The position numbers and the translations under genes were made by a program. A model generated the notes under the pieces. The model was not told where the DNA came from. It was given only the letters and a program-made list of their open reading frames with translations, and did no database searches. From Amphiscolops sp. MND2022 (taxonomy: Eukaryota), in assembly GCA_964187785.1 (NCBI GenBank), contig OZ076409.1, positions 9,302,001-9,366,000 of the forward strand: a stretch of DNA of 64,000 bases. The letters run 5' to 3'. Positions 1 through 64,000 of this stretch are shown here, piece after piece; position 1 is the first letter of the stretch, and the number at the start of each line of letters is the position of its first letter.

Positions 1-2012
1 GATAAAAGCTTCAACTTCTTTGACATTCTTCGGTGGCTGCAGCTGAAGAGTGTTTTTTGCAGCTGAAAAGTGTTTTTGAACGTGCTTCTGTTACGGCATT
101 ACTCCTTCCGATGAGAATTCGTAGCCCAGGAAGGATAACGTTGTCCAGAATGAAACGCCCTTGTCTTCATTCACTGTGAAGTTCGTTGCTGCCAGCCGTT
201 CTTTGACCGCATTGTATCTTTTCAGCAGTTCAACTTCGGTTACACCGAACAACAGGATATCGTCTTGATATGCGACGCAACCATCCAGTCCCTTGAGCAC
301 TTCCTCGATTGCTTGCTGTAAAATAGACGCTGCATGTTTCAGTCCTTGTTGTAACCTGGTGACTCGAAATAGGCCTCGGGTTGTGTTCACTAAACATATT
401 TCTTGCGAGTTTTCATCAAGGGAATTTGCCAATAAGCATTAGATAAATCATTTAGCGCCTGACACTTTTGAGAAAATGGTTTCAATACAAAGTAGACTTC
501 ACTATTAATTTTGCCATTTACATGTACTTTATAGTCAGCACACCTTCGCAGTTTATCACCTTTTTTCACACACACACAACCGGAGAACAGTTAACAACGC
601 CACAGGCTTCTACCGGTTCAAGGATTCCCAACAATAATAATTCATCAATTGTTTTATTAACAATGCGTTCAAGTGGCAAAGGTACCTTTCGTGCCGCGTA
701 AAACATTGGTTTAGCATCGGGTTTCAATTTAAATCAAGCTTTAGCACCTTCCACAGTTGGTAACTTTTAGGATACTTCCGCTTTGAAGCAACGTTCAAAA
801 AAATCTTTGCTATTAGTTAATATATCACGTCCCAATAAACCAAAATTTCTATCAGCATCAATAACAGCAATGTTTACATTAACTTGTTTGTTATTAGAAA
901 ACACCGTCGAGAAGAAAGCACCGAGATATTCCATTCTATGCTTGTAATATGTTTCAAGTCTAGTGTTCTTTTCTTCAAGTTCGGTTTCCCAATTTGCTTC
1001 CACAGCTTCTTTGAAATAAGCTTCAGTGATGCTCCAGTGTCTTTCATCATTGGTGTTTCTTTGTCATTCACTGGTATTTTCTCCATTGTACTAATCTTGA
1101 TATAGTCGGTATGTCCAATAAAAAGCGAATAGTCAGAGGGACTGTCATTGTTTTCTTCGGGATTGGCTTTTTCACCAACAAAATGATTCGTTTGTTTCTT
1201 CATCCGACACTTTTTTGCGGATTGGTTCGGCTTCTTGCAGTTGTGGAATGTTTTGCCGAAGGCCGGACAACTCCTTGGTTCATGCTTCGTTCCGAATTTT
1301 GGGCATTCTTGAGCTTTGTTGTGGAAACCGGTTGCACTTTTAACATTTCCTTTCGTAATTGACTGTTCCGCGTAAAGGAAACTGTTTGATTCGGTTCGTT
1401 CTGTTTGTTCACAAAATGTACGGTTTGTTCACGCTGCTGAATAACCGACAAAATGTCGTCTATTGTAGCGTCCGAATTTTGTTTAAGATGTTCCAACACT
1501 TTTAGTTTGTGTGCGGAATTTTGTAATTCAGCAATAAAGCGTAACTATCATGTAAGCTTCCGGGTCGGCAATATCTTTCAAATTACCGAACTCACAATAT
1601 CGTGCTGCTTCCTTTAGACGTGCCAGAAAATCACCCGATGATTCTCCATTCCTCAGGGTAAAAGCCACGAATTTCGTTTGTTCGGCAATAACAAGTCTTT
1701 TTCTCGCGTGCAGGTAATTTTCCAGTACCGTTTCAATTTCATTGAAAGCCATTGTTTCAACTTTTGTCGGCGCAACAAGCGATTTGACCTTCATAAGACT
1801 TTCCACACCACAACGGAAAAGAAATTGATTTGTTACTTGTAGATCGGCTGGTGTTCGTTCATCTGCTTTCTTTTCCTCCACGAACTATTTCCACCGAACG
1901 AACTGAATATAATATTCTCCCTTTCGGTTTAAATGAAATAATGGTAAGAAATCTGCTCTCTCTTCTGCAAAGAATTGTCAAATTTAAGGTGATTTTGGTG
2001 GCCTGGACACCA
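1..2012 (-). mobile_element. Truncated, frameshifted Ty3/gypsy LTR retrotransposon (gag, protease, RT), 3' part missing or outside window
   Basis: Minus-strand fragments in order: gag-like (1528-1881, FLARLKEAARYCEF), protease (MKDTGAS in 874-1203; GLLGRD in 767-1003), RT (CADYKVHVN, DLSNAYWQIPL, YQDDILL in 91-575). TGG-starting PBS-like sequence reads down from 2012. Confidence 0.85.
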
Positions 2013-2014
2013 TT

Positions 2015-2316
2015 TGTCGTAAAGTGGTTTTGAAAAGAATTCGTTGTAAACTCAGTTCAATTCAGGTTCTCAATTTTGTCGCGGTATCTTTTTTTATGAT
2101 CCGTACAAAACAGTATGTACTATTCAAAACAGTGACTACCGCCAGTTAAAATACAAGTCTATTATGTAAGAGTTTTCTCTGAGTTCTTTCTTTCACAAGT
2201 TCTCGGTAACGCATTTTGGAAGTCTCCATTCTTCGGCGTTTTGTAACCGAATCTCGGAACCAATAAAATTAGAGTAGCTTCTTCGGTTGCGAACGGTAGT
2301 TGTTGACCGAATAACA
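2015..2316 (-). repeat. Candidate 5' LTR of the truncated gypsy element
   Basis: TGT...ACA bounded segment adjacent to the PBS-like TGGTGTCC. No second copy in the window, so the outer boundary is a guess. Confidence 0.35.
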
Positions 2317-2379
2317 TCAAGTAACGATGACGTCATCACATTCATCACGGACAATGTGACACTCAAATGCGCTACTACA

Positions 2380-2986
2380 CACCACTCTCTCAAGACAAAT
2401 TTGAAACCGACGCCAGTGGCACAAATATATACCACTAGCAGTGCTCAAGTATAACACTACATATCATTCTAGTATTGGATGTGAGCCATGTAAAGTATTT
2501 CATGGAAGCATTCCTTACAACGTTCTAGACCTTAAACTTGGGATTAACTTCAACAGAAACGCTTTGCAAACGACTCATTTTGCAGAGGAATTAGTGCAAC
2601 AGACTCACATACTAATTGAAAAGACAAAGCAAAAAATCATACAGTCTTACCTGAAGTTTGAAGAATTTTACGACAGGAAAGCCAAAGCGGCACTGCTTAA
2701 AGAAAAGGGTTTTTGCTTCATATTACAATCGAAAGCAGTTAACCAAGGCTCAAAACTACCATTCCGGGATTACGCATGGATCGGACCCTGTCTCTTTGAA
2801 AAGGTATTGTCTAATGATAATAATATAGTGTGTCGATTGAATACCAACAAAACACTGATCCTACACCGTATCAGACTCAAAAAAGTTGTCCCAAACACTC
2901 CATTAGAGGACAAATATAGTAAAGAGGATAAACAGCCGGAAGAAGATATAGTAATACCGCAAGACAACCTGTATACTTTTTATTAG
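2380..2986 (+). pseudogene. Integrase C-terminal fragment of the A/D gypsy family
   Basis: NTTYHSSIGCEPCKVFHG...YDRKAKA...LHRIRLKK aligns by eye with integrases at 14215-15060 and 60952-61854. Confidence 0.85.
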
Positions 2987-3947
2987 AAAATTATGTCTTG
3001 GGAGCTCCAAAGAGACCGTCCGAGCAGCAAACGTTTGTCGAGATGAAAAACGTAGAGGCAATACCTCCTAGACTTAAACATGCGGCGACATTCTTACTTC
3101 CTGAACTCATAGACTAGCTTGCGCTAAATTTACCAGTAATTATTCGGCCAATGAAAGCGAACTGAGTGTTTCAATTATGGGTTAGAAACTTGATTGATTG
3201 GTCACAAACTTGGTGGTTACTGCAGCTACACTTGCGGACAAACTGTTGGGAAGCTTTATTGCATCGAAATTCGATACCGCCTCTGCATCTGGAAAGATAG
3301 CTTTCCGAAACCCTTTTCCGATAGCTTTTTACCCGAAACCGCAAAAGTAATTTCAAACAAAAGTGATTCCACAGATAGAAGTAACCTTCGTTGATATTGA
3401 TAACATGGATGACAACTGTAAGGAGTAGAGTCCGTATGATCCTTGAGATCACAGGCGGACCTAGAGTCCTTCTTTGTAATTTTTGTGTTTGAATTTTTCC
3501 ACAGTATTCCAATACCATTCTCATTTAACCTTTAGTTGATCAGGAAAATTTTGGATTCTTACAAAAATCGGGTGCTCAAATTTTGAACCTGCACTGGCTC
3601 CGGACAATGCGCCAAGACTTTGCACGCGTCGTGTCTCTGATTGCTTTCCAACACGTGTCAAATCATGCTGGAGCCGCTTTGACCCAATGTTGATACCGGT
3701 AGGATAAAAGGGCCACAAACAAAAACTGGAAAAACGGAAAGTCTGCACTCAATTTTTTTTTTAATTTTTTGGTCCCATTTCGGAGAACATTTCGGATTTC
3801 GGAGACATAAAGTCAATGTTCCGCGAAAAGGCGTCGATTGCTATGCAATATCGTCTGAACATCTTATTCAAGAGTTTTCTTTACCATACAATCAGCTGGT
3901 GCGTTTAGAATTTGCAGAAACCAAATGTGCCGAAATTGGCACAGTGG

Positions 3948-4342
3948 TCAAGTTAAAGTTAAGGACGTACACGGCTCGACACCATGCTGGGACAAAGGCA
4001 ATTTTTCCACCATGTGGTCAATCATGGTCTCCATTTCACGAGACATTCTAGCCTTTATTTCACCTGACAGCATATTAATTGACTCCATTAGTCTGCCTTC
4101 CCTAACAGGTTCATTCCTGTTACTGATGTCTCTGATCTTTTTTTCTTGAGACGATTTCTCTCTGTTTGGAAAAGACTGAAAGTCATGCGGCATCTCTGGG
4201 CCATTAATGAGACCATCTAATTCTCTTTCTATGGAATTTGAATTTCTGTCACCTAACATTACGTCCATGTTACCATAATCGCATAACATTTCTAATTGTC
4301 TTGTTTTTCTGGCTTTCGCCTTTTGTCTTTGGTTGAAGGCAT
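3948..4342 (-). pseudogene. Probable gag N-terminal relic (basic N-terminus plus coiled coil) of a related LTR element
   Basis: MPSTKRQK... basic start, frameshift, then a helical SIERELD...EMETMID segment; organisation resembles the LTR-encoded gag start of A (SLERELS). Confidence 0.4.
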
Positions 4343-5640
4343 GAAGATCTGTACAGGATTAAAACCTTAAAATGTTCCTGTAACTTGTTATTTCAACTTT
4401 GGGTCAATCAATTCAGTTGAATCGTATCAGGTTACTGCAAAATTATGATTATTCTCTGTCAGTCCGACGTGGGTATATATAACCAAGTGGGCATGACACG
4501 GAAGATTGTTATCGTCATGATGTCAAAAAAGATTAAATCTAAATATAGCTACTTCCCAAAATTCTGAAAATAAAACATAAAGTCACTTTGACTAACAGGG
4601 AGGCACGAATAAAGGTTATCGTGCTGAGCACAGTTGGTGGGGGGGGGGTGACGTGTGGCCTATTATGGCCTTTAAAACAAAGCAAATGAACAGGATCAAT
4701 TTTTTATGTCAGTATTTCACGCGTGATGAGACCAACTTGGCTTACGGCCTTGCTGGGCTTTTTGTTTTGTAGCAAAGGGGACAGTCTAAAATGACTGTAA
4801 TGGTTATATTTTGAAATATGCTCGGTCAGAAAATTAGTAAAAGTAGGGCTTTATTTTCACACAACTTTTTAAATTCACATTTTCATTGACTAACATCGCA
4901 CTAATGATTGATTAAGAAATAGGACCGACAAAGCCGCATAGCCTTGTCCGTCAATTTTCATTGAATATTAGCACTGCACTATAATTCAAAGCAACGGTGT
5001 TTAAATGAAAGGTCCTGATTGGCTAGTCCGTCCAGGACGGCTATGCTAGCTATACTGAGCAGGCAAACATTTGAACTCGTTTCCTTTCTGCCTGTCAGTA
5101 TAGCTTGCTGTCAAATATTAAACACAAAAAAACCATGATATTTACCTGTATTAAGAACAGTATAAATACCATACATAAGTGTTTCAAAATAGTATTAGCA
5201 GTTTTGAAAGTTTTTCTGTAATGTGTTCCCAGTAGGGCGTGTTGCCGGCTCGGGTCATATGTGTAGAAATTGTCATCGCAGGCGGCAGCCTGCGACAACA
5301 ATCGTGATTCAGCTTCAATTTGAACAGAGCGTTCAACGAAGGTTTGACTGTTTGTTGAAAAACTATGAATATTTGCGGAAGCCCTAGCTTGGATGGATTG
5401 CCGTGAACAGCTTTATTGGACACATTAGACTGCAATTTTTCAACACATTTCTTCTTCAAATATCAAATACGTTCTATGCTGTTGAGATTAGATAATCAAA
5501 TGAGCGTTTCCTGAAACAAAAGAAATTCATTTTTAAATCTGTTTTCCTGATCTTTGTCGGAGGTTTCAGGAATATAACAGCTACCAATTCTTCAAACAGC
5601 TGAAAAAACATGAAAAATAACTGAAGAATTTCTATTGTGC

Positions 5641-7131
5641 TGTGATAATCCTCTTGTGTGCGGTCCTCATTTATGACCACAGAGTCATTTAGATCGATGT
5701 TTTGTATACTCAAAGGTTGTATTGGCGTTCTAAGTTCATTCATGTTAGATGGCCTGAAAGGATTATCCTTTATTTCACATTCTTGATTTTCTGGGTCAGA
5801 TGCGTTTTCTTCACCGTCCTCATTACTTGTTTATTTCGCGATTCCTGCTCTAGGGGTGTTTCATTCTCGGCATCGTCTGTTTGGTACAGACTGTGTTTTC
5901 CTGTTATTTTTCATTTCTTTCAATATTTTCTCTAACTTCTCATCCATTTCTTTTCTTATGTTTGCTACTTCTTTGTTCGTTTTATCTAATATTCTTCGGG
6001 TCAAGCTTTGCACTTCATTTTCATTCTGTGTTCCACTGTCTAGAGCTATTTCTTCGTCCCTAACTGAACTGACATTTTCAAAGTTACTTGAAGTTTCGAT
6101 AAGAGTTTCATTACCTTGTGATGTTTCTATTTCGGATGTGCTCAACTCTCTCTCAAGCGAGGGTGACTGTCCTCGTCTAGATCTTCTATTCCTCTTGTTA
6201 CCCATTTTAATCAGGTTGAAATGCTGTTTTGGAGAGAAAAATTTCAATTCGAATGGTGAGCAAAGTAAAATTAGGTTGAAATAAAGTTGAAAAAAATGCG
6301 CATAATGTTAAGTTATCAAAGTTGAAACAAAGGTTGTGAGGATTAAAAGAAAGTTCTGATCAGTCTGAAAGTTTTCTGTTGAATGAATAATATTGGGTTT
6401 CTTACTCTCCTTTTTGATTTGAGCTAAATTTAGCAGCATGACAACCAATTTTTGGAATGCCATGGTTACATCACGATTATGTAATCACTAAAATTAGTAC
6501 CCAATTTAATATAAAAATAGGTTTGTAAGTTACATCACTTCTATAAATAGATTCCTGCATGACGAATATTTTCCTGCATTTTGATTGGTCATCACACTAA
6601 CTGTACCAATCCGTTCATCATTAAAGAGAAAACTGTGGCAACACGTAGTATGACTCATATGTAATGCAAGTATCAATTTCAACATAGTGTAGCATGTATG
6701 ATTAAGTCAACGTAATGAGTCATGCACTTGAAAGATAGAGTTGAAAAATGTGATATTGTACTGCATTATGCTGCAAACGTAGTGCGGCAGATTATTTCAA
6801 ATATTAAAGTCCTTATGCATTAATGCATCGTACAAATCATGTATAATTTATTCATTTCACTACAAATTGTGTTAAGCAGTATTATACATCAAATATGTTA
6901 ACACCTTTCAACATTTGGTGAATTGTTCATGAATAGATATTACTTTACAAGTACAGTTAACTAGAATAGCAAACAAATTCAAACGATGCTGGTGTACAAA
7001 GGTCATATATGAATTCATACAAAACAAGGTTCAAGAAGTAAGGAGTTTTCTTCAGTTTGAAATAGTACATGGGCGAGTCATTTGCCTCTATCGCTGCTCT
7101 ACGGGTCCAACACAAGCTCTAGGCTGTGACA
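5641..7131 (-). repeat. 3' LTR of element A (contains a copy of the gag 5' end, ATG at 6205)
   Basis: Highly similar to 20887-22358; bounded by the TSD. Confidence 0.95.
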
Positions 7132-8150
7132 GGCCAGCATTTTTAAAGCAAATGAGTGCAGCCTCGAACCCATCTAGCCCATGACCTGATGTTCCGGTCT
7201 CGCACTGTTTCACCTGGGTATTCAGTCGTAGCTGTATAGGCCATCAGAGCATCAAGGGCAACTTCGTCGTAAGTCCTGCCGCACCAGTGACAATTCCCCT
7301 GAACATGAGGCATAACAGGAGGGTTAAGTTGCCTTCGTAAGGGGTTCCTCTGTTGTTGTGCGTTGTTGTCACTCCGAGCAGGACCCACACCAGCCGTCTC
7401 TATATTGCTATGAGTGCCTTGGGTGTCCAGGTACGACTTACCATTGGCGTTATAATAATATGCAACATTGACAGGCCCACTTGGGTGCAATATTTCTGTG
7501 CTTGGGTTGTATTGGGGTTGTGTCATGTTTTGAGCAGCCAAGTTTGGAAAATGGAGTTGAGCGACGGGCATACCGAACTGGCTTACCGTAGGTGTTTGCA
7601 GTATTCCTCCCCCGTTATATGGGCGAGTGTAGTCCGGTTGGGAAATCTCATGTGGAATTACCACGGGGGTATTTGGTATGGGTCTGATCGGCCCATTTCC
7701 TTGGGCGACAGTTGAAGCGATATTGCTGTCAGTATTAGGCCGCATAGATATTTGGCTTGCTGGTCTTTCAGCTCTTACAGGCAGAACAGCCAACACAGGT
7801 CTACCATAATTGTTTCTAGGGACATTTGCGAAGTTGGCATTTGAAAGCAATTCTTCACTATTGCTTCCACTCGATTCGAAGAATGAAATCGGTGAAATGT
7901 TAGGCAATTCAGTATCTTCTGAGATCATGCTCAGTATCTCCCTCTCGATATCAGTACCTGTGATATCAATCACAGATCCTTCTCTCGACTCAGGTTCGCT
8001 TACGGCGAACAATCTTGCAGCATCCCCATTTACGATTGCGGTCATGGGGTCATTAACTGGTCCCCCGATTCTGAATCTCAGGTCTATGAGTTCTGAGTTG
8101 GGTTGTTCCATGAGAAACTCCTCCCCAGAATTGCTCGAAATATTTATCAA
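7088..8150 (-). CDS. ORF X of element A: orphan protein, disordered N-terminus, conserved CxxC-containing C-terminal domain, one late frameshift, ends inside the 3' LTR
   Basis: 335-aa ORF 7143-8150; homologous to 53888-54679 (FANV.RN.YGRP; NPPVMP.V.G.CxxC; EYP.ET.RDRN.RS). The shifted frame gives CFKNAGLSQPRACVGPVEQR-stop at 7088. Confidence 0.8.
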
Positions 8151-8399
8151 CCCGGGAGAATTTGTAAAACAGAACGCATATCTTCGTCGATTGTGAAGAC
8201 GTGAGAGTTTTTTGGATATCTATTGTCCATTTGAGCTTGAAATTAGCAACTGATTCCTTTCGTGAAAATTCGTAGAATAAAAAGTTTTCACTCCTTTCCA
8301 GTTTGCGAGTGTTTTCCCGGGTTTTAGGGGTGTTGTAAACAATTCTCGGTGTCATCTTTCTTCTAGTTTGTAGTTCCCCGGCAATTCCGTAAGGCGCGT

Positions 8400-9310
8400 A
8401 GGGTTATATTCTTACTTCCTCGTTCAAATAGCTCCATAACAAAATGTACTTCATCTTATGATTTCCATTTATGGAGGACAAAGGCATCAACATTTTCATT
8501 TAGGATGATAAGAGACGACAAACGATTGTAAACAAATATATATGAAGACTTACATGACAAATTTTAACAACTCAATTTTGTATTATGAATTTTGCAAATT
8601 TCTATGAAATTTCACATGCAGTTTTGAGTCAAGCAATTGAGAATATTTAGCAGTGAACAATTCATGAAAGTAAAGTTTCCGTGTGAATGCGCGTTTTAAA
8701 TGGTATAGGATTTCTCAAAAGATCAAGTACATATTCCTCCATCTTCTATTTCTGTCCCATATTGTTTATTTTAGCATCATGACGTCAACTGAATGATACA
8801 CTGTTATCTTCATAACAGTAAAACGATGCATGGGGTCATGAGATGTTGTTTCCTTTTAGGTCAACACCAGTTCAAATTGTACTGCAAGATGCATTTCACT
8901 TTGCGCTTTTCTTCGAACTGCCACTAGGGGGCGGCGCATCATGCGTATGTAAATGAATTCATTTATGCTGTATCGAGTACCAATCTCGCTGGCAGGTTTG
9001 ATCGGTTTCCAAAAATTTCAGCCAATCAGCGCGCAGCATTTGCGCAAATATGTTAATGTAATTTGTTCAGCCGAAAGCCACGCAGCACCTTTTGCTTGTT
9101 TATCGTGTCTGTTTTGGTCAGTTTCCTAGTCATTTCGTCAACTCTCTCTTTCTTTTCAAACTTTTAAATTCCCAGTTTTGCTCATTTTTCTATTTTTAAT
9201 TAGTTTCAAGTTCAGTTATTTCTTCCGATTTTGATACCATAGTCAGACAAACTATTTAATTCTTCATCGTTTTAACATTCATTTGTTTCCAACAATTTTC
9301 TTATCCTGGA
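8400..9310. promoter_or_regulatory. Putative internal divergent promoter region between ORF X and the antisense gene
   Basis: Non-coding gap between two head-to-head ORFs; contains TGACGTCA (~8780), CCACTAGGGGGCGGC (8921-8935) and AGCCAATCAG (~9020). Confidence 0.45.
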
Positions 9311-9311
9311 G

Positions 9312-12300
9312 ATGGTACGCTCTCGAAGTTCTTCCTGGCGGCGGAAAGCATCACCCTCAGTAAGAAGTCATCAGAATCAGCTGATTGCAGGACATTCAAC
9401 ACTGCTACAACATGCGGTAAGCTTGAATTTTGGTTGATTTTTCTGATTGAACTCAGACAGTATTTTCTTTTCTTTGTGACGTCACCGATTTTTGAAAATG
9501 CGAGTGGGCCAGACTCACATTTATTGTTGACTATCTTTCGATTTGTCAATTTCCGGTTTCCAAGTTTTAAGCGGAAATACTAATTGTTTTTTGTTTCAGA
9601 TTCTTCCCCAGCTAAACCGAAACGCAGTGCTGTTAATCCTTCCAAAGCCAATAAAGCTCCAGTAACTCAGCGATCCTTGCTGTTGCGTAGGTGGTCTCGA
9701 AAGCCACAAATAAGCGAAAGTGGTGTCCCGCCGCAGTTAATTCCGCAATTCCTCATAGAAGACAATCTCAATGAGTTTGTTGATCCAGTGGAAAGCGACA
9801 AAGCTGCAGAACTAGCGGAAACTGGAGGTGCGAGTGATTGGGCTCATCGAGAAGTAAACTCTCTTATTAATGCACCAGTGGGGGGCCTCTTACCCAGTAC
9901 TTCTTTTACCACCATTCCCTGTTCACCACGTTTAGATCAAGTTCACACTACAACTCAAAACTCTCCTTTACCAGCTTCCATTGGTAAAAGCGTCTCTCCT
10001 TTTACGAAATTTTTGACTAATTCTCCAGTTCAGGGAGATAATTCAGTCACATCTCCTGTTTCGAAGAACAGGAACACCGGGGCCTTGGAATCGCCACCCA
10101 TCACTGCCACCAGTCCCGGAGACGTCGGAGAAACGAGGCTCGAGCGCATATTGGCGGAAGCTGCAGAGGAAGCGGGCAATAAGGTCTCTTCTCGAGTAAC
10201 CAATCGCGAGGAACACAGTGGTTTATCTAGCCCGGACGGAATGGAGTCTTCACAAGCGACCAGCAAAGCGCTGAAAACCAAGGCTGCCATACAAGGGACT
10301 AAGCCAAGTGGTGAACCCAATGGTAACTCCTCTGGTTCAGACTCTAGCTTTAACTCTGAATCTTCATCTGGTCTCTCTTCGGCTGAAGAAATGGAATCGC
10401 CAGACCCCAAAACTTCGAAATGCAAGAAACAGCCCACTACCACAATGACTACATACAAAAGAGCTAAACCACGATATGTGCTAGCAGGATGGAAGTATCA
10501 TAAACATCCTATCTTGAAATTCTTTGCGACTGCACCCGCCGACGCTGCCAGATATCCACACAAATACAGGTGTCGGGTTTGCCAAGTGGAACTGTCTCTG
10601 ATGACAAAAAGTCCAATAGAGATATTACATCATTATCGCACAGATGCCCACCTCATCAAGGAGCACAGGATAAGAATGGAGACACCAGGGCTTCCCCTGT
10701 TTGATAGAGACTGTAAAGAACTCAGCGGGATGGCCCAAAAGTTGCCCCGAAACTCGGAGATTACTATTTACGGATAGGTCAGCAAGATCAAACTGAGGCC
10801 ATTAACACAGATGATCCCAGTAAAGAGATATTGTCCCTGTTGAACTTGCTCAAGATGGGGCTCATGCGGGGGGGTCAGCTCGAAACAATGATTGCACTTT
10901 GGCATGATCTGGTTAGGGAGACGAAAACGACCGAGCCTATTGTACAACACGACTGGCGGCCTCATCGAGTCCTTGTAATTATTTGTCTGCTGTAAAACTT
11001 AAGAGTTGTTTAAGGTCCATCTTTCATTGTTCGTCAGACATCTCCTTCTTTTCAGGGACTTCTAACCTACATGTTTCGGGAGCTGTTATCATTCTGCATA
11101 ACGTCCATCGAGAGATCCGGGAGCTACTCCCTCAGGATTACAGAGTGTGGCGGAGTGACCCGGCTTTTTGTACACTTTTGAGCAGACAATTCGATGTATG
11201 GGCTTTGTATCGGAGTGTTTCCAGGGCGATTATGCCCCCTGGCTATCTTCTCTCCCTATTGAGTGGTTTCTTCGCGCTAGTTGAGAAAGATGTCCACCTG
11301 CTGTTCCTCACAGGCTTCGATCCCAGGATCACTTGGACTGTGTCACGGGCGTTACCACAGCGTAGAAGAATATGTTCAACCCCTAAATTCGACGCGGAAG
11401 ATCTGGAACGCACGATGTTAGACCCTTCGGTGCAGATTCTCGATCGGTTTGACTTCAGAAGTCTTCTAGACTTCCTTCTAATGCAGCTTCGATCTGCTTG
11501 TGACAGCTCATGGATGTCATCTTTTCCAGATTTTCAACATGTTGGTACCTCCTCATTACATTTACACAATTCTTTTGTTTTCCTCAGTTTTTTAAGGTGC
11601 TCTGAAGATATTTTGATCCAATTTTCCTGTTGTTAGGCCGCCTTTCCGGGTTTCATAAGTCTTCCCTGATAGGAGCCAAATTTTGCGAATTCTGGGGGAT
11701 TTCGAGATTATAGTGGATTTTTCTTTCAACAGAGACCTTGTATGTTGTTTTGCAGCATTTTTAATCTTTTTCGGATCTCGGATAGATATTAATTTCTTTC
11801 TATGCTGTTGAAGGTTTGCGGCACAATGCAGCATAATTAGGTCATTCGTTCTATTTTTTATCAACATTTTGACTCATTACGTAATATGATTAGTCACGAG
11901 TTACTATTCTAGTGTTTCCAAATTTTTGAACGTGCATAACTAGTAATCACATTGACTTCTTCCAGTTCCTTTTCTTCATCTTTTTTTAATGCACGTGATC
12001 TTTAAACTCTGTTTCTTCATTGATTCACTTGGTTTGTTGTACTTTAGACTGTCACTGCTCTGGATAACGATATTCCTCGTGCTGTTGAAATAATGGACCA
12101 TTTGATTACGAACTGGGACAAAGTGCTACAACATTTGAAGTGCAGCAGGAGAATTCCAATGTACCGGTCCCATATGCAGGAGGTTTGTATTCTATACTTT
12201 ATTTTATTTATCTTTCAATCTGTTCCGCGCTGTTTCTGTTCATAAACTGTACAGGTACCTTTAGGGAACAATCTCTCAATCTCATTTGTTTCAGCCTTCT

Positions 12301-13669
12301 GGAATGGACGACTTGTTATTGCGAGATAAAGTTTTTGTTGCTCGCCTGTTTGTTACAAGAAACATCCTTAGCCAATGTAAGTAATCTTCCAATATCCTCT
12401 TCAGTTTCTCTCTGTTTCCCGACTGTTGTTTAGTTCTTTTCTGTTTTTTTGATTGTTGTTTCTTCTTCCTTCGTACTGTCTTCATACTTCCACTATGGCT
12501 TTGTGAGGGTCAATACTGTTTTCTTGTTCTAGACAACTCGACATTCAGTGAGGTCTTCAGTTGAACATCAGGCGGATTTCGACTCTACAATCATTATTGT
12601 GTCTTCGTGTACACTCAGTTGCAAAAGATCTTACCTGATTCCTTTCTCGGGGCAATATCTGATTGGAACAAGTATATGAGCCTCAACATGGACGACGTTA
12701 CCCTGCCCTTTAAGACTGTCGATGACATGCTCCAAGATCACGATCTTTCTGATTTGCTTTCTAAAAGCAAAATGTCTACTCCCCGGCGATTTGTACGCCA
12801 AGTAATTGCGTTCTACAAGCACTTTTTCAAATTGTTGTTGATAAATGACGTGGCCACATCTGCTTTCGTGCGGGGACTCTCCGCATTTGATGAACCAGTG
12901 GTTCGTAGCGGACGAGAAGCAGATTACACTGATGCTAACCAGAGCCTTGCAGGTTATTTTGTTCAGCAGAAATGGATGGCCCCACATACGAAACCCGTCG
13001 TAGTGAGTGAATATTGTTCGCTCGTTACCAAACTGCGTAGTGAGAATTTCCCTACAGTTAAAGACTGGGTTGGGACTTTTTCTTGTCACTATGAAATCCA
13101 ATGCCGGATTGAATTGTTTCACTTTTTTCAAGACTATTGCCAAGCTTTACGAGGACCTTGCCCCGTTCGTTTGCCTTTTAGAGTGACGATCCCCGGGTTG
13201 AAGTCCAGCCTTTCTTCAATTTTCTTCCTGTGTCAGTAGTCTTCAGTGCTCTTTGGCATTGTTCCAGAAATGTGAGAGCCTATTTATGGATTCTGCTGCA
13301 TTGCCACGAGCTTTTGAATTGGTTAAGCGAGGCCCTTCATTAATCCTCAAGAGGAACTTCTCTGTTTGGAATATCTTGTCCTCGACTCATTTCCTTAAAA
13401 CTGGGTTACTGTCTTCACTCAATGGGTATTACGCCAAAAAGGAACGGATCAACGACAGGTCTTGGATTGTGGCGGATGAAACAGCAAATTTGTCCCCTGT
13501 ACGTAGTTCGAGTGCTGAGGGTACTCCTGTGAAACGTGTTCCAGGATCACCTGATTCAACCCCTTCAAACAATCCGGTCGCCCGACGATTGACCGAAGTG
13601 CCAGTTATTTCTGAAGTTCCAGTGAAAGTCATCTCGAGGAAAAAAGGAATGCTAGTGTTCTTTAGTTGA
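9312..13669 (+). pseudogene. Antisense, multi-exon cargo gene of element A (Ser/Pro-rich region, C2H2/BED-like zinc finger, helical body possibly hAT-transposase derived); a few stops and frameshifts
   Basis: ORFs 9584-10777 (YRCRVC...HHYRTDAH), 10983-11540, 12607-13239, 13253-13669. Exons 12048-12182, 12295-12376 and 12533 onward join in frame at GT-AG sites. Homologous to 62659-64000. Confidence 0.8.
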
Positions 13670-16600
13670 AGACTCTTCTCCAAAGTTACCGGCATGGACG
13701 GTTGATCAATTTGATTTGTAATTCTTTTGTACCTTGTTGTATTTATTTGTTTTTCATTTCCACAAGGGAAAAAGAAAGAAAGATTTAGAGAGTTGAATTT
13801 TGTTGATTTTTGTTTTTAATATCTGTATGAATCTGAGAAGTTGGGATTTGAGTTGGGTCGTAAATTGTATTTTTCACCACGTGTATTGGTAGGGGTTTTT
13901 CCTTTTTGAACCTCATCGTTTTCTTGATTTCCATCTGTATTTTCTGGGGATTTTTCTGCATCAAGAGTAGGGTTAGGTTGTAAGTCTTGTTGATTATCAT
14001 TTATATCGAATTCATTTTCTGCATTTTCAGTTGGGTTTCTATATTACGAACGGTAGTTTGTTCTACTGGGGCTCCCCCTCTGTTTTTTGAAATTTCGAGG
14101 GAGGGTGGGTGGTTTATCGGTACATATTCTTGTATGTCATCTTGTTCGTTATCTGGGAGTTTTGTGTCAAATCGGTCTGTACCAAAGTTTGTATCCCATG
14201 TATGGGCATACAGATCATCGTGTAACTATTATGTTGTCATCTTTTTGCCAATCTGTTTCTCTGACAAAATTATTGGCTATTGGTGCGCTAGGTGTACATT
14301 TCCTCAAACGTATTCGGTGTAACAGTTGTGTTTTGTTTGTCCCTAGCCTTCGTACAATGTAATTATTGTTAGGTAGGACTTTTTCGACTTTGTAGGGACC
14401 TATCCAACGGAATTCTCGGAACGGAATTTTTGTTGCTTGTGTGTCTGCCTTTGGGTTCAGTATGTAGCAATAGTCTGTTGTAGTAAGAGGTGCTGCTTTT
14501 GCCTTGCGGTCATAGTATGTTTTATACTTTAAGTATGACTGCATGATATTCTTTTTGGTTTGGTCATTGAGTATCTCCATTCTGCGTTGTATTTCTTCTG
14601 CAATGTCAGACTGTGCAGTATACCGTGGGTTAGGGTTATAGCCTAGCTTGTAGTCTAGGATGTTATGTGGTATCCTGCCGTGGAAAACACGGGTGGGTTC
14701 ACATCCTAAGCTGGCATGATACGTTGTGTTGTGGTTTAAGACAGCCAGTGGTAGGAATTTGTGCCAAATATTGCGAAATTCACCTGTTGCTGCTTTCAAA
14801 TGTGTTTTTACTGTAGCATGAGTGCGTTCTAGCATGCCGATTGTTTGTCCATGTTTTGTCGAAGCATGTTTTAGTTCATTTCCAAGCACTGCTGCTACTT
14901 CGCGGGTGATCTGTGAGTTGAATTGAGTGCCCATGTCAGTTATTATGGTCGTTGGTAAATATGTGTGTTTACACAAAATGTCCATAGTGACTCTTGCGAC
15001 TGTAGGGGGCTGTGATTCGGGTTGTTGGATAAGCAAATAAATATCTTGAGAAGACATCAATTGCTGTTATGGTGTTATCAAACCCTCCACTTGGTGGTAG
15101 ATTAGGTAGGATGTCCATCTGAAGAATATCTTCTGGACCGATTTCCCATTCTGGACAATTTAAAAGTTCTGTTTTTAGTAAATCGTTATTGATGCTTTTG
15201 TTTTGAATGCACATTTGGCAGTTTTGTACACAATTTTTGATGTGCTTTGCCAAGCATGGGTAGTAATATTTCTGTCGTGCTTCCTGTATCATTTTTGTTA
15301 TTCCTGGGTGATTTGCTTTGTGTCCGTGTAATGCTTGTAGGAACTCCTCGACAAGCTGTTTTTGTAAGAGTAGTTGGTAGCGTGAAATTTGTCCGATATC
15401 ATTGTAGTATTTTCGTACAAGAATGTCTCGGCGGATTTCGATGCGGGGTATATTTTGTAGATAATGTTGGTAGCGGTTGTCTTGTGTGGACGCTGACTCA
15501 TCAAAAAGCTCACCCTCTCTTTTTGCTCTGAGATTACGAAGGACTGGGTCATTATTTTGTTCGAGTCGGATTTTTGCGTTGTCTCGGAAATGTCCTTTCG
15601 ATAATCTATTGTTCCGGCAGTTGTTTTATGGAAATTTGTAATTCAGTTATTTCATTTTCCGGTTCGTTGTGTGTTTCTGTTTGTGCTTGATTTCTAATAT
15701 TGTCTTTTTGTTCCCAGAGTGTTTTTTCATCGTTATCATCATCTGGGTGGATGTAAATTTGTTCTTCTTCAGCTATGCCAGAGGATTGTATATTAACCTC
15801 GATAGCTTTTGTTTGTAGGTCGTTACGTAAATTCATTTCTAGTTTTTCTGTCGGGTTGATTTCCGTTCGCGACAAGAAGTCTGCAGCCGTATTCATTGCT
15901 CCTGTCACATGTGCTATGACGAAATTGTACTGCAGGACGTAGTCGCATGCGTTCCATAGTGCTGGGGGAATGATTCGTGTTTGGAAAAATCTGGTGACTG
16001 CTCGGTTGTCGATAAAGACAATTACAGGAAAAGTACTACCCCACATTAGGTGTCCAAATTCTGAGAATGCAAAGAAAATGGCTAAAAACTCTTTCGCATA
16101 TATTGACATTTTTAGTTGGGTTGAGTTGAAAGTTTTTGAGCCGAATGCGATTGGGGCGTATGTTTTGCGTTTGGATTGTAATTTTTGTTGAGGGTCGTCT
16201 TCAATCATAATCGCATATCCTGCAGCTGTAAAACTGGCATCTGACATGACGATTAGTTGTTTGTCTTTAAGTGGTTGTTTGAGTGCCATTTGGCAAGATT
16301 GAAGGAGGAGGGTGTTTAACTGTTCAAAATTGCTTGTAAATTCAGTAGCAATGTAGAATTTGTTGGTTTCCTTCAGTAGTTTGAAGAAAGGGGTGAGTCG
16401 TTCCGAAAAGCGTGGTATACAATTTTGTAATAATTCAGAAAACCAATAAACCTTTAAAGGCCTTTTTTGGATTTGGAGAGTTTAAGTTTCGCTAAGAAAT
16501 CTTTGACTTTGTCTACTTGGGGAGAAACTCCTTCAGGTGTGATCGTTCTTCCCAGGAAGTCGACCTGTTTGACTCCAAAATGGCATTTTGACATTGACAA

Positions 16601-18765
16601 TTTCATTCCTGCGTTCCGTATACATTCAAAGACTGCTCGGATGTTTATACACAGCTGTGTCACTGTGTTTGCTGCAAGTCCGATGTCATCGACGTATTGG
16701 GCGCATTGGTCTGCTTTGATGAGGGTGTCTAAGTATTCCCTTATGAAACCGGAGAATGCTGAAAGTGATCGGCTAGGGCCTTGTGCTATCCGCCGATACG
16801 CAAAGGTTCGGCTAGCAAAGTTAAAGGCCAACATCTGAATTGATTGGTAATCTGCCATCTGAAGGCAGTGGTACGCTTGTGAACAGTCAAGTTTACAAAA
16901 AAAATTTCTTTCCTGCCATATGTTGGGCTGCATCGGAAAGTGTACCGACTGGGTGGTTGTTATTTACGTAGTCTTCGGAGATGAGATTCTTCATCTTGCG
17001 CAAGTCGACTAAGAGTCGCAAACGACCATTAGATTTTCGTTTCGCATATTTAGACTTGCGTATTTAGAGAAAGGTAGAGTTGTTATTATACCATACTTGT
17101 GAAGTAGGGCAAGTTCTACCGTGATGTCATCTTTTAGGTTGATCGGAGTTGGAAGACTTCGACTGTATGCTGGTCGATCATCATTTGGTGTGAGTTTGAC
17201 TTTGAATTTTTTTTTTGTTCCGATGTCAAACCTGTGTCTGGCAAAAATTTATGAAATTCAACCGGCAGTTCTTCCACTTTTTGTCGTTCGAAAAGAGTGA
17301 GTGTTGTGTCACTCCAATCAAAAGTGTCTAGAAACGTTTTGCGTGATTTTTTGTCGTCTTGTGGGTTGAGTTTTTCTAGTGTTTGAAGTTCCACTAGTTC
17401 ATCAAACATTCGTTTCTGAATGGGTGTATATGTTGTGGGGTCTCCAGGTTGTTCCGGTGTTGGGAACCAGTATTGTTCCGTTTTGTCTTCTTTGTCGTTT
17501 ACTTTTAAAAGTTCATTGAGGTATACGTCCGTAACTTCAGTATGTTGGTGCATGATGAATGTTAGCATTGAGGGGTTGATTGGTTTAATATGTTGCAACT
17601 GTTCTGGGGTTAAAACTCGAAAGTCGGCTAGGTGTTTGTCTGTTGTGATTGTATATGGTAGTTCTGAGAAAGTACATATTTGGTATCCGACTGCGTAATT
17701 GTTGACTGTGCAGAGGGAAGATACAAGGAAAAGTGTGTCATGATCCTCAAGGTGCGTAGATGGCGTTACTATGCCTGTTGCATCATGATCAATTAAATGT
17801 GGCATTCTGCTCGCAATGAGCATCGTTTCACCCGGTTGCAGTGTGTATGTTGCTTCTGCAAGTAGTGGTGTTCATTGTCGTGTTGGAAGATTGTGTTCTG
17901 GTTTCAATTGCATTGATAAATGTGGAAAAGTTATTATTCCTTGTCGGATGTCAAAAATGGCATTGTTCCTTTTTAGGAAACAAAGTCCATTTAGGGGGTT
18001 GGGGAAAGACTTTCATGACAATCATGAAGAACATAAAATCTGCCACTTCAAATGTTAGGCAGACTGTTCCGATTGGCGTTTCCAATTGTCCGTTTGCTAC
18101 CATTATTTGAAAATTGGGTGCAGGACCTGTGTCTGTTATTGCTTCTGGTGCAAGAAGTTTGATTTTATTTAGGTCTTGTTCCGATATTGCGCTCGTGAGA
18201 GCTCCGGTATCGATTAGACCGTCAAGTGTAAGCTTTTCGAAATCCATCGGAAAGTAATATATATGGGGTTTACTTTTAATGTCAGGTTGGTTGATAGAAG
18301 AAGCATTGGTATATCTGTTTCTTTATTAATCGTAAGATGATTTGGAATTTCGTCATCTATGAGGGGTAATTTTGGTATTGATGCAGATTCGGTTGGTGTT
18401 ACATATGAGTCTTGTGTTTGGAGAGGTTCAAAATTGTTTTTCGGAAGAGGTTCTGGTAAATTTTGTGGTGAGGTTTCGGGTTCAGATTCAAACAGATTTT
18501 CTGTTTTTTTCGTTACTTATGTCAAGGTGTGTGGTTATGTATCTGTCAGGGGCGTCTCTGTATATTTCATACAGGTCGTCCTCTGATTCATTTTGTTGAG
18601 TTCCTGGAGTCTGAGAGTCGGTCTGTTGTGTGAAAGTGTTTGTTTTTATTGGGTGAGGAGTTGGATGCTGCCAGTCATCTTTCTCCTCTGGTTTTGTAGG
18701 GCGTGGCTTTATTAGTTTAAATCCTTCGATGATGAAGGTTGTTGTCTGGGTGCTTTCGGGTTAAA

Positions 18766-20460
18766 ATGTTGTTGGAGTTTTTGTAATTTTCAATGTGTTT
18801 TTTCTGTGCTTCGGTTAGTGTCCACATCGGGGGGCGATTTTCCATATTTGCTCCGAAGTAGCATGTTGGTTCCTCATGTCCTGGTGCGTTACAATGCGCA
18901 CAGCGTATGACATCAGGGTCTTCTTCCAGCTTACGACGTTTTGCTAGTTTAGCGCAGTCTGCTGCCTTGTGCCCTGTGTTTTTCCAATAACGACATTGGT
19001 CATCTTGCAATGTATTGTTGGGCACCGTTTTTGGTGTTTATTGCTTCTTTTTTGTTGTTGCAGTTTTCTGCTGAGGTGGTTTGTCTTCTGCTTGTTTGTT
19101 TAATACCGTCATTTGCGTTTTAACGCCAGTGATTCGAGTCCATTTAATTCCATCTCACGTTCGAGATGTCGGACTATTTGCTCGTATGTTCCATTTTCAA
19201 GATAGGCTTGATTAATAGAACGTTTCAAGTGTGGTGGCATTTTTGCATAAAATAGATTTTCTATCATTTGTGATGCAATGTCACCGAAGGCTTTTTCGGT
19301 GCTTTCTTGTAGTTCTTCTAAGAAGTGTGGTAGTTTCTGGCGTTCCGGGTCAAAAACCAAGCGATGAAATCTATGTTTTGCGGGTTGTGGGTTGAGTTTT
19401 TCTAGTGTTTGAAGTTCCACTAGTTCATCAAACATTCGTTTCTGAATGGGTGTATATGTTGTGGGGTCTCCAGGTTGTTCCGGTGTTGGGAACCAGTATT
19501 GTTCCGTTTTGTCTTCTTTGTCGTTTACTTTTAAAAGTTCATTGAGGTATACGTCCGTAACTTCAGTATGTTGGTGCATGATGAATGTTAGCATTGAGGG
19601 GTTGATTGGTTTAATATGTTGCAACTGTTCTGGGGTTAAAACTCGAAAGTCGGCTAGGTGTTTGTCTGTTGTGATTGTATATGGTAGTTCTGAGAAAGTA
19701 CATATTTGGTATCCGACTGCGTAATTGTTGACTGTGCAGAGGGAAGATACAAGGAAAAGTGTGTCATGATCCTCAAGGTGCGTAGATGGCGTTACTATGC
19801 CTGTTGCATCATGATCAATTAAATGTGGCATTCTGCTCGCAATGTTTGTTGGAGTTTTTGTAATTTTCAATGTGTTTTTTCTGTGCTTCGGTTAGTGTCC
19901 ACATCGGGGGGCGATTTTCCATATTTGCTCCGAAGTAGCATGTTGGTTCCTCATGTCCTGGTGCGTTACAATGCGCACAGCGTATGACATCAGGGTCTTC
20001 TTCCAGCTTACGACGTTTTGCTAGTTTAGCGCAGTCTGCTGCCTTGTGCCCTGTGTTTTTCCAATAACGACATTGGTCATCTTGCAATGTATTGTTGGGC
20101 ACCGTTTTTGGTGTTTATTGCTTCTTTTTTGTTGTTGCAGTTTTCTGCTGAGGTGGTTTGTCTTCTGCTTGTTTGTTTATTACCGTCATTTGCGTTTTAA
20201 CGCCAGTGATTCGAGTCCATTTAATTCCATCTCACGTTCGAGATGTCGGACTATTTGCTCGTATGTTCCATTTTCAAGATAGGCTTGATTAATAGAACGT
20301 TTCAAGTGTGGTGGCATTTTTGCATAAAATAGATTTTCTATCATTTGTGATGCAATGTCACCGAAGGCTTTTTCGGTGCTTTCTTGTAATTCTTCTAAGA
20401 AGTGTGGTAGTTTCTGGCGTTCCGGGTCAAAAACCAAGCGATGAAATCTATGTTTTGCGG
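18766..20460 (-). repeat. Internal complex duplication in element A
   Basis: ~19385-19843 repeats ~17359-17817 and ~19844-20460 repeats ~18766-19383; near-identical translations in the ORF track. Confidence 0.9.
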
Positions 20461-20869
20461 ACGCACTAGATTCGGGCTTGACAGATTTTCTCCGAAACAC
20501 TACCAGTATATCTCCAAGTGTGGTTGTTGGTGTTCGCTGAATATTTTTAAATGTTTTAAATGCTAATCCACGCAAATGTGCGTGAAAATGATTTATTTTC
20601 ATTTCCTCAGTTAATGTGGGTTGAATTCTGAGTGTTGTATGGAAAAGATCTTCGAAATACTCGAATTTCTCATTCTTTTCCAATTTCCCATTGAAGGTGG
20701 GTGTATTTTTCGGATGAAAGAGTGATAGTTGTGAATTACGACTCGCTAATTTCTCAATAGCCTTTGCTATTTGGTTAACGGGGTCTTGCTGGATGTTGAG
20801 TGGTTCAGCAATCAGATGTTCATTGTGTGTTGTTGTTGTATTGTTTGAGCTTTGAGGATGAAGTGGTTT

Positions 20870-20886
20870 GGTAGCTCCTGTCACCA
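20870..20886 (-). promoter_or_regulatory. Primer-binding site of element A (TGGTGACAGGAGC), directly abutting the LTR
   Basis: TGG immediately after the LTR-terminal CA; the same TGGTGACAGGA follows the LTR in C (from 43418) and D (from 56367). Confidence 0.8.
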
Positions 20887-22358
20887 TGTGATAATCCTCT
20901 TGTGTGCGGTCCTCATTTATGACCACAGAGTCATTTAGTGTCATCTGTTTTGGTAGTGACCACAGAGTCATCATGTTTTGTATACTCAAAGGTTGTATTG
21001 GCGTTCTAAGTTCATTCATGTTAGATGGCCTGAAAGGATTATCCTGTATTTCACATTCTTGATTTTCTGGCTCAGATGCGTTTTCTTCACCGTCCTCATT
21101 ACTTGTGTATTTCAAGGTTCCTGCTCTAGGGGTGTTTTGTTCTCGGCATCGTCTGTTTGGTACGGACTGTGTTCTCCTGTTATTTTTCATCTCTTTCAAT
21201 ATTTTCTCTAACTTCTCATCCATTTCTTTTCTTAAGTTTGCTTCTTTTTTGTTCGTTTTATCTAATATTCTTTGGGTCCAGATTTGCATTTCATTTTCAT
21301 TCTGTGTTCCACTGTCTAGAGCTGTTTCTTCGTCCCTAACTGAACTGGCATTTTCAAAGTTACTTAAAGTTTCGATAAGTTTCATTACCTTGTGATTTTT
21401 CTATTTCGGATGTGCTCAACTCTCTCTCAAGCGAGGGTGACTGTCCTCGTCTAGATCTTCTATTCCTCTTGTTACCCGTTTTAATCAGGTTAAAATGCTG
21501 TTTTGGAGAGAAGAATTTCAATTAGAATGATGAGCAATGTAAAATTAGGTTGAAATAAAGTTGAAGAAAATGCGCATAATGTTAAGTTATCAAAGTTGAA
21601 ACAAAAGTTGTGAGGATGAAAAGAAAGGTCTGATCAGTCTGAAAGTTTTCTGTATAATGAATAATATTGGGTTTCTTACTCTCCTTTTTGATTTGAGCTA
21701 AATTATAAAAATCACTAAACATAGTACCCAATTTAATATAAAAATAGGTTTGTAAGTTACATCACTTCTATAAATAGATTCCTGCATGACGAATATTTTC
21801 CTGTATTTTGATTGGTCATCACACTAACTGTACCAATCCGTTCATCGTTAATGAGAAAAATGTGACAACACATAGTATGACTCATATGTAATGCAAGTAT
21901 CAATTTCAACATAGTGTAGCATGTATGATTAAGTCAACGTAATGAGTCATGCACTTAAAAGATAGAGTTGAAAAATGTGATATTGAACTGCATTGTGCTG
22001 CAAACGTAGTGCGGCAGATTGATTCAAATATTAAAGTCCTTATGCATTAATGCATCGTACAAATCATGTATAATTTATTCATTTCACTACAAATTGTGTT
22101 AAGCAGTATTATACATCAAATATGTTAACACCTTTCAACATTTGGTGAATTGTTCATGAATGGATATTACTTTACAAGTACAGTTAACTAGAATAGCAAA
22201 CAAATTCAAACAATGCTGGTGTACAAAAGTCATATATGAATTCATACAAAACAAGGTTCAAGAAGTAAGGAGTTTTCTTCAGTTTGAAATAGTAGATGGG
22301 CGAGTCATTTGCCTCTATCGCTGCTCTACGGGTCCAACACAAACTCTAGGCTGTGACA
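20887..22358 (-). repeat. 5' LTR of element A
   Basis: Direct repeat of 5641-7131; carries a short local duplication near 20940 and a ~50-bp deletion near 21703 relative to the 3' LTR. Confidence 0.95.
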
Positions 22359-23349
22359 TGTGCTGTACAACATAAAAGCTTTAGTCAACTCAAAAGAATT
22401 TTTTTCCTATTTGCTTAAGGTTTGAGCTAGGAATTAGGAGAAAGCTTTGATCATCTCTGGTATTTTTCATCTCTGGTATTACAATGTATAAGCCGTTCTG
22501 CCTCGACAAGAAAAATGTGTAAACGAAACATTGGTATGTAACTGAGCAGTGGTTTTTGCTCTGGCTGATACATCACTGACAAAAATTGTGGAATCATATC
22601 TTAGCAAGCCTTTTTTAAACCAAACATCTAAAAAATCAAAGTAGGTTAAAAAAAGCGGTTCACTAATTTCAGCGAGTAAAAAGCTCTGATTAGAAGAACG
22701 TAAGAAAGTTCACTAGATTAGTTAATAGTTGTCACAAAAATGAAAAAAAAATGTTTTCTTTTCTATGAGAGGTGCTACTACAATTTCCCTGATTCTCCAA
22801 TCAAGCCAAGACTTTAACACAATCGGTAAACTCTATCTTCCCAGGTAAGGTGTATACTCTCGAAAAAATAATTTGACTCACTGAATTCGATTTTTGAAAA
22901 CTTAGAATTTCAAAAAATCCCAAGTAAAAATATGCAGAAAAACTCAAAATTACTTACGCTATAGAAAATATAAAACTCAACATCAGAAAGTAAACCAGAG
23001 AAAATTCAATTCATTGTACTAAAAAATTTTGTTGCTGCAATTTTGTAGCACAAAGAATTCTAGAACTCAACTCTTCATAACGAAATTCAACCCACTATAA
23101 TACACAACATAATTTAATCACAACAATTATCGTAAAACCTATCGTAAAACCTACTTACGGAGATGAGGGGTTTTCGGTGAGGTGGATAAACGGAGGTTTG
23201 GATGTATCCGCTAGAATTTGGAGTCATTGGAATTGAACCATTTCCAAACAATGATGAATTCTTGTCGCGTTTCGCACTTTTTAAACAGATATATCATGCT
23301 ATTTTAGGGATTTTTTTGAAGCAAACGTAAAGCAGTATCTTTTAGGCCT

Positions 23350-23545
23350 GTTTTTCATTCTTCTAAAAACTTCTCGTACCACTGTGTTGCATGGCTCCAT
23401 TTGTTCACTAATTCGAAATTGTGGATTCGAGACCAGTGTCGCAGTCTGACGGCTGCGATTGTGACTGGTTTTCGATCTCCTATAACTACCATCGAGCCCT
23501 GCCTGGAGCAATTCCCCTGGACTGAATGGCGTTCGAACATTCATG
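23350..23545 (-). pseudogene. Tc1-like transposase DNA-binding (HTH) relic
   Basis: Frameshifted LLQAGLDG...RKPVT...RLRHWSRIH...KW resembles the Tc1/Tc3 AGL.G...RKP....RL.WA+.H...W pattern. Confidence 0.45.
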
Positions 23546-23977
23546 AACTTAGTCTATTCAGTTATGTATTTTTATTAGAAAATTTAAAATTTATCGTTTT
23601 GTTGTTGCTATTCAAAGTAATTTGGACGTTTTGTTTTATATTATACGCTAATAATTGGACACTGAGACGTACAGGCAGAGCAATGTTCACATGTTTTGTA
23701 CCGGTATGAAGAAGGTCGAAGCAGTTAGTTTGGTTAGTAGAGGAAAAAGTAGAAAAGAGAAAAGGAAAGGGAAAGATTTGCCTTGGTCGCACCAGTTAGA
23801 GTACTTGTAGTTTTATTTAGATTTTAGCTTACAGTAGGTCTTAGACGAAAAGTACTTTAAGAGACGGAGACATTAACAGAGCTGCAGTATTGGGTCTAGA
23901 TATAGAACACAACTTGTTGGTGAGACTTTTATTACAGGTGCGCTTTAACTAGTCGCAGTTATTGAGTACTATTGTAA

Positions 23978-24594
23978 GAATGTGGCAGATTTCGTCCCAG
24001 ACAGATTTCGTCCCACGTCGAATTTTGACAGATTTCGTCCCAAACAGATTTCGTCCCGAACAGATTTCGTCCCATTTTTGACAGATTTCGACCCACACAG
24101 ATTTCGTCCCATTTTAGACAGATTTCGTCCCTTTTTTGACAGAGTTCCTCCCATTTTTGACAGATTTTGTCCCGGATTACTAATAGTATGGGAAATTATT
24201 CTATGCTATACACAAAATTGAGCGCTAATCGGTATAATCTATTCGGTGATTCTTCATTCGGTGCTGTTACAGGCAATATGTATGGAACTTGATTTTTTGA
24301 AGAGGTTAGCATATTTGTTGTATGGCTCGGTCGCTTCGCTCCCTTCGCCAAGTAGCAACATTGAGACATGGCCATATGGCACGTCGCTCCGCTTCGCTTC
24401 GCTCCTGCATTTAGGGCACTAGGGGTATGTGAACATAGCTGACTACGTTATAATAATTATTTGGGACGAAATCTGTCAAAAATGGGACGAAATCTGTTTT
24501 AATGTTAAAAAATGGGACGAAATCTGTGTGGGACGAAATCTGTCAAAATGTCCATGTGGGACGAAATCTGTTTGGGACGAAATCTGCCACTCCC
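23978..24594. mobile_element. Foldback/MULE-like MITE with TIRs built from tandem ACAGATTTCGTCCC units
   Basis: Array of the unit on the left and of its reverse complement GGGACGAAATCTG on the right; flanks CTATTGTAA / CCATTGTAA fit a 9-bp TSD with one mismatch. Confidence 0.85.
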
Positions 24595-25836
24595 CCATTG
24601 TAATTATTTAGCGCCGTTGTTTTAAGATAAATAGAAAATAATTTAGTTATTAAATATATCAAATACTGATTTCGCTTGTTGTTTCTCTTTCTCGTTTTCT
24701 CTCTTTCCTTTGTTTCTCTGTTCTTTCTGCATAGACTGAGCATTTTTTGCGATATTAATAACTCAGCTGGGGCTGTGACACCAATGAAGTTTCTGTAAAT
24801 GTTTTGTAAATGTATTGTAGACTAATAATGTATGTGATGCAATACATACATCAACCTGTATTATCCAATCGAATGTGATCTGTAATGTGCACTTACAATT
24901 CGATATACAGTAACACGGAACCTGAATTCAACCTCTTACCTCTGGTTGTCTTTTAATAAGACCTAACACTGCATCTCTGCTCTGTTGGAAGTCCCCTTTA
25001 ATGTTCATAACTCATCACAGTCATATCTATTCAAAATAATGTGAACAAAACACCAAACCAAATACAATTACTTTACTGATGCGAAAAGTCTAGAAACGGA
25101 AACTACCTAACTGTCTGACTGAATTCGAACACAGGGAACTGTAGAGTACTATATCAGCCCCATTTTTCATGAAAACAAAGGAAACATTTCATTTTGACAA
25201 TAAGCTTCAATTAAGCTTTGATGAGCGAATATAGAGATGTCTGCTATAGAGATTGGTACCAGTTTTTTGGAATATCGGAAGTTTATTTGGAGGAATTGAG
25301 CTGGTTGGCGCTTAAATTACTGAAATTTCAATCAAGCAGCTCTGCGGTTGAAAAATAAATGGGGGGATTTCCGTGGGATTACTAGAAAACCACGAGAAAT
25401 GTATCTAAAAACTTACAAAAACTGAGAAGTGAAAGCAGTGAAATATTAAAAATATAATATAAAATTTACGACGCTGTCGGTACAAACTATTCGGCCTTCG
25501 TTTTTTTCAACCAAAAGACTTCTGTAAGCCGAAAACTTTCATTGTCCAAAAAAACTAGCTTGAATTGTTTAAGCAATAGGTAAGACGCCAAAAAGGATAA
25601 GAGAAAACGGTCCCGAGATACTTTTGGAGCTAATTTAGTCTTGAGCAGCTCATTCAATGTGAGTCGAAGACTCATTATCTAAAAGAAAGACTCAAAATCA
25701 AATAAAACAACCAAATTTCAAGGCCACTACTCAATATGGACTTGTTTTACACCACAAAATAGCCCAAAACATGATTCCCTACATTTTTCGTTAACTTTCT
25801 ATTCGATTTCAATTTTTCCATGTGAAACAAGAATTA

Positions 25837-26953
25837 CAGTGAACGGGCAAAAGTTCACGACAGGAAAATCCAATGTTTAAAATTTTTGAAAGCGAAAATA
25901 TACTCGTGCTTCCGTTTATTCAAACTCATTTAATACACAAAAAAGGGTTAAACGAACGTCTCAAGGGCGTGTTAAAGTTATTCTTCGGGACTTTGGCTTT
26001 ATTTGGCCAAAAATACGGAAAATGGGATTCACAACAAACAAATGTAATGGGCAAACAATTAATTTTAAAAACGTAAAAAAAGAGACGTTTTCGGCGCTAA
26101 ACGAAGCGGTAGACCGCAGAAAATGACCTGCGTATGTTAAAAAGACAACAAGGCCTCGGCAGGGAAACTTCGGGTCAATTTCAACAACTTTAGCTTGAAA
26201 AGTGTGTCGACAAAAAAATTCGACGAGCTCTGCACAAAATGAGGTGTGCTGCTGCGAAGAAAAACAAAAAAATAGAGCCAAAACCCGAATCAATTGACTC
26301 ATCTAGGCGAAGCAGCGGAGACATAGTACCGTTGAAGAATGAAAGAGGATTGTTTTCAGTGATTAATGCAAGTTTGCATTGAGGAGTGACGGACGAGTCT
26401 ATGTATGGAGAACTGCTGGTACTCGATACAAGCCATTCAACACAACTGAAAAGTCAACATCACGATTCTCCCTTATGTTTTAGAGGTAAGTGGCACTGGG
26501 TTAAAGTGTCGTTGAAGGCCACAGCAAGATGCAAAAGTGCAAATTATATCAACTTGCTAACGACTGCCAGAATCGACACCCTGAGCAACACCATTATTTT
26601 GTGGATGACAACTGTCCAACTCATCAACCGAACGAAGTCAAGCAGTGGTTCCACGACAATGGCTCCGCCAAAAAGGTCTCCCCCTATAGCCCTTTCCTGA
26701 TTTCAACCCTATAGAAAATGTTTGGGCCCACGTGAAACGATAAATGAATGCAATGCACCTGACGCCTGATACCCTCGAAGAAGTTCTTTTTTTCTGTTTG
26801 GAAAAACGTTAAGGGCTCTTTTATTGATAAACTTCATTGTTCTATGCCGCACCGTATTAACTGTGGATTTTCAATAAAATAAAGACGTATATTTCTAAAA
26901 AAAACAACAACGTTACCTGAAACCAGAGGACGTTAATTTTTGTATATGCACTG
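25837..26953 (+). mobile_element. Decayed Tc1/mariner DNA transposon
   Basis: TA-CAGTG...CACTG-TA termini; transposase remnants RIVFSD (~26350), DDNCPTH (~26605), PYSP..PDFNPIENVW (~26685-26725). Confidence 0.85.
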
Positions 26954-27129
26954 TAAAAGTGGTGCTGCTAAATTCTATGTCAGCTTTAAAAAGCCCAGAA
27001 AGGCTCGATTATACGAATATTACGGCTTCCTCAATGCACATTCGATTCCCATGCCCAGGGCAAGAGGGTGATGGAACCCTAAACTAAAAGCGAGTGAACA
27101 ACTAACTAATGTCTGGCTTGTTTACTTGC

Positions 27130-27390
27130 CTTTTGTACCTCGCCCAAGCCCGGCTTCTCGATGCCCAGGCGGTCGATCATGCACTTCTCGAAGGGCCACT
27201 GGGAGGGTCTGCACATGCGCTGGTAGCCGAGCTGTCTGTGGTGCAGACACCCCGCGTGCTCCGTGAACTCGGCCGCGCACTCCGCCTTGATCTTGCTCAG
27301 AAGCTCCTGGCCACACGCCGTCACCTCCCTCCCCTCGGGCAGACACTGCCGCATGTCCCCCGCCTCCTCACGCATGCACAGCATGAACTC
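27130..27390 (-). CDS. NDUFA8: Internal exon of NADH:ubiquinone oxidoreductase subunit A8 (host gene)
   Basis: EFMLC.REE..D.RQCL.EG..V..C.....IK..CA.EFT....C....CR..Q..F..C..DRLG...P.LGE matches the NDUFA8 cysteine pattern; high GC3; acceptor TTGTGTAG at 27392-27391; in-frame donors after 27139 (GT) or 27130 (GC). Confidence 0.9.
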
Positions 27391-27424
27391 CTACACAACG
27401 ACAAACAACCAGGCATGTAAAATG

Positions 27425-27760
27425 GGCTCTTTTCTGTCCCCCCCCCCACCACCCAAGTTAAAGTCTATTAGAACAGTTTTTTGCTTGAACAAAACATTGT
27501 TCACACATTTTGACTATAATTGTGTGTTCGTATTAAGTGTTTATTTATGATTCAAAACAGGAAGCTGTTGATTTCTTCATCAAAAATGCGTGACCAAATA
27601 GGGAAAAAATGTGAACAAAGTTTGTATCTCAATTCTAAACTGTCACCCTGAGAATACATTTGAAATGGGACCTTTCTGGTTGGCATTAAAGTCTTTTTTC
27701 ATTGGATTTTCATTATTTTTCAAAAAAAATTGGTGGTGGGGGGGGGGGCAGAAAAGAGCC
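27425..27760. mobile_element. MITE with ~30-bp TIRs (GGCTCTTTTCTG-polyC-ACCACC)
   Basis: Inverted termini; flanks GTAAAATG / GTAAAATA fit an 8-bp TSD with one mismatch. Confidence 0.8.
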
Positions 27761-28602
27761 GTAAAATATTGTATTTAAATATTATTTTATAAAAAATGAA
27801 TATATTTAATAGTTGCTGGTTGACAATGAATATATTAAATATATTGTACAAAATTATGTGAGGAAAAAAGTATATTGTTGGAACAAAAATTTTGTTTGTA
27901 CACTTATTGGACTGTATTTATAACCATGTAAAAATTGACCAAGTTTGCTGAAATTATTTTTCTACACTAGAAATTGAATTGACAAGCAACAACAGTTAAA
28001 GTAGTGATATACAGTACACACAGTCAAGTGTACACGATACAAGATACACGACAGGATACACGATTTTTTCCTTTTTTAATACTCGAACCTACACAATTTT
28101 TTGAAATATACACGGAAAATACACGAAATTATACGATAATTAAATTGAGCGGGTGAATTAGGGAGGTTAAAGTAGTGATATTGCACCAATTTTACTGATT
28201 GCTGACGGAAACTTGCAAATGAAAGAAAAAAGGAAAACACTGTATTTCTTCATACAAAATATCTAAAATGTAAATACATATATGAAGGGCAGTGTAAGAA
28301 CGTATTGTTTAAAAAATTGGACATCACAAAAAACTGTAATAAAACAAAGATTGAGCAGAAGAGGTTGTTTTTCAGCTGCTCACTAGTGGCAAAACCATGA
28401 ACTTCTCTGATTTTGATCAAATTATGATTCTCGTCTTTTTCTCATGTTCGAATTTTCAGCCATAAAAATTTCATTAAATTTGAACTTCTTGAACGCCTTT
28501 CGCATGTGTGAATTTGAATTTGGAGATCAATCGTGAAGAGTAGTTGAAAAAGTTAAAGTTAAAGTGTTCTATATCAGTTGTGAGAGCAGAATGAGAGCAG
28601 TT

Positions 28603-31323
28603 TTAAAAAAACTGTGGAGGATAATTTGTCTGAGCGTACACTTTGATGGGGGCATCCGTACCATTTTTGACAAACAAGCTAAATTTATCAGCTAAATTGT
28701 CATGTTGAGTAGTTAAAATGTCATGTTGATTTGGATAAATGTCATGTTGAATTTCATTGGTAGTAGAATAATTAGGTAGAGTTGGATTTTGTTCTTGTGA
28801 GAAAGGAAGCATAGAGGTTCGATAATTAATTGTGGGTTGAGAAAGTGGTTGTCGCTTTGGAAGTAATTTAAGTCGTGTTAAACGAAATTTATTTGGTTTT
28901 GTATAGAAAGGCGGAGGGGAAGTAATTCCAGTTGTTTTACCAATGGAAGGTGTTTGATTGTCAGAAAAAGGATTTGAAATGTCAGAAAAGTTATCGTGTG
29001 ATTTAGAGGTTGGAAGTGCTAACTTGGGTTTTTTACGGTGAGTATGATTTAGGCCATTCACCATTTCAGCTGTGAGAATATTAAAGAAAACATGTGCTAT
29101 TGAACTAAATGAAGTATTATTTTGTTTCAGATTGTATTTAATTGAAATTGTTTTGTATACTTTTACAATGAGTGTGAAAGTTGCTCGTACAAAAATAAAT
29201 GTGGAAAAATATATTCTACATTCAGTTAAAATATATCATGGATATCCAAACAGTGCATTGAAAGCATCGGAAAACCATGTGGGTGTAAAAAGAGGAGTAA
29301 GAATTTTAAGTTTGTCATGTAAACCAATACGTAATGTATTGTACGGATTTTCATGAGGAGAATTTGCATCGTAGTGAGAGGTATTAGATGAAATAAAGGA
29401 GTAACTGAGAGCTTTTCCTAAAAGTTGAAGTGTAGAATCAGAATGTTTAGAAAAAAGCAATCTGTTCCAAAAATGGTCAAGTTCAGCATTAGAAAATATG
29501 CCACCATCTTGATCTGTGAAAGTGTTAGGACGTATTGTAGTTTTGATTTGAGAAGGTGTGAACACTAATGGTGGTTTTCGTTTAATAGGTTCTGGTCCAA
29601 GAATGTAAAAGTCTTCATCATCAGAATCAGGATCTAGTTCAATAAAGTTCCGTGGGTTATTATCACATGCAATAGGAGTTGTCTTGCAATTGGATCGACG
29701 TACATAAGTGTGTCTTTGAAGTGTATAGGTATACGATCATAGCATCGGGCAGCTTTGTATAAAGGAAAAAGAACGTGTGGACAATCATAAAGCCAGGCAG
29801 TTGAACCTTCAACGTATACGTTACTTCTATTTTCTGTTAAAAAGGAAGCCAGCAAGTTTAGGATTTTGAACTGACAATGCTAGTATTGTAAGGAGTTGAT
29901 TTCTTTCTAATGCACAAACTGTTTGAAGAGTATTTAGTTCTTGTACTGTCATTGAACGAAAAACATGGTTTATAGTGTAACCAATATTTGTATTTATACG
30001 AGCATCATAATCTATTGTAGCAAAGTTGTTTGAAACATTAAATGCAGGAAAAATGAATTTGTTATTAGAGTTGTCTAATACAATTTTACCAGAATTATAT
30101 TTGTTGATCATCGATTGTGGATTTGGTTGTCCTGTATGCATATTAAAACCATCTGTATAAGTTACGAAAAGATCAGAATATTGTGTAGAATAAAGAGGGT
30201 CAGTTTACCACAGAAAGTTTGAGCATTTGAAAATACTTCGAAACGTGAAAGACTAGGACTATTTGGGTTTTGTGTATGAGGAGCGTGTACATGGGGGTGT
30301 ACTGTACCCTTAATGCCAGATGTTGCCCCAGGTTTTGTTGAGTGTGAAGAATGTACAAAAGAATCTGTTTCAATCCAATATCAATCTCGAATTTTTGTCA
30401 TTCGTCGAATAAAGTCTTGTAATGTAAAAATTAAACAAAAATCATCACTAAACCAAACAAGAGTGAAAGGAGTTTTAGTAATTGGTTTGCAAAAGCTACC
30501 TGCAAACAGCAGGGTAAAGTATGTCCATCTATTATTATAACGTTTTCTGTATCGTCATATGTATGTTCAAGTTCAGAATCTTCTATTCGCCAACTGAATA
30601 AATTGACTTCGAATTGATGATGAGCAGGACAGTTGTAATAAGGGTTTTTATTTGGGCATATATCCAATCTTTATCAACAGGCATGAAGGTAAAGGTACCT
30701 GTGTACATTTTGTTTAATTTATATACTGTGAAAGGCGTCTAAAATTGTTCCAAGCGTTCTTGAAAGTAATGGTCTTCTAACAGTGTAAAGGTTTTGTAGT
30801 AATGAAAGTTGTTTAATATTTTATTAATTGTACCATTTAGATGTCTAACAATGTTCTTGCATTCTAAAGGATTAAAGGTAACAGGAAGTGGTATAGTGTT
30901 ATGGTTTCATACTCTCCTATCAACACGTCGATATTTGACTGAGCCTTGAAAACAAATTTTTCTTTCATTTCCGGCATATGCGACACATTTGTAAGCTTTA
31001 ATGCGCTTAGCTTTTGCTCTGACATAGACTCGGGCTTTAACACTAGCGTGTTGTATGTTTGAAGGAGCTTCTGTACATTGTTTCACAAAAGGTAGATTAA
31101 ATTGTCTCAAATTATATTGCTTCTCGCAATCATAATAGGAAACCATAAAGTTTGTATTATTTGGATCGTCTGATGGGAGGTAGTCGTCTGTATTTGTTGG
31201 TGACATAATTATAGTAGATGTAGACGTTATTAGATATGAATAAAATAGTATATTAGTGATAGAGAGGAATACATAAAACTTAAAAGGAAGTTGAGTATTT
31301 AAGTCCAGAATATGGGTTGCCAT
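28603..31323 (-). pseudogene. Envelope glycoprotein, chuvirus-G/herpes-gB-like (class III), disrupted
   Basis: Hydrophobic leader then SYYDC; VCALERNQLLTILALSVQNP; EGSTAWLYDC; CYDRIPI...YVDPIAR; transmembrane-like stretch near 29150-29230; cytoplasmic tail 28603-29064. Confidence 0.75.
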
Positions 31324-34300
31324 ATGTTAAAGAGGGAAGATTAGGATCTCTTTCAAACTCTATGTGTACAACTTTTAAAGGAGCAGGAGTAGTTTCGTGT
31401 TCTATTTTTGCAACGTGAAATACTGGATTCGGATCGAAACCTTGACATATGACTTTATTTTCAAACATTAATTCTTGGTTAGGAGTTTGGAGTCTTTTAA
31501 GTTCTGTTTCGTTTCTTTTCTTCGAAAGTAACTCGTTATTTGCAAGAAAGCGTTCTGTAAGAATCGGAAAACGAGGATCGTGTGATGGATCGTATATGGT
31601 AGTTCCGTCAACTCGAAATGGAAAATCTGCAAAATTAGGAGTTGGAGGTCTAGAGTGTTCTGCAGTATAATATTCAGGTATTCTAATATGTTCAGGTACA
31701 GGAGTAGGTTTTATAACTTCACTAGGAAATTATTGTCTAGAAGGTTTGATGGTGATGTAGAAGGTTTTTGACGTGGTTCCAGTGGAGGATACAGTTTTGA
31801 AGAGGTTATACTGATTTCCGATGGTAATTGTAATGGAGGTAGTTGTGTGTATTCAGTATCATGAACATTTACAAGATTGAGTTGAGGTTGAAGTCTAACA
31901 GTTTTGATAGCAGTAGGTTGTTTGTAATTTACGTAGCAATCAACAGATTCAGGGTTTGGTATGTGTACTAAAGGAGTATTGATTGCTGATGTTTGAGAAC
32001 GGGAAGTAATAGGGATTTCGGTTATTGGTGGTCTACTGGTAATAGATGAAGATAATACAGAAGATGTGTCAGTGATTAGTGATCTTGTTCTTTTGTAAGG
32101 CAGTTACAGGAGTTGCATTGCGGGTTTGAGATGTAGAAGTGACTTGAGATTCAGTATTAGTAGTAGATAGACTCGGAGCAGAAGGAGCTGTATCAGAAGA
32201 AGAATCCAGGATTATAGTGTATACTTGAAATGTCTTCACATAGGGTATGTTCATTTTCAAGTTTTGATCACTTTCTGTCGACTAGTTTTCATTGAGCCAG
32301 TAGAGTGAATGGTTGTTTGTAGATTTTTGAAGGTGGTATAAAGAGTCTGTAGTCCATTTGTGGTTGTTGTCTCAGAGTGTAATGAGTTTTGTTAGTTCAG
32401 TCCATTGGATGAGGAAGTAAATTAGATTGATCTTGAGATAGGCGTCGTGATCTGTCAATAGAGATAACAGCTTCAGGGGTTTTAATTATCTGTTTGAAAA
32501 GTGAGTTGTCATACAGTTTGATAGGTGAGTTGTCATTTGAAGAAGGAGTTGGACAATCGTAATTTGATGTAGTTGATGGTGTCATAAGTTTTCGAAGTAG
32601 TTCATCATTAGATGCTGATTCGTCGGAATTAAAAAGGGAAGAGTCACTGTTTGCATATTTAAGGAGTTTTGGAATGTGAAATTGAGTGGAGTCTGAGAAA
32701 CGCAAGAAACTACTCAAGTCTGGGTACAAAAGTTGTTTTTTTTTGGGTAGTAAGGCATTAAGTGGTTTCTGTGAACGTGTACTGTAGAGCCATCTTGGAA
32801 AGGAGTTCATATGTGACGTCAGATAATCAATCAAGAACTTTATATCGTCGTATCCGAAGCAGTTTTGTTTGTCAGAGAAGTGAATATGAAAGAAGTTTCG
32901 TTTTAAAACAAATGTACCAATAAGAAGTGGTTTACCTTCATGATAGGTTTTTGTAATATATGCATGTGAGTTAATTTTTTGAGAGTGTTTTCATATACTG
33001 TAGAATATATTTGTAACCTAGCAGTTTCTACGAAGAACAATATTTGAAAATACATGTTTTTGAGGTATTACAGTTAGGATTTAAATCAAAGGTAAGGGGG
33101 GGATTCTGGGTTGTGTGTTGTAGACAATTTCATGAGGAGATACATTAAGTTCCCAAAGTGGTTGTGAATTATGGGCATAAGCATACATGTGGACTTGGAA
33201 AGCCCAATCTTTAGGAGTGTCGTGAGGGAACATTCGAAGCTGTGTGCCAAGATTTCTGTTTTGGACTTCTACAAGACCATTTGTCCGAACAGAATAAGCT
33301 GTTTTAGGGGAGTGTCTACTTCCCCTAGGTGTACAAAGGTGTGTCATTTCTTTATTAACATATTCTGATCCTCGATCAGTAACGAGATATATGATTGGTC
33401 AAAATTTATTGACCCATTGATGTAACAGAGTTTTTAAGGCAGTTTTGGCGTTATTTGATTTGATTGGTACTGTAACCACAAAGTGACTGAAAGCATCAAT
33501 TATGACATGAAGGTAGGATTTGTTGTGTGAAGGAGGATTGATAGGTCCTTTGGTATCCATGGAAATACGGTAGTTGAAAGACGGAGAATGTTCTGAAAAA
33601 GATTGTGTAGTAGCAGTTTAGATTATCATGTTGAAGTGTTTGTTGCGTTGACATTCTATACAGTCATGTATGAAAACTGAGAGCCATTTCCCAAGATATG
33701 GGATACAGTATTAATGAGAAAATGTATTGTAAGTTATTTTGATACCTGTGTGAGAGTGTTAATGAAGTTCATTAAAGACAGTTCGGAACATTCTGAATGG
33801 AAGACTGATGCGGATGGTATCGCGTATGATATTTGGAGAAGAGGTGTGATTGGTTGTAGTGGAATTTGTAATTGTTGTATATAGACTAATGAGATTCAAG
33901 GAGTCTTCGATGAATAGTTGAGAAAAACTTTTGCTTCATTCATGTAAAAAAGGAGTACCAGTGATGAGGGATGTAAAAAATTCTGGTTTCTCATTATGAG
34001 TTAACCAAGAATATACAGTTCTAAGAACTGGGTCTTGGGATTGTTGATGTTGAAGAGTTTTGAGATCTAATGAGTAATCATCAGGAAGAAAGAAACCTTG
34101 AAAATCGTTTTTGTATGTGAAAAAGGAAGTATCATAGAATGGTATGATTTGTGAACAATGTGTGGTATGGCGAGACGTTTATGTTTTTATATTTGAGTAC
34201 GTTTCAGTTGCATCATGTAAAGGGTTATCTGAAGTAAAAGATGAGTCTTGTTTTGGAATTCTGGTTTATACATGTTCTTCATCATCACTTGTAATATCAG

Positions 34301-36733
34301 TATCATTGAGTAAAAGAGATTGTTGATGGAGAGATTTATTGTTCTTTTTGACAGGTGCGTTAAATTTCGTTTGAAATGGAGTTACAGATTTGAATGAAGA
34401 GGAGTTTAAGGGTTTGACAATAATATCGATTCCTCTATCATTTATTCGTATTGAACATTGATTTGTTCCATAATCAGCAAGAATTGGATGCGAGTCAGTT
34501 TTTTGATGTGGTAAAATTTTTTTCATGTTTAATTAAGTATTGTACAGGCTTGAGTGTACTATCTTGTAACACAGCAAAATCAATTTGTAGTGGAAGTTGT
34601 TTGTGTTTTAATTGATTCATTTGAAGTTCAGCTTTTGTAAAAGAACAACTTAACATATCGGCAACAGAGAGATTTTTTCCAGGGGTATGAATGATTTTTA
34701 AATTTGAAAATTTTGTTAATTGCATTTGAGCTCGGTGAGTTGGACTAAGGTTACCTTTTTTTGTTAAGCAATAAAAGAGTGGTTTGTGATCAGTGAAAAC
34801 ATGTTTTGGATGTGGAGAACCAATAATAGGAAATTCGTATATTTGAAGAGCGTGTACTATACCAAGAAGTTCGCGATCGAGTGTAGAAAGTTTTTGTATC
34901 TGTGGGTTCAATATACGAGAGTTGTAAGATACAACTTTCATTTTGTTTTCTTCATTCAATTGGAAAAGAACAGCTTCTAATCCAATAAGCGAAAATCTAC
35001 TGTAATGAAAAAGGCATGTTTTGTATTTGGTATTGTAAGTTCTCTTTCAGAAGTGAGAGACGTTTCGAGTTTTTGGAAAAGAGTTTCGTGTTCGTCTGTC
35101 CATTTCCATGGGGTATTTTCATGTAGAAGTTCGTAAAATGGTTTGAGGTTAATATGTAGTTTTTCAATAAATTTGGTGTAGAAGTTAAGTGCGCCAATGA
35201 AACTCATTAAAGCAATTTTTCCAGTAGGAGAGGGGATTTTGTGGATAGCTGCAATTTTTGAGTGAATAGGTTTAATTGTATTGTAGCCAATTTCATGTCC
35301 GAGAAATTTAACCTTAAGAAGCATGAAAAAGGATTTTTCTGGAGCTCGCTTGAAGTTGCTTTTTGTACTAATAATGTGTAGTTGTTCTATAAATTGAAAC
35401 ATATGTTCTTTAGAGTTTGATAAAAGTAGAATATCATCAACATATACAAGAGCAAAACCTTGTTCTATTAGGGTTTTAAAGAAAGTTGACATTTGTTCTG
35501 TGAAAAACTTTGGAAGTCATTTAAGACAATAAATCCATCGTATAAAAGCGAGTAATTTATCAACAGATGAGAAACTTGTAAGTTTGATTGTTTCTTCATC
35601 ATGGGGTGTATGTGCAGAGGCGTACATTAGGTCAATTGCACTTTTGTACTTTTTATTTGCGCATGCTAATTGAGGAGCAAGAGGTTCAATAGGCCATGAT
35701 TCAATAGATTGTTCTGTATTTGAGTTGGGATGTTGAGTGTCTAATACAAATTTTATAGAATCTCCTTTAGGTATGATAATGAGAGGGTTTTGAAAGGGAG
35801 TTGCACTTTTGCCAACATCAATTCTATGTGTTGCATATCATGTTTTGTAATTGAGTAATAAGTTGCAAAGTGTAATGTACTCGGTATCTGTAAGGTCAGA
35901 GAATTGGAAATGAACTTGCTGATAAATTTGAGATCTTCTGTAGTGTATGGTAGTGAAGGGAAAATTCGATGTTTCGAAGTATGTGAAGTAGGTTGTACGT
36001 TATATAGAGGTGAAGTTTTTGTCGGCATATAAGGATTTGTCATTTACATCTGGTGTAGTGAAAATGGATGGAAAGGACTGTGTCGTCTTTATATTGTGAC
36101 GAGTAGTTAGTTTGTGAAATAATTTCTGGTATGTATGGGTGACTTTGTGTATTGAAGTGTTAATATCATTAACATGATAATGTTTGGGTTTTTCGTTTGT
36201 AATTTGAACTTCAATGTATCGAATGTGTCCGTAGGTAGTGTTGCAATATGATTTGTAGAGTTCTGTATAGGAGTTGCACAGGTGTCCGGTTTGTCTTCTG
36301 TGAAAACTTCTATAAAGTTGAATGTTGTACGGAAGTTAGCAGAGAAGTAAGTTTATGGAACCGTTGGAAAGAATTGATTTTGTGGTGTAATTTTGAAATG
36401 TAAGTTATAGTAGTTCTTTATTGGAAAGTGGGCAGTTTTGAAGAGTTAGGTTTCAAACGTATTTTTTTTAGAATTAATTTATAAATGTATAAAAATATGG
36501 GTAATCTTTGGATAACAATGATGTAATTTTGTATAGTTAGGATATAATGTTGATTGGTGTTTAAATACGGGATAGATTAATACTGATATAGAAGCACCAC
36601 TATCTAAAAGAAATGATATTTCTAATCTAGATGGGTTGTCACGTTGAATATGAGTTGATGGTGTATGTATGTATAAAGAATAGAAACAATTTGTAGGTGT
36701 AACAGCAGTTGCCGTCTCAGTTGGGTGGTACAT
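31280..36733 (-). pseudogene. pol of element B (protease LLDSGAS, RT YVDD, RNase H, integrase, long Ser/Thr/Pro tail)
   Basis: ORFs 36479-36733, 34977-35492, 34495-34959 (DRELL, FTDHKPL, VADMLS), 33081-33347 (TNGLVEVQN). Confidence 0.9.
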
Positions 36734-36739
36734 GTGTAC

Positions 36740-38460
36740 TTCAAAGGTAATTGTGTCCGTTTGATGTTGTGATTGTATTGTATTAAGTTTATTTCTTGTA
36801 TTTGAATGTGAACGTGATCTAGAATATCTAGAATCTCGTGGTCTTGAAGGTGGTTTATAGGACGATGTGTATCTTGTAAAATTGTTGTTATCTCTTGAAT
36901 ATGAACGTGATCTACATCTATGACGAGAGTCATGTCTATAAGGGGATCTGTGAGAAGATCTGTAAAGAGAGCGATATGATCGTGAATATCTTTTGTAGTT
37001 GTCGTATCGTGATCGAGTGTATTGTGGAGGAGTAGTTTTTTTGTCATAACTGAATCGGTTTTGGATGTAGAGCGATATCTCCTTTGTGAGTTTGTATTTC
37101 TGTTATTATATTTACTTCGTGACGGACTTCTGCTTCTATAGCGTATATCATGTCTTTTTGTTCTGTCGTTAGAGGGAGAACGAAAGTACTGTACAAATGA
37201 TTTTTGAGGAGATTTTGATCTAGCATATGCATCTCGTTTATATTCATCGTCTCGTTGTTTTTTGAAACAGGCAGAGATGGAATTGTTTTTATCGATGACA
37301 AAAAGAACAATATTTTTTATATGCAGGTGTTTTTTGTTATTTGGGTCTCGAGATTGCGTAAACATAAATTGTTCTTGTTGTGAAGAGTCAAGAGTTTGAG
37401 TTTTCATTTGATTTGTAATGTTGTTTAATTCTAGTGCAAGATCATGTGTTCTAATTTTATCATTTGCAATGTCTTCAGCATCAACGAGTTTTACGAGTGT
37501 ATGAAAAGTAATCGAAGGTTCTAAAACAGTAGAGGTTAGTTTGACTTGTCGTTTGTTAGCAAAGTCTTTGAGATTTTTAGGGAGTCCTTTTGTTTACATT
37601 TCATTACATTTCAAGTTAATTGTAGATGTATTTTGGTTACACCAGCAGTTTTCAACTAGCTGTGGAACTTTGAGTGCAAAATGTCGTACTGTTTCGTTAT
37701 ACTTTCTAGTAATGCTGAGGGTTTCAACTTGAGCATAGTAAGCGTTTTTCTGTGATGAGGATTGTTTTTTGAAAGCTTGTACAAACGCGTGCCAATCTTG
37801 TTTATAAATATCATTTAAACGGATGTACCAGCTAAGAGCTGTACCAGTTAAAGAGCATTGTATGAAAGCCATTCTTCGTGCGTGCCAAAATACATATTCG
37901 TGGTCAGACGTAAGTTGTAAACATAATGAGAATGTCACACGTGCCTCAAAATGTTGTAAGTACACTTCAGGTGTATAGTTATGATCTAAGCCATCAAAGA
38001 GTTCAATAGGTTCAGTGATTGATGTAGAAGAGATTATGTATGTTGGTTGTGAAATTGTAGGTTGAGGTATTGTAGATGGAGGATTTGTTTTGTATATAGG
38101 TATATTGGAGACATTGGACGATATATTTGGTGGATTTGTAACAGGTTGTGTATACGTAGCATTTACGTGAGGATTAGTTCTAGTAGTTGTAGTATGAGGA
38201 TTGGGTACCTGAAATTTAGTGTTTTGTAATATATTCCGTGATATATTTGATTGTTGAGATGTGGAAGAAGGATTCAGAGTATTGAGCTGGTTGTTGTTTG
38301 TTACAGATGGGTGTGTTTCATTAGGGTTTGTACTGATAAGACTATACGATAAGGGGTTAGTTGGGATAGTTTGTAGTGGATGTCTAGAAAGATGTCTAGA
38401 AGTAGTGTAGTTGGGTAAAGGATTCGACTGAAGAGTAATAATTGTTAATGCAGGTTGCAT
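36740..38460 (-). pseudogene. gag of element B (capsid-like domain, degenerate knuckle, Arg/Ser-rich tract)
   Basis: PIELFDG...LTGTALSWY...W.AF.QAF retrotransposon gag motifs (37594-38460); RSRSPSRS tract in 36622-37407. Confidence 0.8.
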
Positions 38461-40406
38461 ATTTTGTGTTTGAGTATTTTGAGCTGGGGTATATGCTAAG
38501 ATTGGTATTTCTGTTCGTATTATTGGAGTTGTTGTTTGAAATTGTACTGTATTTGTGATTTGGGTAAGAGAAGATCCTTGTTGAGGAAAATTATGTGTAG
38601 TAGTTTGAGGAGAATCTTATGAAGGAGGAAGAGGGTCATAATTTGGTTATATGGGTTGTTGTGGTTGAAGTTCTGGAGTTGTAAGAGTTTTTGATGTGGT
38701 TAGGGTAGAGGTATTGTACTGGCTTGTATTATGAATAGTGTCCGTAGGAGTTTGATCAATAACGAGGTTTTGTGTTATGTTGTGAACAGGAATTTGCACT
38801 ATATTTGAATGATTAGTTTTTGTAATACTTTGTTGGTTATTTGTAGTTTCGTTTCCTCAGATAATTCTGATACATTTTGTATTGTAGCTGTTTCAGAAGG
38901 GTCTGGTATTTTGTTGAAGTGTTGAGTTTCTCGAATTTGAAATAATTCTGTAGTGCCATCTTAATTGGTATGTAAAAGATCCTGTCCAGTATCATGTTGT
39001 AACACATGAGGACTATGTTCATCAGGTAAAGGTTCAGAGATGAGATTAAAATTAGTATATGGTCGATTATCTGATGTTTCAGAATGTTCTATAATGGAAT
39101 TATTATCATAGTTGATTAGTTCGAAATGAGTTATGTTAAATGAGGTAGGGTCTCTGTAGTGTACATGTTTGTTTGTATTACTAATTATGAATGGTAAAAG
39201 TCTAGTTTTTGATAGTACTTGAGGAAAAATAATGAATGCGTTTTGATCTTGTTGTTTCCATTACAATTGGGAACTAAATCGGAAAAAAGTCAATCGAAAG
39301 TGTCAAAAGACTTTTATTTGAGGTACTGTATCTTCATTAAGTATAATAATTTGAAAGAATCTGTATCGCAATTGTTTATATTGTGCTATACCTTGTTGTA
39401 ACCAATGATGAGGATCATTATGTCGTGATATCGTGGTTTCGAGATCTGGTACTTCAAAATATTCATGTTTCTCTTTGAGACTTTCCAGGTGAGAAAGAAG
39501 ATATACTGGTATGTCTAGGTTTTCATTATGTTCTATAAGTTTGTCCATGTAAGTAATGAAAACATCTTGTACAGATAAAGCAATATTATGTGGGTGAATT
39601 GTTCTATAGTATGTACCTGTATTTATACCTTGAACTGGGTTAAAAGTAATTTCAAAAGGATTTTGTGAACGCAAAGATTCTAGTGTCTTGTATCGGAAGT
39701 AATTGAAGTAAGAATAATATTGTTCTCTTGCCAAAGGAATAGTATGTATATTGCGAGGTTCTGTTTCAAATGAGAGTGTGTTTGTGTACTAAAATATGAT
39801 GTTGTTTAAAAATGAGATTACATCTTGAGGTAAAGAACGTTTTTGACGTTGATCGGTAGATAAAAAAAAGGAGGAGGAAGCCATGTGTTATTACATTACT
39901 AGATAGAATAATAGATCTGCCATAAAGGGTATATGTATTGTATAAGAATATTTTTTTGTATTAAAAGTGGAGTTATATGGTAAGATTTGATCAACAAAGA
40001 CAATTTGGAGGAATATTGTAAGTACTGTACAAAAAAAGATAAGGATTTTCAACGGATTATAAGTTATAAGTGTAGAAAAAGTATGGCATATACTAAGTAG
40101 TCCAAAACGTGGTAGTATTATACTTGTAAACATAAAGAAGATAGTTATATATTAGAACTTAGGAACAAAAGGTACTAGAAATATTCAAAGAAAAGAGCAA
40201 TACCAGCGAGAAAAGCAAAAGCGAACCAAAGAAATATGATGAACTTAACTATATCATCAGCTGAAGGCATTTATTTATGGAGTGAAAAATTGTGTTCAAA
40301 AGTTGTATAATAATATGTACTATAGTGAAGTGTATAATAGATTACTTAGGATTTGAAAGTTTTTTTAGTTAAACTAGGTTTTTATGTAAAATATTTGGAT
40401 CCGCCA

Positions 40407-40868
40407 AACTTTGTTTTGGAAATGTGTTGTAGTTAGAATGTACTGGAAATTTTCAAGTGAAGATGTGTATCAAAATGAAGTGTTGTAGTTTTATGTTTTG
40501 TAGGTGTGCCAACGTTAAAATTGATCCAAGCGGCTAGAACCAAAGTATTTTTAGCAAGAATTGCTGGATAGCACTGTAGAAAGGCCAACACGTATCGCAC
40601 GTCTGCGGTTGGAACGGAAAGAAGAGAAGAAATTACCAACAAGAAATCACTCAATGTTGGTTGGAACGAAAAAATTTTTTCAACTGACAGGAATTACGTT
40701 AATGACGCAGTCAGAACCGAGACATTTAACTGACAGGAATTACGTTTTAGTACGCAGTCAGAACCGAAGAAAGTTGACTGACAGGAATTACGTTTTGTTA
40801 CGCAGTCAGAACCATAGCAACACGAATTAATTTCATATGAAATTGGTTGCAACGTTGAGTTAGTAACT
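40407..40868 (-). repeat. Candidate 5' LTR of element B, with three ~47-bp tandem repeats (40683-40813)
   Basis: Begins AGTTA on the minus strand (errantivirus-like end) and is followed by PBS-like TGGCGGATCC from 40406; ACTGACAGGAATTACGTT...ACGCAGTCAGAACC three times. No second copy to confirm boundaries. Confidence 0.5.
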
Positions 40869-40897
40869 GTGTACTATACAGAAAGGAGGAGAGACTG

Positions 40898-42096
40898 TGT
40901 AATAATCCTCTTTTGAAGCTATTATTCCGTCTTCTAAGTTCAGTTCGTTTTGGTACAATGATTTGGCTGGATGTTTCAAGTCTTTCATTTTTGAAACTCT
41001 GAGAGGATTATCGTCGTTTTCTGATTCTGGATTTTTGTTTTTAGATGCGCGAACTCCTTTAGACCTCTCATGTTTGGATCCCGAAGGTCTTTTGCAATAT
41101 TACTTGTCTCCTGTTTCTTCTTTTCCCATCTTTGCTCAACAGAAAATATGTTCTGGCTTTTTGGGGGAAGAATTTGAATTGTCTTGAAGTATTCCGAATA
41201 CCAAAAGATATTCCAAAGAAACGGTGCAAATGTTGAAAGGAACTGCTTTTACAGTTTAGTTAGAGTGATGATTACAGCAATTGATCACGATGAGGGTCAA
41301 AATTGGAATGAATATTTATGCTAAAGTTATTTTACTTCAGAAAATTGGGAGCATGACACTTCGTTTTAGAGGAATCACGCTAGCCTGGGAAGCAAAAATA
41401 GAATAGCATCATCATTACGTCAGGGTATTTATATCGCATTCAAAACTGATGAATAGGTCCAATAAAACCTTGGAAAACTTCATTAGAGACTGTCAAGCGC
41501 GTACTCGGAAATATAATTGAAATGTATAACGTCACAGCACATTTTGAATAGTTATCATGCTAAAAACGCATACTGACGCATACTCGTCTGTACTCAATCC
41601 GCATACTGCCGCATACTCTTCATCTGTAATCCGCATACTGCCGCATACTTTTCATCTGTAATCCGCATACTGCCGCATACTCGTCTTTACTCGATCCGCA
41701 TACTGCCGTATAGTCGTCACACCTCGATCCGCATAGTAACGTATAGTCGTCACATCTCAATCCGCACAGTGACGTATAGTTTGTTCAAGTTCCACATATT
41801 AGCATAAATTTAGCTCTCACAAACTGTGACCAAGAATTATGAGTCAGATCAGTATCTAGTGATGAATGAAATTTACGCTTCTAATACTTCAAATGTATAA
41901 CAATGTAAAACAGAACTCAGTTTGAAATAAGAACGACGAATATGAAATTACATGACTAAGGTATGATGTTAGGGGGATTAGTTTATAGTTCTTGTTGAAC
42001 AAGTAAAGTTGATAATCTGCTAAAAAGCGGGTTTCGCAGTTTCTAGTTTCCTTACAAATTGCCCCATGGCTCCAACACAACAGTGGGGTTGTGACA
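40898..42096 (-). repeat. 3' LTR of element C
   Basis: Starts TGTCACA and ends TTACA on the minus strand; shows the empty site of the BEL insertion near 41547-41551. Confidence 0.9.
41566..41780. repeat. 32-33-bp minisatellite (CCGCATACTGCCGCATACT core), 7 units, inside the LTR
   Basis: Units counted directly. Confidence 0.9.
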
Positions 42097-44071
42097 GTCC
42101 CGTACTTTCAAAGGAAAATAGAGCTGCAACAAACCCGTCGACCGAGGATCTGAACCTTCCATTCATGTCCCAGACTGTCTCCCCGTCGTAGGTAGTTGGG
42201 ATGGGACGTTTGCCACAGTGCTTCTATTCTTTTACAAGGGTCCCGCACTTGAAAAGTGCGTTATTAGTTCGATTCCTTTTGATTCTTTATTGCAGTATAG
42301 TATTGAAGTAAATTATTATTATTATGTGGAAACTTTTCAATTCTGAGGAAATCCAGCTGAGCTTGAAAGTCAAGAAGAAATTTATCGTCGTGGGGTTACA
42401 AATCACCAACGAAGACATCACTTGCGGAGTTCGGATGGGTTTCGTTTGGGTCATTTCCAATTTTGACAATTTTCTGTCATAAATTTTCCATTTGCCCGGT
42501 TTATTGAAGTGTTTGGTTTTTTGACTAGTCATTGATTTTAATGCTAAGCTGGCCAGGCTAGCATTGGAGATGTCCTCATTTGTTACAGACGACATCCTGG
42601 TTTCTTTTGGAGTATTTTCATACTCCCGAATTTAATTTGAAGCATTTTTCAACGCTTCGGGATTCTTGTGGAAGCACCTTCCAATACTTGCGGTATGAAG
42701 TAATTTCAGGCCTCCGAATTTCGATTGTCATTTCTGTTTTTGCACAAGAAATGAACTAACTTTGTTTCAGTTGAACTCGGTTGAGGTATCGTCAGGACGT
42801 TCACCCACTAGATTTTTTGCTCTTTTCACAAGCTGTATTAAAAAGTCCACATTTTTTTGAGTCCGACATATTGTTTCATCTAATCCGTCAAAACGAGGCA
42901 AGGAAAGTCAGAGAAGTTGAATTTGTGTCAGAGTTGTTTTTCAAGTTGTAGAAGTTTGAGAAAGTTGGGTTGGAATTAGGGCGTAAATCCTATTTGTGAC
43001 GTGTTTTTATGAGTTCTTGTTGGGATGGTTAAATTTGTGGATTTCTGTGTTTTTTGTGTTTGCTTATTTGTTGTTTTTTGGGTTTCTTTTTGGGTTTCTG
43101 AAGTAACTAAATCATTATCATGTGTTTGTTGGGTAATTTAATCGACATATTTTGTGTTCGGTTCAATAGGTTGATCCACTGGGCTCCCCACTACTGTTTT
43201 TTGAAATGATGAGGGTGGGAGGGTGGTTGTTTTTGCGTGAAACAGTAGTGGATACGAGTTCTTTTTTTCCAGTTTTTCCCTTGCTATAGCAATTTGATTG
43301 ACTGGATCGAGTGGTCTTGTTGTCGAATTTGACAAATTTTGGTCTACGTGGGATCCTATTGTGTCGTTTGGGTTTCGGGAACTTTGTCTATGGAGTTGTC
43401 GGTTGGCTCCTGTCACCATGTAATAATCCTCTTTTGAAGCTATTATTCCGTCTTCTAAGTTCAGTTCGTTTTGGTACAATGATTTGGCTGGATGTTTCAA
43501 GTCTTTCATTTTTGAAATTCTGAGAGGATTATCGTCGTTTTCTGATTCTGGATTTTTGTTTTTAGATGCGCGAACTCCTATAGACCTCTCATGTTTGGAT
43601 CCCGAAGGTCTTTTGCAATATTACTTGTCTCCTGTTTCTTCTTTTCCCATCTTTGCTCAACAGAAAATATGTTCTGGCTTTTTGGGGGAAGAATTTGAAT
43701 TGTCTTGAAGTATTCCAAATACCAAAAGATATTCCAAAGAAACGGTGCAAATGTTGAAAGGAACTGCTTTTACAGTTTAGTTAGAGTGATGATTATAGCA
43801 ATTGATCACGATGAGGGTCAAAATTGGAATGAATATTTATGCTAAAGTTATTTTACTTCAGAAAATTGGGAGCAGGACACTTCGTTTTAGAGGAATCACG
43901 CTAGCCTGGGAAGCAAAAATAGAATAGTACATCATTACGTCAGGGTATTTATATCGCATTCAAAACTGATGAATAGATCCAATAAAACCTTGGAAAACTT
44001 CATTAGAGACTGTCAAGCGCGTACTCGGAATTATAATTGAAATGTATAACGTCACAGCACATTTTGAACAG

Positions 44072-44385
44072 TGTTGCGGTAGCAATATCGTTAATTTAAA
44101 GCAAACATATATTAAGGCAGCTTTCCTAGCGGTAGAATACAAAGCCGGTACTTGACCGGCGTGGGTTCGATTCCCGGACATGTAAAATATTTTATATTTT
44201 GGAAATATCTCTTCGATTTTGGTAGAAATACTCTCGAAAACGCCTTGCTATTCAGATTAAAAAGTGACTCATATTGTGTGATCAAGTTTTGACTTGGCGG
44301 TTAATAGCACTAATTTCAACTCAACTTTCATTGTTATTTTAATTTTGATTGACAATACAATCTTTAGTACTTCTAAAGGTTTTCA
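44072..44385 (+). repeat. BEL/Pao 5' LTR
   Basis: Direct repeat of 52688-53002. Confidence 0.95.
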
Positions 44386-45109
44386 TGGTGGCCATAGAGA
44401 GGCCTCGTCATCAATTTCCCTCCTAAACCGCCAAACTTTCCAAGAAGCTTGAATATCGATTCAGAACACCCGCCATTCGTCCCCCCATTTGCCCCAAGTT
44501 CTGTTGACCCTTGATTGACCAATCGGATCCCTCTGCTGGAATTGAGTTGTTGCTGCAAGAAGATTAACGAGAATGAACCCGGCAGGGCCAACACGCTCTT
44601 TACTTTGAGAAACATCTTCTGGTTTATCCTCATCGTTAGTGCAATTCTCTTATTGCTGCTCCTGCTGTACGCAGATGCATGGAAACTTGGGATCGAGTAC
44701 AGGACGTGGATTTCAGAAGAAAGTAGTGGAAACAACAGAAATTAAAACTCTACTAAGAATGTCACTACGTGCGAACAATAAAAACTAATTTAACTATCTT
44801 CATCAAAAAAAAACTTGAGCTATATTTTAATTTGTGAGTTCAAGCGTTGCTCCTTCAATAGCGAGGCTTTTGATAGGAACCTTTGACTAAACACAACAAT
44901 TTTTCAATTCGAAAAAAAACCCATCTTTCGTGAACTGTCCGAACAATTCTTTGAAAAAAAATGTTTGAATAATACAACAAATTTTTGCATTGAAAAAAAA
45001 CTACTAACTTTGTGAGTAGTCAAAAAAGAAAATCTTCGAAAAAAAGTATTGTATTGTAAAATGTAATGGTGTTTATTTTTAATTGTCCAAAATTTGTTGC
45101 TAAAAGATT

Positions 45110-45601
45110 TTGCAAAAAAATGAGATCGTGATTTGGCACGATGTGCTGAATAATAGCTTGTCAAAACATAAAAGCAACAATTTTCGAGCGTCATCTGTTT
45201 CTGAATTACTAGATATTTTACGATCTCTAGAAAACAAACTCCGGGCTCTTGTGTATTGCCACCGAATTCGAACGCCCGACATTTCTGATAATTTAAAAAC
45301 GCAAAGCATTCCTGTTTTCCGAATGCAAACCGATTTCTTTTCGACAAGAAAACAAAATGATCCAAAAATTTTGAACGAATTGAAGGCAATACACCAAAGA
45401 CCTGAGTTTGAACTCAAGTCTTTGGACATCATTCTCCAAAAAGAAACCGATCTAGCGCAGATTACAGCCAAAAGTCGCCCTAAGCGACCAAGTAAACGTG
45501 CCCGTAAGGCTTTGAAGAACACTGCTTCAAATCAGAGTGAAGTTTCTTCCTCCCCAAAGGACTGTTGTTGTGACAGTGTCCAGACTTCATTGTCAGGTTG
45601 A
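45110..45601 (+). CDS. Extra ORF upstream of BEL gag, unknown function, 5' end disrupted
   Basis: 163-aa open frame with globular alpha/beta-like composition (IVIWHDVLNNSL, ALVYCHR) and a basic tail. Confidence 0.55.
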   Translation: MQKNEIVIWHDVLNNSLSKHKSNNFRASSVSELLDILRSLENKLRALVYCHRIRTPDISDNLKTQSIPVFRMQTDFFSTRKQNDPKILNELKAIHQRPEFELKSLDIILQKETDLAQITAKSRPKRPSKRARKALKNTASNQSEVSSSPKDCCCDSVQTSLSG

Positions 45602-46040
45602 AGTCGCAACAACTTTCCTCCAAGTTTTGGACTGTGTCCGGACTTGACTGTCCGGTTGACGTTCAAAACGACCGTTTCAATACCATAACTGCGTGTTCTT
45701 CATTACACTTGTCTTATACCGTCCTCGTAGTTCCTTAGTGCCTAATTTTAAACCAAAACAAAAAATTAACCGTCTTTCCAACGCAACATCCTCCGCAACA
45801 TTTTAAACTTGTAGATTTTGTACTTGTACATTTTGTAGTATCTTCTTTTGATCTGTCACTGTAGAATTTCCATTCTTTGACAACCGCATAGTTAACTTTC
45901 AGTATTGTGTCCGGACTTAGTTGTCTGGTTGATGTTCTGTAAGTTATTCTGCTGTTTTGAACATAATTTAGTGCTGGAAACACTATAATTCGTGTCCTAA
46001 TAACACACTACATTAATCCAAAAAGTTAAGAAAACATTCA

Positions 46041-49000
46041 ATGGCTGAAAGGATGCAAGAGAAGGTCGCCAAGTTGCATGATAGCCGCGCTAAAGCCGAA
46101 GCGGAGCTCAACAAGATCCAACAAAAGCTCAATGACGCCGTTGGAAATGCCGAACGACGTGTTCGCGTTGATCGATTAATCACCTCGTGTGAAGAAGCTA
46201 TGACTAAAGCCTTTGCAAAAAACGAACAACTCCTAGACTTAGCCAACAAATCAACCAACTCAGAGTCAGTGAAGCCAGACTTGGAAAAGTGGTTAAACGA
46301 CGTTACTGTCAGAAACGATGAAATACTGACGAAAGCTCGCGATTATCTGGAGAAATGTCTGCAAACCGACAACGCTTCGCAAACTTCAATAGTTCTGTCG
46401 ACGAACAAGACAAAGTCTAGTAAAGTTTCAAGCTCTCTTCGATCAAAGACGTCAAGTCAACGGCAAAAAGAGCTACTCCTTGCAAAACAAAGGCGTGAAG
46501 AAATTGAGAAGCAAAATGAAGCTACACTCCGACTGACTCAGCAAAAACAACATCTTGAAATCAAACGAATGCAGCAAGAACAAGAGCGTCTCAAGGAAGA
46601 ACTTGCACTTAGAGTCGCCGAGGTGCAGGAAGAGAACCGCAAAAAACTGGCTGAGGCGACACTGATTGAATTAGAACTTCAAGATGATCTGTCGGCGACA
46701 AACGAAGAATTCCAGGAGACGCTATCATTGTTGAGTGAGGAGAGCCACGAACATCAGTCAACCCGAGTTAACAACTGGGTTGATAATTCTCCCACTTTGA
46801 TATCTGCTACCAATCAACGTGCCCCTGAAACACCCATTGTTGAATCGAATCAGGAACAGACCGTTGGTACGCAACCATTGCCCTTAGCTGCATCTCCATC
46901 AAATGAAAACACTAGTGTATCAGCGCCTATATTTGTTACGGTGCAAAATAATGTTCCGCCCCAAACGGAAAACACCACAGGTACGGCTCCACTGTCGCTT
47001 ACAAAAACTGAGTCTTTGAACCACCCTAACAACACGTTTGCTAGTTTACCTGGCCAGCTTCCGCGTTTCCCCGGTCAAACTAATTTAACTGCTACTAACT
47101 CCGCTGCTACTGGTTTGTTTTCGAACAATGCTAGCACTTTGCAACATCCTTGTCCTTCAGTAAGTATCACTTCAGCACCGACAATAGCTCAGCCTCGACC
47201 TAATCCGATAGTCACACTTCCAGTAAATCACATTTTACCTAACTTGTCTGCCTGGAGTTTTCCGGATTCCAAATCCTTCCAACAATCAGCAGTCACCACC
47301 TCTGTAGTACCACCCCCCGCTACCAGCTTACCCACAGTCATTCCATCCAACAATAGTGTCTTATCTACAGCACAAGTTTTCCCAATAACGAATAGAGGAA
47401 CTGTTTACTACGTGCAGCCGACTGCCGTGATAACATCGACAGCAAACTGTAGTGTACCTCAAACTGTAAAAACGTTTCCCAGTGTTACTGCCCCTCGTTT
47501 TGTACCTGCCAGTTCGTTTACTTTGCCACAACCGCCTGTAAATAGTTTCACATTGCAAGACCTTGCACAGTTTTTGAGGTCGACGAAGAAAGACCATCTT
47601 CCTGAGTGGAAACTGGCACAGTTTAATGGCGACCCTCTTCAATGGCATGAATGGTTCGGCCATTTCAAGAGTGCCATTGATTCTTCTTGACTTACAGACG
47701 ACGTGAAACTCACTTACTTGAAGACACTGGTTACTGGAAAAGCCAAAACAGCAATTGCTGAGTTTGCGTACTGTGGGACAATGTACAAGGACGCACTGAA
47801 GTTTCTTGAACGAAAATTTGGCCAACCACAGACTGTGGTCAGTGCCTACTTGGACAAATTAGCGAATGTTCCTCCAGTGAAAATGCATAACAGCGAAAGC
47901 ATCATAAGTTATGCAGCTACAATTTGCTCCTTGGTTGGTGTTTTCCGATCTCTGAACTACGTTCAAGATCTTTCGAGTGCTTCATTGCTCGGTCAAGCGG
48001 TTCAAAAGCTTCCCCCGAACTTGAAAGAAGGGTGGTCAATGCATACGGTGAAGCGAGATTTGAGCCGACCGACTCTGATGGACTTCAATGATTGGCTGAA
48101 GGACAAAGCCGAAGCTCACGAGAGGATGAAAGCTTCCTCAGGAAAACCAAAAGTTGAAGAAACTCCAGCCGGAAACGTAACGGAAACCAAGACCAATTCT
48201 AAAGTGTTCGCTGCAACAACAACTTCCACTAAAACTACCTTCGCAACCAATCCGTCAACCCAGAAATTCCAAGTTGATTGTGTAGTTTGCAAAGATAAGC
48301 ATCCGTTGTGGCGATGTCAAGTGTTCAGAAAGAAGACTCCAACAGAACGAGCGAAAGTTGTTGCCGAGAACAAACTTTGTTTCTCATGCTTTAATGGACA
48401 ACACTCTTTCCGCAATTGCCCCCAGCCACGCAATTGCACCAAAGATGGCTGTGGAAGTACGCACAACACTTTGCTACATGGTGCAGAGAAGATTTTCCCG
48501 AGAAAATCTGAATCTGGGAAAGCGGGCAAAAGTGAAGCAACTACTTGTAGCGTAACGACAGCGATCCAAAAGAAAGACGAAGTCACCTCATGCCTCGCTT
48601 CCATCTCTGATGTGAAAGGATTATTACAAATAACGGAAGTGGAAGTGCAAACTTCTGAGAAATCTGCAAAAGTCTTAGTTTTGTGCGACTCAGCGTGTAG
48701 CCATTCTTGGATTTCCTCCGAGCTAGCTGACAAACTTGACGTGCGCGGCACGCCGACCAAACTGACTGTACACGGAATTAACTCCAATAAGGTTGTTGAC
48801 ACTCAAATGGTCGAGCTCAAGTTGACACCGGTTCATTCGGGTGGCTCTTGCTCCTCCTTTACTGTCAAACCTTATGTGCGAGATCAATTGACTATTGGAA
48901 ATGATGTGACTGACGTAGATGATTTGAAGACTCGCTATCCACACTTAGAACCAATCGCTCTTAGCAAGTACAGCTACACAGATGTGAAAATGATTCTTGG

Positions 49001-52000
49001 TAAGGACGTTTTCCACGCTATCCGCCCACTGGAGTATTTCGAATCCGACCGCCGAAATACCCCAGTTGCCGTCCGTTTACCGTTGGGCTGGGTACTGAGG
49101 GTACCACGGGTCTATTTTCGACATGCTTTAAAGCTGTTACTCAGAAAGAGCACGATTGTACACTCTCTGACCAACTCCGAAGGTGGTACGACATTGAGTC
49201 GTACGGCGCGTACAAACAAGTGGATTCCCGTTCCGCAACCGACGCGAGAGCGACAAAGATACTTGATGAAACAACATACCACGATGGGTCCCGATACCAA
49301 GTGGGTAAGTTGTGGGCCGACGACGAAAGTTGTTTACCGAACAATTATTTTTCTGCACTTATTCAACTGAACTCGTTAGAGCGCCGTCTTCAAAAAGATG
49401 CTGATTTGAAAACCAGTTATACGGAAACAATTAGCGACGATTTTTCGAAAGGCTATATTGTTCAAGTGGACGAAACCGATTGTTTGAAAGTTGACCAGCC
49501 CCGGGAATGGTATTTACCGCACCATCCGGTCGTGCATCCTCACAAGCCTGGCAAAGTCCGTAGGGTTCTTAATGGAGCCGCGAAATTTCATGGTCAGTCC
49601 TTGAATAGTGCTCTTCTAGCAGGACCAGATTTGCTACAGAGCCTAATCCACATTCTTTTCCGTTTCCGTCAATATCCTTTTGCTGTATCTGCAGACATCG
49701 AAGGAATGTTTCTCCAAGTTGGAGTTATAACACGTGACAGACCATCACTTCGATTTTTGTGGTGGGAGCACCCAGCAGCTGAAGTTGCTGTTTTCGAGTA
49801 TGTTCGGCATATTTTCGGCTCCAAAGATTCGCCAACTTGCGCTAACTACGCATTGAAACGGACTGCCACAGATAACCAAGCCAAGTTTCCAGATGCAGCA
49901 CGAAGCGTCCACAACAACTTTTATATGGACGATTACCTCGAATCAAGTCCAACAGCTATCGAAGCCTCAAACAAAGCGAAGGATCTTGTTAAAATGCTTG
50001 CTTTGTGAGGGTTTAAACTGACAAAGTTCGTGTCTAATGTACCAAGCATCCCCATCGAAGTAGATCCGAACAGCGACACCAGAATCACGGAAGAGAAAGA
50101 GATTCCGACTGCGGAGAAATTCTCGCACGTTCTTGGAATGGAATGGAATCACTCAACAGACACCCTAGTTGTTAGCAGAGGAACAAGTCCAAACACCGAC
50201 CGAAATGTCACTCAAAGGGTTGTTCTGAGTTTGGTATCCGCTGTATACGACCCAATTGGTCTCGTCGCGCCGTTCACCATCAAAGCGCGCCTGCTTTTGA
50301 AAGACATTTGGAGGCTCAGTGGCCAGCAGTGGGACGACAACTTGCCAGACGAAATTGTAACAAAATTCTTGGAATGGATCAGAGAGTTGTCAACTCTGAA
50401 TGAAATTACCATACCAAGAAGTTACTTCTGTCAAACTGTTGAGACGATTGAGCTACACGTGTTTGGTGATAGCTCACAAGATGCTTTCAGCGCAGTCGCT
50501 TTCTTGCGAGGAAAATTAATAAACGACCACGGTGTTGTGACGCAGCTAGCTTTCGTCTTTGGAAAAGCAAGAGTGGCTCCTATGAAGGCACTAACTGTTC
50601 CAAAGTTAGAGCTACAAGCCGCATTACTTGCAGCACGACTTCGCGCCGAGGTCCTCCGTGCACTGTCTGTGAAGATAGACAGAACTTTCATGTGGAGCGA
50701 TAGTTCAACTGTGCTTCAGTGGTTAACTTCTTTGGAAAAGCAACCCACCTTTGTTGCGAACCGAGTATGCGAGATTCTAGACTTACCAACTGTTGATGAG
50801 TGGCACTACGTCCCTACAGCTCACAATCCGGCTGATGCGGGCACACGTGGAATGTCTGCAACTGATCTTCTGAACAGTTATTGGCTGACAGGACCAGACT
50901 TTCTAAAAACATCCGACTTCCCTTTCAAACTCCCAGAAGAATTTGGTCAAAAAGTGAAGCTCAATAAAGGCGCTGATTCCAATAAAGTTATCGAAACCAA
51001 AGAACATCAGTGTACTACAATCACCGCAACAGTAACCGAAATTGCAACAACCTTCAAATGGCAGAGGTACAGTTCGTACGAGAAGCTTCTGCGCATTGTG
51101 GCTTACATGTTGCGACTCCTTCCCAAGAACGAATCCAAGCGCACTGAAACTGGATTTATTACAGACCCAACAGAACTCGACAATGCCCAAAAGAGATTGC
51201 CCAACCAGAGATGTTCTATCTGGTACAACTCGAGTCTTTTAACACTGAAAAGAAATGCTTGTTGAAGTCACTCCCCCTCAGCAAGTCTTCTAAAATTGTT
51301 GAATTTTCCCCTTTCATTGGACCTAATGGTTTACTGCGAGCTTCTGGTCGCACAAAACAACTAGATGTTGCCTCGTTTGACATGAAACACCCAATTTTAC
51401 TAGATAGCCGTCATCCCTTAGTTCGACTGTTCCTGGAGAACTTTCATATCAACCAATGCCACCAGGGTGTTGAATACCTAAGGGCTTTGATCCAGCAGGA
51501 ATACGCAATCGTCAAATTGAGACCAACCTTGAGATCAATTGTATCCAGGTGCATCACCTATTGTAAGCGCAAGGCTGAGACGTTAGCTCCCATGATGTCC
51601 GATCTTCCCCGGGAAAGACTTGCATACAGAGAACCTCCATTCCGCAACACAGGAAACGACTACTTTGGTCCCTTCTACGTGTCCGTGAAACGTTCTACTG
51701 AGAAACGCTGGGGATTCCTTTTCACTTGCCTGACTACTCGAGCCGTCCATTTTGAAGTTGTGCCGTCAATGGACACTAGTAGTTGTGTGATGGGAAATGA
51801 ACGATTTGCTGCCCGACGAGGCACTCCGTCAGTTCTCAGGTCCGACAACGGCACTAACTTTGTTGCAAGTGACAAAGAACTGTTACAGAACGTCAGAAAC
51901 TGGAATCAACAAGTCCTCACTGAATCACTTGTCAAGAAAGGAATCCAGTGGAAATTTAACCCACCCAGTGCTCCGCACCATGGAGGTGTATGGGAACGTT

Positions 52001-52533
52001 TAGTACGTAGTTTCAAGCACGTGTTCTACGCTGTCATCGGAAATAGACGTCTGACAGACGAAATCCTTGCAACTACGTTCTGCCTCGTGGAACAAAGTTT
52101 GAATGCACGACCATTAGTACCTGCTAGTGCAGATGCAACCGATTTGGACGCCTTAACTCCAAACCATTTTCTACATGGAACTTCAAGTTCAGTACTGCCT
52201 TCGCATCAGCAAGCAGACATCGACCATCGCAAGTGTTACGCTCGAGCGCAAGCTTATTCCGATACAATATGGTACAGGTGGTTAAGAGAATACGTTCCCA
52301 CTCTGAACCGCCGTTCGAAGTGGTCATCGCACTCAAACAGAGATCTTAAGACCGGAGATCTTGTGTGGATTGTTGAACCGACCTCACCTAGAGGGCACTA
52401 TCCACTAGCTCGTGTCGTAAAGCTTAACTTCGGTACAGACGCCGTCGCCAGGTCCGCTGAAGTCAGAACAGCATCTGGTAACCTTGTACGCCCAGTGATC
52501 AAACTCGCTCCCGTCCTTCCCCTTCCCGAATAA
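46041..52533 (+). pseudogene. BEL/Pao gag-pol polyprotein with few lesions
   Basis: FNGDPLQWHEW gag motif, three Cys/His knuckles, protease LCDSACSHS, RT WYLPHH / ADIEGMF / FYMDD, Pao RNase H (ELHVFGDSS, PKLEL, NPAD), integrase (RSDNGTNF, GGVWERLV). Confidence 0.95.
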
Positions 52534-52687
52534 ACAATGTTCTGTTTCTTCCACTTCCTTCATTTATGCTTCACGTATCAATATGTATGAAAAAATTAAT
52601 TTTCATGTAAAAACATGTTTCACAAAACATTTTTAAAAAAATTCTTTTTTTGCACTATAAAACGTTCATCTTTTTGGGCCCGGAGGA

Positions 52688-53002
52688 TGTTGCGGTAGCA
52701 ATATCGGTAATTTAAAGCAAACAAATAATAAGGCAGCTTGGCCTAGCGGTAGAATACAAAGCCGGTACTTGACCGGCGTGGGTTCGATTCCCGGACATGT
52801 AAAATATTTTATATTTTGGAAATGTCTCTTCGATTTTGGTAGAAATACTCTCGAAAAAGCCTTGCTATTCAGGTTAAAAAGTGACTCATATTGTGTGATC
52901 AAGTTTTGACTTGGCGGTTAATAACAATAAATTTAACTCAACTTTCATTGTTATTTTAATTTTGATTGACAATACAATCTTTAGTGCTTCTAAAGATTTT
53001 CA
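52688..53002 (+). repeat. BEL/Pao 3' LTR
   Basis: Direct repeat of 44072-44385. Confidence 0.95.
52732..52810 (+). ncRNA. tRNA-like Pol III module inside the BEL LTR (second copy at 44116-44193)
   Basis: A-box-like TGGCCTAGCGG (52739), hairpin GCCGGT-ACTTG-ACCGGC, B box GGTTCGATTCC (52781), then a T run. No acceptor stem, so not a true tRNA. Confidence 0.6.
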
Positions 53003-53021
53003 AACAGTTATCATGCTAAAA

Positions 53022-53331
53022 ACGCATACTGACGCATACTCGTCTTTATTCGATCCGCATACTGCCGCATACTCTTCATCTGTAATCCGCATACTGCCGC
53101 ATACTCTTCATCTGTATTCCGCATACTGCCGCATACTCGTCTTTACTCAATCCGCATACTGCCGCATACTCTTCATCTGTAATCCGCATACTGCCGCATA
53201 CTTTTCATCTGTAATCCGCATACTGCCGCACACTCGTCTTTACTCGATCCGAATTACTGCCGTATAGTCGTCTTACCTCGATCCGCATAGTAACGTATAG
53301 TCGTCACATCTCGATCCGCACAGTGACGTAT
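53022..53331. repeat. 32-33-bp minisatellite, 10 units, in the other LTR of element C
   Basis: Same unit as 41566-41780. Confidence 0.9.
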
Positions 53332-53759
53332 AATTTGTTCAAGTTCCACATATTAGCATAAATTTAGCTCTCACAAATTGTGAACAAGAATTATGAGTCA
53401 GATCAGTATCTAGTGATGAATGAAATTTACGCTTCTAATACTTCACATGTATACCAATGTAAAACAGAACTCAGTTTGAAATAAAAACAACAAATATGAA
53501 ATTACATGACTAAGTTATGATGTTAGGGGGATTGGTTTATAGTCCTTGTTGAACAAGTAAAGTTGATAATCTGCTAAAAACCGGGTTTGACAGTTTCTAG
53601 TTTCCTTACAAATTGCCCCATGGCTCCAACACAACAGTGGGGTTGTGACAGTCCCGTACTTTTTCAAAGGAAAATAGAGCTGCAACAAGCCCGTCGACCG
53701 AGGATCTGAACCTTCCATTCATGTCCCAGACTGCCTCCCTGTCCTCCCCCGGAGAACGA

Positions 53760-54679
53760 ATGCAGTCAGACGCGGCCCTAGATCTGATAAACATATCTAG
53801 CAGTTCAGACGAAGGATTTGTAGTGTAACCTTTGACTTTGACTGAAATGAAAGATAGGTTCAGAGTCGCTCTTCATCAATTGCGAGCATGCCCGTTGCCT
53901 TCATAGGATCTACGGAAGCTTCGTTGTTCGTGACCAACTCAATGGAAACAGAATCACGAGGATGCATAGATACAAGGGGGATAACTATTGAGTCCGAACT
54001 GATGGACTTGTTGAACGATATACCTGACATTTCCCCAGTGACATTCATCGATAGCTCAGAAGAAGAGATGGACCCATTTCCAGAAGCTAACTTTGCGAAT
54101 GTGCAAAGAAATGCATATGGACGTCCCACACAAAGAGTATATCCTATCCCTAGACCCCAAGTTACAAACCCGGGACAACGACCAGAAGCAACACGTGACA
54201 TCAATCCTCCGACGATACCTAGTCAGGTGAGTGCTTTCACAGCATATATTGCCCCGCAACAAAGGACAGCTGACTTTAATGCACGACCAGTTCAACAAGC
54301 CGCATACCTGCCGATGCCTGTGCCATTCTACCCCAATGGGTGGAACAACCAAGGTTGTGGGCCGGTTAACAACAATGCACACTCAATCCCATCAAACAAC
54401 GCCTTTCCCCAGAATGGACCAATACTCCAGATGAACCCACCCGTTATGCCCGAAGTTGCGGGATACTGCTCCAGTTGCATGAAAACAAACGATCACATTG
54501 CAGTTGAAACCTTGACTAGCTACATTGCCTGGTCAGAATACCCTGAAGAAACTATTCGAGATCGGAATATGAGGTCGAGAGCTTTTGTGGACGGGTTTGG
54601 AGCAGCCCTGATCTGTTTTAAAAATGCTGGACTGTCGCCCGGTTACCCTTGCGAGATGTCCGGGGTGCAGCACCGGTAA
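53760..54679 (+). CDS. ORF X homologue lying upstream of the D LTR (N-terminus disrupted)
   Basis: LINISSSSDEGF near 53780 matches INISSNSGEEF of A; 263-aa ORF 53888-54679 shares the C-terminal domain. Confidence 0.8.
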
Positions 54680-56366
54680 GCAGATCAGTACTGCATCATC
54701 CTTCACAATGCCCGAAGACCCAATGCCAGCCTTATGAACTTTGAAAAACATTCAAACTAAACCATAAACTGAGACATTTGTTCTCAAATAACTGTTCTCG
54801 TTGCTATTTCTTATGTTTGTTTAAGTTAAACCGTTAGTTGATGTTGGTTTTTGTGGACTTACGTCCTGTTTGATTTACATGTGACAACGGCCTAACCGTT
54901 GAAAAAAGACAAAGAAAAAGACAAAAGCTCAATAAACTAGTCATTAGTGACGATGTTACTAATCTGACCAGATCCAAATCTCTGTTTTGCTCCACAGTTA
55001 TATTGTAGGAAATTGTGGTATACATGACAGTAATTTCAATATTTTAGTCAAGTTACATCATGGTTATGCAAGAAGTGTGTGAAATCAGTATGATGTTTTA
55101 TCTTGAATGCAGCATGACAAAATATCCCTCCAAAATAGTACTAAATTATGCTGCTTTATACGGTTTGTAATGATCGGCATATTCGGTATTTTTAGTAAAA
55201 CAGCATAATATGGATATATATACTGTCGCTTATGCTTTATACCGTATTATACTGGAAATGCTCAAAAACAGCATGATGATTTAACTCAAAAACGGCATAT
55301 GAAGGAAACTCTGGAAAACAGCATGATGTTCACACTCGAGAACAGCATAATGACCGCCAGCACCACGGCACTGTTCAATCGTACTGTATTATGCGGTTTT
55401 CATGAAACTGCATATGCAGAATTATATCGGAAAACAGCATAAATTGCATAATATTACACATTAATCCGCCGCTACATTGATGCTTTATGTAGACCTTCTT
55501 GGGACATGATTTCATGATTTATTTTTAACTTCTGACCCTAGAAACATGACGTAATGACGATTTTTGTAAAAATGCTGGTCATGCTACTAAAAATATTACC
55601 CAATGAAATCATTTTGTAGATACTTTTGAAATCAGTGTTTCCATTATCATTCGACAAGATAAGATGCAGAAATCAGTCACTCTAAATCAGAGAACTGCTT
55701 TCCATCAATTCCAAACTTTGCAGTTTCTTTCATTGTAAAGATAACTCCAAATTTTCATTTCTACAATATCTTTGAATATCAAAGATTTCCCTCAACTTGA
55801 AGTAGTTTTCAACATGGGAAATAGAAGGAACAGACGTACAAGGAGAAATGAGTCTCAGTCTCCAGAGAGAGATGAGAATATGTCAGAAACAAGCCTTCTA
55901 CAAGGTAATGCGACTTTAACTAATGTTTCTGAAATTGTTAATAACGTTTTTGACAGGAACTTAGGTAGCGAACTAACGGAACCATCACAAATCAGTAATG
56001 AGATAGAAATAATTTCTCAAAGGCTGTCTGAACAAAACAGTAACAAGATGACACAGATAGAACACCAGTTGAATAACAAATTTGAAGAAATACTTAAAGA
56101 AATCAGAGCAAACAAAAACTGTAACACAATAACTGATGAGGAGGACGTTGAGAGTAGACAGGCAGGTCCTTCAAATGCAAAACCCAAGGGTCTCAGGAAC
56201 AAACACGCATCGAACATGACAATAGAAAGAGATCAGGATGATCGGTTTTACTCGTCTGAAATGAGTGAATTAAGGCAACCATATACTCCGATTGGAATTA
56301 CAGATGAGACTTTAGATGAGACCATAATAATAAACGAAAACAGACAGGAAAATGCCGATCATCACA
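54633..56366 (+). repeat. Inferred ~1.7-kb LTR of element D
   Basis: Start placed by analogy to A (AAAAATGCTGGAC then TGTCGCC); ends TCACA before the PBS TGGTGACAGG at 56367. Partner LTR is not in the window. Confidence 0.7.
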
Positions 56367-59300
56367 TGGTGACAGGACCTACCAAGAACATCCTGAGACA
56401 AAATTCCAGTAATTCCAACACAACAAACCCAGTGGGACCACACGCAGAAACTCTTTTTGAACACCCTCAATCATCAGATCCTGTTAGCCAAATTGCTTTA
56501 GCAATCAAAAAACTGGCACATAAAAACCAAGAACTCTCAATCGTCCACCCGAAAAATACACTTACCTTCAATGGTAAACTAGAAAAAAACGAAATGTTCG
56601 AATACTTCGAAGATCTTTTCCACACAACACTTAAAATGCAACCACGTCTCACGGAAGAAGTGAAAATAAACCACTTTCACGCCCACCTCAGAGGGCTAGC
56701 ACTGAAAACATTCAAAAATATACAACGAACACCCACAACAACACTCGAAGACATCTTGGTAGTCTTCCGCAGAACGTATGTAAAGCCTGAATCTAGTGCT
56801 TCAGCCAAACATAGATTTAACAAACTTGTGTTCCAACCTGAAAACCAGAAGCTACCTGACTTTCTTGAAGACAAGAGAGTGCAGAAATAGCATTTGGGGA
56901 AGCAGCGCCACAAATGATCGAATGCCTCCTATACCAAAATGCCTCCCCACTTAAAGAAATCCATCAACCATGCGTACCTTGAAAACGGTACATACGAACA
57001 AATCGTACGACACTTAGAACGCGAAATGGAGCTCAATGGACTCGAAGCAGATGAACCCCTTGTCAAAACACAGATGACAGCAGTAAAACAACAAACAAAC
57101 GTACAAAACACCAAATCTCAGCCACAAAACACAAAAACAAAAAAAAACCCCAAACACAGTCCCCAATAACACGCTCCAGAACAACCAATGTCGCTATTGC
57201 AAGGAAGAAGGTCACATAGCAAAAGAGTGCCCCAAACTTGCAAAACGACAAAAATTGGACAATGATTCAGATGCACCACGATGCGCCCATTGTAACACTA
57301 CAGGTCATGAAGAACCCAATTGTTATTTTGGAGACAACATGGAAAATCGCCCACCCAAGTGGACTCTCACAGAAACTCAACAAAAACTCATTGATGAGTA
57401 TTAAAAATCAAACAAACCCATCAACCCCCGAAACTCGAAACCTTCAACATCGAAGGATTTAAAATAATAAAGCCACGCCTTCAAATAACATCACCACAAA
57501 AACAACTCTCAGCAGATGACTGGCAGCATCCGCCGAGTCCAAAACCTATAAAAATCACAGTCTTCGATCACAACTCGACCAACAAAAACGACTCACATAC
57601 TACAAACACACAAACTACCACACCCGATAACCCATCTGAGGATCTATATGACTTACTCATGGATGCCCCAGATAACTACATACTCCGCCAAACCTTCGAA
57701 CCTGAAATCGAGCTGGAAACAGAAAATCAACACCCCAATACTTCATACACTCAAGAAAACCAAACCGAACACCCAAACACACAATCCACATCAACAACTC
57801 AAACTGACAATGAAACCATGTCAGGATTAACAAAAACTTTTTTTAATGCATCACCTGGGAAACAACCCCTCCTTGACAATGATGTTTTCAATCATCTAAC
57901 TACAGATGAAGGCAACAACATCATGTACTTAAACCTCTCAACAAACCTAACCCTCAAAAAGAAACGTCATATGTATTATTTCCCATGGATTTCGAAAAAT
58001 TAACCCTGGATGGACTCATAGATACAGGCGCCCTCACCAGTGCCTTTTCTGAAGCAGATCTCAATAAAATTAAACTACTATCCAATGAAGCAATCAAAGA
58101 CACAGGTCCAGCACCAAACTTCCAAATCATGGTGGCAAATGGTCAACTGGAACGCCCCATTGGAACTGTCCTACTTGAATTCGAAGTAGCAGACTTCCAA
58201 TTTCAAGAAAATTTCATCGTCATGAAAACACTACCCAATCCACTCATTGGATTGTGTTTTCTACAAAGACACAATGCCCTTTTTGATATTCGACAAGGAA
58301 TAATATCATTCCCATATTTGTCAATGCAGCTACGACCTGAACACACAACAAACACCCGAGTAGCAACACCTTTGTTGACTGAAACTACCTACACCCTGCA
58401 ACCCGGAGAAACTCTTGCAATCCTCAGCAAAATGCCCCATTTAATAGACCACAATGCAACAGGAACTGTGACTCCGTCTTCACACATGGAGGAACACGAA
58501 AGCATTTTCATTACCTCCTCACTCAGTACGGTAAACAACAATGCAGTATGTTACCAAGTGATTAACTTCTCAGATATGCCTTACACTCCTCCCGTGGATA
58601 CACATATGGCAGATTTCCGAGTACTAACCCCAGAACAAATCAAACACATCAAACCAGTTGACCCATCAACTCTCACCATCATGATGCACCAACACATCGA
58701 AAATACGGATCTATACCTCAACCAACTGATGAAAACAAATCAATCGTCAGACGAACAAGAAACGTACTGGTTCCCGACACCTGAACAACCCGGTGATCCG
58801 ACAACATATACGCCCATTCAACAAAAAAATTTTGACGAACTCACAGAACTTAAACAACTTGAACAACTAAACCCAAACGACAGCGAAGAATCAAAAAAGA
58901 AATTCCTCGACCATTTCGACTGGACCGACACCACTCTCAGCCCATTCGAAAAACAACACATTGAAGACATTCTTGTACAATATCACGACATCTTTGCCAG
59001 ACATCGTTTTGACATTGGCACTAACAGAGAATTTAAGGTTAAATTGACGCATAATGATGATAGACCAGCCTACAGCCAAAGTCTCCCTACGCCAATCAAC
59101 CTCAAGGATGACATAACTGTTGAACTGGCCCTACTCCATCGTTATGGAATCATCACGACCTTACCTTTCTCTAAATATGCAAGCCCCATCTTTGCTCAGC
59201 GAAAACCAAATGGACGTCTCCGCTTTTTGGTGGACCTTCGCAAAATCAACAAACTCATCACACAAGACTACGTAAACAACAACCACCCAGTCAGCACTTT

Positions 59301-62300
59301 GTCGGACGCAGTACAGCACATGGCCGGGAAGAAGCTTTTTTGCAAACTCGATTGCTCCCAAGCATACCATTGTTTGCAGATGGCAGACTACCAGTCAATC
59401 CAGATGCTGGCATTTAATTTTGCTTAAGCCACTCTCTGTCTGCTTTCTCATCCTTTTTGAGAGAATACCTGGACAAAGCGATAAAAGCTGACCAATGCGC
59501 CCAATATGTTGATGACATTTGCATAGCCGCAAATGATTCAACTCAATTGTGCATCAACATCAAAACAGTCTTCGAATGCATTAGAAAAGCAGGCCTCAAA
59601 CTTACCATGGCTAAATGCCATTTTGGAGTCAAACAAGTCGACTTCTTGGGACGAACAATCACCCCAGAAGGAGTTTCTCCACAATCCGAAAAAGTCAAAC
59701 AGTTTCTTCAAAAACTCAACTTTCCAAAATCCAAAAAAGCTCTTCAAAGCTATATTGGGTTTCTCAACTACTACAGAAACTACCTTCCTCGGTTATCAGA
59801 AAAGCTTTCGCCTTTCTTCAAACTGCTCAAAGGAACTTCCCAGTTCTGTATACCAAATACACTCCTAGACACTTTCAATGAACTAAACCAACAACTGGAA
59901 AAATCATGCAGTCTTGCCCTCAAACAACCAATCAAAAACAAACAACTGATTCTCATGACTGACGCCAGTTTTACAGCAGCCGGTTACGCCATCATGATTG
60001 AAGATGATCCTAACCAGAAACTTCAATCCAGAAGAGAAACCTATGCCCCAATCGCGTTTGGGTCAAAAACGTTCAACCCAACCCAACTCAAAATGTCAAT
60101 TTACGCAAAAGAATTCTTAGCAAGTTTTTTTGCGTTTTCCGAATTTGGACATCTCATGTGGGGAAGCGTGTTTCCCGTTATCGTCTTCACAGATAACCGT
60201 TCAGTAACTCGCATCTTCCAAACAAAAATAATAACACCACCTCTCTGGAATGCCTGCGAATATGTCCTATAGTACAATTTCGTCATAGCACATGTAGCAG
60301 GAGCCATGAACACAGCTGCTGATTTCCTTTCAAGAGCCGAAGTAAATCCGACCGAAAAACTCGAAATGAACATCCGAAATGATGTTACAACCAAAGCCAT
60401 CGAAGTCAATATACAGTCCACAGGAGTTGCTGAGGAAGAATCTCTCTACATTCTACCCGAAGAAGTCCTATCAGAACAACAATTGTGGGACGAGAAAGAA
60501 TCACTTCGCAAATCAGCGAAGGAAGAAACTCATAATGAACCAGAAAATGAAATATCCGAACTCCAAAACTTCCATTAACCCACAGCTGGAACAATTGACT
60601 ACAGAGCGGGTCACTTCAAAGACAATGCAAAAACACGTTTAGAACAAAACAACGATCCAGTTTTACGCAACCTTCGAGCAAAAATTCAAGGTGAACCATA
60701 TGACGAAACTGCACTTACACAAGACTATAGATATAAACACTACCTACAAAACATACCTCGTCTCGAAATTCGACAGGAAATCCTTACTATAAGATACTAC
60801 AATGACACGGGTATGATCTCCCATTACCAAATTCTCCTACCCCGACAACTCCTAGATGAATTCTTACATGCTCTTCATGGGCATAATGCAAACCACCCAG
60901 GTATCACAAAGATGATTCAAGAAGCACGACAAAAGTACTATTACCCATGCATTGCCAAACACATCCGATCTTGGGTCACGAAATGTCAAATGTGCATACA
61001 AAACAAACGGATCAGCAATGACCTCCTCAAAACCGAACAATTGCCCGGAATGGGACTTAGGCCCTGAGGATATATTGCAAATGGATAATCTCCCAAACCT
61101 ACCCTCAAGTGGAGGCTATGACATAATCATCACAGCAATAGACGTGTTTCCACGATATCTGTTCGCATATCCAGTCACAAGAATCACTGCCCCAGCAGTT
61201 GCAAAAGTTATCATGGACATTTTATGTAAACACACATACCTACCCACAACAATCATCACAGATATGGGAATACAATTCAATTCTCAGGTTACAAAAGAAG
61301 TAGCTGCAGTTCTGAGTATAGAACTTAAACATGCCACAACAAAACACGCCCAAACAATTGGACTGTTAGAACGCACTCATGCATCAGTCAAAGCACACCT
61401 AAAGGCCGCCACTGGAGAATTCAGAAACAACTGGCATAAGTTTCTACCTTTGGCAGTCCTAAACCACAACACAACCTATCATGCAACACTCGGATGCGAA
61501 CCCACAAGGGTTTTTCACGGACGAACTCCGCACAATATACTAGATTTCAAACTTGGGTATAATCCAAATCTCCGTTTCCAACCCCAAACCGAAGTAGCAG
61601 AAGAGGTTCAAAGACGAATCGCACTACTTCACGATCAGACGGAGAAAAACATAATGCAATCTTACCTTAAATATAAAGCTTACTATGACAGGAAAGCAAA
61701 AGCAGCACCTCTTACATCGTGGGATTATTGCTTTATCTTAAATTCGAAAGCCGACACACAAGCGACCAAAATTCCATTCAGAGAATTTTGTTGGGTAGGA
61801 CCTTATAAGGTCGAGAAAGTCTTACCAAATAATAACTATATCGTCCGAAGATAGGGCACAAACAAAACCCAACTACTCCATCGTATTCGATTACGAATAT
61901 ACATTACACAAGCGCCCTTAGCAGATAATTTCGTAAAAGAAACTGATTGGCAAAATGAAGATACAGTCATTGCCCAAGATGATCTATATGCACACACTAG
62001 GGACACTAATTTTGGATCGAGCCCTTTCGATTCTGAGCACGAAACTAATGATCAGCAAGAAGACATAGTGGAATAAGAACCTGTTTCTCAACCCGAAATA
62101 TACCGCCCTCCCTCCCCCGAAATTTCTCAAAACAGTGGGGGGACCCCAGCAAAACAACCTGCTGTGACTGACGAAGAGCCCCAAACAATCACAAAAGAAC
62201 CTACAGAAAATGAAAATCATAAGCCCATTCCAGAAACTTTAAGAAATCCAGAAATCTCACAAGATACCCCAACCCAAAACTTCCCAAAAACTCCCGAAAA

Positions 62301-62412
62301 TAACCCAGAAATTGATGCACAAAAAACAGAAAAAACAGTTAACACAAGAGGTGAAAAGTACAACCTACGCCCAAGCCCAAACCCTAACTACTCAGACTCA
62401 TACAGATATTAA
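55814..62412 (+). pseudogene. gag-pol of element D, disrupted
   Basis: MGNRRNRR start, two CCHC knuckles (~57188-57325), LIDTGA, YVDD, LMTDASF, integrase 60813-61854, C-terminal YNLRPSPNPNYS. Confidence 0.95.
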
Positions 62413-62658
62413 AAAACGAATCAAGAGACTCAAAGACTTTAACTAGATAACAGTCTCACTTGTTCTTCATTTTTTTCATTTTCTTACCTTCAACTGAAGC
62501 TGAAGGCCTAATTCTCTCTATGAGAAAGATAAAAAACTACAAACCAGACGTAATCAGCCTGATTCGGCAACAACAACAAAACCAAACAAATAATAACAAA
62601 GGCACTCAATATAAATTGACAAATTACAATGAAAAGTATTTAGAAATGTTCGCAAGAT

Positions 62659-64000
62659 TCATTTATCACCAGAATCTTTCTTAGCCTTCTTGCCCTTGAT
62701 TACTAGCTTCTTAGCCCCGCTGGAGCTACTGTCAGAAAGAAACGGGACATCTGCGACTACCCGAGGAACAGAAAATGTCGGAGTCGAAAGTTTAGGACTA
62801 GAACCTTTGGGTTTACCACTTGATTCAGCTCCTCGAGCTCTGCCTGGAAAAGGAGTAGGTTGCACAAATTTGCCACTTGAAAGGATAGGCCCAGGAGCAG
62901 ATGTTTTGGGGCTAACCACAACGGAAGTCCATAAAGCTTCTTCATCGGAGATGGTACACGTATAACGCGACTCCAGTTTGTTAAGCAGTAGGCGCCGTCG
63001 AGAAGAACAGGAAGCAGTGACATCCCAAACTGAAAACGTCGCGTCAGACAGTAAAGCATTGCCTTTACCAAGCAACGAGAAAACAGGTGAGATTGTGCGA
63101 GGATTTGAAAAAAGCCCAGACACATTAGGAATCCCAGATAAAGAGGACTGGATACTTCGGACAGACGATCTAAATTCATCGGCATCAGAAGCTAGCTGAG
63201 GAAGTGTCACGGTGAAATGAGGCGGGATTGCGGAATGATTGGCAAGGCTAAGACAACATAACTTGAAGGCAAGGAACAGGTTCTCACGGCAGTGCATTTC
63301 ATAGTAACCAGACAAGAAATCCACCCATTCTCCGTCATGTTCAATAACATTGGATCCAAACTGAGCGACAAAGGAGTGATATTCGCTGTAAATCAAAGGT
63401 TTTACATTACTGCTGATCCATTTACTCTCCACAAAGAAATCACGAAGCATCTCGCATTCACGAGAGTAATCTTCTTCCTCGCCATGCCGCACGATAGCTT
63501 CATCAAAGATGAAAAATCCTCGAACCAATTTGGATTTACAAACTTTATGGCTCAATAACAACGCACAGATGTTTCTGCAGAAACACAATGCCTGCTCCAC
63601 AAAATGGGTAGGTGTCGGAATGCCCTTCTCAGCTACCAGATTAGCAAAATCTCTATTACGGAGAAAATCTGCAGCAGTCTTTAAAGGAAGGCTGTTTGAT
63701 GAGAGATCAATTGACAGGAAATGATCCCAATCAGACACTTCTCCGAGAATTGACTCCGGAAGGATAGCTTGCAACTGTGAGTAAGTAAAGGTTGCGAAAG
63801 CGCTGTAAAAGCGGAAGATGTCTGGTGATGGCCCATAGACATTTTTGAAGGCAGAATTATCTAAACACAAACGAAATGAAAATGGGGTAAGAAACCCGAT
63901 GACAACCGCAAAAAGGAAAAACTTACAATGCAAGAGAACATTCCGAATCAGGAACAACTTCGCAGGATACGTCTTGTCCTTGTAGGTAGTCTCATCAAGG
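62659..64000 (-). CDS. Last two exons of the antisense cargo gene of element D (intron 63861-63926)
   Basis: Uninterrupted ~400-codon last exon homologous to 12533-13669 (YSQLQAILPESILGEVSDW vs YTQLQKILPDSFLGAISDW). Confidence 0.85.
   Translation of the reverse strand, partial: LDETTYKDKTYPAKLFLIRNVLLHCKFFLFAVVIGFLTPFSFRLCLDNSAFKNVYGPSPDIFRFYSAFATFTYSQLQAILPESILGEVSDWDHFLSIDLSSNSLPLKTAADFLRNRDFANLVAEKGIPTPTHFVEQALCFCRNICALLLSHKVCKSKLVRGFFIFDEAIVRHGEEEDYSRECEMLRDFFVESKWISSNVKPLIYSEYHSFVAQFGSNVIEHDGEWVDFLSGYYEMHCRENLFLAFKLCCLSLANHSAIPPHFTVTLPQLASDADEFRSSVRSIQSSLSGIPNVSGLFSNPRTISPVFSLLGKGNALLSDATFSVWDVTASCSSRRRLLLNKLESRYTCTISDEEALWTSVVVSPKTSAPGPILSSGKFVQPTPFPGRARGAESSGKPKGSSPKLSTPTFSVPRVVADVPFLSDSSSSGAKKLVIKGKKAKKDSGDK

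Follow-up and report, generated by a model that had tools for sequence, protein, structure and literature searches.

A conserved open reading frame, ORF X, occupies the env position of Ty3/gypsy LTR retrotransposons in the analysed window (the whole 64,000-nucleotide stretch of contig OZ076409.1 from Amphiscolops sp. MND2022) and, judged from its coding sequence, is a real, selected accessory gene that does not encode an envelope. Its product carries a phospho-SIM-type motif near the N-terminus and a small Cys/Arg domain at the C-terminus, and it probably binds SUMO, a property common to several of the functional models considered below. Many LTR retrotransposons carry extra genes on their 3' side, mostly without an explanation, and in animals SUMO is a recognised hub for the silencing of transposons. 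If ORF X does bind SUMO, it would add an unnamed protein domain and offer a direct and cheap handle on the question whether animal retrotransposons counter SUMO-dependent silencing.

Eukaryotic retrotransposons are nested within one another in the window, and element A lies on the minus strand (Table 1). As in other LTR retrotransposons, the LTRs of A have TG...CA ends, a 5-bp target-site duplication (GCACA) is present on both flanks and a PBS-like site follows the 5' LTR; the two LTRs share 91% identity. Element D, a relative of A, gave Pfam matches in the order protease-RT-RNase H-integrase (57910-61851), which is the Ty3/gypsy order, and the host element of ORF X is a Ty3/gypsy LTR retrotransposon. 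In element A, pol is followed by an antisense gene, by ORF X in the sense of gag-pol and by the 3' LTR. ORF X had been placed about 6 kb past pol behind the antisense gene; this layout was found, with a measured distance of ~5.5 kb from the end of pol (~13785). The element family is strongly nested in repeat-rich DNA, and Rfam gave no match over 5600-14000.

Table 1. Features of ORF X and of its host elements (positions in the window).
Feature	Positions	Strand	Details
3' LTR of A	5641..7131	-	TGTCAC...ATCACA
ORF X of A	7088..8230	-	frame changes near 8170 and 7177; stop codon 7090-7088 inside the 3' LTR
Conserved C-terminal domain of A	7088..7328	-	CxxC, two predicted helices, third conserved Cys within the LTR
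Phospho-SIM-type motif of A	8118..8150	-	LINISSNSGEE
Candidate internal, possibly bidirectional promoter	8929..9047		GC box 8929, octamer-like 8947, CCAAT 8980 and 9022, palindrome 9040-9047
Antisense accessory gene of A	9312..13615	+	head to head with ORF X
5' LTR of A	20887..22358	-	then, at 20886, PBS-like TGGTGACAGGA
ORF X remnant of internally deleted element C	42059..42223	-	enters the 3' LTR (TGTC at 42096)
Second ORF X remnant	53613..53743	-	precedes the 5' LTR of C (TGTC at 53650)
ORF X in front of D	53760..54679	+	stop ~53826, frame change near 53870, 5' end cut ~53745
Phospho-SIM-type motif of D	53784..53816	+	LINISSSSDEG
Conserved C-terminal domain of D	54431..54679	+	stretch folded, 54413-54676
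LTR common to the upstream ORF X and element D	54633..56366	+	gag frame start inside, 55814; PBS-like site 56367

The ORFs of A (minus strand) and D (plus strand) are homologous (tblastn E 6e-31), with matches in N-terminal blocks as well as in the C-terminal domain, and the shared block recognized originally, NPPVMP..CxxC..EYPxETxRDRNxRS..DGF..CFKNAGLS, is common to both. On the basis of the selection tests and of the 255 relatives described below, this homology exceeds what chance would give. Every copy in the window is broken. The original prediction of a single open frame at 7088-8150 in A had to be abandoned, as two frame changes interrupt the gene and its start, at 8230, matches the point where intact relatives such as P0127 begin; position 8150 is the start of the SIM-type motif. 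The frame described for D (53760-54679) was recovered as a homologue of A, 93% to the intact relative P0001, and was revealed to be disrupted and truncated (Table 1). Copies had been announced in A, D and C: homologues were present in all three, the fragment of C being located at 42223-42059, and a fourth fragment was detected on the minus strand at 53743-53613. The C remnant is 62% to P0359 (E 5e-15) and is of the P0166/P0359-type subfamily; its RPIPTT segment was considered as the join of the internal deletion and rejected, being a frame-shifted part of the domain. The 5' LTR of C is split by a BEL/Pao insertion (~44072-53002), ends at 43419 and is then followed by the PBS. The fourth fragment and the ORF X of D abut head to head at ~53745.

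The last 14-15 codons of ORF X sit within the LTR, and the LTR-initial TGTC falls within Leu-Ser codons in A (7131), D (54633) and C (42096), in agreement with the first reading of the DNA. The 3' LTR of A opens with the last 14 ORF X codons and has, from 6205 on, an N-terminal frame of gag. In D, ORF X stands upstream of the gag and the PBS of the same element, and one LTR is both a 3' LTR and a 5' LTR; the start of this LTR was placed by homology with A and C, and the other LTR of D lies beyond the window. In such a single LTR, the first bases are the end of one gene and the last ~550 bases the start of gag. The order ORF X-LTR-PBS-gag, observed in two of the three elements (C and D), may be read as tandems sharing one LTR, and tandem insertion is described as a known phenomenon (PMC5932611). 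No related DNA locus was found in the metagenome contigs, viral contigs or prokaryote genomes searched; at the protein level, the distant subfamilies keep a G[LV]Sx motif, in 144 of 178 domain-bearing proteins.

Selection was analyzed at the DNA level on the window copies of ORF X; all values below come from three copies whose synonymous sites are near saturation, and the local alignments used are biased towards conserved blocks. In the comparison of A with D, 49 codons of the domain, located before the break of A, gave pN 0.29 and pS 0.67 (dN/dS about 0.22). The divergence of the domain is not neutral, as expected of the conserved gene first proposed. In the 14 codons directly before the LTR, 9 synonymous changes stand against 1 nonsynonymous change, and 24 of 39 identical residues are encoded by different codons. 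Values were also obtained between C and D (31 codons; pN 0.27, pS 0.77) and, between A and D, in the block of the SIM-type motif (27 codons; pN 0.35, pS 0.83) and in the next N-terminal block (84 codons; pN 0.47, pS 0.67). For comparison, pN was 0.10 in integrase, 0.18 in RT/RH and 0.41 in the antisense gene; the gag control after the PBS was limited to 35 aligned codons and carries no information. The in-LTR tail (14 codons; pN 0.52, pS 0.45) is overall without a signal of selection. These codon patterns indicate that the C-terminal domain has been under purifying selection between A and D.

The ORF X protein has relatives well beyond the window. Relatives accounted for 53 of 293, 45 of 2365 and 30 of 5064 candidates in the candidate searches, and a profile search returned 255 cluster representatives at E<=0.001; fused or longer forms were covered by the best 150 of these alone. 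Clusters at 90% hold up to 71 members, and the 17 clusters that were looked up are all ENA-only and unnamed. Many relatives are intact and constant in length. Of 377 collected proteins, 105 passed a filter for full length, which required 280 aa or more and a domain motif beyond residue 190, and these formed 17 clusters at 60%; the ORF X protein measures 284-383 aa and contains one folded domain of ~75 residues. The distant members P0230, P0297, P0307, P0311 and P0371 show 32-57% domain identity to the main groups, and the distant group was joined to the main groups with an hhalign probability of 98.9. For two distant groups the source contigs measure 0.5-2.3 kb, a sign that they may belong to other assemblies.

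The domain had been described as belonging to no recognised family, and the searches agree. No Pfam match reached the cut-off when the queries were two copies from the window, 40 members of the alignment and 10 diverse members, and there was no confident match to a known LTR-element accessory family. Weak matches to Cytochrom_C1 (10 of 40 members, best E 0.0037) and DUF1289 (6 of 40) were rejected and probably stem from the CxxC. PDB sequence profiles gave 0 hits at E<=10. Neither a description of ORF X, for which a repeat-library entry could exist, nor a retrotransposon accessory protein with a conserved SIM was encountered in the literature searched, which was mostly without subscription papers and excluded supplements.

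Structure prediction was carried out on the C-terminal 88 residues only. The models (pLDDT 76.6 and 75.2, core 84-93) predict a CxxC knuckle and a two-helix hairpin with helices at 26-41 and 48-72. The cysteines C19 (78/80), C22 (76/80) and C80 (67/74) and the arginines R51 (77/80), R54 (72/80) and R56 (73/80) are conserved, together with Y37, E46, T47, G61 and F69; C80, the third cysteine, is encoded within the LTR. Three conserved cysteines alone do not complete a zinc site and no histidine is conserved; a homodimer with zinc, predicted without an alignment, scored 0.26 against a mark of 0.32 and is uninformative either way. The domain is not net basic, K/R being roughly equal to or below D/E, which weakens simple nucleic-acid binding. 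The profile and structure searches recommended for the C-terminal region yielded no confident match. Foldseek gave a best E of 3.2 against the PDB and of 0.72 against BFVD, with Nef (E 2.1) and Rev (E 3.2) at chance level; the best VIA-align results, Z 5.5 (rmsd 3.3, 55 aligned) and Z 5.7 (rmsd 2.9, 52 aligned), are generic helical hairpins, and ESM Atlas gave no usable match for the domain or for the antisense protein. The fold searches show neither a relative nor a new fold, and the ESM Atlas outcome is evidence of neither novelty nor absence.

Upstream of the domain, a variable linker rich in Pro, Gln and Asn connects it to an acidic N-terminal arm with 17-24 D/E against 3-13 K/R in the first 120 residues, a composition that suggests disorder. 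Around residues 13-30, or at 52 in one extended call, the arm carries motifs such as VVDISSESGEE, LINISSSSEE, VVNISSDEE and VVDISSDDD. These match the published SIM core [VIL][VIL]x[VIL] with an acidic/Ser flank (PMC9371903) and resemble the CK2-regulated PML motif VVVISSSEDSD (PMC10705990), as these sources give them. Neither the motif nor the acidic arm figured in the first reading of the DNA. The core is present in 14 of 17 representatives, the strict pattern being absent from the other 3, whereas shuffles of the first 120 residues of each representative contained the motif in 1.2-8.1% of cases; in all cases, a motif was counted when at least 4 of the next 6 residues were S/T/D/E. Among the full-length proteins, 78 of 105 have the SIM-type motif. 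By inspection, 19 of the 27 others start downstream of the site, and 8 of 86 site-bearing proteins carry substitutions. One SIM is clear, and two further hydrophobic/acidic motifs do not match the core. SIMs are short and degenerate. Because the pattern was written after the alignment had been seen and the 17 clusters are related, the best evidence is the retention of the motif in the distant proteins P0311 (VVDISSDDD) and P0371 (VVNISSDEE), in which the rest of the N-terminus shows weak alignment or none; the N-terminal part of P0311 matched the six main-group N-termini tested with a best E of 0.37.

The ORF X start and the candidate start of the antisense gene diverge across a ~1.1 kb gap. 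The antisense gene contains a GT-AG intron-like stretch (9417-9599), its exon frame not being resolved, and a CxxC..H..H finger; its Pfam match, zf-C2H2_DHX34 (E 0.0085), is below the cut-off. The first reading proposed that ORF X probably needs a promoter of its own or a splice; the head-to-head layout and the motif cluster at 8929-9047 favour an internal promoter, and a bidirectional one between the two genes would be the simplest reading. The cluster consists of consensus matches only (the GC box is 1 of 4 in the window and CCAAT has 172 sites in the window), and the region survives in copy A only. Possible minus-strand splice donors lie at 8553 and 8415. Internal promoters are described for the 3' genes of Oikopleura Tor elements (PMC4402516) and for foamy viruses (PMC12282171).

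Since the ORF X protein is soluble, with a phospho-SIM-type motif in its acidic arm and a small domain of conserved Cys and Arg, it looks like a nuclear regulator. Our tentative preference goes to a nuclear, trans-acting regulator, either an activator or an anti-silencer, anchored on the element and engaging SUMO-modified chromatin factors. Under this mechanism, ORF X would be transcribed from the internal promoter at ~8930-9050, common with the antisense gene, and would take its poly(A) from the LTR. The domain would bind zinc through Cys19/22/80 and nucleic acid through Arg51/54/56, anchoring the protein on the DNA or RNA of the element. The SIM-type motif would bind silencing proteins that carry SUMO, and SUMO binding would become stronger once the serines that follow the hydrophobic core undergo CK2-type phosphorylation. 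The net effect would be activation or relief of silencing, the element staying expressed. SUMO is reported to be required for piRNA-guided transposon silencing in Drosophila (10.1101/533091). SUMO binding by itself does not fix the outcome, which could be activation, self-repression or other. No classical basic NLS was seen by eye. An extension of this regulator model, which we regard as doubtful, joins ORF X and the antisense gene into a two-part anti-silencing cassette driven by a single bidirectional promoter, where the antisense protein would mark the element and the phospho-SIM would intercept SUMO-dependent piRNA/SetDB1 silencing. If true, this cassette would be an animal retrotransposon counter-defence directed at SUMO.

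Two other functions are each rather unlikely. In the first, ORF X would be an RNA export or processing factor similar to Rev or to CERV of Cer1, its Cys/Arg domain binding genomic RNA and its arm recruiting host export or splicing factors. The conserved cysteines and arginine cluster are compatible with such a role, as is the report that invariant cysteines and an arginine of CERV are essential for gRNA export (PMC10309623), and the predicted helical hairpin, whose second helix begins with arginines, resembles Rev. However, the domain has only 3-4 Arg, placed among acidic residues, no clear leucine-rich export signal was seen by eye, the intron-like stretch is on the antisense strand and the conserved SIM-type motif is left unexplained; CERV itself differs by a segment shared with Gag, a length of 517 aa and its H/M/G domains.

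In the second, ORF X would be an adaptor or decoy for host proteins in the manner of Vif, Vpr or ICP0: the SIM would capture a SUMOylated restriction factor, and the domain would recruit a ubiquitin ligase or sequester the factor, with no binding of nucleic acid. SUMO-targeted ubiquitin ligases of the RNF4/ICP0 type possess a RING domain with eight zinc ligands; the three conserved cysteines of ORF X and its want of a conserved histidine do not make a RING, and no BC-box or ligase motif was seen by eye. An adaptor would be suited by the SIM-type motif and by a helical domain that is small and charge-neutral and conserves aromatic and hydrophobic positions, and ICP0 is reported to favour SUMOylated PML (PMC4276917). 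The acidic amphipathic segments appear more like an activation region.

A particle or integration cofactor is quite improbable. Such a protein would travel with the cDNA, its SIM tethering integration to SUMO-rich chromatin, or would chaperone particle assembly. The gene is selected in an element family nested in repeat-rich DNA and a SIM could tether chromatin, but ORF X is encoded apart from gag-pol, 5.5 kb downstream and behind the antisense gene, with no evident packaging route. Still far less probable is that no functional protein exists and that the conservation reflects cis-acting DNA by the LTR, such as the plus-strand primer or an attachment site. The coincidence of the Leu-Ser codons with the LTR TGTC, the broken state of all window copies and the fact that a purine-rich tract is not evident just upstream of the LTR would fit this reading. 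Against it, the changes in the pre-LTR codons are nearly all synonymous, identical residues mostly use different codons, intact relatives of constant length are many and selection is also seen in the N-terminal blocks, at a distance of ~1 kb. An envelope that has degenerated, or a small fusogen, to which only the sense orientation between pol and the 3' LTR points, is hardly credible: in agreement with the initial view that ORF X lacks a membrane segment and is not an envelope despite its env position, the maximal 19-residue Kyte-Doolittle mean was 0.71-1.42 in 17 of 17 representatives, and the N-termini, whose signal-peptide assessment was made by hydropathy alone, are acidic and polar.

Several known systems share part of these features. 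The extra 3' ORFs of plant gypsy elements (Grande, RIRE2, Retand TRP28 and env-like genes) also occupy a long region between pol and the 3' LTR and are described as conserved genes of unknown, probably regulatory function, and antisense genes occur there as in element A (PMC7264820; PMC11963269). According to the same sources, the plant ORFs in sense orientation are env-like and in part possess membrane segments, and the candidates for a regulatory role are antisense, whereas ORF X is sense, soluble and LTR-overlapping, has a SIM-type motif and gives no Pfam hit; no TRP28 domain was among the Pfam matches listed for ORF X. CERV of the C. elegans element Cer1 is, like ORF X, a non-envelope protein of an animal LTR retrotransposon with conserved Cys/Arg and a novel domain, but it is described with an N-terminal segment from Gag, H/M/G domains, ~517 aa and a role in gRNA export, whereas ORF X stands as a 3' gene of its own and has a single small domain (PMC10309623). 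The env gene of Oikopleura Tor is a precedent for an internal promoter (Penv) and encodes a membrane glycoprotein, unlike ORF X (PMC4402516). Rotifer ORF3s are non-envelope third ORFs in animals, described as esterases or exonucleases, unlike ORF X (PMC5408684), and VANC is a precedent for transposon-encoded anti-silencing that comes from plant DNA transposons (PMC10398659). The phospho-SIMs of PML and DAXX have a hydrophobic core followed by serines and acidic residues, and their likeness to ORF X is at the motif level only (PMC9371903; PMC10705990). Extra 3' ORFs are already known in plants and rotifers, and the ORF X protein family is unnamed.

In foamy viruses, the bel region overlaps U3. 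The Tas/Bet genes and ORF X are both 3' accessory genes of about 300 aa in an LTR element, and Tas is described as a nuclear transactivator with an internal promoter (PMC12282171). The order of the parts differs: the DNA-binding domain of Tas (80-210) precedes its activation domain (250-290; PMC12282171), whereas in ORF X the protein begins with the acidic arm and ends with the folded domain. The host elements also differ, that of ORF X being Ty3/gypsy without env, and Tas was not among the matches listed in the Pfam, PDB or BFVD searches. In its layout and its role ORF X would resemble the Tas of foamy viruses and have a SUMO handle in addition, yet not be a Tas member.

At the boundary between ORF X, the accessory gene in the env position, and the LTR, no canonical purine-rich tract was found immediately 5' of the LTR in the three window copies (7131-7150, 54615-54632 and 42097-42115). 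Since, in addition, this site adjoining the LTR start codes for protein and its synonymous change is saturated, a plus-strand primer is not evident. At the other end of the LTR, ∼550-565 bases already belong to the gag frame, which begins within the LTR and traverses as an open frame both the LTR end and the PBS, the PBS region being translated as H-M-V-T-G. Codon comparison of the window copies gave, for this in-LTR portion, 0.41-0.47 nonsynonymous (pN) versus 0.64-0.71 synonymous (pS) differences per site. In the gag-pol of element A (17346-20460), internal duplications of 620 and 473 bases, 99% identical, reflect either recent rearrangement or an artefact of the assembly.

Features of the elements A and D and of the antisense accessory gene
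Feature	Positions	Strand	Location
In-LTR gag frame	6205-5641	-	3' LTR of A
In-LTR gag frame	55814-56366	+	LTR of D
PBS-like site	20886		A
PBS-like site	56367		D
Antisense accessory gene	9312-13615	+	
Antisense accessory gene	62659-64000	-	

The antisense accessory gene, which encodes a CxxC..H..H finger and contains a GT-AG intron-like stretch (9417-9599), is under purifying selection (pN 0.41, pS 0.74; 210 codons, window copies).

Further elements were observed in the window. A BEL/Pao element (44072-53002), with 315 bp LTRs 95.6% identical to each other, is inserted into the 5' LTR of element C, whose LTRs carry short tandem repeats of ∼97-base spacing (41567-41778 and 53003-53332). Another gypsy-type element lies in the region 28000-40000; it has a Pfam Retrotrans_gag match (37597-38616), and its GC skew is very strong, reaching 0.62.

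At ∼53745 (region 53613-53760), ORF X fragments of two different subfamilies, C-type (minus) and D-type (plus), meet head to head, both cut within ORF X. In one subfamily of ORF X relatives (P0166-P0171, P0356 and P0360), Y-S-P-[IL]-S-P directly precedes the SIM-type (SUMO-interacting) motif. It may be a proline-directed phosphorylation site, and it loosely resembles the RNA polymerase II CTD repeat.

What the first reader, a model, noticed from the sequence alone, without database searches (positions are those of the whole stretch)
9312..13669. Gypsy family carrying a conserved antisense, spliced zinc-finger gene between pol and the 3' LTR
Seen: inside TSD-bounded element A, a ~4.4-kb opposite-strand gene with a CxxC...H...H finger (~10571-10652). 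Exons ...11540, 12048-12182, 12295-12376 and 12533... join in frame at GT-AG sites. Element D has a diverged homologue in the same position and orientation, so this is inherited family cargo rather than a one-off nested insertion. Established: introns on the strand opposite the genomic RNA survive retrotransposition. Inference: the finger plus AVEIMDHLITNWDKVLQHL suggests a hAT/BED-transposase-derived protein; I saw no SA..ER.FS catalytic motif, so it may be repurposed, e.g. for targeting or anti-silencing.
Basis: partly seen in the sequence, partly recalled or inferred. Interest (0 to 1): 0.9.

Follow-up and report, generated by a model that had tools for sequence, protein, structure and literature searches.

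The report
Retrotransposon carrying spliced antisense transposase-like gene
A very abundant family of Gypsy-type jumping genes in an animal genome carries, on its opposite strand, its own six-exon gene for a zinc-finger protein that looks like a disabled DNA-transposon enzyme; the gene is kept by selection and has been swapped between element lineages.

Summary
Element A (LTRs 5674-7131 and 20957-22358, pol on the minus strand) has a plus-strand gene between pol and the 3' LTR. There are two more introns: a 5' one (9417-9599, after an ATG exon 9312-9416) and an 81-nt one (10975-11055). That makes six exons and 1,117 codons.

A's own copy is broken, and none of 14 close copies is open throughout. 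Exons are conserved while introns drift. dN/dS is about 0.2. Of 40 copies chosen by pol, 36 carry the gene in place. Element D and its family carry a 37-42% identical homologue with the same exon order; most of D's gene lies beyond the window end.

No Pfam or PDB sequence match exists. Predicted folds show an RNase H-like core and a helical domain, and the hAT transposase Hermes is the best hit for both, though weakly. The catalytic acids are not conserved.

The gene cassette is far more diverged than the adjoining pol, so lineages have exchanged it by recombination. No TSD, no TIRs and no RNA data were found. This is a new variant of the antisense accessory genes known from plant Gypsy elements.

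The parts
5674..7131 (-). 3' LTR of element A (TG...CA ends)
   Evidence: 95-97% identical to 20957-22358; ends read; no TSD seen
7143..8219 (-). ORF3, a sense-strand open frame of 358 aa between the antisense gene and the 3' LTR
   Evidence: Open in A. tblastn gave protein hits to all 18 other oriented loci (L001-L017, L019); best stretches were 52-86% identical, weaker stretches down to 36%. No Pfam family
9312..9416 (+). Exon 0 of the antisense gene: ATG plus a basic N-terminus (MVRSRSSS.RRK...)
   Evidence: ATG and donor GGTAAGCT are conserved across cassette types, with third-position changes. The exon is 106 nt in 10 of 11 other close copies and 105 in A
9417..9599 (+). Intron 0, with blocks conserved across all cassette types (GTGACGTCAC at 9476-9485, TTGGCCAGACTC, GATTTGTCAACTTCCGG)
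   Evidence: Alignment of 12 copies. It is as conserved as the exons. RNA-structure signal is weak
9600..10974 (+). Exon 1: low-complexity Ser/Pro-rich part, KRAKPR basic patch, CxxC...H...H finger (10571-10651), helical region
   Evidence: 47 database relatives. A has a 34-nt gap at 10741 relative to the other copies
10975..11055 (+).
   Evidence: GTAAGT...TTTCAG kept while the interior diverges with indels. Database ORFs stop just after this donor
11056..11540 (+). Exon 2: helix, then beta1-beta2-beta3-alpha1-beta4-alpha2 (RNase H-like core)
   Evidence: AlphaFold2 model at pLDDT 68.6. Hermes is the top hit in Foldseek and VIA
11541..12047 (+). Intron 2
   Evidence: GT-AG; unalignable between cassette types
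12048..12182 (+). Exon 3 (45 codons, holds AVEIMDHLITNWDKVLQHL)
12183..12294 (+). Intron 3
12295..12376 (+). Exon 4 (82 nt, ends in phase 1)
12377..12532 (+). Intron 4
12533..13665 (+). Exon 5 (376 codons in open copies): all-helical domain plus a disordered basic tail; frame-shifted in A
   Evidence: Open in 5 of 12 close copies. Model pLDDT above 90 for residues 11-200. 169 database relatives
14215..20730 (-). gag-pol of element A (integrase 14215-15625, RNase H 15606-16481, RT 16454-16963), with an internal duplication
   Evidence: Pfam hits; duplication
20957..22358 (-). 5' LTR of element A
53751..56366 (+). 5' LTR of element D (its 3' LTR lies 4383-6999 bases beyond the window end)
   Evidence: 97.7% identical over 2,617 nt
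56532..62015 (+). gag-pol of element D, 72% identical in DNA to A's
62662..63858 (-). Exon 5 of D's antisense gene (399 codons, open). Exon 4 starts at 63934-64000 and exons 3 to 1 lie beyond the window end
   Evidence: tblastn at 37-42% identity with the same exon order; open frame; exon 2 of D has one stop

Best explanation
Shown: this is an accessory gene of a Ty3/Gypsy retrotransposon lineage in an animal genome. It lies between pol and a third sense ORF, on the strand opposite to the genomic RNA.

Inferred from conservation and from established knowledge of antisense-intron cassettes: the gene has its own start region and five GT-AG introns. These are invisible to the spliceosome on the sense RNA, so they are copied at every round of retrotransposition.

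The protein has 1,117 aa. It carries a basic, NLS-like N-terminus, a long Ser/Pro-rich linker and a CxxC...H...H finger. Then come an RNase H-like core without the catalytic acids and a large helical domain. The best guess is an old, catalytically dead hAT-type transposase.

Inferred: the protein is made from antisense transcripts. It acts in the nucleus as a DNA- or chromatin-binding helper of the element, in transcription control, integration-site choice or defence against silencing. It is not a cut-and-paste enzyme.

Shown: selection has kept it through the split of at least two Gypsy families, and lineages have exchanged whole gene cassettes by recombination.
For: Position and spread.
- 8 of 8 newly fetched pol-selected copies have the gene next to pol; 7 of 8 have exons 1, 2 and 5.
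- By coordinates, 36 of 40 pol places have an exon-5 match 546-815 nt away in 34 cases, on the right side and strand.
- D's family gives 28 of 40 as a lower bound.
- First-look candidates number 6,442 for exon 5 against 6,985 for pol.

Gene structure.
- Exons align across cassettes while introns do not, and GT-AG is kept.
- Exon against intron identity is 0.848 against 0.796, and 0.839 against 0.770.

Selection.
- In exon 5, dN/dS is 0.16-0.26 in 9 of 10 close pairs, and 0.68 in one pair with dS 0.015.
- Between cassette types pN is 0.16-0.47 with synonymous sites saturated.

Fold.
- The exon 2 model has RNase H topology. Its top 8 Foldseek rows are Hermes chains, with E 3.2e-3 to 2.5e-2 and probability 0.96-0.99.
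- VIA puts Hermes first for exon 2: Z 6.1, rmsd 4.0, 120 aligned.
- For the exon 5 model, Hermes is the only chain of 48,161 with Z of 5 or more: Z 5.2, rmsd 10.0, 164 aligned.
- The nearest named Atlas clusters are all FAM200-ZBED5 RNase-like, zf-C2H2_12 or DUF4371, with scores 0.83-0.88, which counts as a lead only.

Loss of catalysis. The invariant residues after beta4 are G87 and F88. The next residue is D, A, T or S by lineage, and no acid is conserved in beta1.

Recombination.
- At the pol 3' end, pS between L001 and L015, L016 or L017 is 0.12-0.18. Exon 5 pS for L001 against L015 or L016 is 0.83-0.84.
- L012 has the more distant pol (pS 0.38) but the closer cassette, with exons 85% identical.
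- Similarity to other types stops at about 9585 and resumes at about 13786, right after the pol stop.
Against: - No RNA evidence: no RNA run was listed, so transcription, splicing and the start site are all inferred.
- 0 of 14 close copies (A, L001-L013) are open over the whole coding sequence. A working protein in this subfamily today is therefore not shown.
- The hAT link fails at the sequence level. No Pfam family matched any exon or any of 68 and 72 aligned members. PDB profiles gave nothing. hhalign against five full-length hAT transposases of this genome gave probability under 1%.
- Structural scores are under the tool's own caution line (Z below 8). In the second look, Hermes (Z 5.7) ties with retroviral integrase cores (Z 5.6).
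- dN/dS was computed only on copies whose exon 5 is open.
- Context in other species could not be seen.
- The function itself is a guess by analogy.
Confidence: 0.6

Rival explanations
1. The fold is RNase H-like but the gene is not of hAT origin. It descends from another DDE transposase or integrase, or from a host gene, and the Hermes hits reflect only the shared superfamily fold.
For: Hermes, ISCth4 transposase and lentiviral integrases score within 1 Z unit of each other: 6.1, 5.7 and 5.2, and 5.7 against 5.6. No hAT Pfam model or hAT profile matches. DUF4371 was not found in this genome, though that search rang nowhere.
Against: Hermes is first in three searches on two separately modelled parts, and in colinear order. 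Exon 2 matches from Hermes residue 153 on, and exon 5 matches Hermes 368-609. Hermes covers 120 residues against 77-104 for integrases. The order of finger, RNase H core and large helical domain is the hAT order. The finger is CxxC...H...H, not the HHCC of integrases. The Atlas neighbours are all hAT-derived families.
Confidence: 0.25
2. The gene is a passenger or a brake, not a helper. It uses the retrotransposon as a vehicle, or it encodes a repressor that limits the element. Selection then acts on the gene or on the host, not on transposition efficiency.
For: An antisense gene acts in trans, so it need not favour its own copy. Antisense transcription can itself feed small-RNA silencing, as discussed for plant aORFs in PMC7264820 (passages read). 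Cassette exchange between lineages fits a semi-independent module.
Against: The gene was retained in nearly every sampled copy of two families that share only 72% pol identity. It was retained through thousands of insertions. This is hard to explain for a pure passenger of 4.4 kb, since loss variants would spread unless the gene pays.
Confidence: 0.15
3. The gene came from independent nested insertions of a DNA transposon into different Gypsy copies.
For: hAT elements are abundant in this genome: 2,215 first-look candidates and open frames up to 697 aa. A weak 17-18-nt low-complexity inverted pair lies at 9138-9156 and 13770-13796.
Against: The gene has the same position, orientation and exon order in all sampled copies and in family D. 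There is no 8-bp TSD. The inverted pair is one of 16 chance-level pairs in 6 kb. Introns are unusual for such an origin.
Confidence: 0.02
4. The gene is a decayed relic with no function, and the frames are open by chance or youth.
For: A's copy and all 14 close copies examined carry disabling lesions.
Against: dN/dS is about 0.2 and exons are more conserved than introns. Exon 5 frames of 390-460 aa without stops appear in most of the 104 and 105 scored matches. The protein is conserved down to 37% identity with intron positions kept.
Confidence: 0.03

Closest known systems
Antisense additional ORFs (aORF-3R) of plant Ty3/Gypsy elements: Retand (TRP28 domain), Grande (gene23), RIRE2. Passages read in PMC7264820 and PMC11963269.
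   Same: An opposite-strand gene between pol and the 3' LTR, present in nearly all family members. It is thought to be nuclear and DNA-binding, its function is unknown, and one carries a domain named after a transposase.
   Different: The host here is an animal. The gene has five introns, while the word 'intron' occurs 0 times in either paper's main text. There is no TRP28 or any other Pfam match. The protein is much larger (1,117 aa) with an RNase H-like core. Cassette exchange is shown here.
Antisense genes of deltaretroviruses (HTLV-1 HBZ and relatives), named in PMC11963269; details are recalled.
   Same: A retroelement encoding a regulatory protein on the strand opposite to its genomic RNA.
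   Different: No sequence or fold relation was tested. HBZ is a small bZIP protein driven from the 3' LTR (recalled). Here there is an internal start region and a transposase-like fold.
hAT transposases (Hermes; PDB 2bw3, 4d1q, 8edg) and hAT-derived host proteins (ZBED5, FAM200, GTF2IRD2, SCAND3).
   Same: The domain order is N-terminal CxxC...H...H finger, RNase H-like core, then a large helical domain. Hermes is the best structural match for both modelled parts. The nearest language-model clusters are these families. Like the domesticated forms, the gene lacks TIRs.
   Different: There is no detectable sequence similarity. The catalytic acids are not conserved. The gene is carried inside a retrotransposon and is split by five introns.
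Bdelloid rotifer LTR elements that captured extra ORFs (PMC5408684; passages read).
   Same: Animal LTR retrotransposons with family-wide accessory ORFs that are shared between lineages.
   Different: Judging from the abstract and one passage, those ORF3s are listed as env, DEDDy, GDSL, CC and TM types. 'Antisense' occurs once (about small RNAs) and 'intron' 0 times.

Membership tests
Ty3/Gypsy LTR retrotransposon (the carrier) | Two LTRs with TG...CA ends | tested here: met
   5674-7131 and 20957-22358, 95-97% identical. D's LTRs are 97.7% identical
Ty3/Gypsy LTR retrotransposon (the carrier) | pol domain order RT, RNase H, integrase | tested here: met
   On the minus strand: RVT_1 at 16454-16963, RT_RNaseH at 15606-16481, Integrase_H2C2 at 14969-15625
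Ty3/Gypsy LTR retrotransposon (the carrier) | Target-site duplication of 4-6 bp | tested here: not met
   A's flanks are ATTTA and TGTGC. D's flanks are CCCCC and GACTG
hAT superfamily transposase or hAT-derived protein | RNase H-like catalytic core fold | tested here: met
   The model shows beta1-3, alpha1, beta4, alpha2. Hermes is top in Foldseek (E 3.2e-3, probability 0.99) and in VIA (Z 6.1, rmsd 4.0, 120 aligned). It ties with integrases
hAT superfamily transposase or hAT-derived protein | DDE catalytic residues | tested here: not met
   No conserved acid in beta1. After beta4 come invariant G87 and F88, then D, A, T or S by lineage. The E position was not assessed
hAT superfamily transposase or hAT-derived protein | N-terminal BED-type zinc finger | tested here: inconclusive
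   CxxC-x15-HH-x5-H is present and invariant. zf-BED matched 0 of 68 members. hhalign placed the finger on the hAT finger only at E 0.076
hAT superfamily transposase or hAT-derived protein | Helical insertion domain plus C-terminal hAT dimerisation region (PF05699) | tested here: inconclusive
   PF05699 matched 0 of 72 exon-5 members. One of 68 members of the other alignment matched at E 0.16. In the fold search Hermes 368-609 was the only chain with Z of 5 or more, but rmsd was 10.0
hAT superfamily transposase or hAT-derived protein | Profile similarity to bona fide hAT transposases | tested here: not met
   hhalign of A1, A2 and A3 against five full-length hAT transposases of this genome gave probabilities of 0.04-0.74%. 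The hAT profile was thin, with only 5 sequences
hAT superfamily transposase or hAT-derived protein | TIRs and 8-bp TSD around the unit | tested here: not met
   This is expected if the capture is old
FAM200/ZBED5/GTF2IRD2-type (Buster-derived) proteins | Match to PF27073, PF14291 or PF18658 | tested here: inconclusive
   Atlas feature neighbours score 0.83-0.88. hmmscan found no PF14291 or PF18658. Whether PF27073 is in the local Pfam copy is unknown
Plant Retand-type antisense aORF (TRP28) | Antisense ORF between pol and the 3' LTR in nearly all members | tested here: met
Plant Retand-type antisense aORF (TRP28) | Transposase_28 (PF04195) domain; flowering-plant host | tested here: not met
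   No Pfam hit. The genome is an animal's: 114 cadherin matches and 0 chlorophyll a/b matches

The most novel reading that the evidence does not exclude
A retrotransposon and a DNA transposon have merged into one lasting unit. An ancient Gypsy lineage of animals captured a hAT-type transposase gene, introns included. It turned the gene into a dead-enzyme DNA-binding partner that the element needs, for example to steer integration or to switch on its own LTR. The element now keeps it as an exchangeable cassette. Deeply diverged alleles (synonymous sites saturated) are shuffled onto near-identical gag-pol backbones, as would be expected if the cassette sets a specificity that is under frequency-dependent or arms-race selection.
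Probability: 0.2. Interest if true: 0.85.

Novelty: new variant of a known kind. Interest (0 to 1): 0.72.

Why it matters
Antisense accessory genes of LTR retrotransposons are known from plants, and their function is still open. Here an animal genome holds thousands of copies of such a gene. It has five introns kept through retrotransposition, clear purifying selection and a recognisable transposase-like fold. It belongs to a protein family of about 170 unannotated clusters in public data.

This gives a tractable case for asking what an antisense gene does for a retroelement. It also shows that retroelement lineages trade whole gene modules. And it flags a large protein family that gene callers and Pfam currently miss, which will be mis-annotated as host zinc-finger genes.

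Tried and rejected
- RNA evidence: no RNA holder was listed for 9200-13800.
- Self-association of the exon-5 domain (two copies, residues 1-310): no verdict.
- Context in other species: the search for related loci found no relative in metagenome contigs or viral contigs. Two earlier tries failed because the alignments lacked a conserved stretch.
- Full-length gene models: the 'longer' search found none. All relatives are exon-sized frames from ENA assemblies without names. One weak 1,236-aa hit, named a copper chaperone by its source, is probably spurious.
- Atlas search with exon 5: no usable hit.
- Earlier findings of this scan: none by place or by sequence.
- Foldseek of the exon-5 model against PDB: best E 1.2.
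- DUF4371 in this genome: no match, but the control rang nowhere.
- TIR/TSD around the gene: only chance-level inverted pairs.
- RNA structure in intron 0: -7.6 kcal/mol with little covariation. One 'compensated' pair only keeps a DNA palindrome.
- Literature: five searches turned up plant aORF papers and rotifer ORF3s. None described an intron-bearing antisense gene in an animal LTR element. The held library lacks most subscription journals.
Full report
**What is there**

The window is part of a 1.07-Gb genome. The genome is an animal's: it has 114 cadherin-domain matches and no chlorophyll a/b-binding match.

Element A is an LTR retrotransposon on the minus strand.
- Its LTRs are 5674-7131 and 20957-22358. 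They are 95.0% and 97.2% identical over two blocks, with TG...CA ends.
- Reverse transcriptase, RNase H and integrase follow in the Gypsy order along the minus strand.
- I found no target-site duplication. The flanks read ..ATTTA and TGTGC...

Three units lie between the pol stop (about 13816) and the 3' LTR: the plus-strand gene of the finding, a start region, and a sense-strand ORF3 at 7143-8219.

**The gene**

Comparing A with 18 other copies fetched from the same genome fixes the structure.

| Part | Coordinates | Note |
|---|---|---|
| Exon 0 | 9312-9416 | ATG, MVRSRSSS.RRK... |
| Intron 0 | 9417-9599 | |
| Exon 1 | 9600-10974 | |
| Intron 1 | 10975-11055 | 81 nt |
| Exon 2 | 11056-11540 | |
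| Intron 2 | 11541-12047 | |
| Exon 3 | 12048-12182 | |
| Intron 3 | 12183-12294 | |
| Exon 4 | 12295-12376 | |
| Intron 4 | 12377-12532 | |
| Exon 5 | 12533-13665 | |

- In the close copies the exon lengths are 106, 1412, 486, 135, 82 and 1133 nt. That gives 3,354 nt, or 1,117 codons plus the stop.
- Across 14 copies all 70 donors are GT and 67 of 70 acceptors are AG.
- A's own copy is broken in several places. None of the 14 close copies is open over the whole coding sequence.
- Single exons are often open. Exon 5 is open in 5 of 12 close copies.

**Real gene or chance?**

- Between cassette types that share only about 70% DNA identity, blastn and tblastn matches fall on the exons. The introns cannot be aligned, yet they keep GT...AG.
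- Between closer types, exons are more alike than introns: 0.848 against 0.796, and 0.839 against 0.770.
- For exon 5, Nei-Gojobori dN/dS is 0.16-0.26 in 9 of 10 close pairs. One pair gave 0.68 at dS 0.015.
- Between types, pN is 0.16-0.47 with synonymous sites saturated. Only copies with an open exon 5 entered this count.

**Is it family cargo?**

- I took the best pol matches of the genome that had not been fetched before. 8 of 8 had the gene beside pol in the same orientation, and 7 of 8 had exons 1, 2 and 5.
- By coordinates alone, 36 of 40 pol places have an exon-5 match on the expected side and strand.
- Of the four misses, two do carry the gene: the window's own copy and the copy at locus L021. 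Only 103 of 6,442 candidates were scored.

Element D has LTRs at 53751-56366 and at 4383-6999 beyond the window end, 97.7% identical. Its pol is 72% identical to A's.
- D carries a homologue on the opposite strand at the same place, with the same exon order and 37-42% protein identity.
- Its exon 5 is open (399 codons, 62662-63858) and its exon 2 has one stop.
- In D's family at least 28 of 40 pol places have the gene.

No TIR or 8-bp duplication brackets the gene.

**What does it encode?**

- No exon matches any Pfam family. Nor do any of the 68 and 72 aligned relatives scanned one by one.
- Profiles find nothing among PDB sequences.
- Relatives are plentiful but anonymous. Exon 5 has 169 cluster representatives at E of 0.001 or better, and 33 at 1e-30 or better. 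Exon 1 has 47 relatives and exon 2 has 26.
- All are exon-sized frames from ENA assemblies, with no usable name. Those that reach the end of exon 1 stop just after the intron-1 donor. That intron is therefore old.

AlphaFold2 with these alignments gave two models.
- Exon 5 folds into a confident all-helical domain. Mean pLDDT is 77.0, and residues 11-200 are above 90.
- Exon 2 folds as helix, beta1, beta2, beta3, alpha1, beta4, alpha2, which is the RNase H-like core. Mean pLDDT is 68.6.

Structure searches gave these results.
- Foldseek put eight Hermes (hAT transposase) chains at the top for exon 2, with E 3.2e-3 to 2.5e-2.
- VIA-align put Hermes first for exon 2: Z 6.1, rmsd 4.0, 120 aligned.
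- For exon 5, Hermes was the only chain with Z of 5 or more: Z 5.2, rmsd 10.0, 164 aligned.
- These scores are below the tool's caution line. In the second look Hermes ties with integrase cores.

The Atlas neighbours of the finger-plus-core piece are all hAT-derived families, scoring 0.83-0.88, which is a lead only. Profile comparison with five full-length hAT transposases of this genome gave nothing.

The positions where the catalytic aspartates should sit are not conserved. I therefore read the protein as a finger plus a dead RNase H-like core plus a helical domain. It is probably, though not certainly, of hAT descent.

**An extra finding: cassettes are exchanged**

- Copies whose pol 3' end is 87-92% identical to A's carry cassettes only about 55% identical in protein, or about 70% in DNA.
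- At synonymous sites the pol end differs by 0.12-0.18 between L001 and L015, L016 or L017. Exon 5 differs by 0.83-0.84 for L001 against L015 or L016.
- L012 shows the reverse pattern. Its pol is more distant (pS 0.38) but its cassette is closer.
- Similarity ends at about 9585 and resumes at about 13786, just after the pol stop.
- ORF3 is a second variable module. A's ORF3 is 52-57% identical to that of its nearest cassette relatives, but 74-75% identical to that of L014 and L019.

**How it likely works**

Introns on the strand opposite to the genomic RNA are not spliced from it, so they are copied. This is established for antisense-intron reporter cassettes (recalled). The gene would be transcribed from its own start region.

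Intron 0 holds blocks conserved across all cassette types. One is a 10-bp palindrome that changes from GTGACGTCAC to GAGACGTCTC and stays a palindrome. This suggests a protein-binding DNA site rather than an RNA structure.

The function of the protein is inferred only: a nuclear DNA- or chromatin-binding helper of the element.

**Comparison and novelty**

Antisense ORFs between pol and the 3' LTR are a known trait of plant Retand, Grande and RIRE2 elements. Their function is unknown (PMC7264820 and PMC11963269, passages read). Neither text mentions introns.

Five literature searches found no animal case. The library is incomplete. I rate this a new variant of a known kind.

Noticed in passing
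window 7143-8219 (minus strand): A third, sense-strand ORF of 358 aa lies between the antisense gene and the 3' LTR. It is Pro/Gln/Asn-rich with a conserved C-terminal ...NCHWCGRTYDE... motif. tblastn found it in all 18 other oriented loci (L001-L017, L019); best stretches are 52-86% identical, weaker ones down to 36%. It has no Pfam family. It is a second module with lineage-discordant similarity.
   Followed up: partly
window 9417-9599: The first intron of the antisense gene holds blocks conserved across cassette types whose other introns cannot be aligned: GTGACGTCAC at 9476-9485, TTGGCCAGACTC, and GATTTGTCAACTTCCGG. The palindrome changes on both sides and stays a palindrome. This may be a promoter or enhancer, or a binding site. 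RNA-structure support is weak.
   Followed up: partly
window 17346-20460: There is an internal duplication in A's gag-pol. 17346-17818 matches 19373-19844 (99.2%) and 18765-19383 matches 19841-20460 (99.5%). About 1.1 kb is therefore repeated with the middle left out.
   Followed up: no
window 5674 and 22358; 53751 and beyond the window end: Neither element A nor element D shows a target-site duplication at its LTR ends. This may point to recombination between copies.
   Followed up: partly
window 40898-44385 and 52688-53743: Three LTR-like blocks share segments in different combinations: 40898-41552 matches 43419-44072, 41541-42187 matches 52996-53743, and 44072-44385 matches 52688-53002. Short tandem repeats lie around 41567-41780 and 53023-53332. 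This looks like another, rearranged or nested, LTR element.
   Followed up: no
window 28001-40000: This is a long stretch of low G+C (0.33-0.36) with strong positive GC skew (0.26-0.50). The cause was not examined.
   Followed up: no
genome-wide (loci L028-L038): hAT DNA transposons are abundant in this genome. There are 2,215 first-look candidates for the hAT dimerisation domain, and several open frames of 597-697 aa.
   Followed up: partly

Follow-up and report, generated by a model that had tools for sequence, protein, structure and literature searches.

Retroelements normally lose introns, since they pass through RNA. Two diverged Ty3/gypsy copies (A and D) in the window, the whole stretch of 64,000 nucleotides that was analysed, each carry a gene on the strand opposite to gag-pol, and this gene is interrupted at the same position in both copies by a segment with the appearance of an intron. 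The question raised by this locus is whether the segment is a real intron and, if so, how an element that moves through RNA could hand it on. The best explanation, to which a probability of about 0.8 is assigned, is that the gene located antisense between pol and the 3' LTR has six predicted introns, that the segment is the last of these (intron 6), and that it would be spliced from the mRNA of that gene and passed on backwards in the genomic RNA.

Retrotransposon copies A and D

The following features of the two elements were identified in the window.

5636..5640, + strand: target-site duplication TGTGC of copy A (5 bp), second copy at 22359-22363
5641..7131, - strand: 3' LTR of copy A, whose identity with the 5' LTR is 96.4% (1,437 aligned columns)
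7143..8219, - strand: second extra open reading frame, on the gag-pol strand just ahead of the 3' LTR, with a relative at 53858-54679 (+)
13816..21483, - strand: gag-pol of copy A, interrupted and partly duplicated, with about 150 nt between the pol and antisense stops
20887..22358, - strand: 5' LTR of copy A, TG...CA, holding the start of gag
54633..56366, + strand: 5' LTR of copy D, its start approximate and placed by likeness to copy A
55814..62412, + strand: gag-pol of copy D, with reverse transcriptase (RT), RNase H and integrase in this order, interrupted
62659..63860, - strand: exon 7 of the antisense gene of copy D, an open frame encoding a predicted helical domain and then a Ser/Pro/Lys-rich tail
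63927..64000, - strand: exon 6 of the antisense gene of copy D, ended by the window edge

The RT-RNase H-integrase order in pol of both copies is that of Ty3/gypsy elements. Copy A is complete (5641-22358), with TG...CA LTRs and a 5-bp target duplication, and the 3' end of copy D lies beyond the window. The LTRs and TGTGC flanks around copy A place the antisense gene inside the retrotransposon. The gene occupies the interval between pol and the 3' LTR, is seen whole in copy A and partly in copy D, and is conserved among copies. In copy D, the pol stop and the antisense stop face each other about 250 nt apart.

A TGG-starting motif resembling a primer-binding site directly follows the 5' LTR in copy A (at 20886) and in copy D; no tRNA genes to which it could be matched were found within the window. 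A polypurine tract was sought in the 44 nt (7132-7175) before the 3' LTR of copy A, and no clear purine run was found there. The gag frame starts within the LTR (20887-21483 and 5641-6205 on the - strand, 55814-56366 on the + strand) and continues past the end of the LTR and across the primer-binding-site motif; the 3' LTR therefore bears a copy of the gag N-terminus. The second extra open reading frame and its relative are 39% identical, with third codon positions most changed and no Pfam match. At 53858-56366, the 3'-internal open reading frame of another copy precedes the 5' LTR of copy D, which suggests two tandem units with one common LTR. The gag-pol region of copy A contains internal duplications of 473 and 620 nt with >99% identity (17346-20460), which may represent a recent rearrangement or an assembly artefact.

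The intron 6 junction

The two segments at the shared position are as follows.

12377..12532, + strand: intron 6 of copy A, 156 nt, phase 1, GT-AG, with one in-frame stop
63861..63926, - strand: intron 6 of copy D, 66 nt, phase 1, GT-AG, in frame and open

The original prediction held that both copies carry a phase 1 intron running from GTAAGT to TAG and splitting a Tyr codon, and a re-reading of the sequence confirmed these features of the two segments. A single codon letter, T, stands before the donor and AC (copy A) or AT (copy D) follows the acceptor, which gives TAC or TAT, and the exon peptides on both sides are those that had been quoted. The two segments differ in length and sequence (156 versus 66 nt, with unalignable interiors), and the splice sites and the flanking protein are kept. 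The exon before the donor (24 residues) has nine identities between the copies, a score reached by none of 10,000 shuffles; compared as nucleotides, the same exon falls short of significance, as its score is reached by 49 of 200 shuffles. The first 150 nt past the acceptor are aligned at z 7.3 (0 of 200 shuffles), whereas the intron interiors give no alignment, their score being equalled or beaten by 195 of 200 shuffles. The chance of GTAAGT and YAG at two fixed positions is about 7e-6 per copy, a rough value from local base composition for sites chosen post hoc.

It had also been stated that this pair of copies is direct evidence of splicing under selection. That wording was too strong, as both lengths are multiples of three and the segment of copy D contains no in-frame stop and is spanned by an open reading frame (62659-63999, - strand), so copy D alone can be read as unspliced. 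The underlying claim, that the antisense gene was spliced and selected, is upheld by the wider evidence from five further GT-AG introns in copy A, relatives, an intron-less pair of proteins and the codon pattern. Judged from these sequences, intron 6 is real with high probability.

Predicted exons and introns of the antisense gene in copy A

The exon model of copy A was drawn with the relatives as a guide.

9312..13669, + strand: whole antisense gene of copy A, seven exons and six GT-AG introns, about 1,140 codons
9312-9416, 9600-10974, 11056-11540, 11637-11739, 12048-12182, 12295-12376 and 12533-13669, + strand: antisense exons 1 to 7 of copy A
9417..9599, + strand: intron 1, 183 nt
10975..11055, + strand: intron 2, 81 nt
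11541..11636, + strand: intron 3, 96 nt, at whose donor the likeness of the relatives stops
11740..12047, + strand: intron 4, 308 nt, covered by no relative and the weakest supported of the six
12183..12294, + strand: intron 5, 112 nt, at a position common to read-through proteins of the D subfamily

In its present state, the gene of copy A is disrupted by frameshifts and a stop. A GT donor, a YAG acceptor, a pyrimidine-rich body and a frame that is rejoined on removal were found for the introns. The introns of copy A are T-rich (43-50% T versus 22-35% in the exons), and each of the six contains at least one in-frame stop. The lengths of introns 4 and 5 are not multiples of three. A YTRAY branch motif is present in three of seven introns. 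Neither AATAAA nor ATTAAA was found downstream of the antisense stop, read on the strand of the gene, in copy A or D. On the gag-pol strand, all six introns of copy A read CT...AC.

Relatives in protein databases

A search with exon 7 matched 43 proteins, 42 of them strongly, all of which are unnamed ENA entries. A profile search recovered 247 clusters at 50% identity, with aligned members down to about 18% identity. These relatives were apparently called without splicing, so that many of them extend into the intron, and their residues reflect its final bases. A phase 1 acceptor (TAG or CAG, followed by AY) is read as Leu-Asp (LD) or Ser-Asp (SD). Among the 105 relatives that cover the intron 6 junction (304 examined), LD or SD is present in 92, QY in two and other residues in 11; P0173 and P0195 resemble one-residue register slips and were counted as misses. 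The corresponding counts in 31 non-redundant rows are 22, one and eight, respectively. In 25 non-redundant rows, no residue is found in more than 11 rows in the columns upstream of the acceptor, against 19-22 rows in the exon columns, with a four-residue offset allowed for.

Other junctions of the gene were also located in the relatives. The donor of intron 2 reads VS or VG, the residues expected from a GT donor, in 29 of the 30 relatives with a locatable exon end (50 examined, 20 unscorable), and the acceptor of intron 1 reads SD in four relatives, of 50, that were matched by motif search. On this evidence, it is very likely that the antisense gene, with its introns at shared positions, is spliced.

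In the D subfamily (copy D, P0035, P0041 and P0050), intron 6 is open in frame in all four read-throughs, so an unspliced product is possible there. On the upstream side, the reading frames of P0035, P0041 and P0050 also span intron 5 and exon 5; introns 5 and 6 are both in frame and open in this subfamily, and P0050 extends over 532 residues through both.

Linkage of the antisense gene to pol comes from copies A and D only. Pattern searches gave 597 and 255 matches in metagenome contigs, 174 in viral contigs and 54 in prokaryote genomes, and none of these was confirmed as a further DNA copy. Three proteins (P0326, P0042 and P0043) are chimeric open reading frames in which the antisense protein is joined to gag, pol or other element sequence, and they probably arose from nested insertions. 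Distant members are found in the P0144, P0203 and P0274 clusters, on contigs of 1.1-4.1 kb. One of these clusters is also present in JGI and MGnify, and the family may extend to other hosts.

Selection on the antisense frame

Exon 7 of copies A and D shows identities of 0.54, 0.64 and 0.36 at the first, second and third codon positions, respectively, the third positions being the most different. Of 84 shared residues, 44 are encoded by different codons. The sense strand over exon 7 contains 14-24 stops in each frame; an overlapping sense-strand open reading frame was thereby ruled out as the source of constraint. Since the sense frames are closed, the constraint acts on the antisense frame. 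The codon pattern indicates that the antisense gene was under purifying selection. Identity between copies A and D is 38% for the antisense protein, 54% for gag, 71% for RT/RNase H and 83% for integrase, and by this comparison the constraint on the antisense protein is weaker than that on pol.

Intron-less proteins

Two proteins, P0275 and P0279, pass from exon 6 to exon 7 with a single Tyr between them, the residue that the original prediction called for. Their contigs measure 220 kb and 1.03 Mb, a size from which a genomic origin is most likely. In exon 6, P0279 is identical to the intron-bearing P0171 at 23 of 24 residues. Both proteins are cut short (84 and 178 residues) and are 81/84 identical to each other; they may represent two alleles of a single locus.

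In a tree of 35 hand-chosen rows (33 database proteins and window copies A and D), P0275 and P0279 are grouped at 100/99 and nested among intron-bearing rows. The nesting branches have bootstrap values of 86-91, under the strict mark, and the stem branch of the pair measures 0.21 changes per site. A topology with the pair forced beside the seven most distant rows was rejected (p-AU 0.010), this grouping having been named after the tree was known. One lineage thus appears to do without intron 6, and its loss seems exact at the protein level. A loss that is both exact and derived is best explained by spliced RNA copied back to DNA.

The encoded protein and the question of a hAT origin

A C-x2-C-x16-H-x5-H finger is located near the end of exon 2 of copy A (9600-10974) and is present at the exon 2 end in 46 of 50 relatives. 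No match to zf-BED in Pfam was obtained among 32 proteins scanned, and neither exon 7 nor the finger and exon-3 proteins reached the cut-off of any Pfam family. Neither Transposase_28 nor a Pfam hAT family matched the antisense protein, and no solved structure was matched by sequence. The best scores in the ESM Atlas (0.85 and 0.81) are under the lead level, and Foldseek searches against the PDB and viral models returned nothing, also on a second look at its 44 rows.

The model of exon 7 has a confident helical domain (pLDDT 84.6); an earlier model built from 33 rows (pLDDT 41.9) was set aside. Among 48,161 solved chains, the best fold match of this model is the Hermes hAT transposase (PDB 8edg), in which residues 365-609 are aligned with residues 2-246 of the model (Z 5.7, rmsd 7.4, 178 aligned residues, 9% identity). 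This Z score is under the usual background of 7-8 and is tied with four unrelated rows. The idea of a hAT relationship predates the fold search. An invariant acidic column was sought among the relatives in exon 7 and none was found. In exon 3, inspected by eye with a guessed register, two positions that presumably correspond to the hAT Asp residues are not Asp in 5/5 and 4/5 relatives, respectively.

The likeness to hAT transposases thus consists of a CCHH finger near the N-terminus and a C-terminal helical part that is aligned in order with Hermes 365-609. In the available text of one study, hAT transposases carry a predicted N-terminal CCHH/CCHC BED finger, and the finger of Hermes binds DNA (PMC10368747). 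The antisense protein differs from Hermes in its length (about 1,140 versus 612 residues) and from hAT transposases in the weak score, the lack of a Pfam BED or hAT match and the lack of an invariant acidic residue; its gene also lies inside an LTR element flanked by a 5-bp duplication, not an 8-bp one. On balance, an origin of the protein from a hAT transposase whose catalytic acids were lost is slightly favoured. A role of the protein as a nuclear DNA-binding accessory factor that aids expression or integration of the element is a tentative proposal.

Proposed mechanism

The mechanism outlined here draws on the sequence together with what is established about retroelements. The genomic RNA would be made off the gag-pol strand, on which the introns are reversed and would not be spliced. 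Reverse transcription would copy the reversed introns intact, so they would likely be handed on in each round. Their reversed orientation in the genomic RNA is the likely reason why the introns survive. A separate antisense mRNA would be spliced and then translated. About 1.1 kb of non-coding DNA lies before exon 1, from which an antisense promoter belonging to the gene is inferred; an internal promoter upstream of exon 1, with splicing of its transcript to about 1,140 codons, is predicted with high confidence. In one lineage, intron 6 would have been lost by recombination with cDNA made from the spliced antisense mRNA, and this route is considered probable.

A broader scenario can be put forward with more reserve. 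An animal retrotransposon lineage might have captured a whole intron-bearing hAT gene backwards and kept its introns through deep diversification, their reversal shielding them from splicing of the genomic RNA, the enzyme having become a non-cutting DNA-binding helper and single introns having been lost through the element's own RT. This scenario is possible, and the balance is somewhat against it.

Alternative explanations

The segment might not be an intron but a variable hydrophobic stretch, inserted in frame in a protein made without splicing. Its lengths of 156 and 66 nt, both multiples of three, agree with such an insert, as do the open segments of copy D, P0035, P0041, P0050 and P0154. 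The stop in the segment of copy A and the lengths of its introns 4 and 5 do not, and the LD/SD alternation fits TAG/CAG and not residue chemistry. Most called open reading frames of the relatives start within the segment, and the intron-less proteins show exactly Tyr; an insert is considered highly improbable. A more substantial alternative, although still an unlikely one, accepts the introns and attributes the intron-less proteins to an ordinary processed pseudogene that arose outside the element, to a deletion by chance or to gene calling that takes splicing into account. P0275 and P0279 are known as proteins, possibly from two alleles, and both are shortened, which would agree with such an origin. 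However, both begin at the exon-6 Met, as does their intron-bearing sibling P0171, and this start agrees with retention of intron 5; the other proteins of the set run through introns, so the caller does not splice. The length of the pair's stem branch also argues against it.

Another possibility is that the gene is part of a separate intron-bearing DNA transposon of hAT type, or of a domesticated host derivative of one, that was inserted in the retrotransposon and is simply carried along. The finger and the weak Hermes match are compatible with this, as are the greater divergence of the antisense protein between copies A and D than that of gag, RT/RNase H and integrase, and the fact that direct linkage to pol comes from copies A and D and not from the 247 database clusters. 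Against it, the gene occupies an identical tail-to-tail place behind pol in two diverged copies, and a passenger would have lost the codon-position pattern across the A-D split. Moreover, no clear terminal repeat pair was found among the longest 25 of 76 inverted pairs at 8100-14400, the best flanking pairs in this set being low-complexity sequences of 17-18 nt. An independent transposon is regarded as improbable. A resident antisense gene of the element, spliced from its own mRNA, remains the preferred reading.

Comparison with known antisense genes

Antisense open reading frames between pol and the 3' LTR are described in the available text on the plant gypsy elements Grande (gene23), RIRE2 and Retand (TRP28/Transposase_28) (PMC7264820, PMC11963269). 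Grande gene23 is described there as having its own promoter and a nuclear product (PMC7264820), and the Retand antisense open reading frame encodes Transposase_28, a domain named after a transposase, for which DNA binding is predicted (PMC7264820, PMC11963269). In the passages available, a review treats such open reading frames as being of unknown origin and function and calls for a search for spliced antisense transcripts (PMC7264820). The gene in the window resembles those of Grande, RIRE2 and Retand in that an antisense gene occupies the same place and orientation, and it is a variant of the known antisense extra genes between pol and the 3' LTR. It differs in having six introns, whereas the word "intron" is absent from the available text of the Retand paper (PMC11963269). 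The hosts of Grande, RIRE2 and Retand are plants, whereas the host of the window elements is probably an animal, as suggested by a BEL/Pao element in the window, a type not known outside animals.

Antisense reading frames in this position are also known in fungal gypsy elements. The brtn gene of Botrytis is reportedly multi-exon and spliced, and would in that case be a direct precedent for antisense introns. According to passages that cite its description, brtn is an additional antisense gene in a gypsy element, found in Boty-like elements of Botrytis cinerea (Zhao et al. 2011, PMID 21802103). It is fungal, is likened to the window gene by description only, and its citing passages do not mention a transposase origin. 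In a search of titles and abstract openings, with subscription papers outside its scope, no multi-intron transposase-like antisense gene of an animal gypsy element was found among the matches listed.

With six introns and hundreds of diverged relatives, the family represents a geometric exception to intron loss by retroelements. One exact intron loss appears to be present, and a family-wide map of losses could test recombination with reverse-transcribed mRNA. If the hAT origin is true, a retrotransposon has taken over the enzyme of a different class of mobile element as an accessory protein; if the capture of a hAT gene is true, the many copies of the family would offer a natural system in which RT-mediated intron loss could be tested. 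Automatic annotation would take these multi-exon genes for host genes or fragments.

Other repeats in the window

A BEL/Pao element with 315-nt LTRs that are 95.6% identical was identified at 44072-53002. A separate decayed gypsy element is located at 28600-39800 (- strand), with gag and RNase H matches and a strong GC skew. Short tandem-type repeats are present at 53023-53332, 41567-42187 and 23982-24590, the first two sites having repeats in common.
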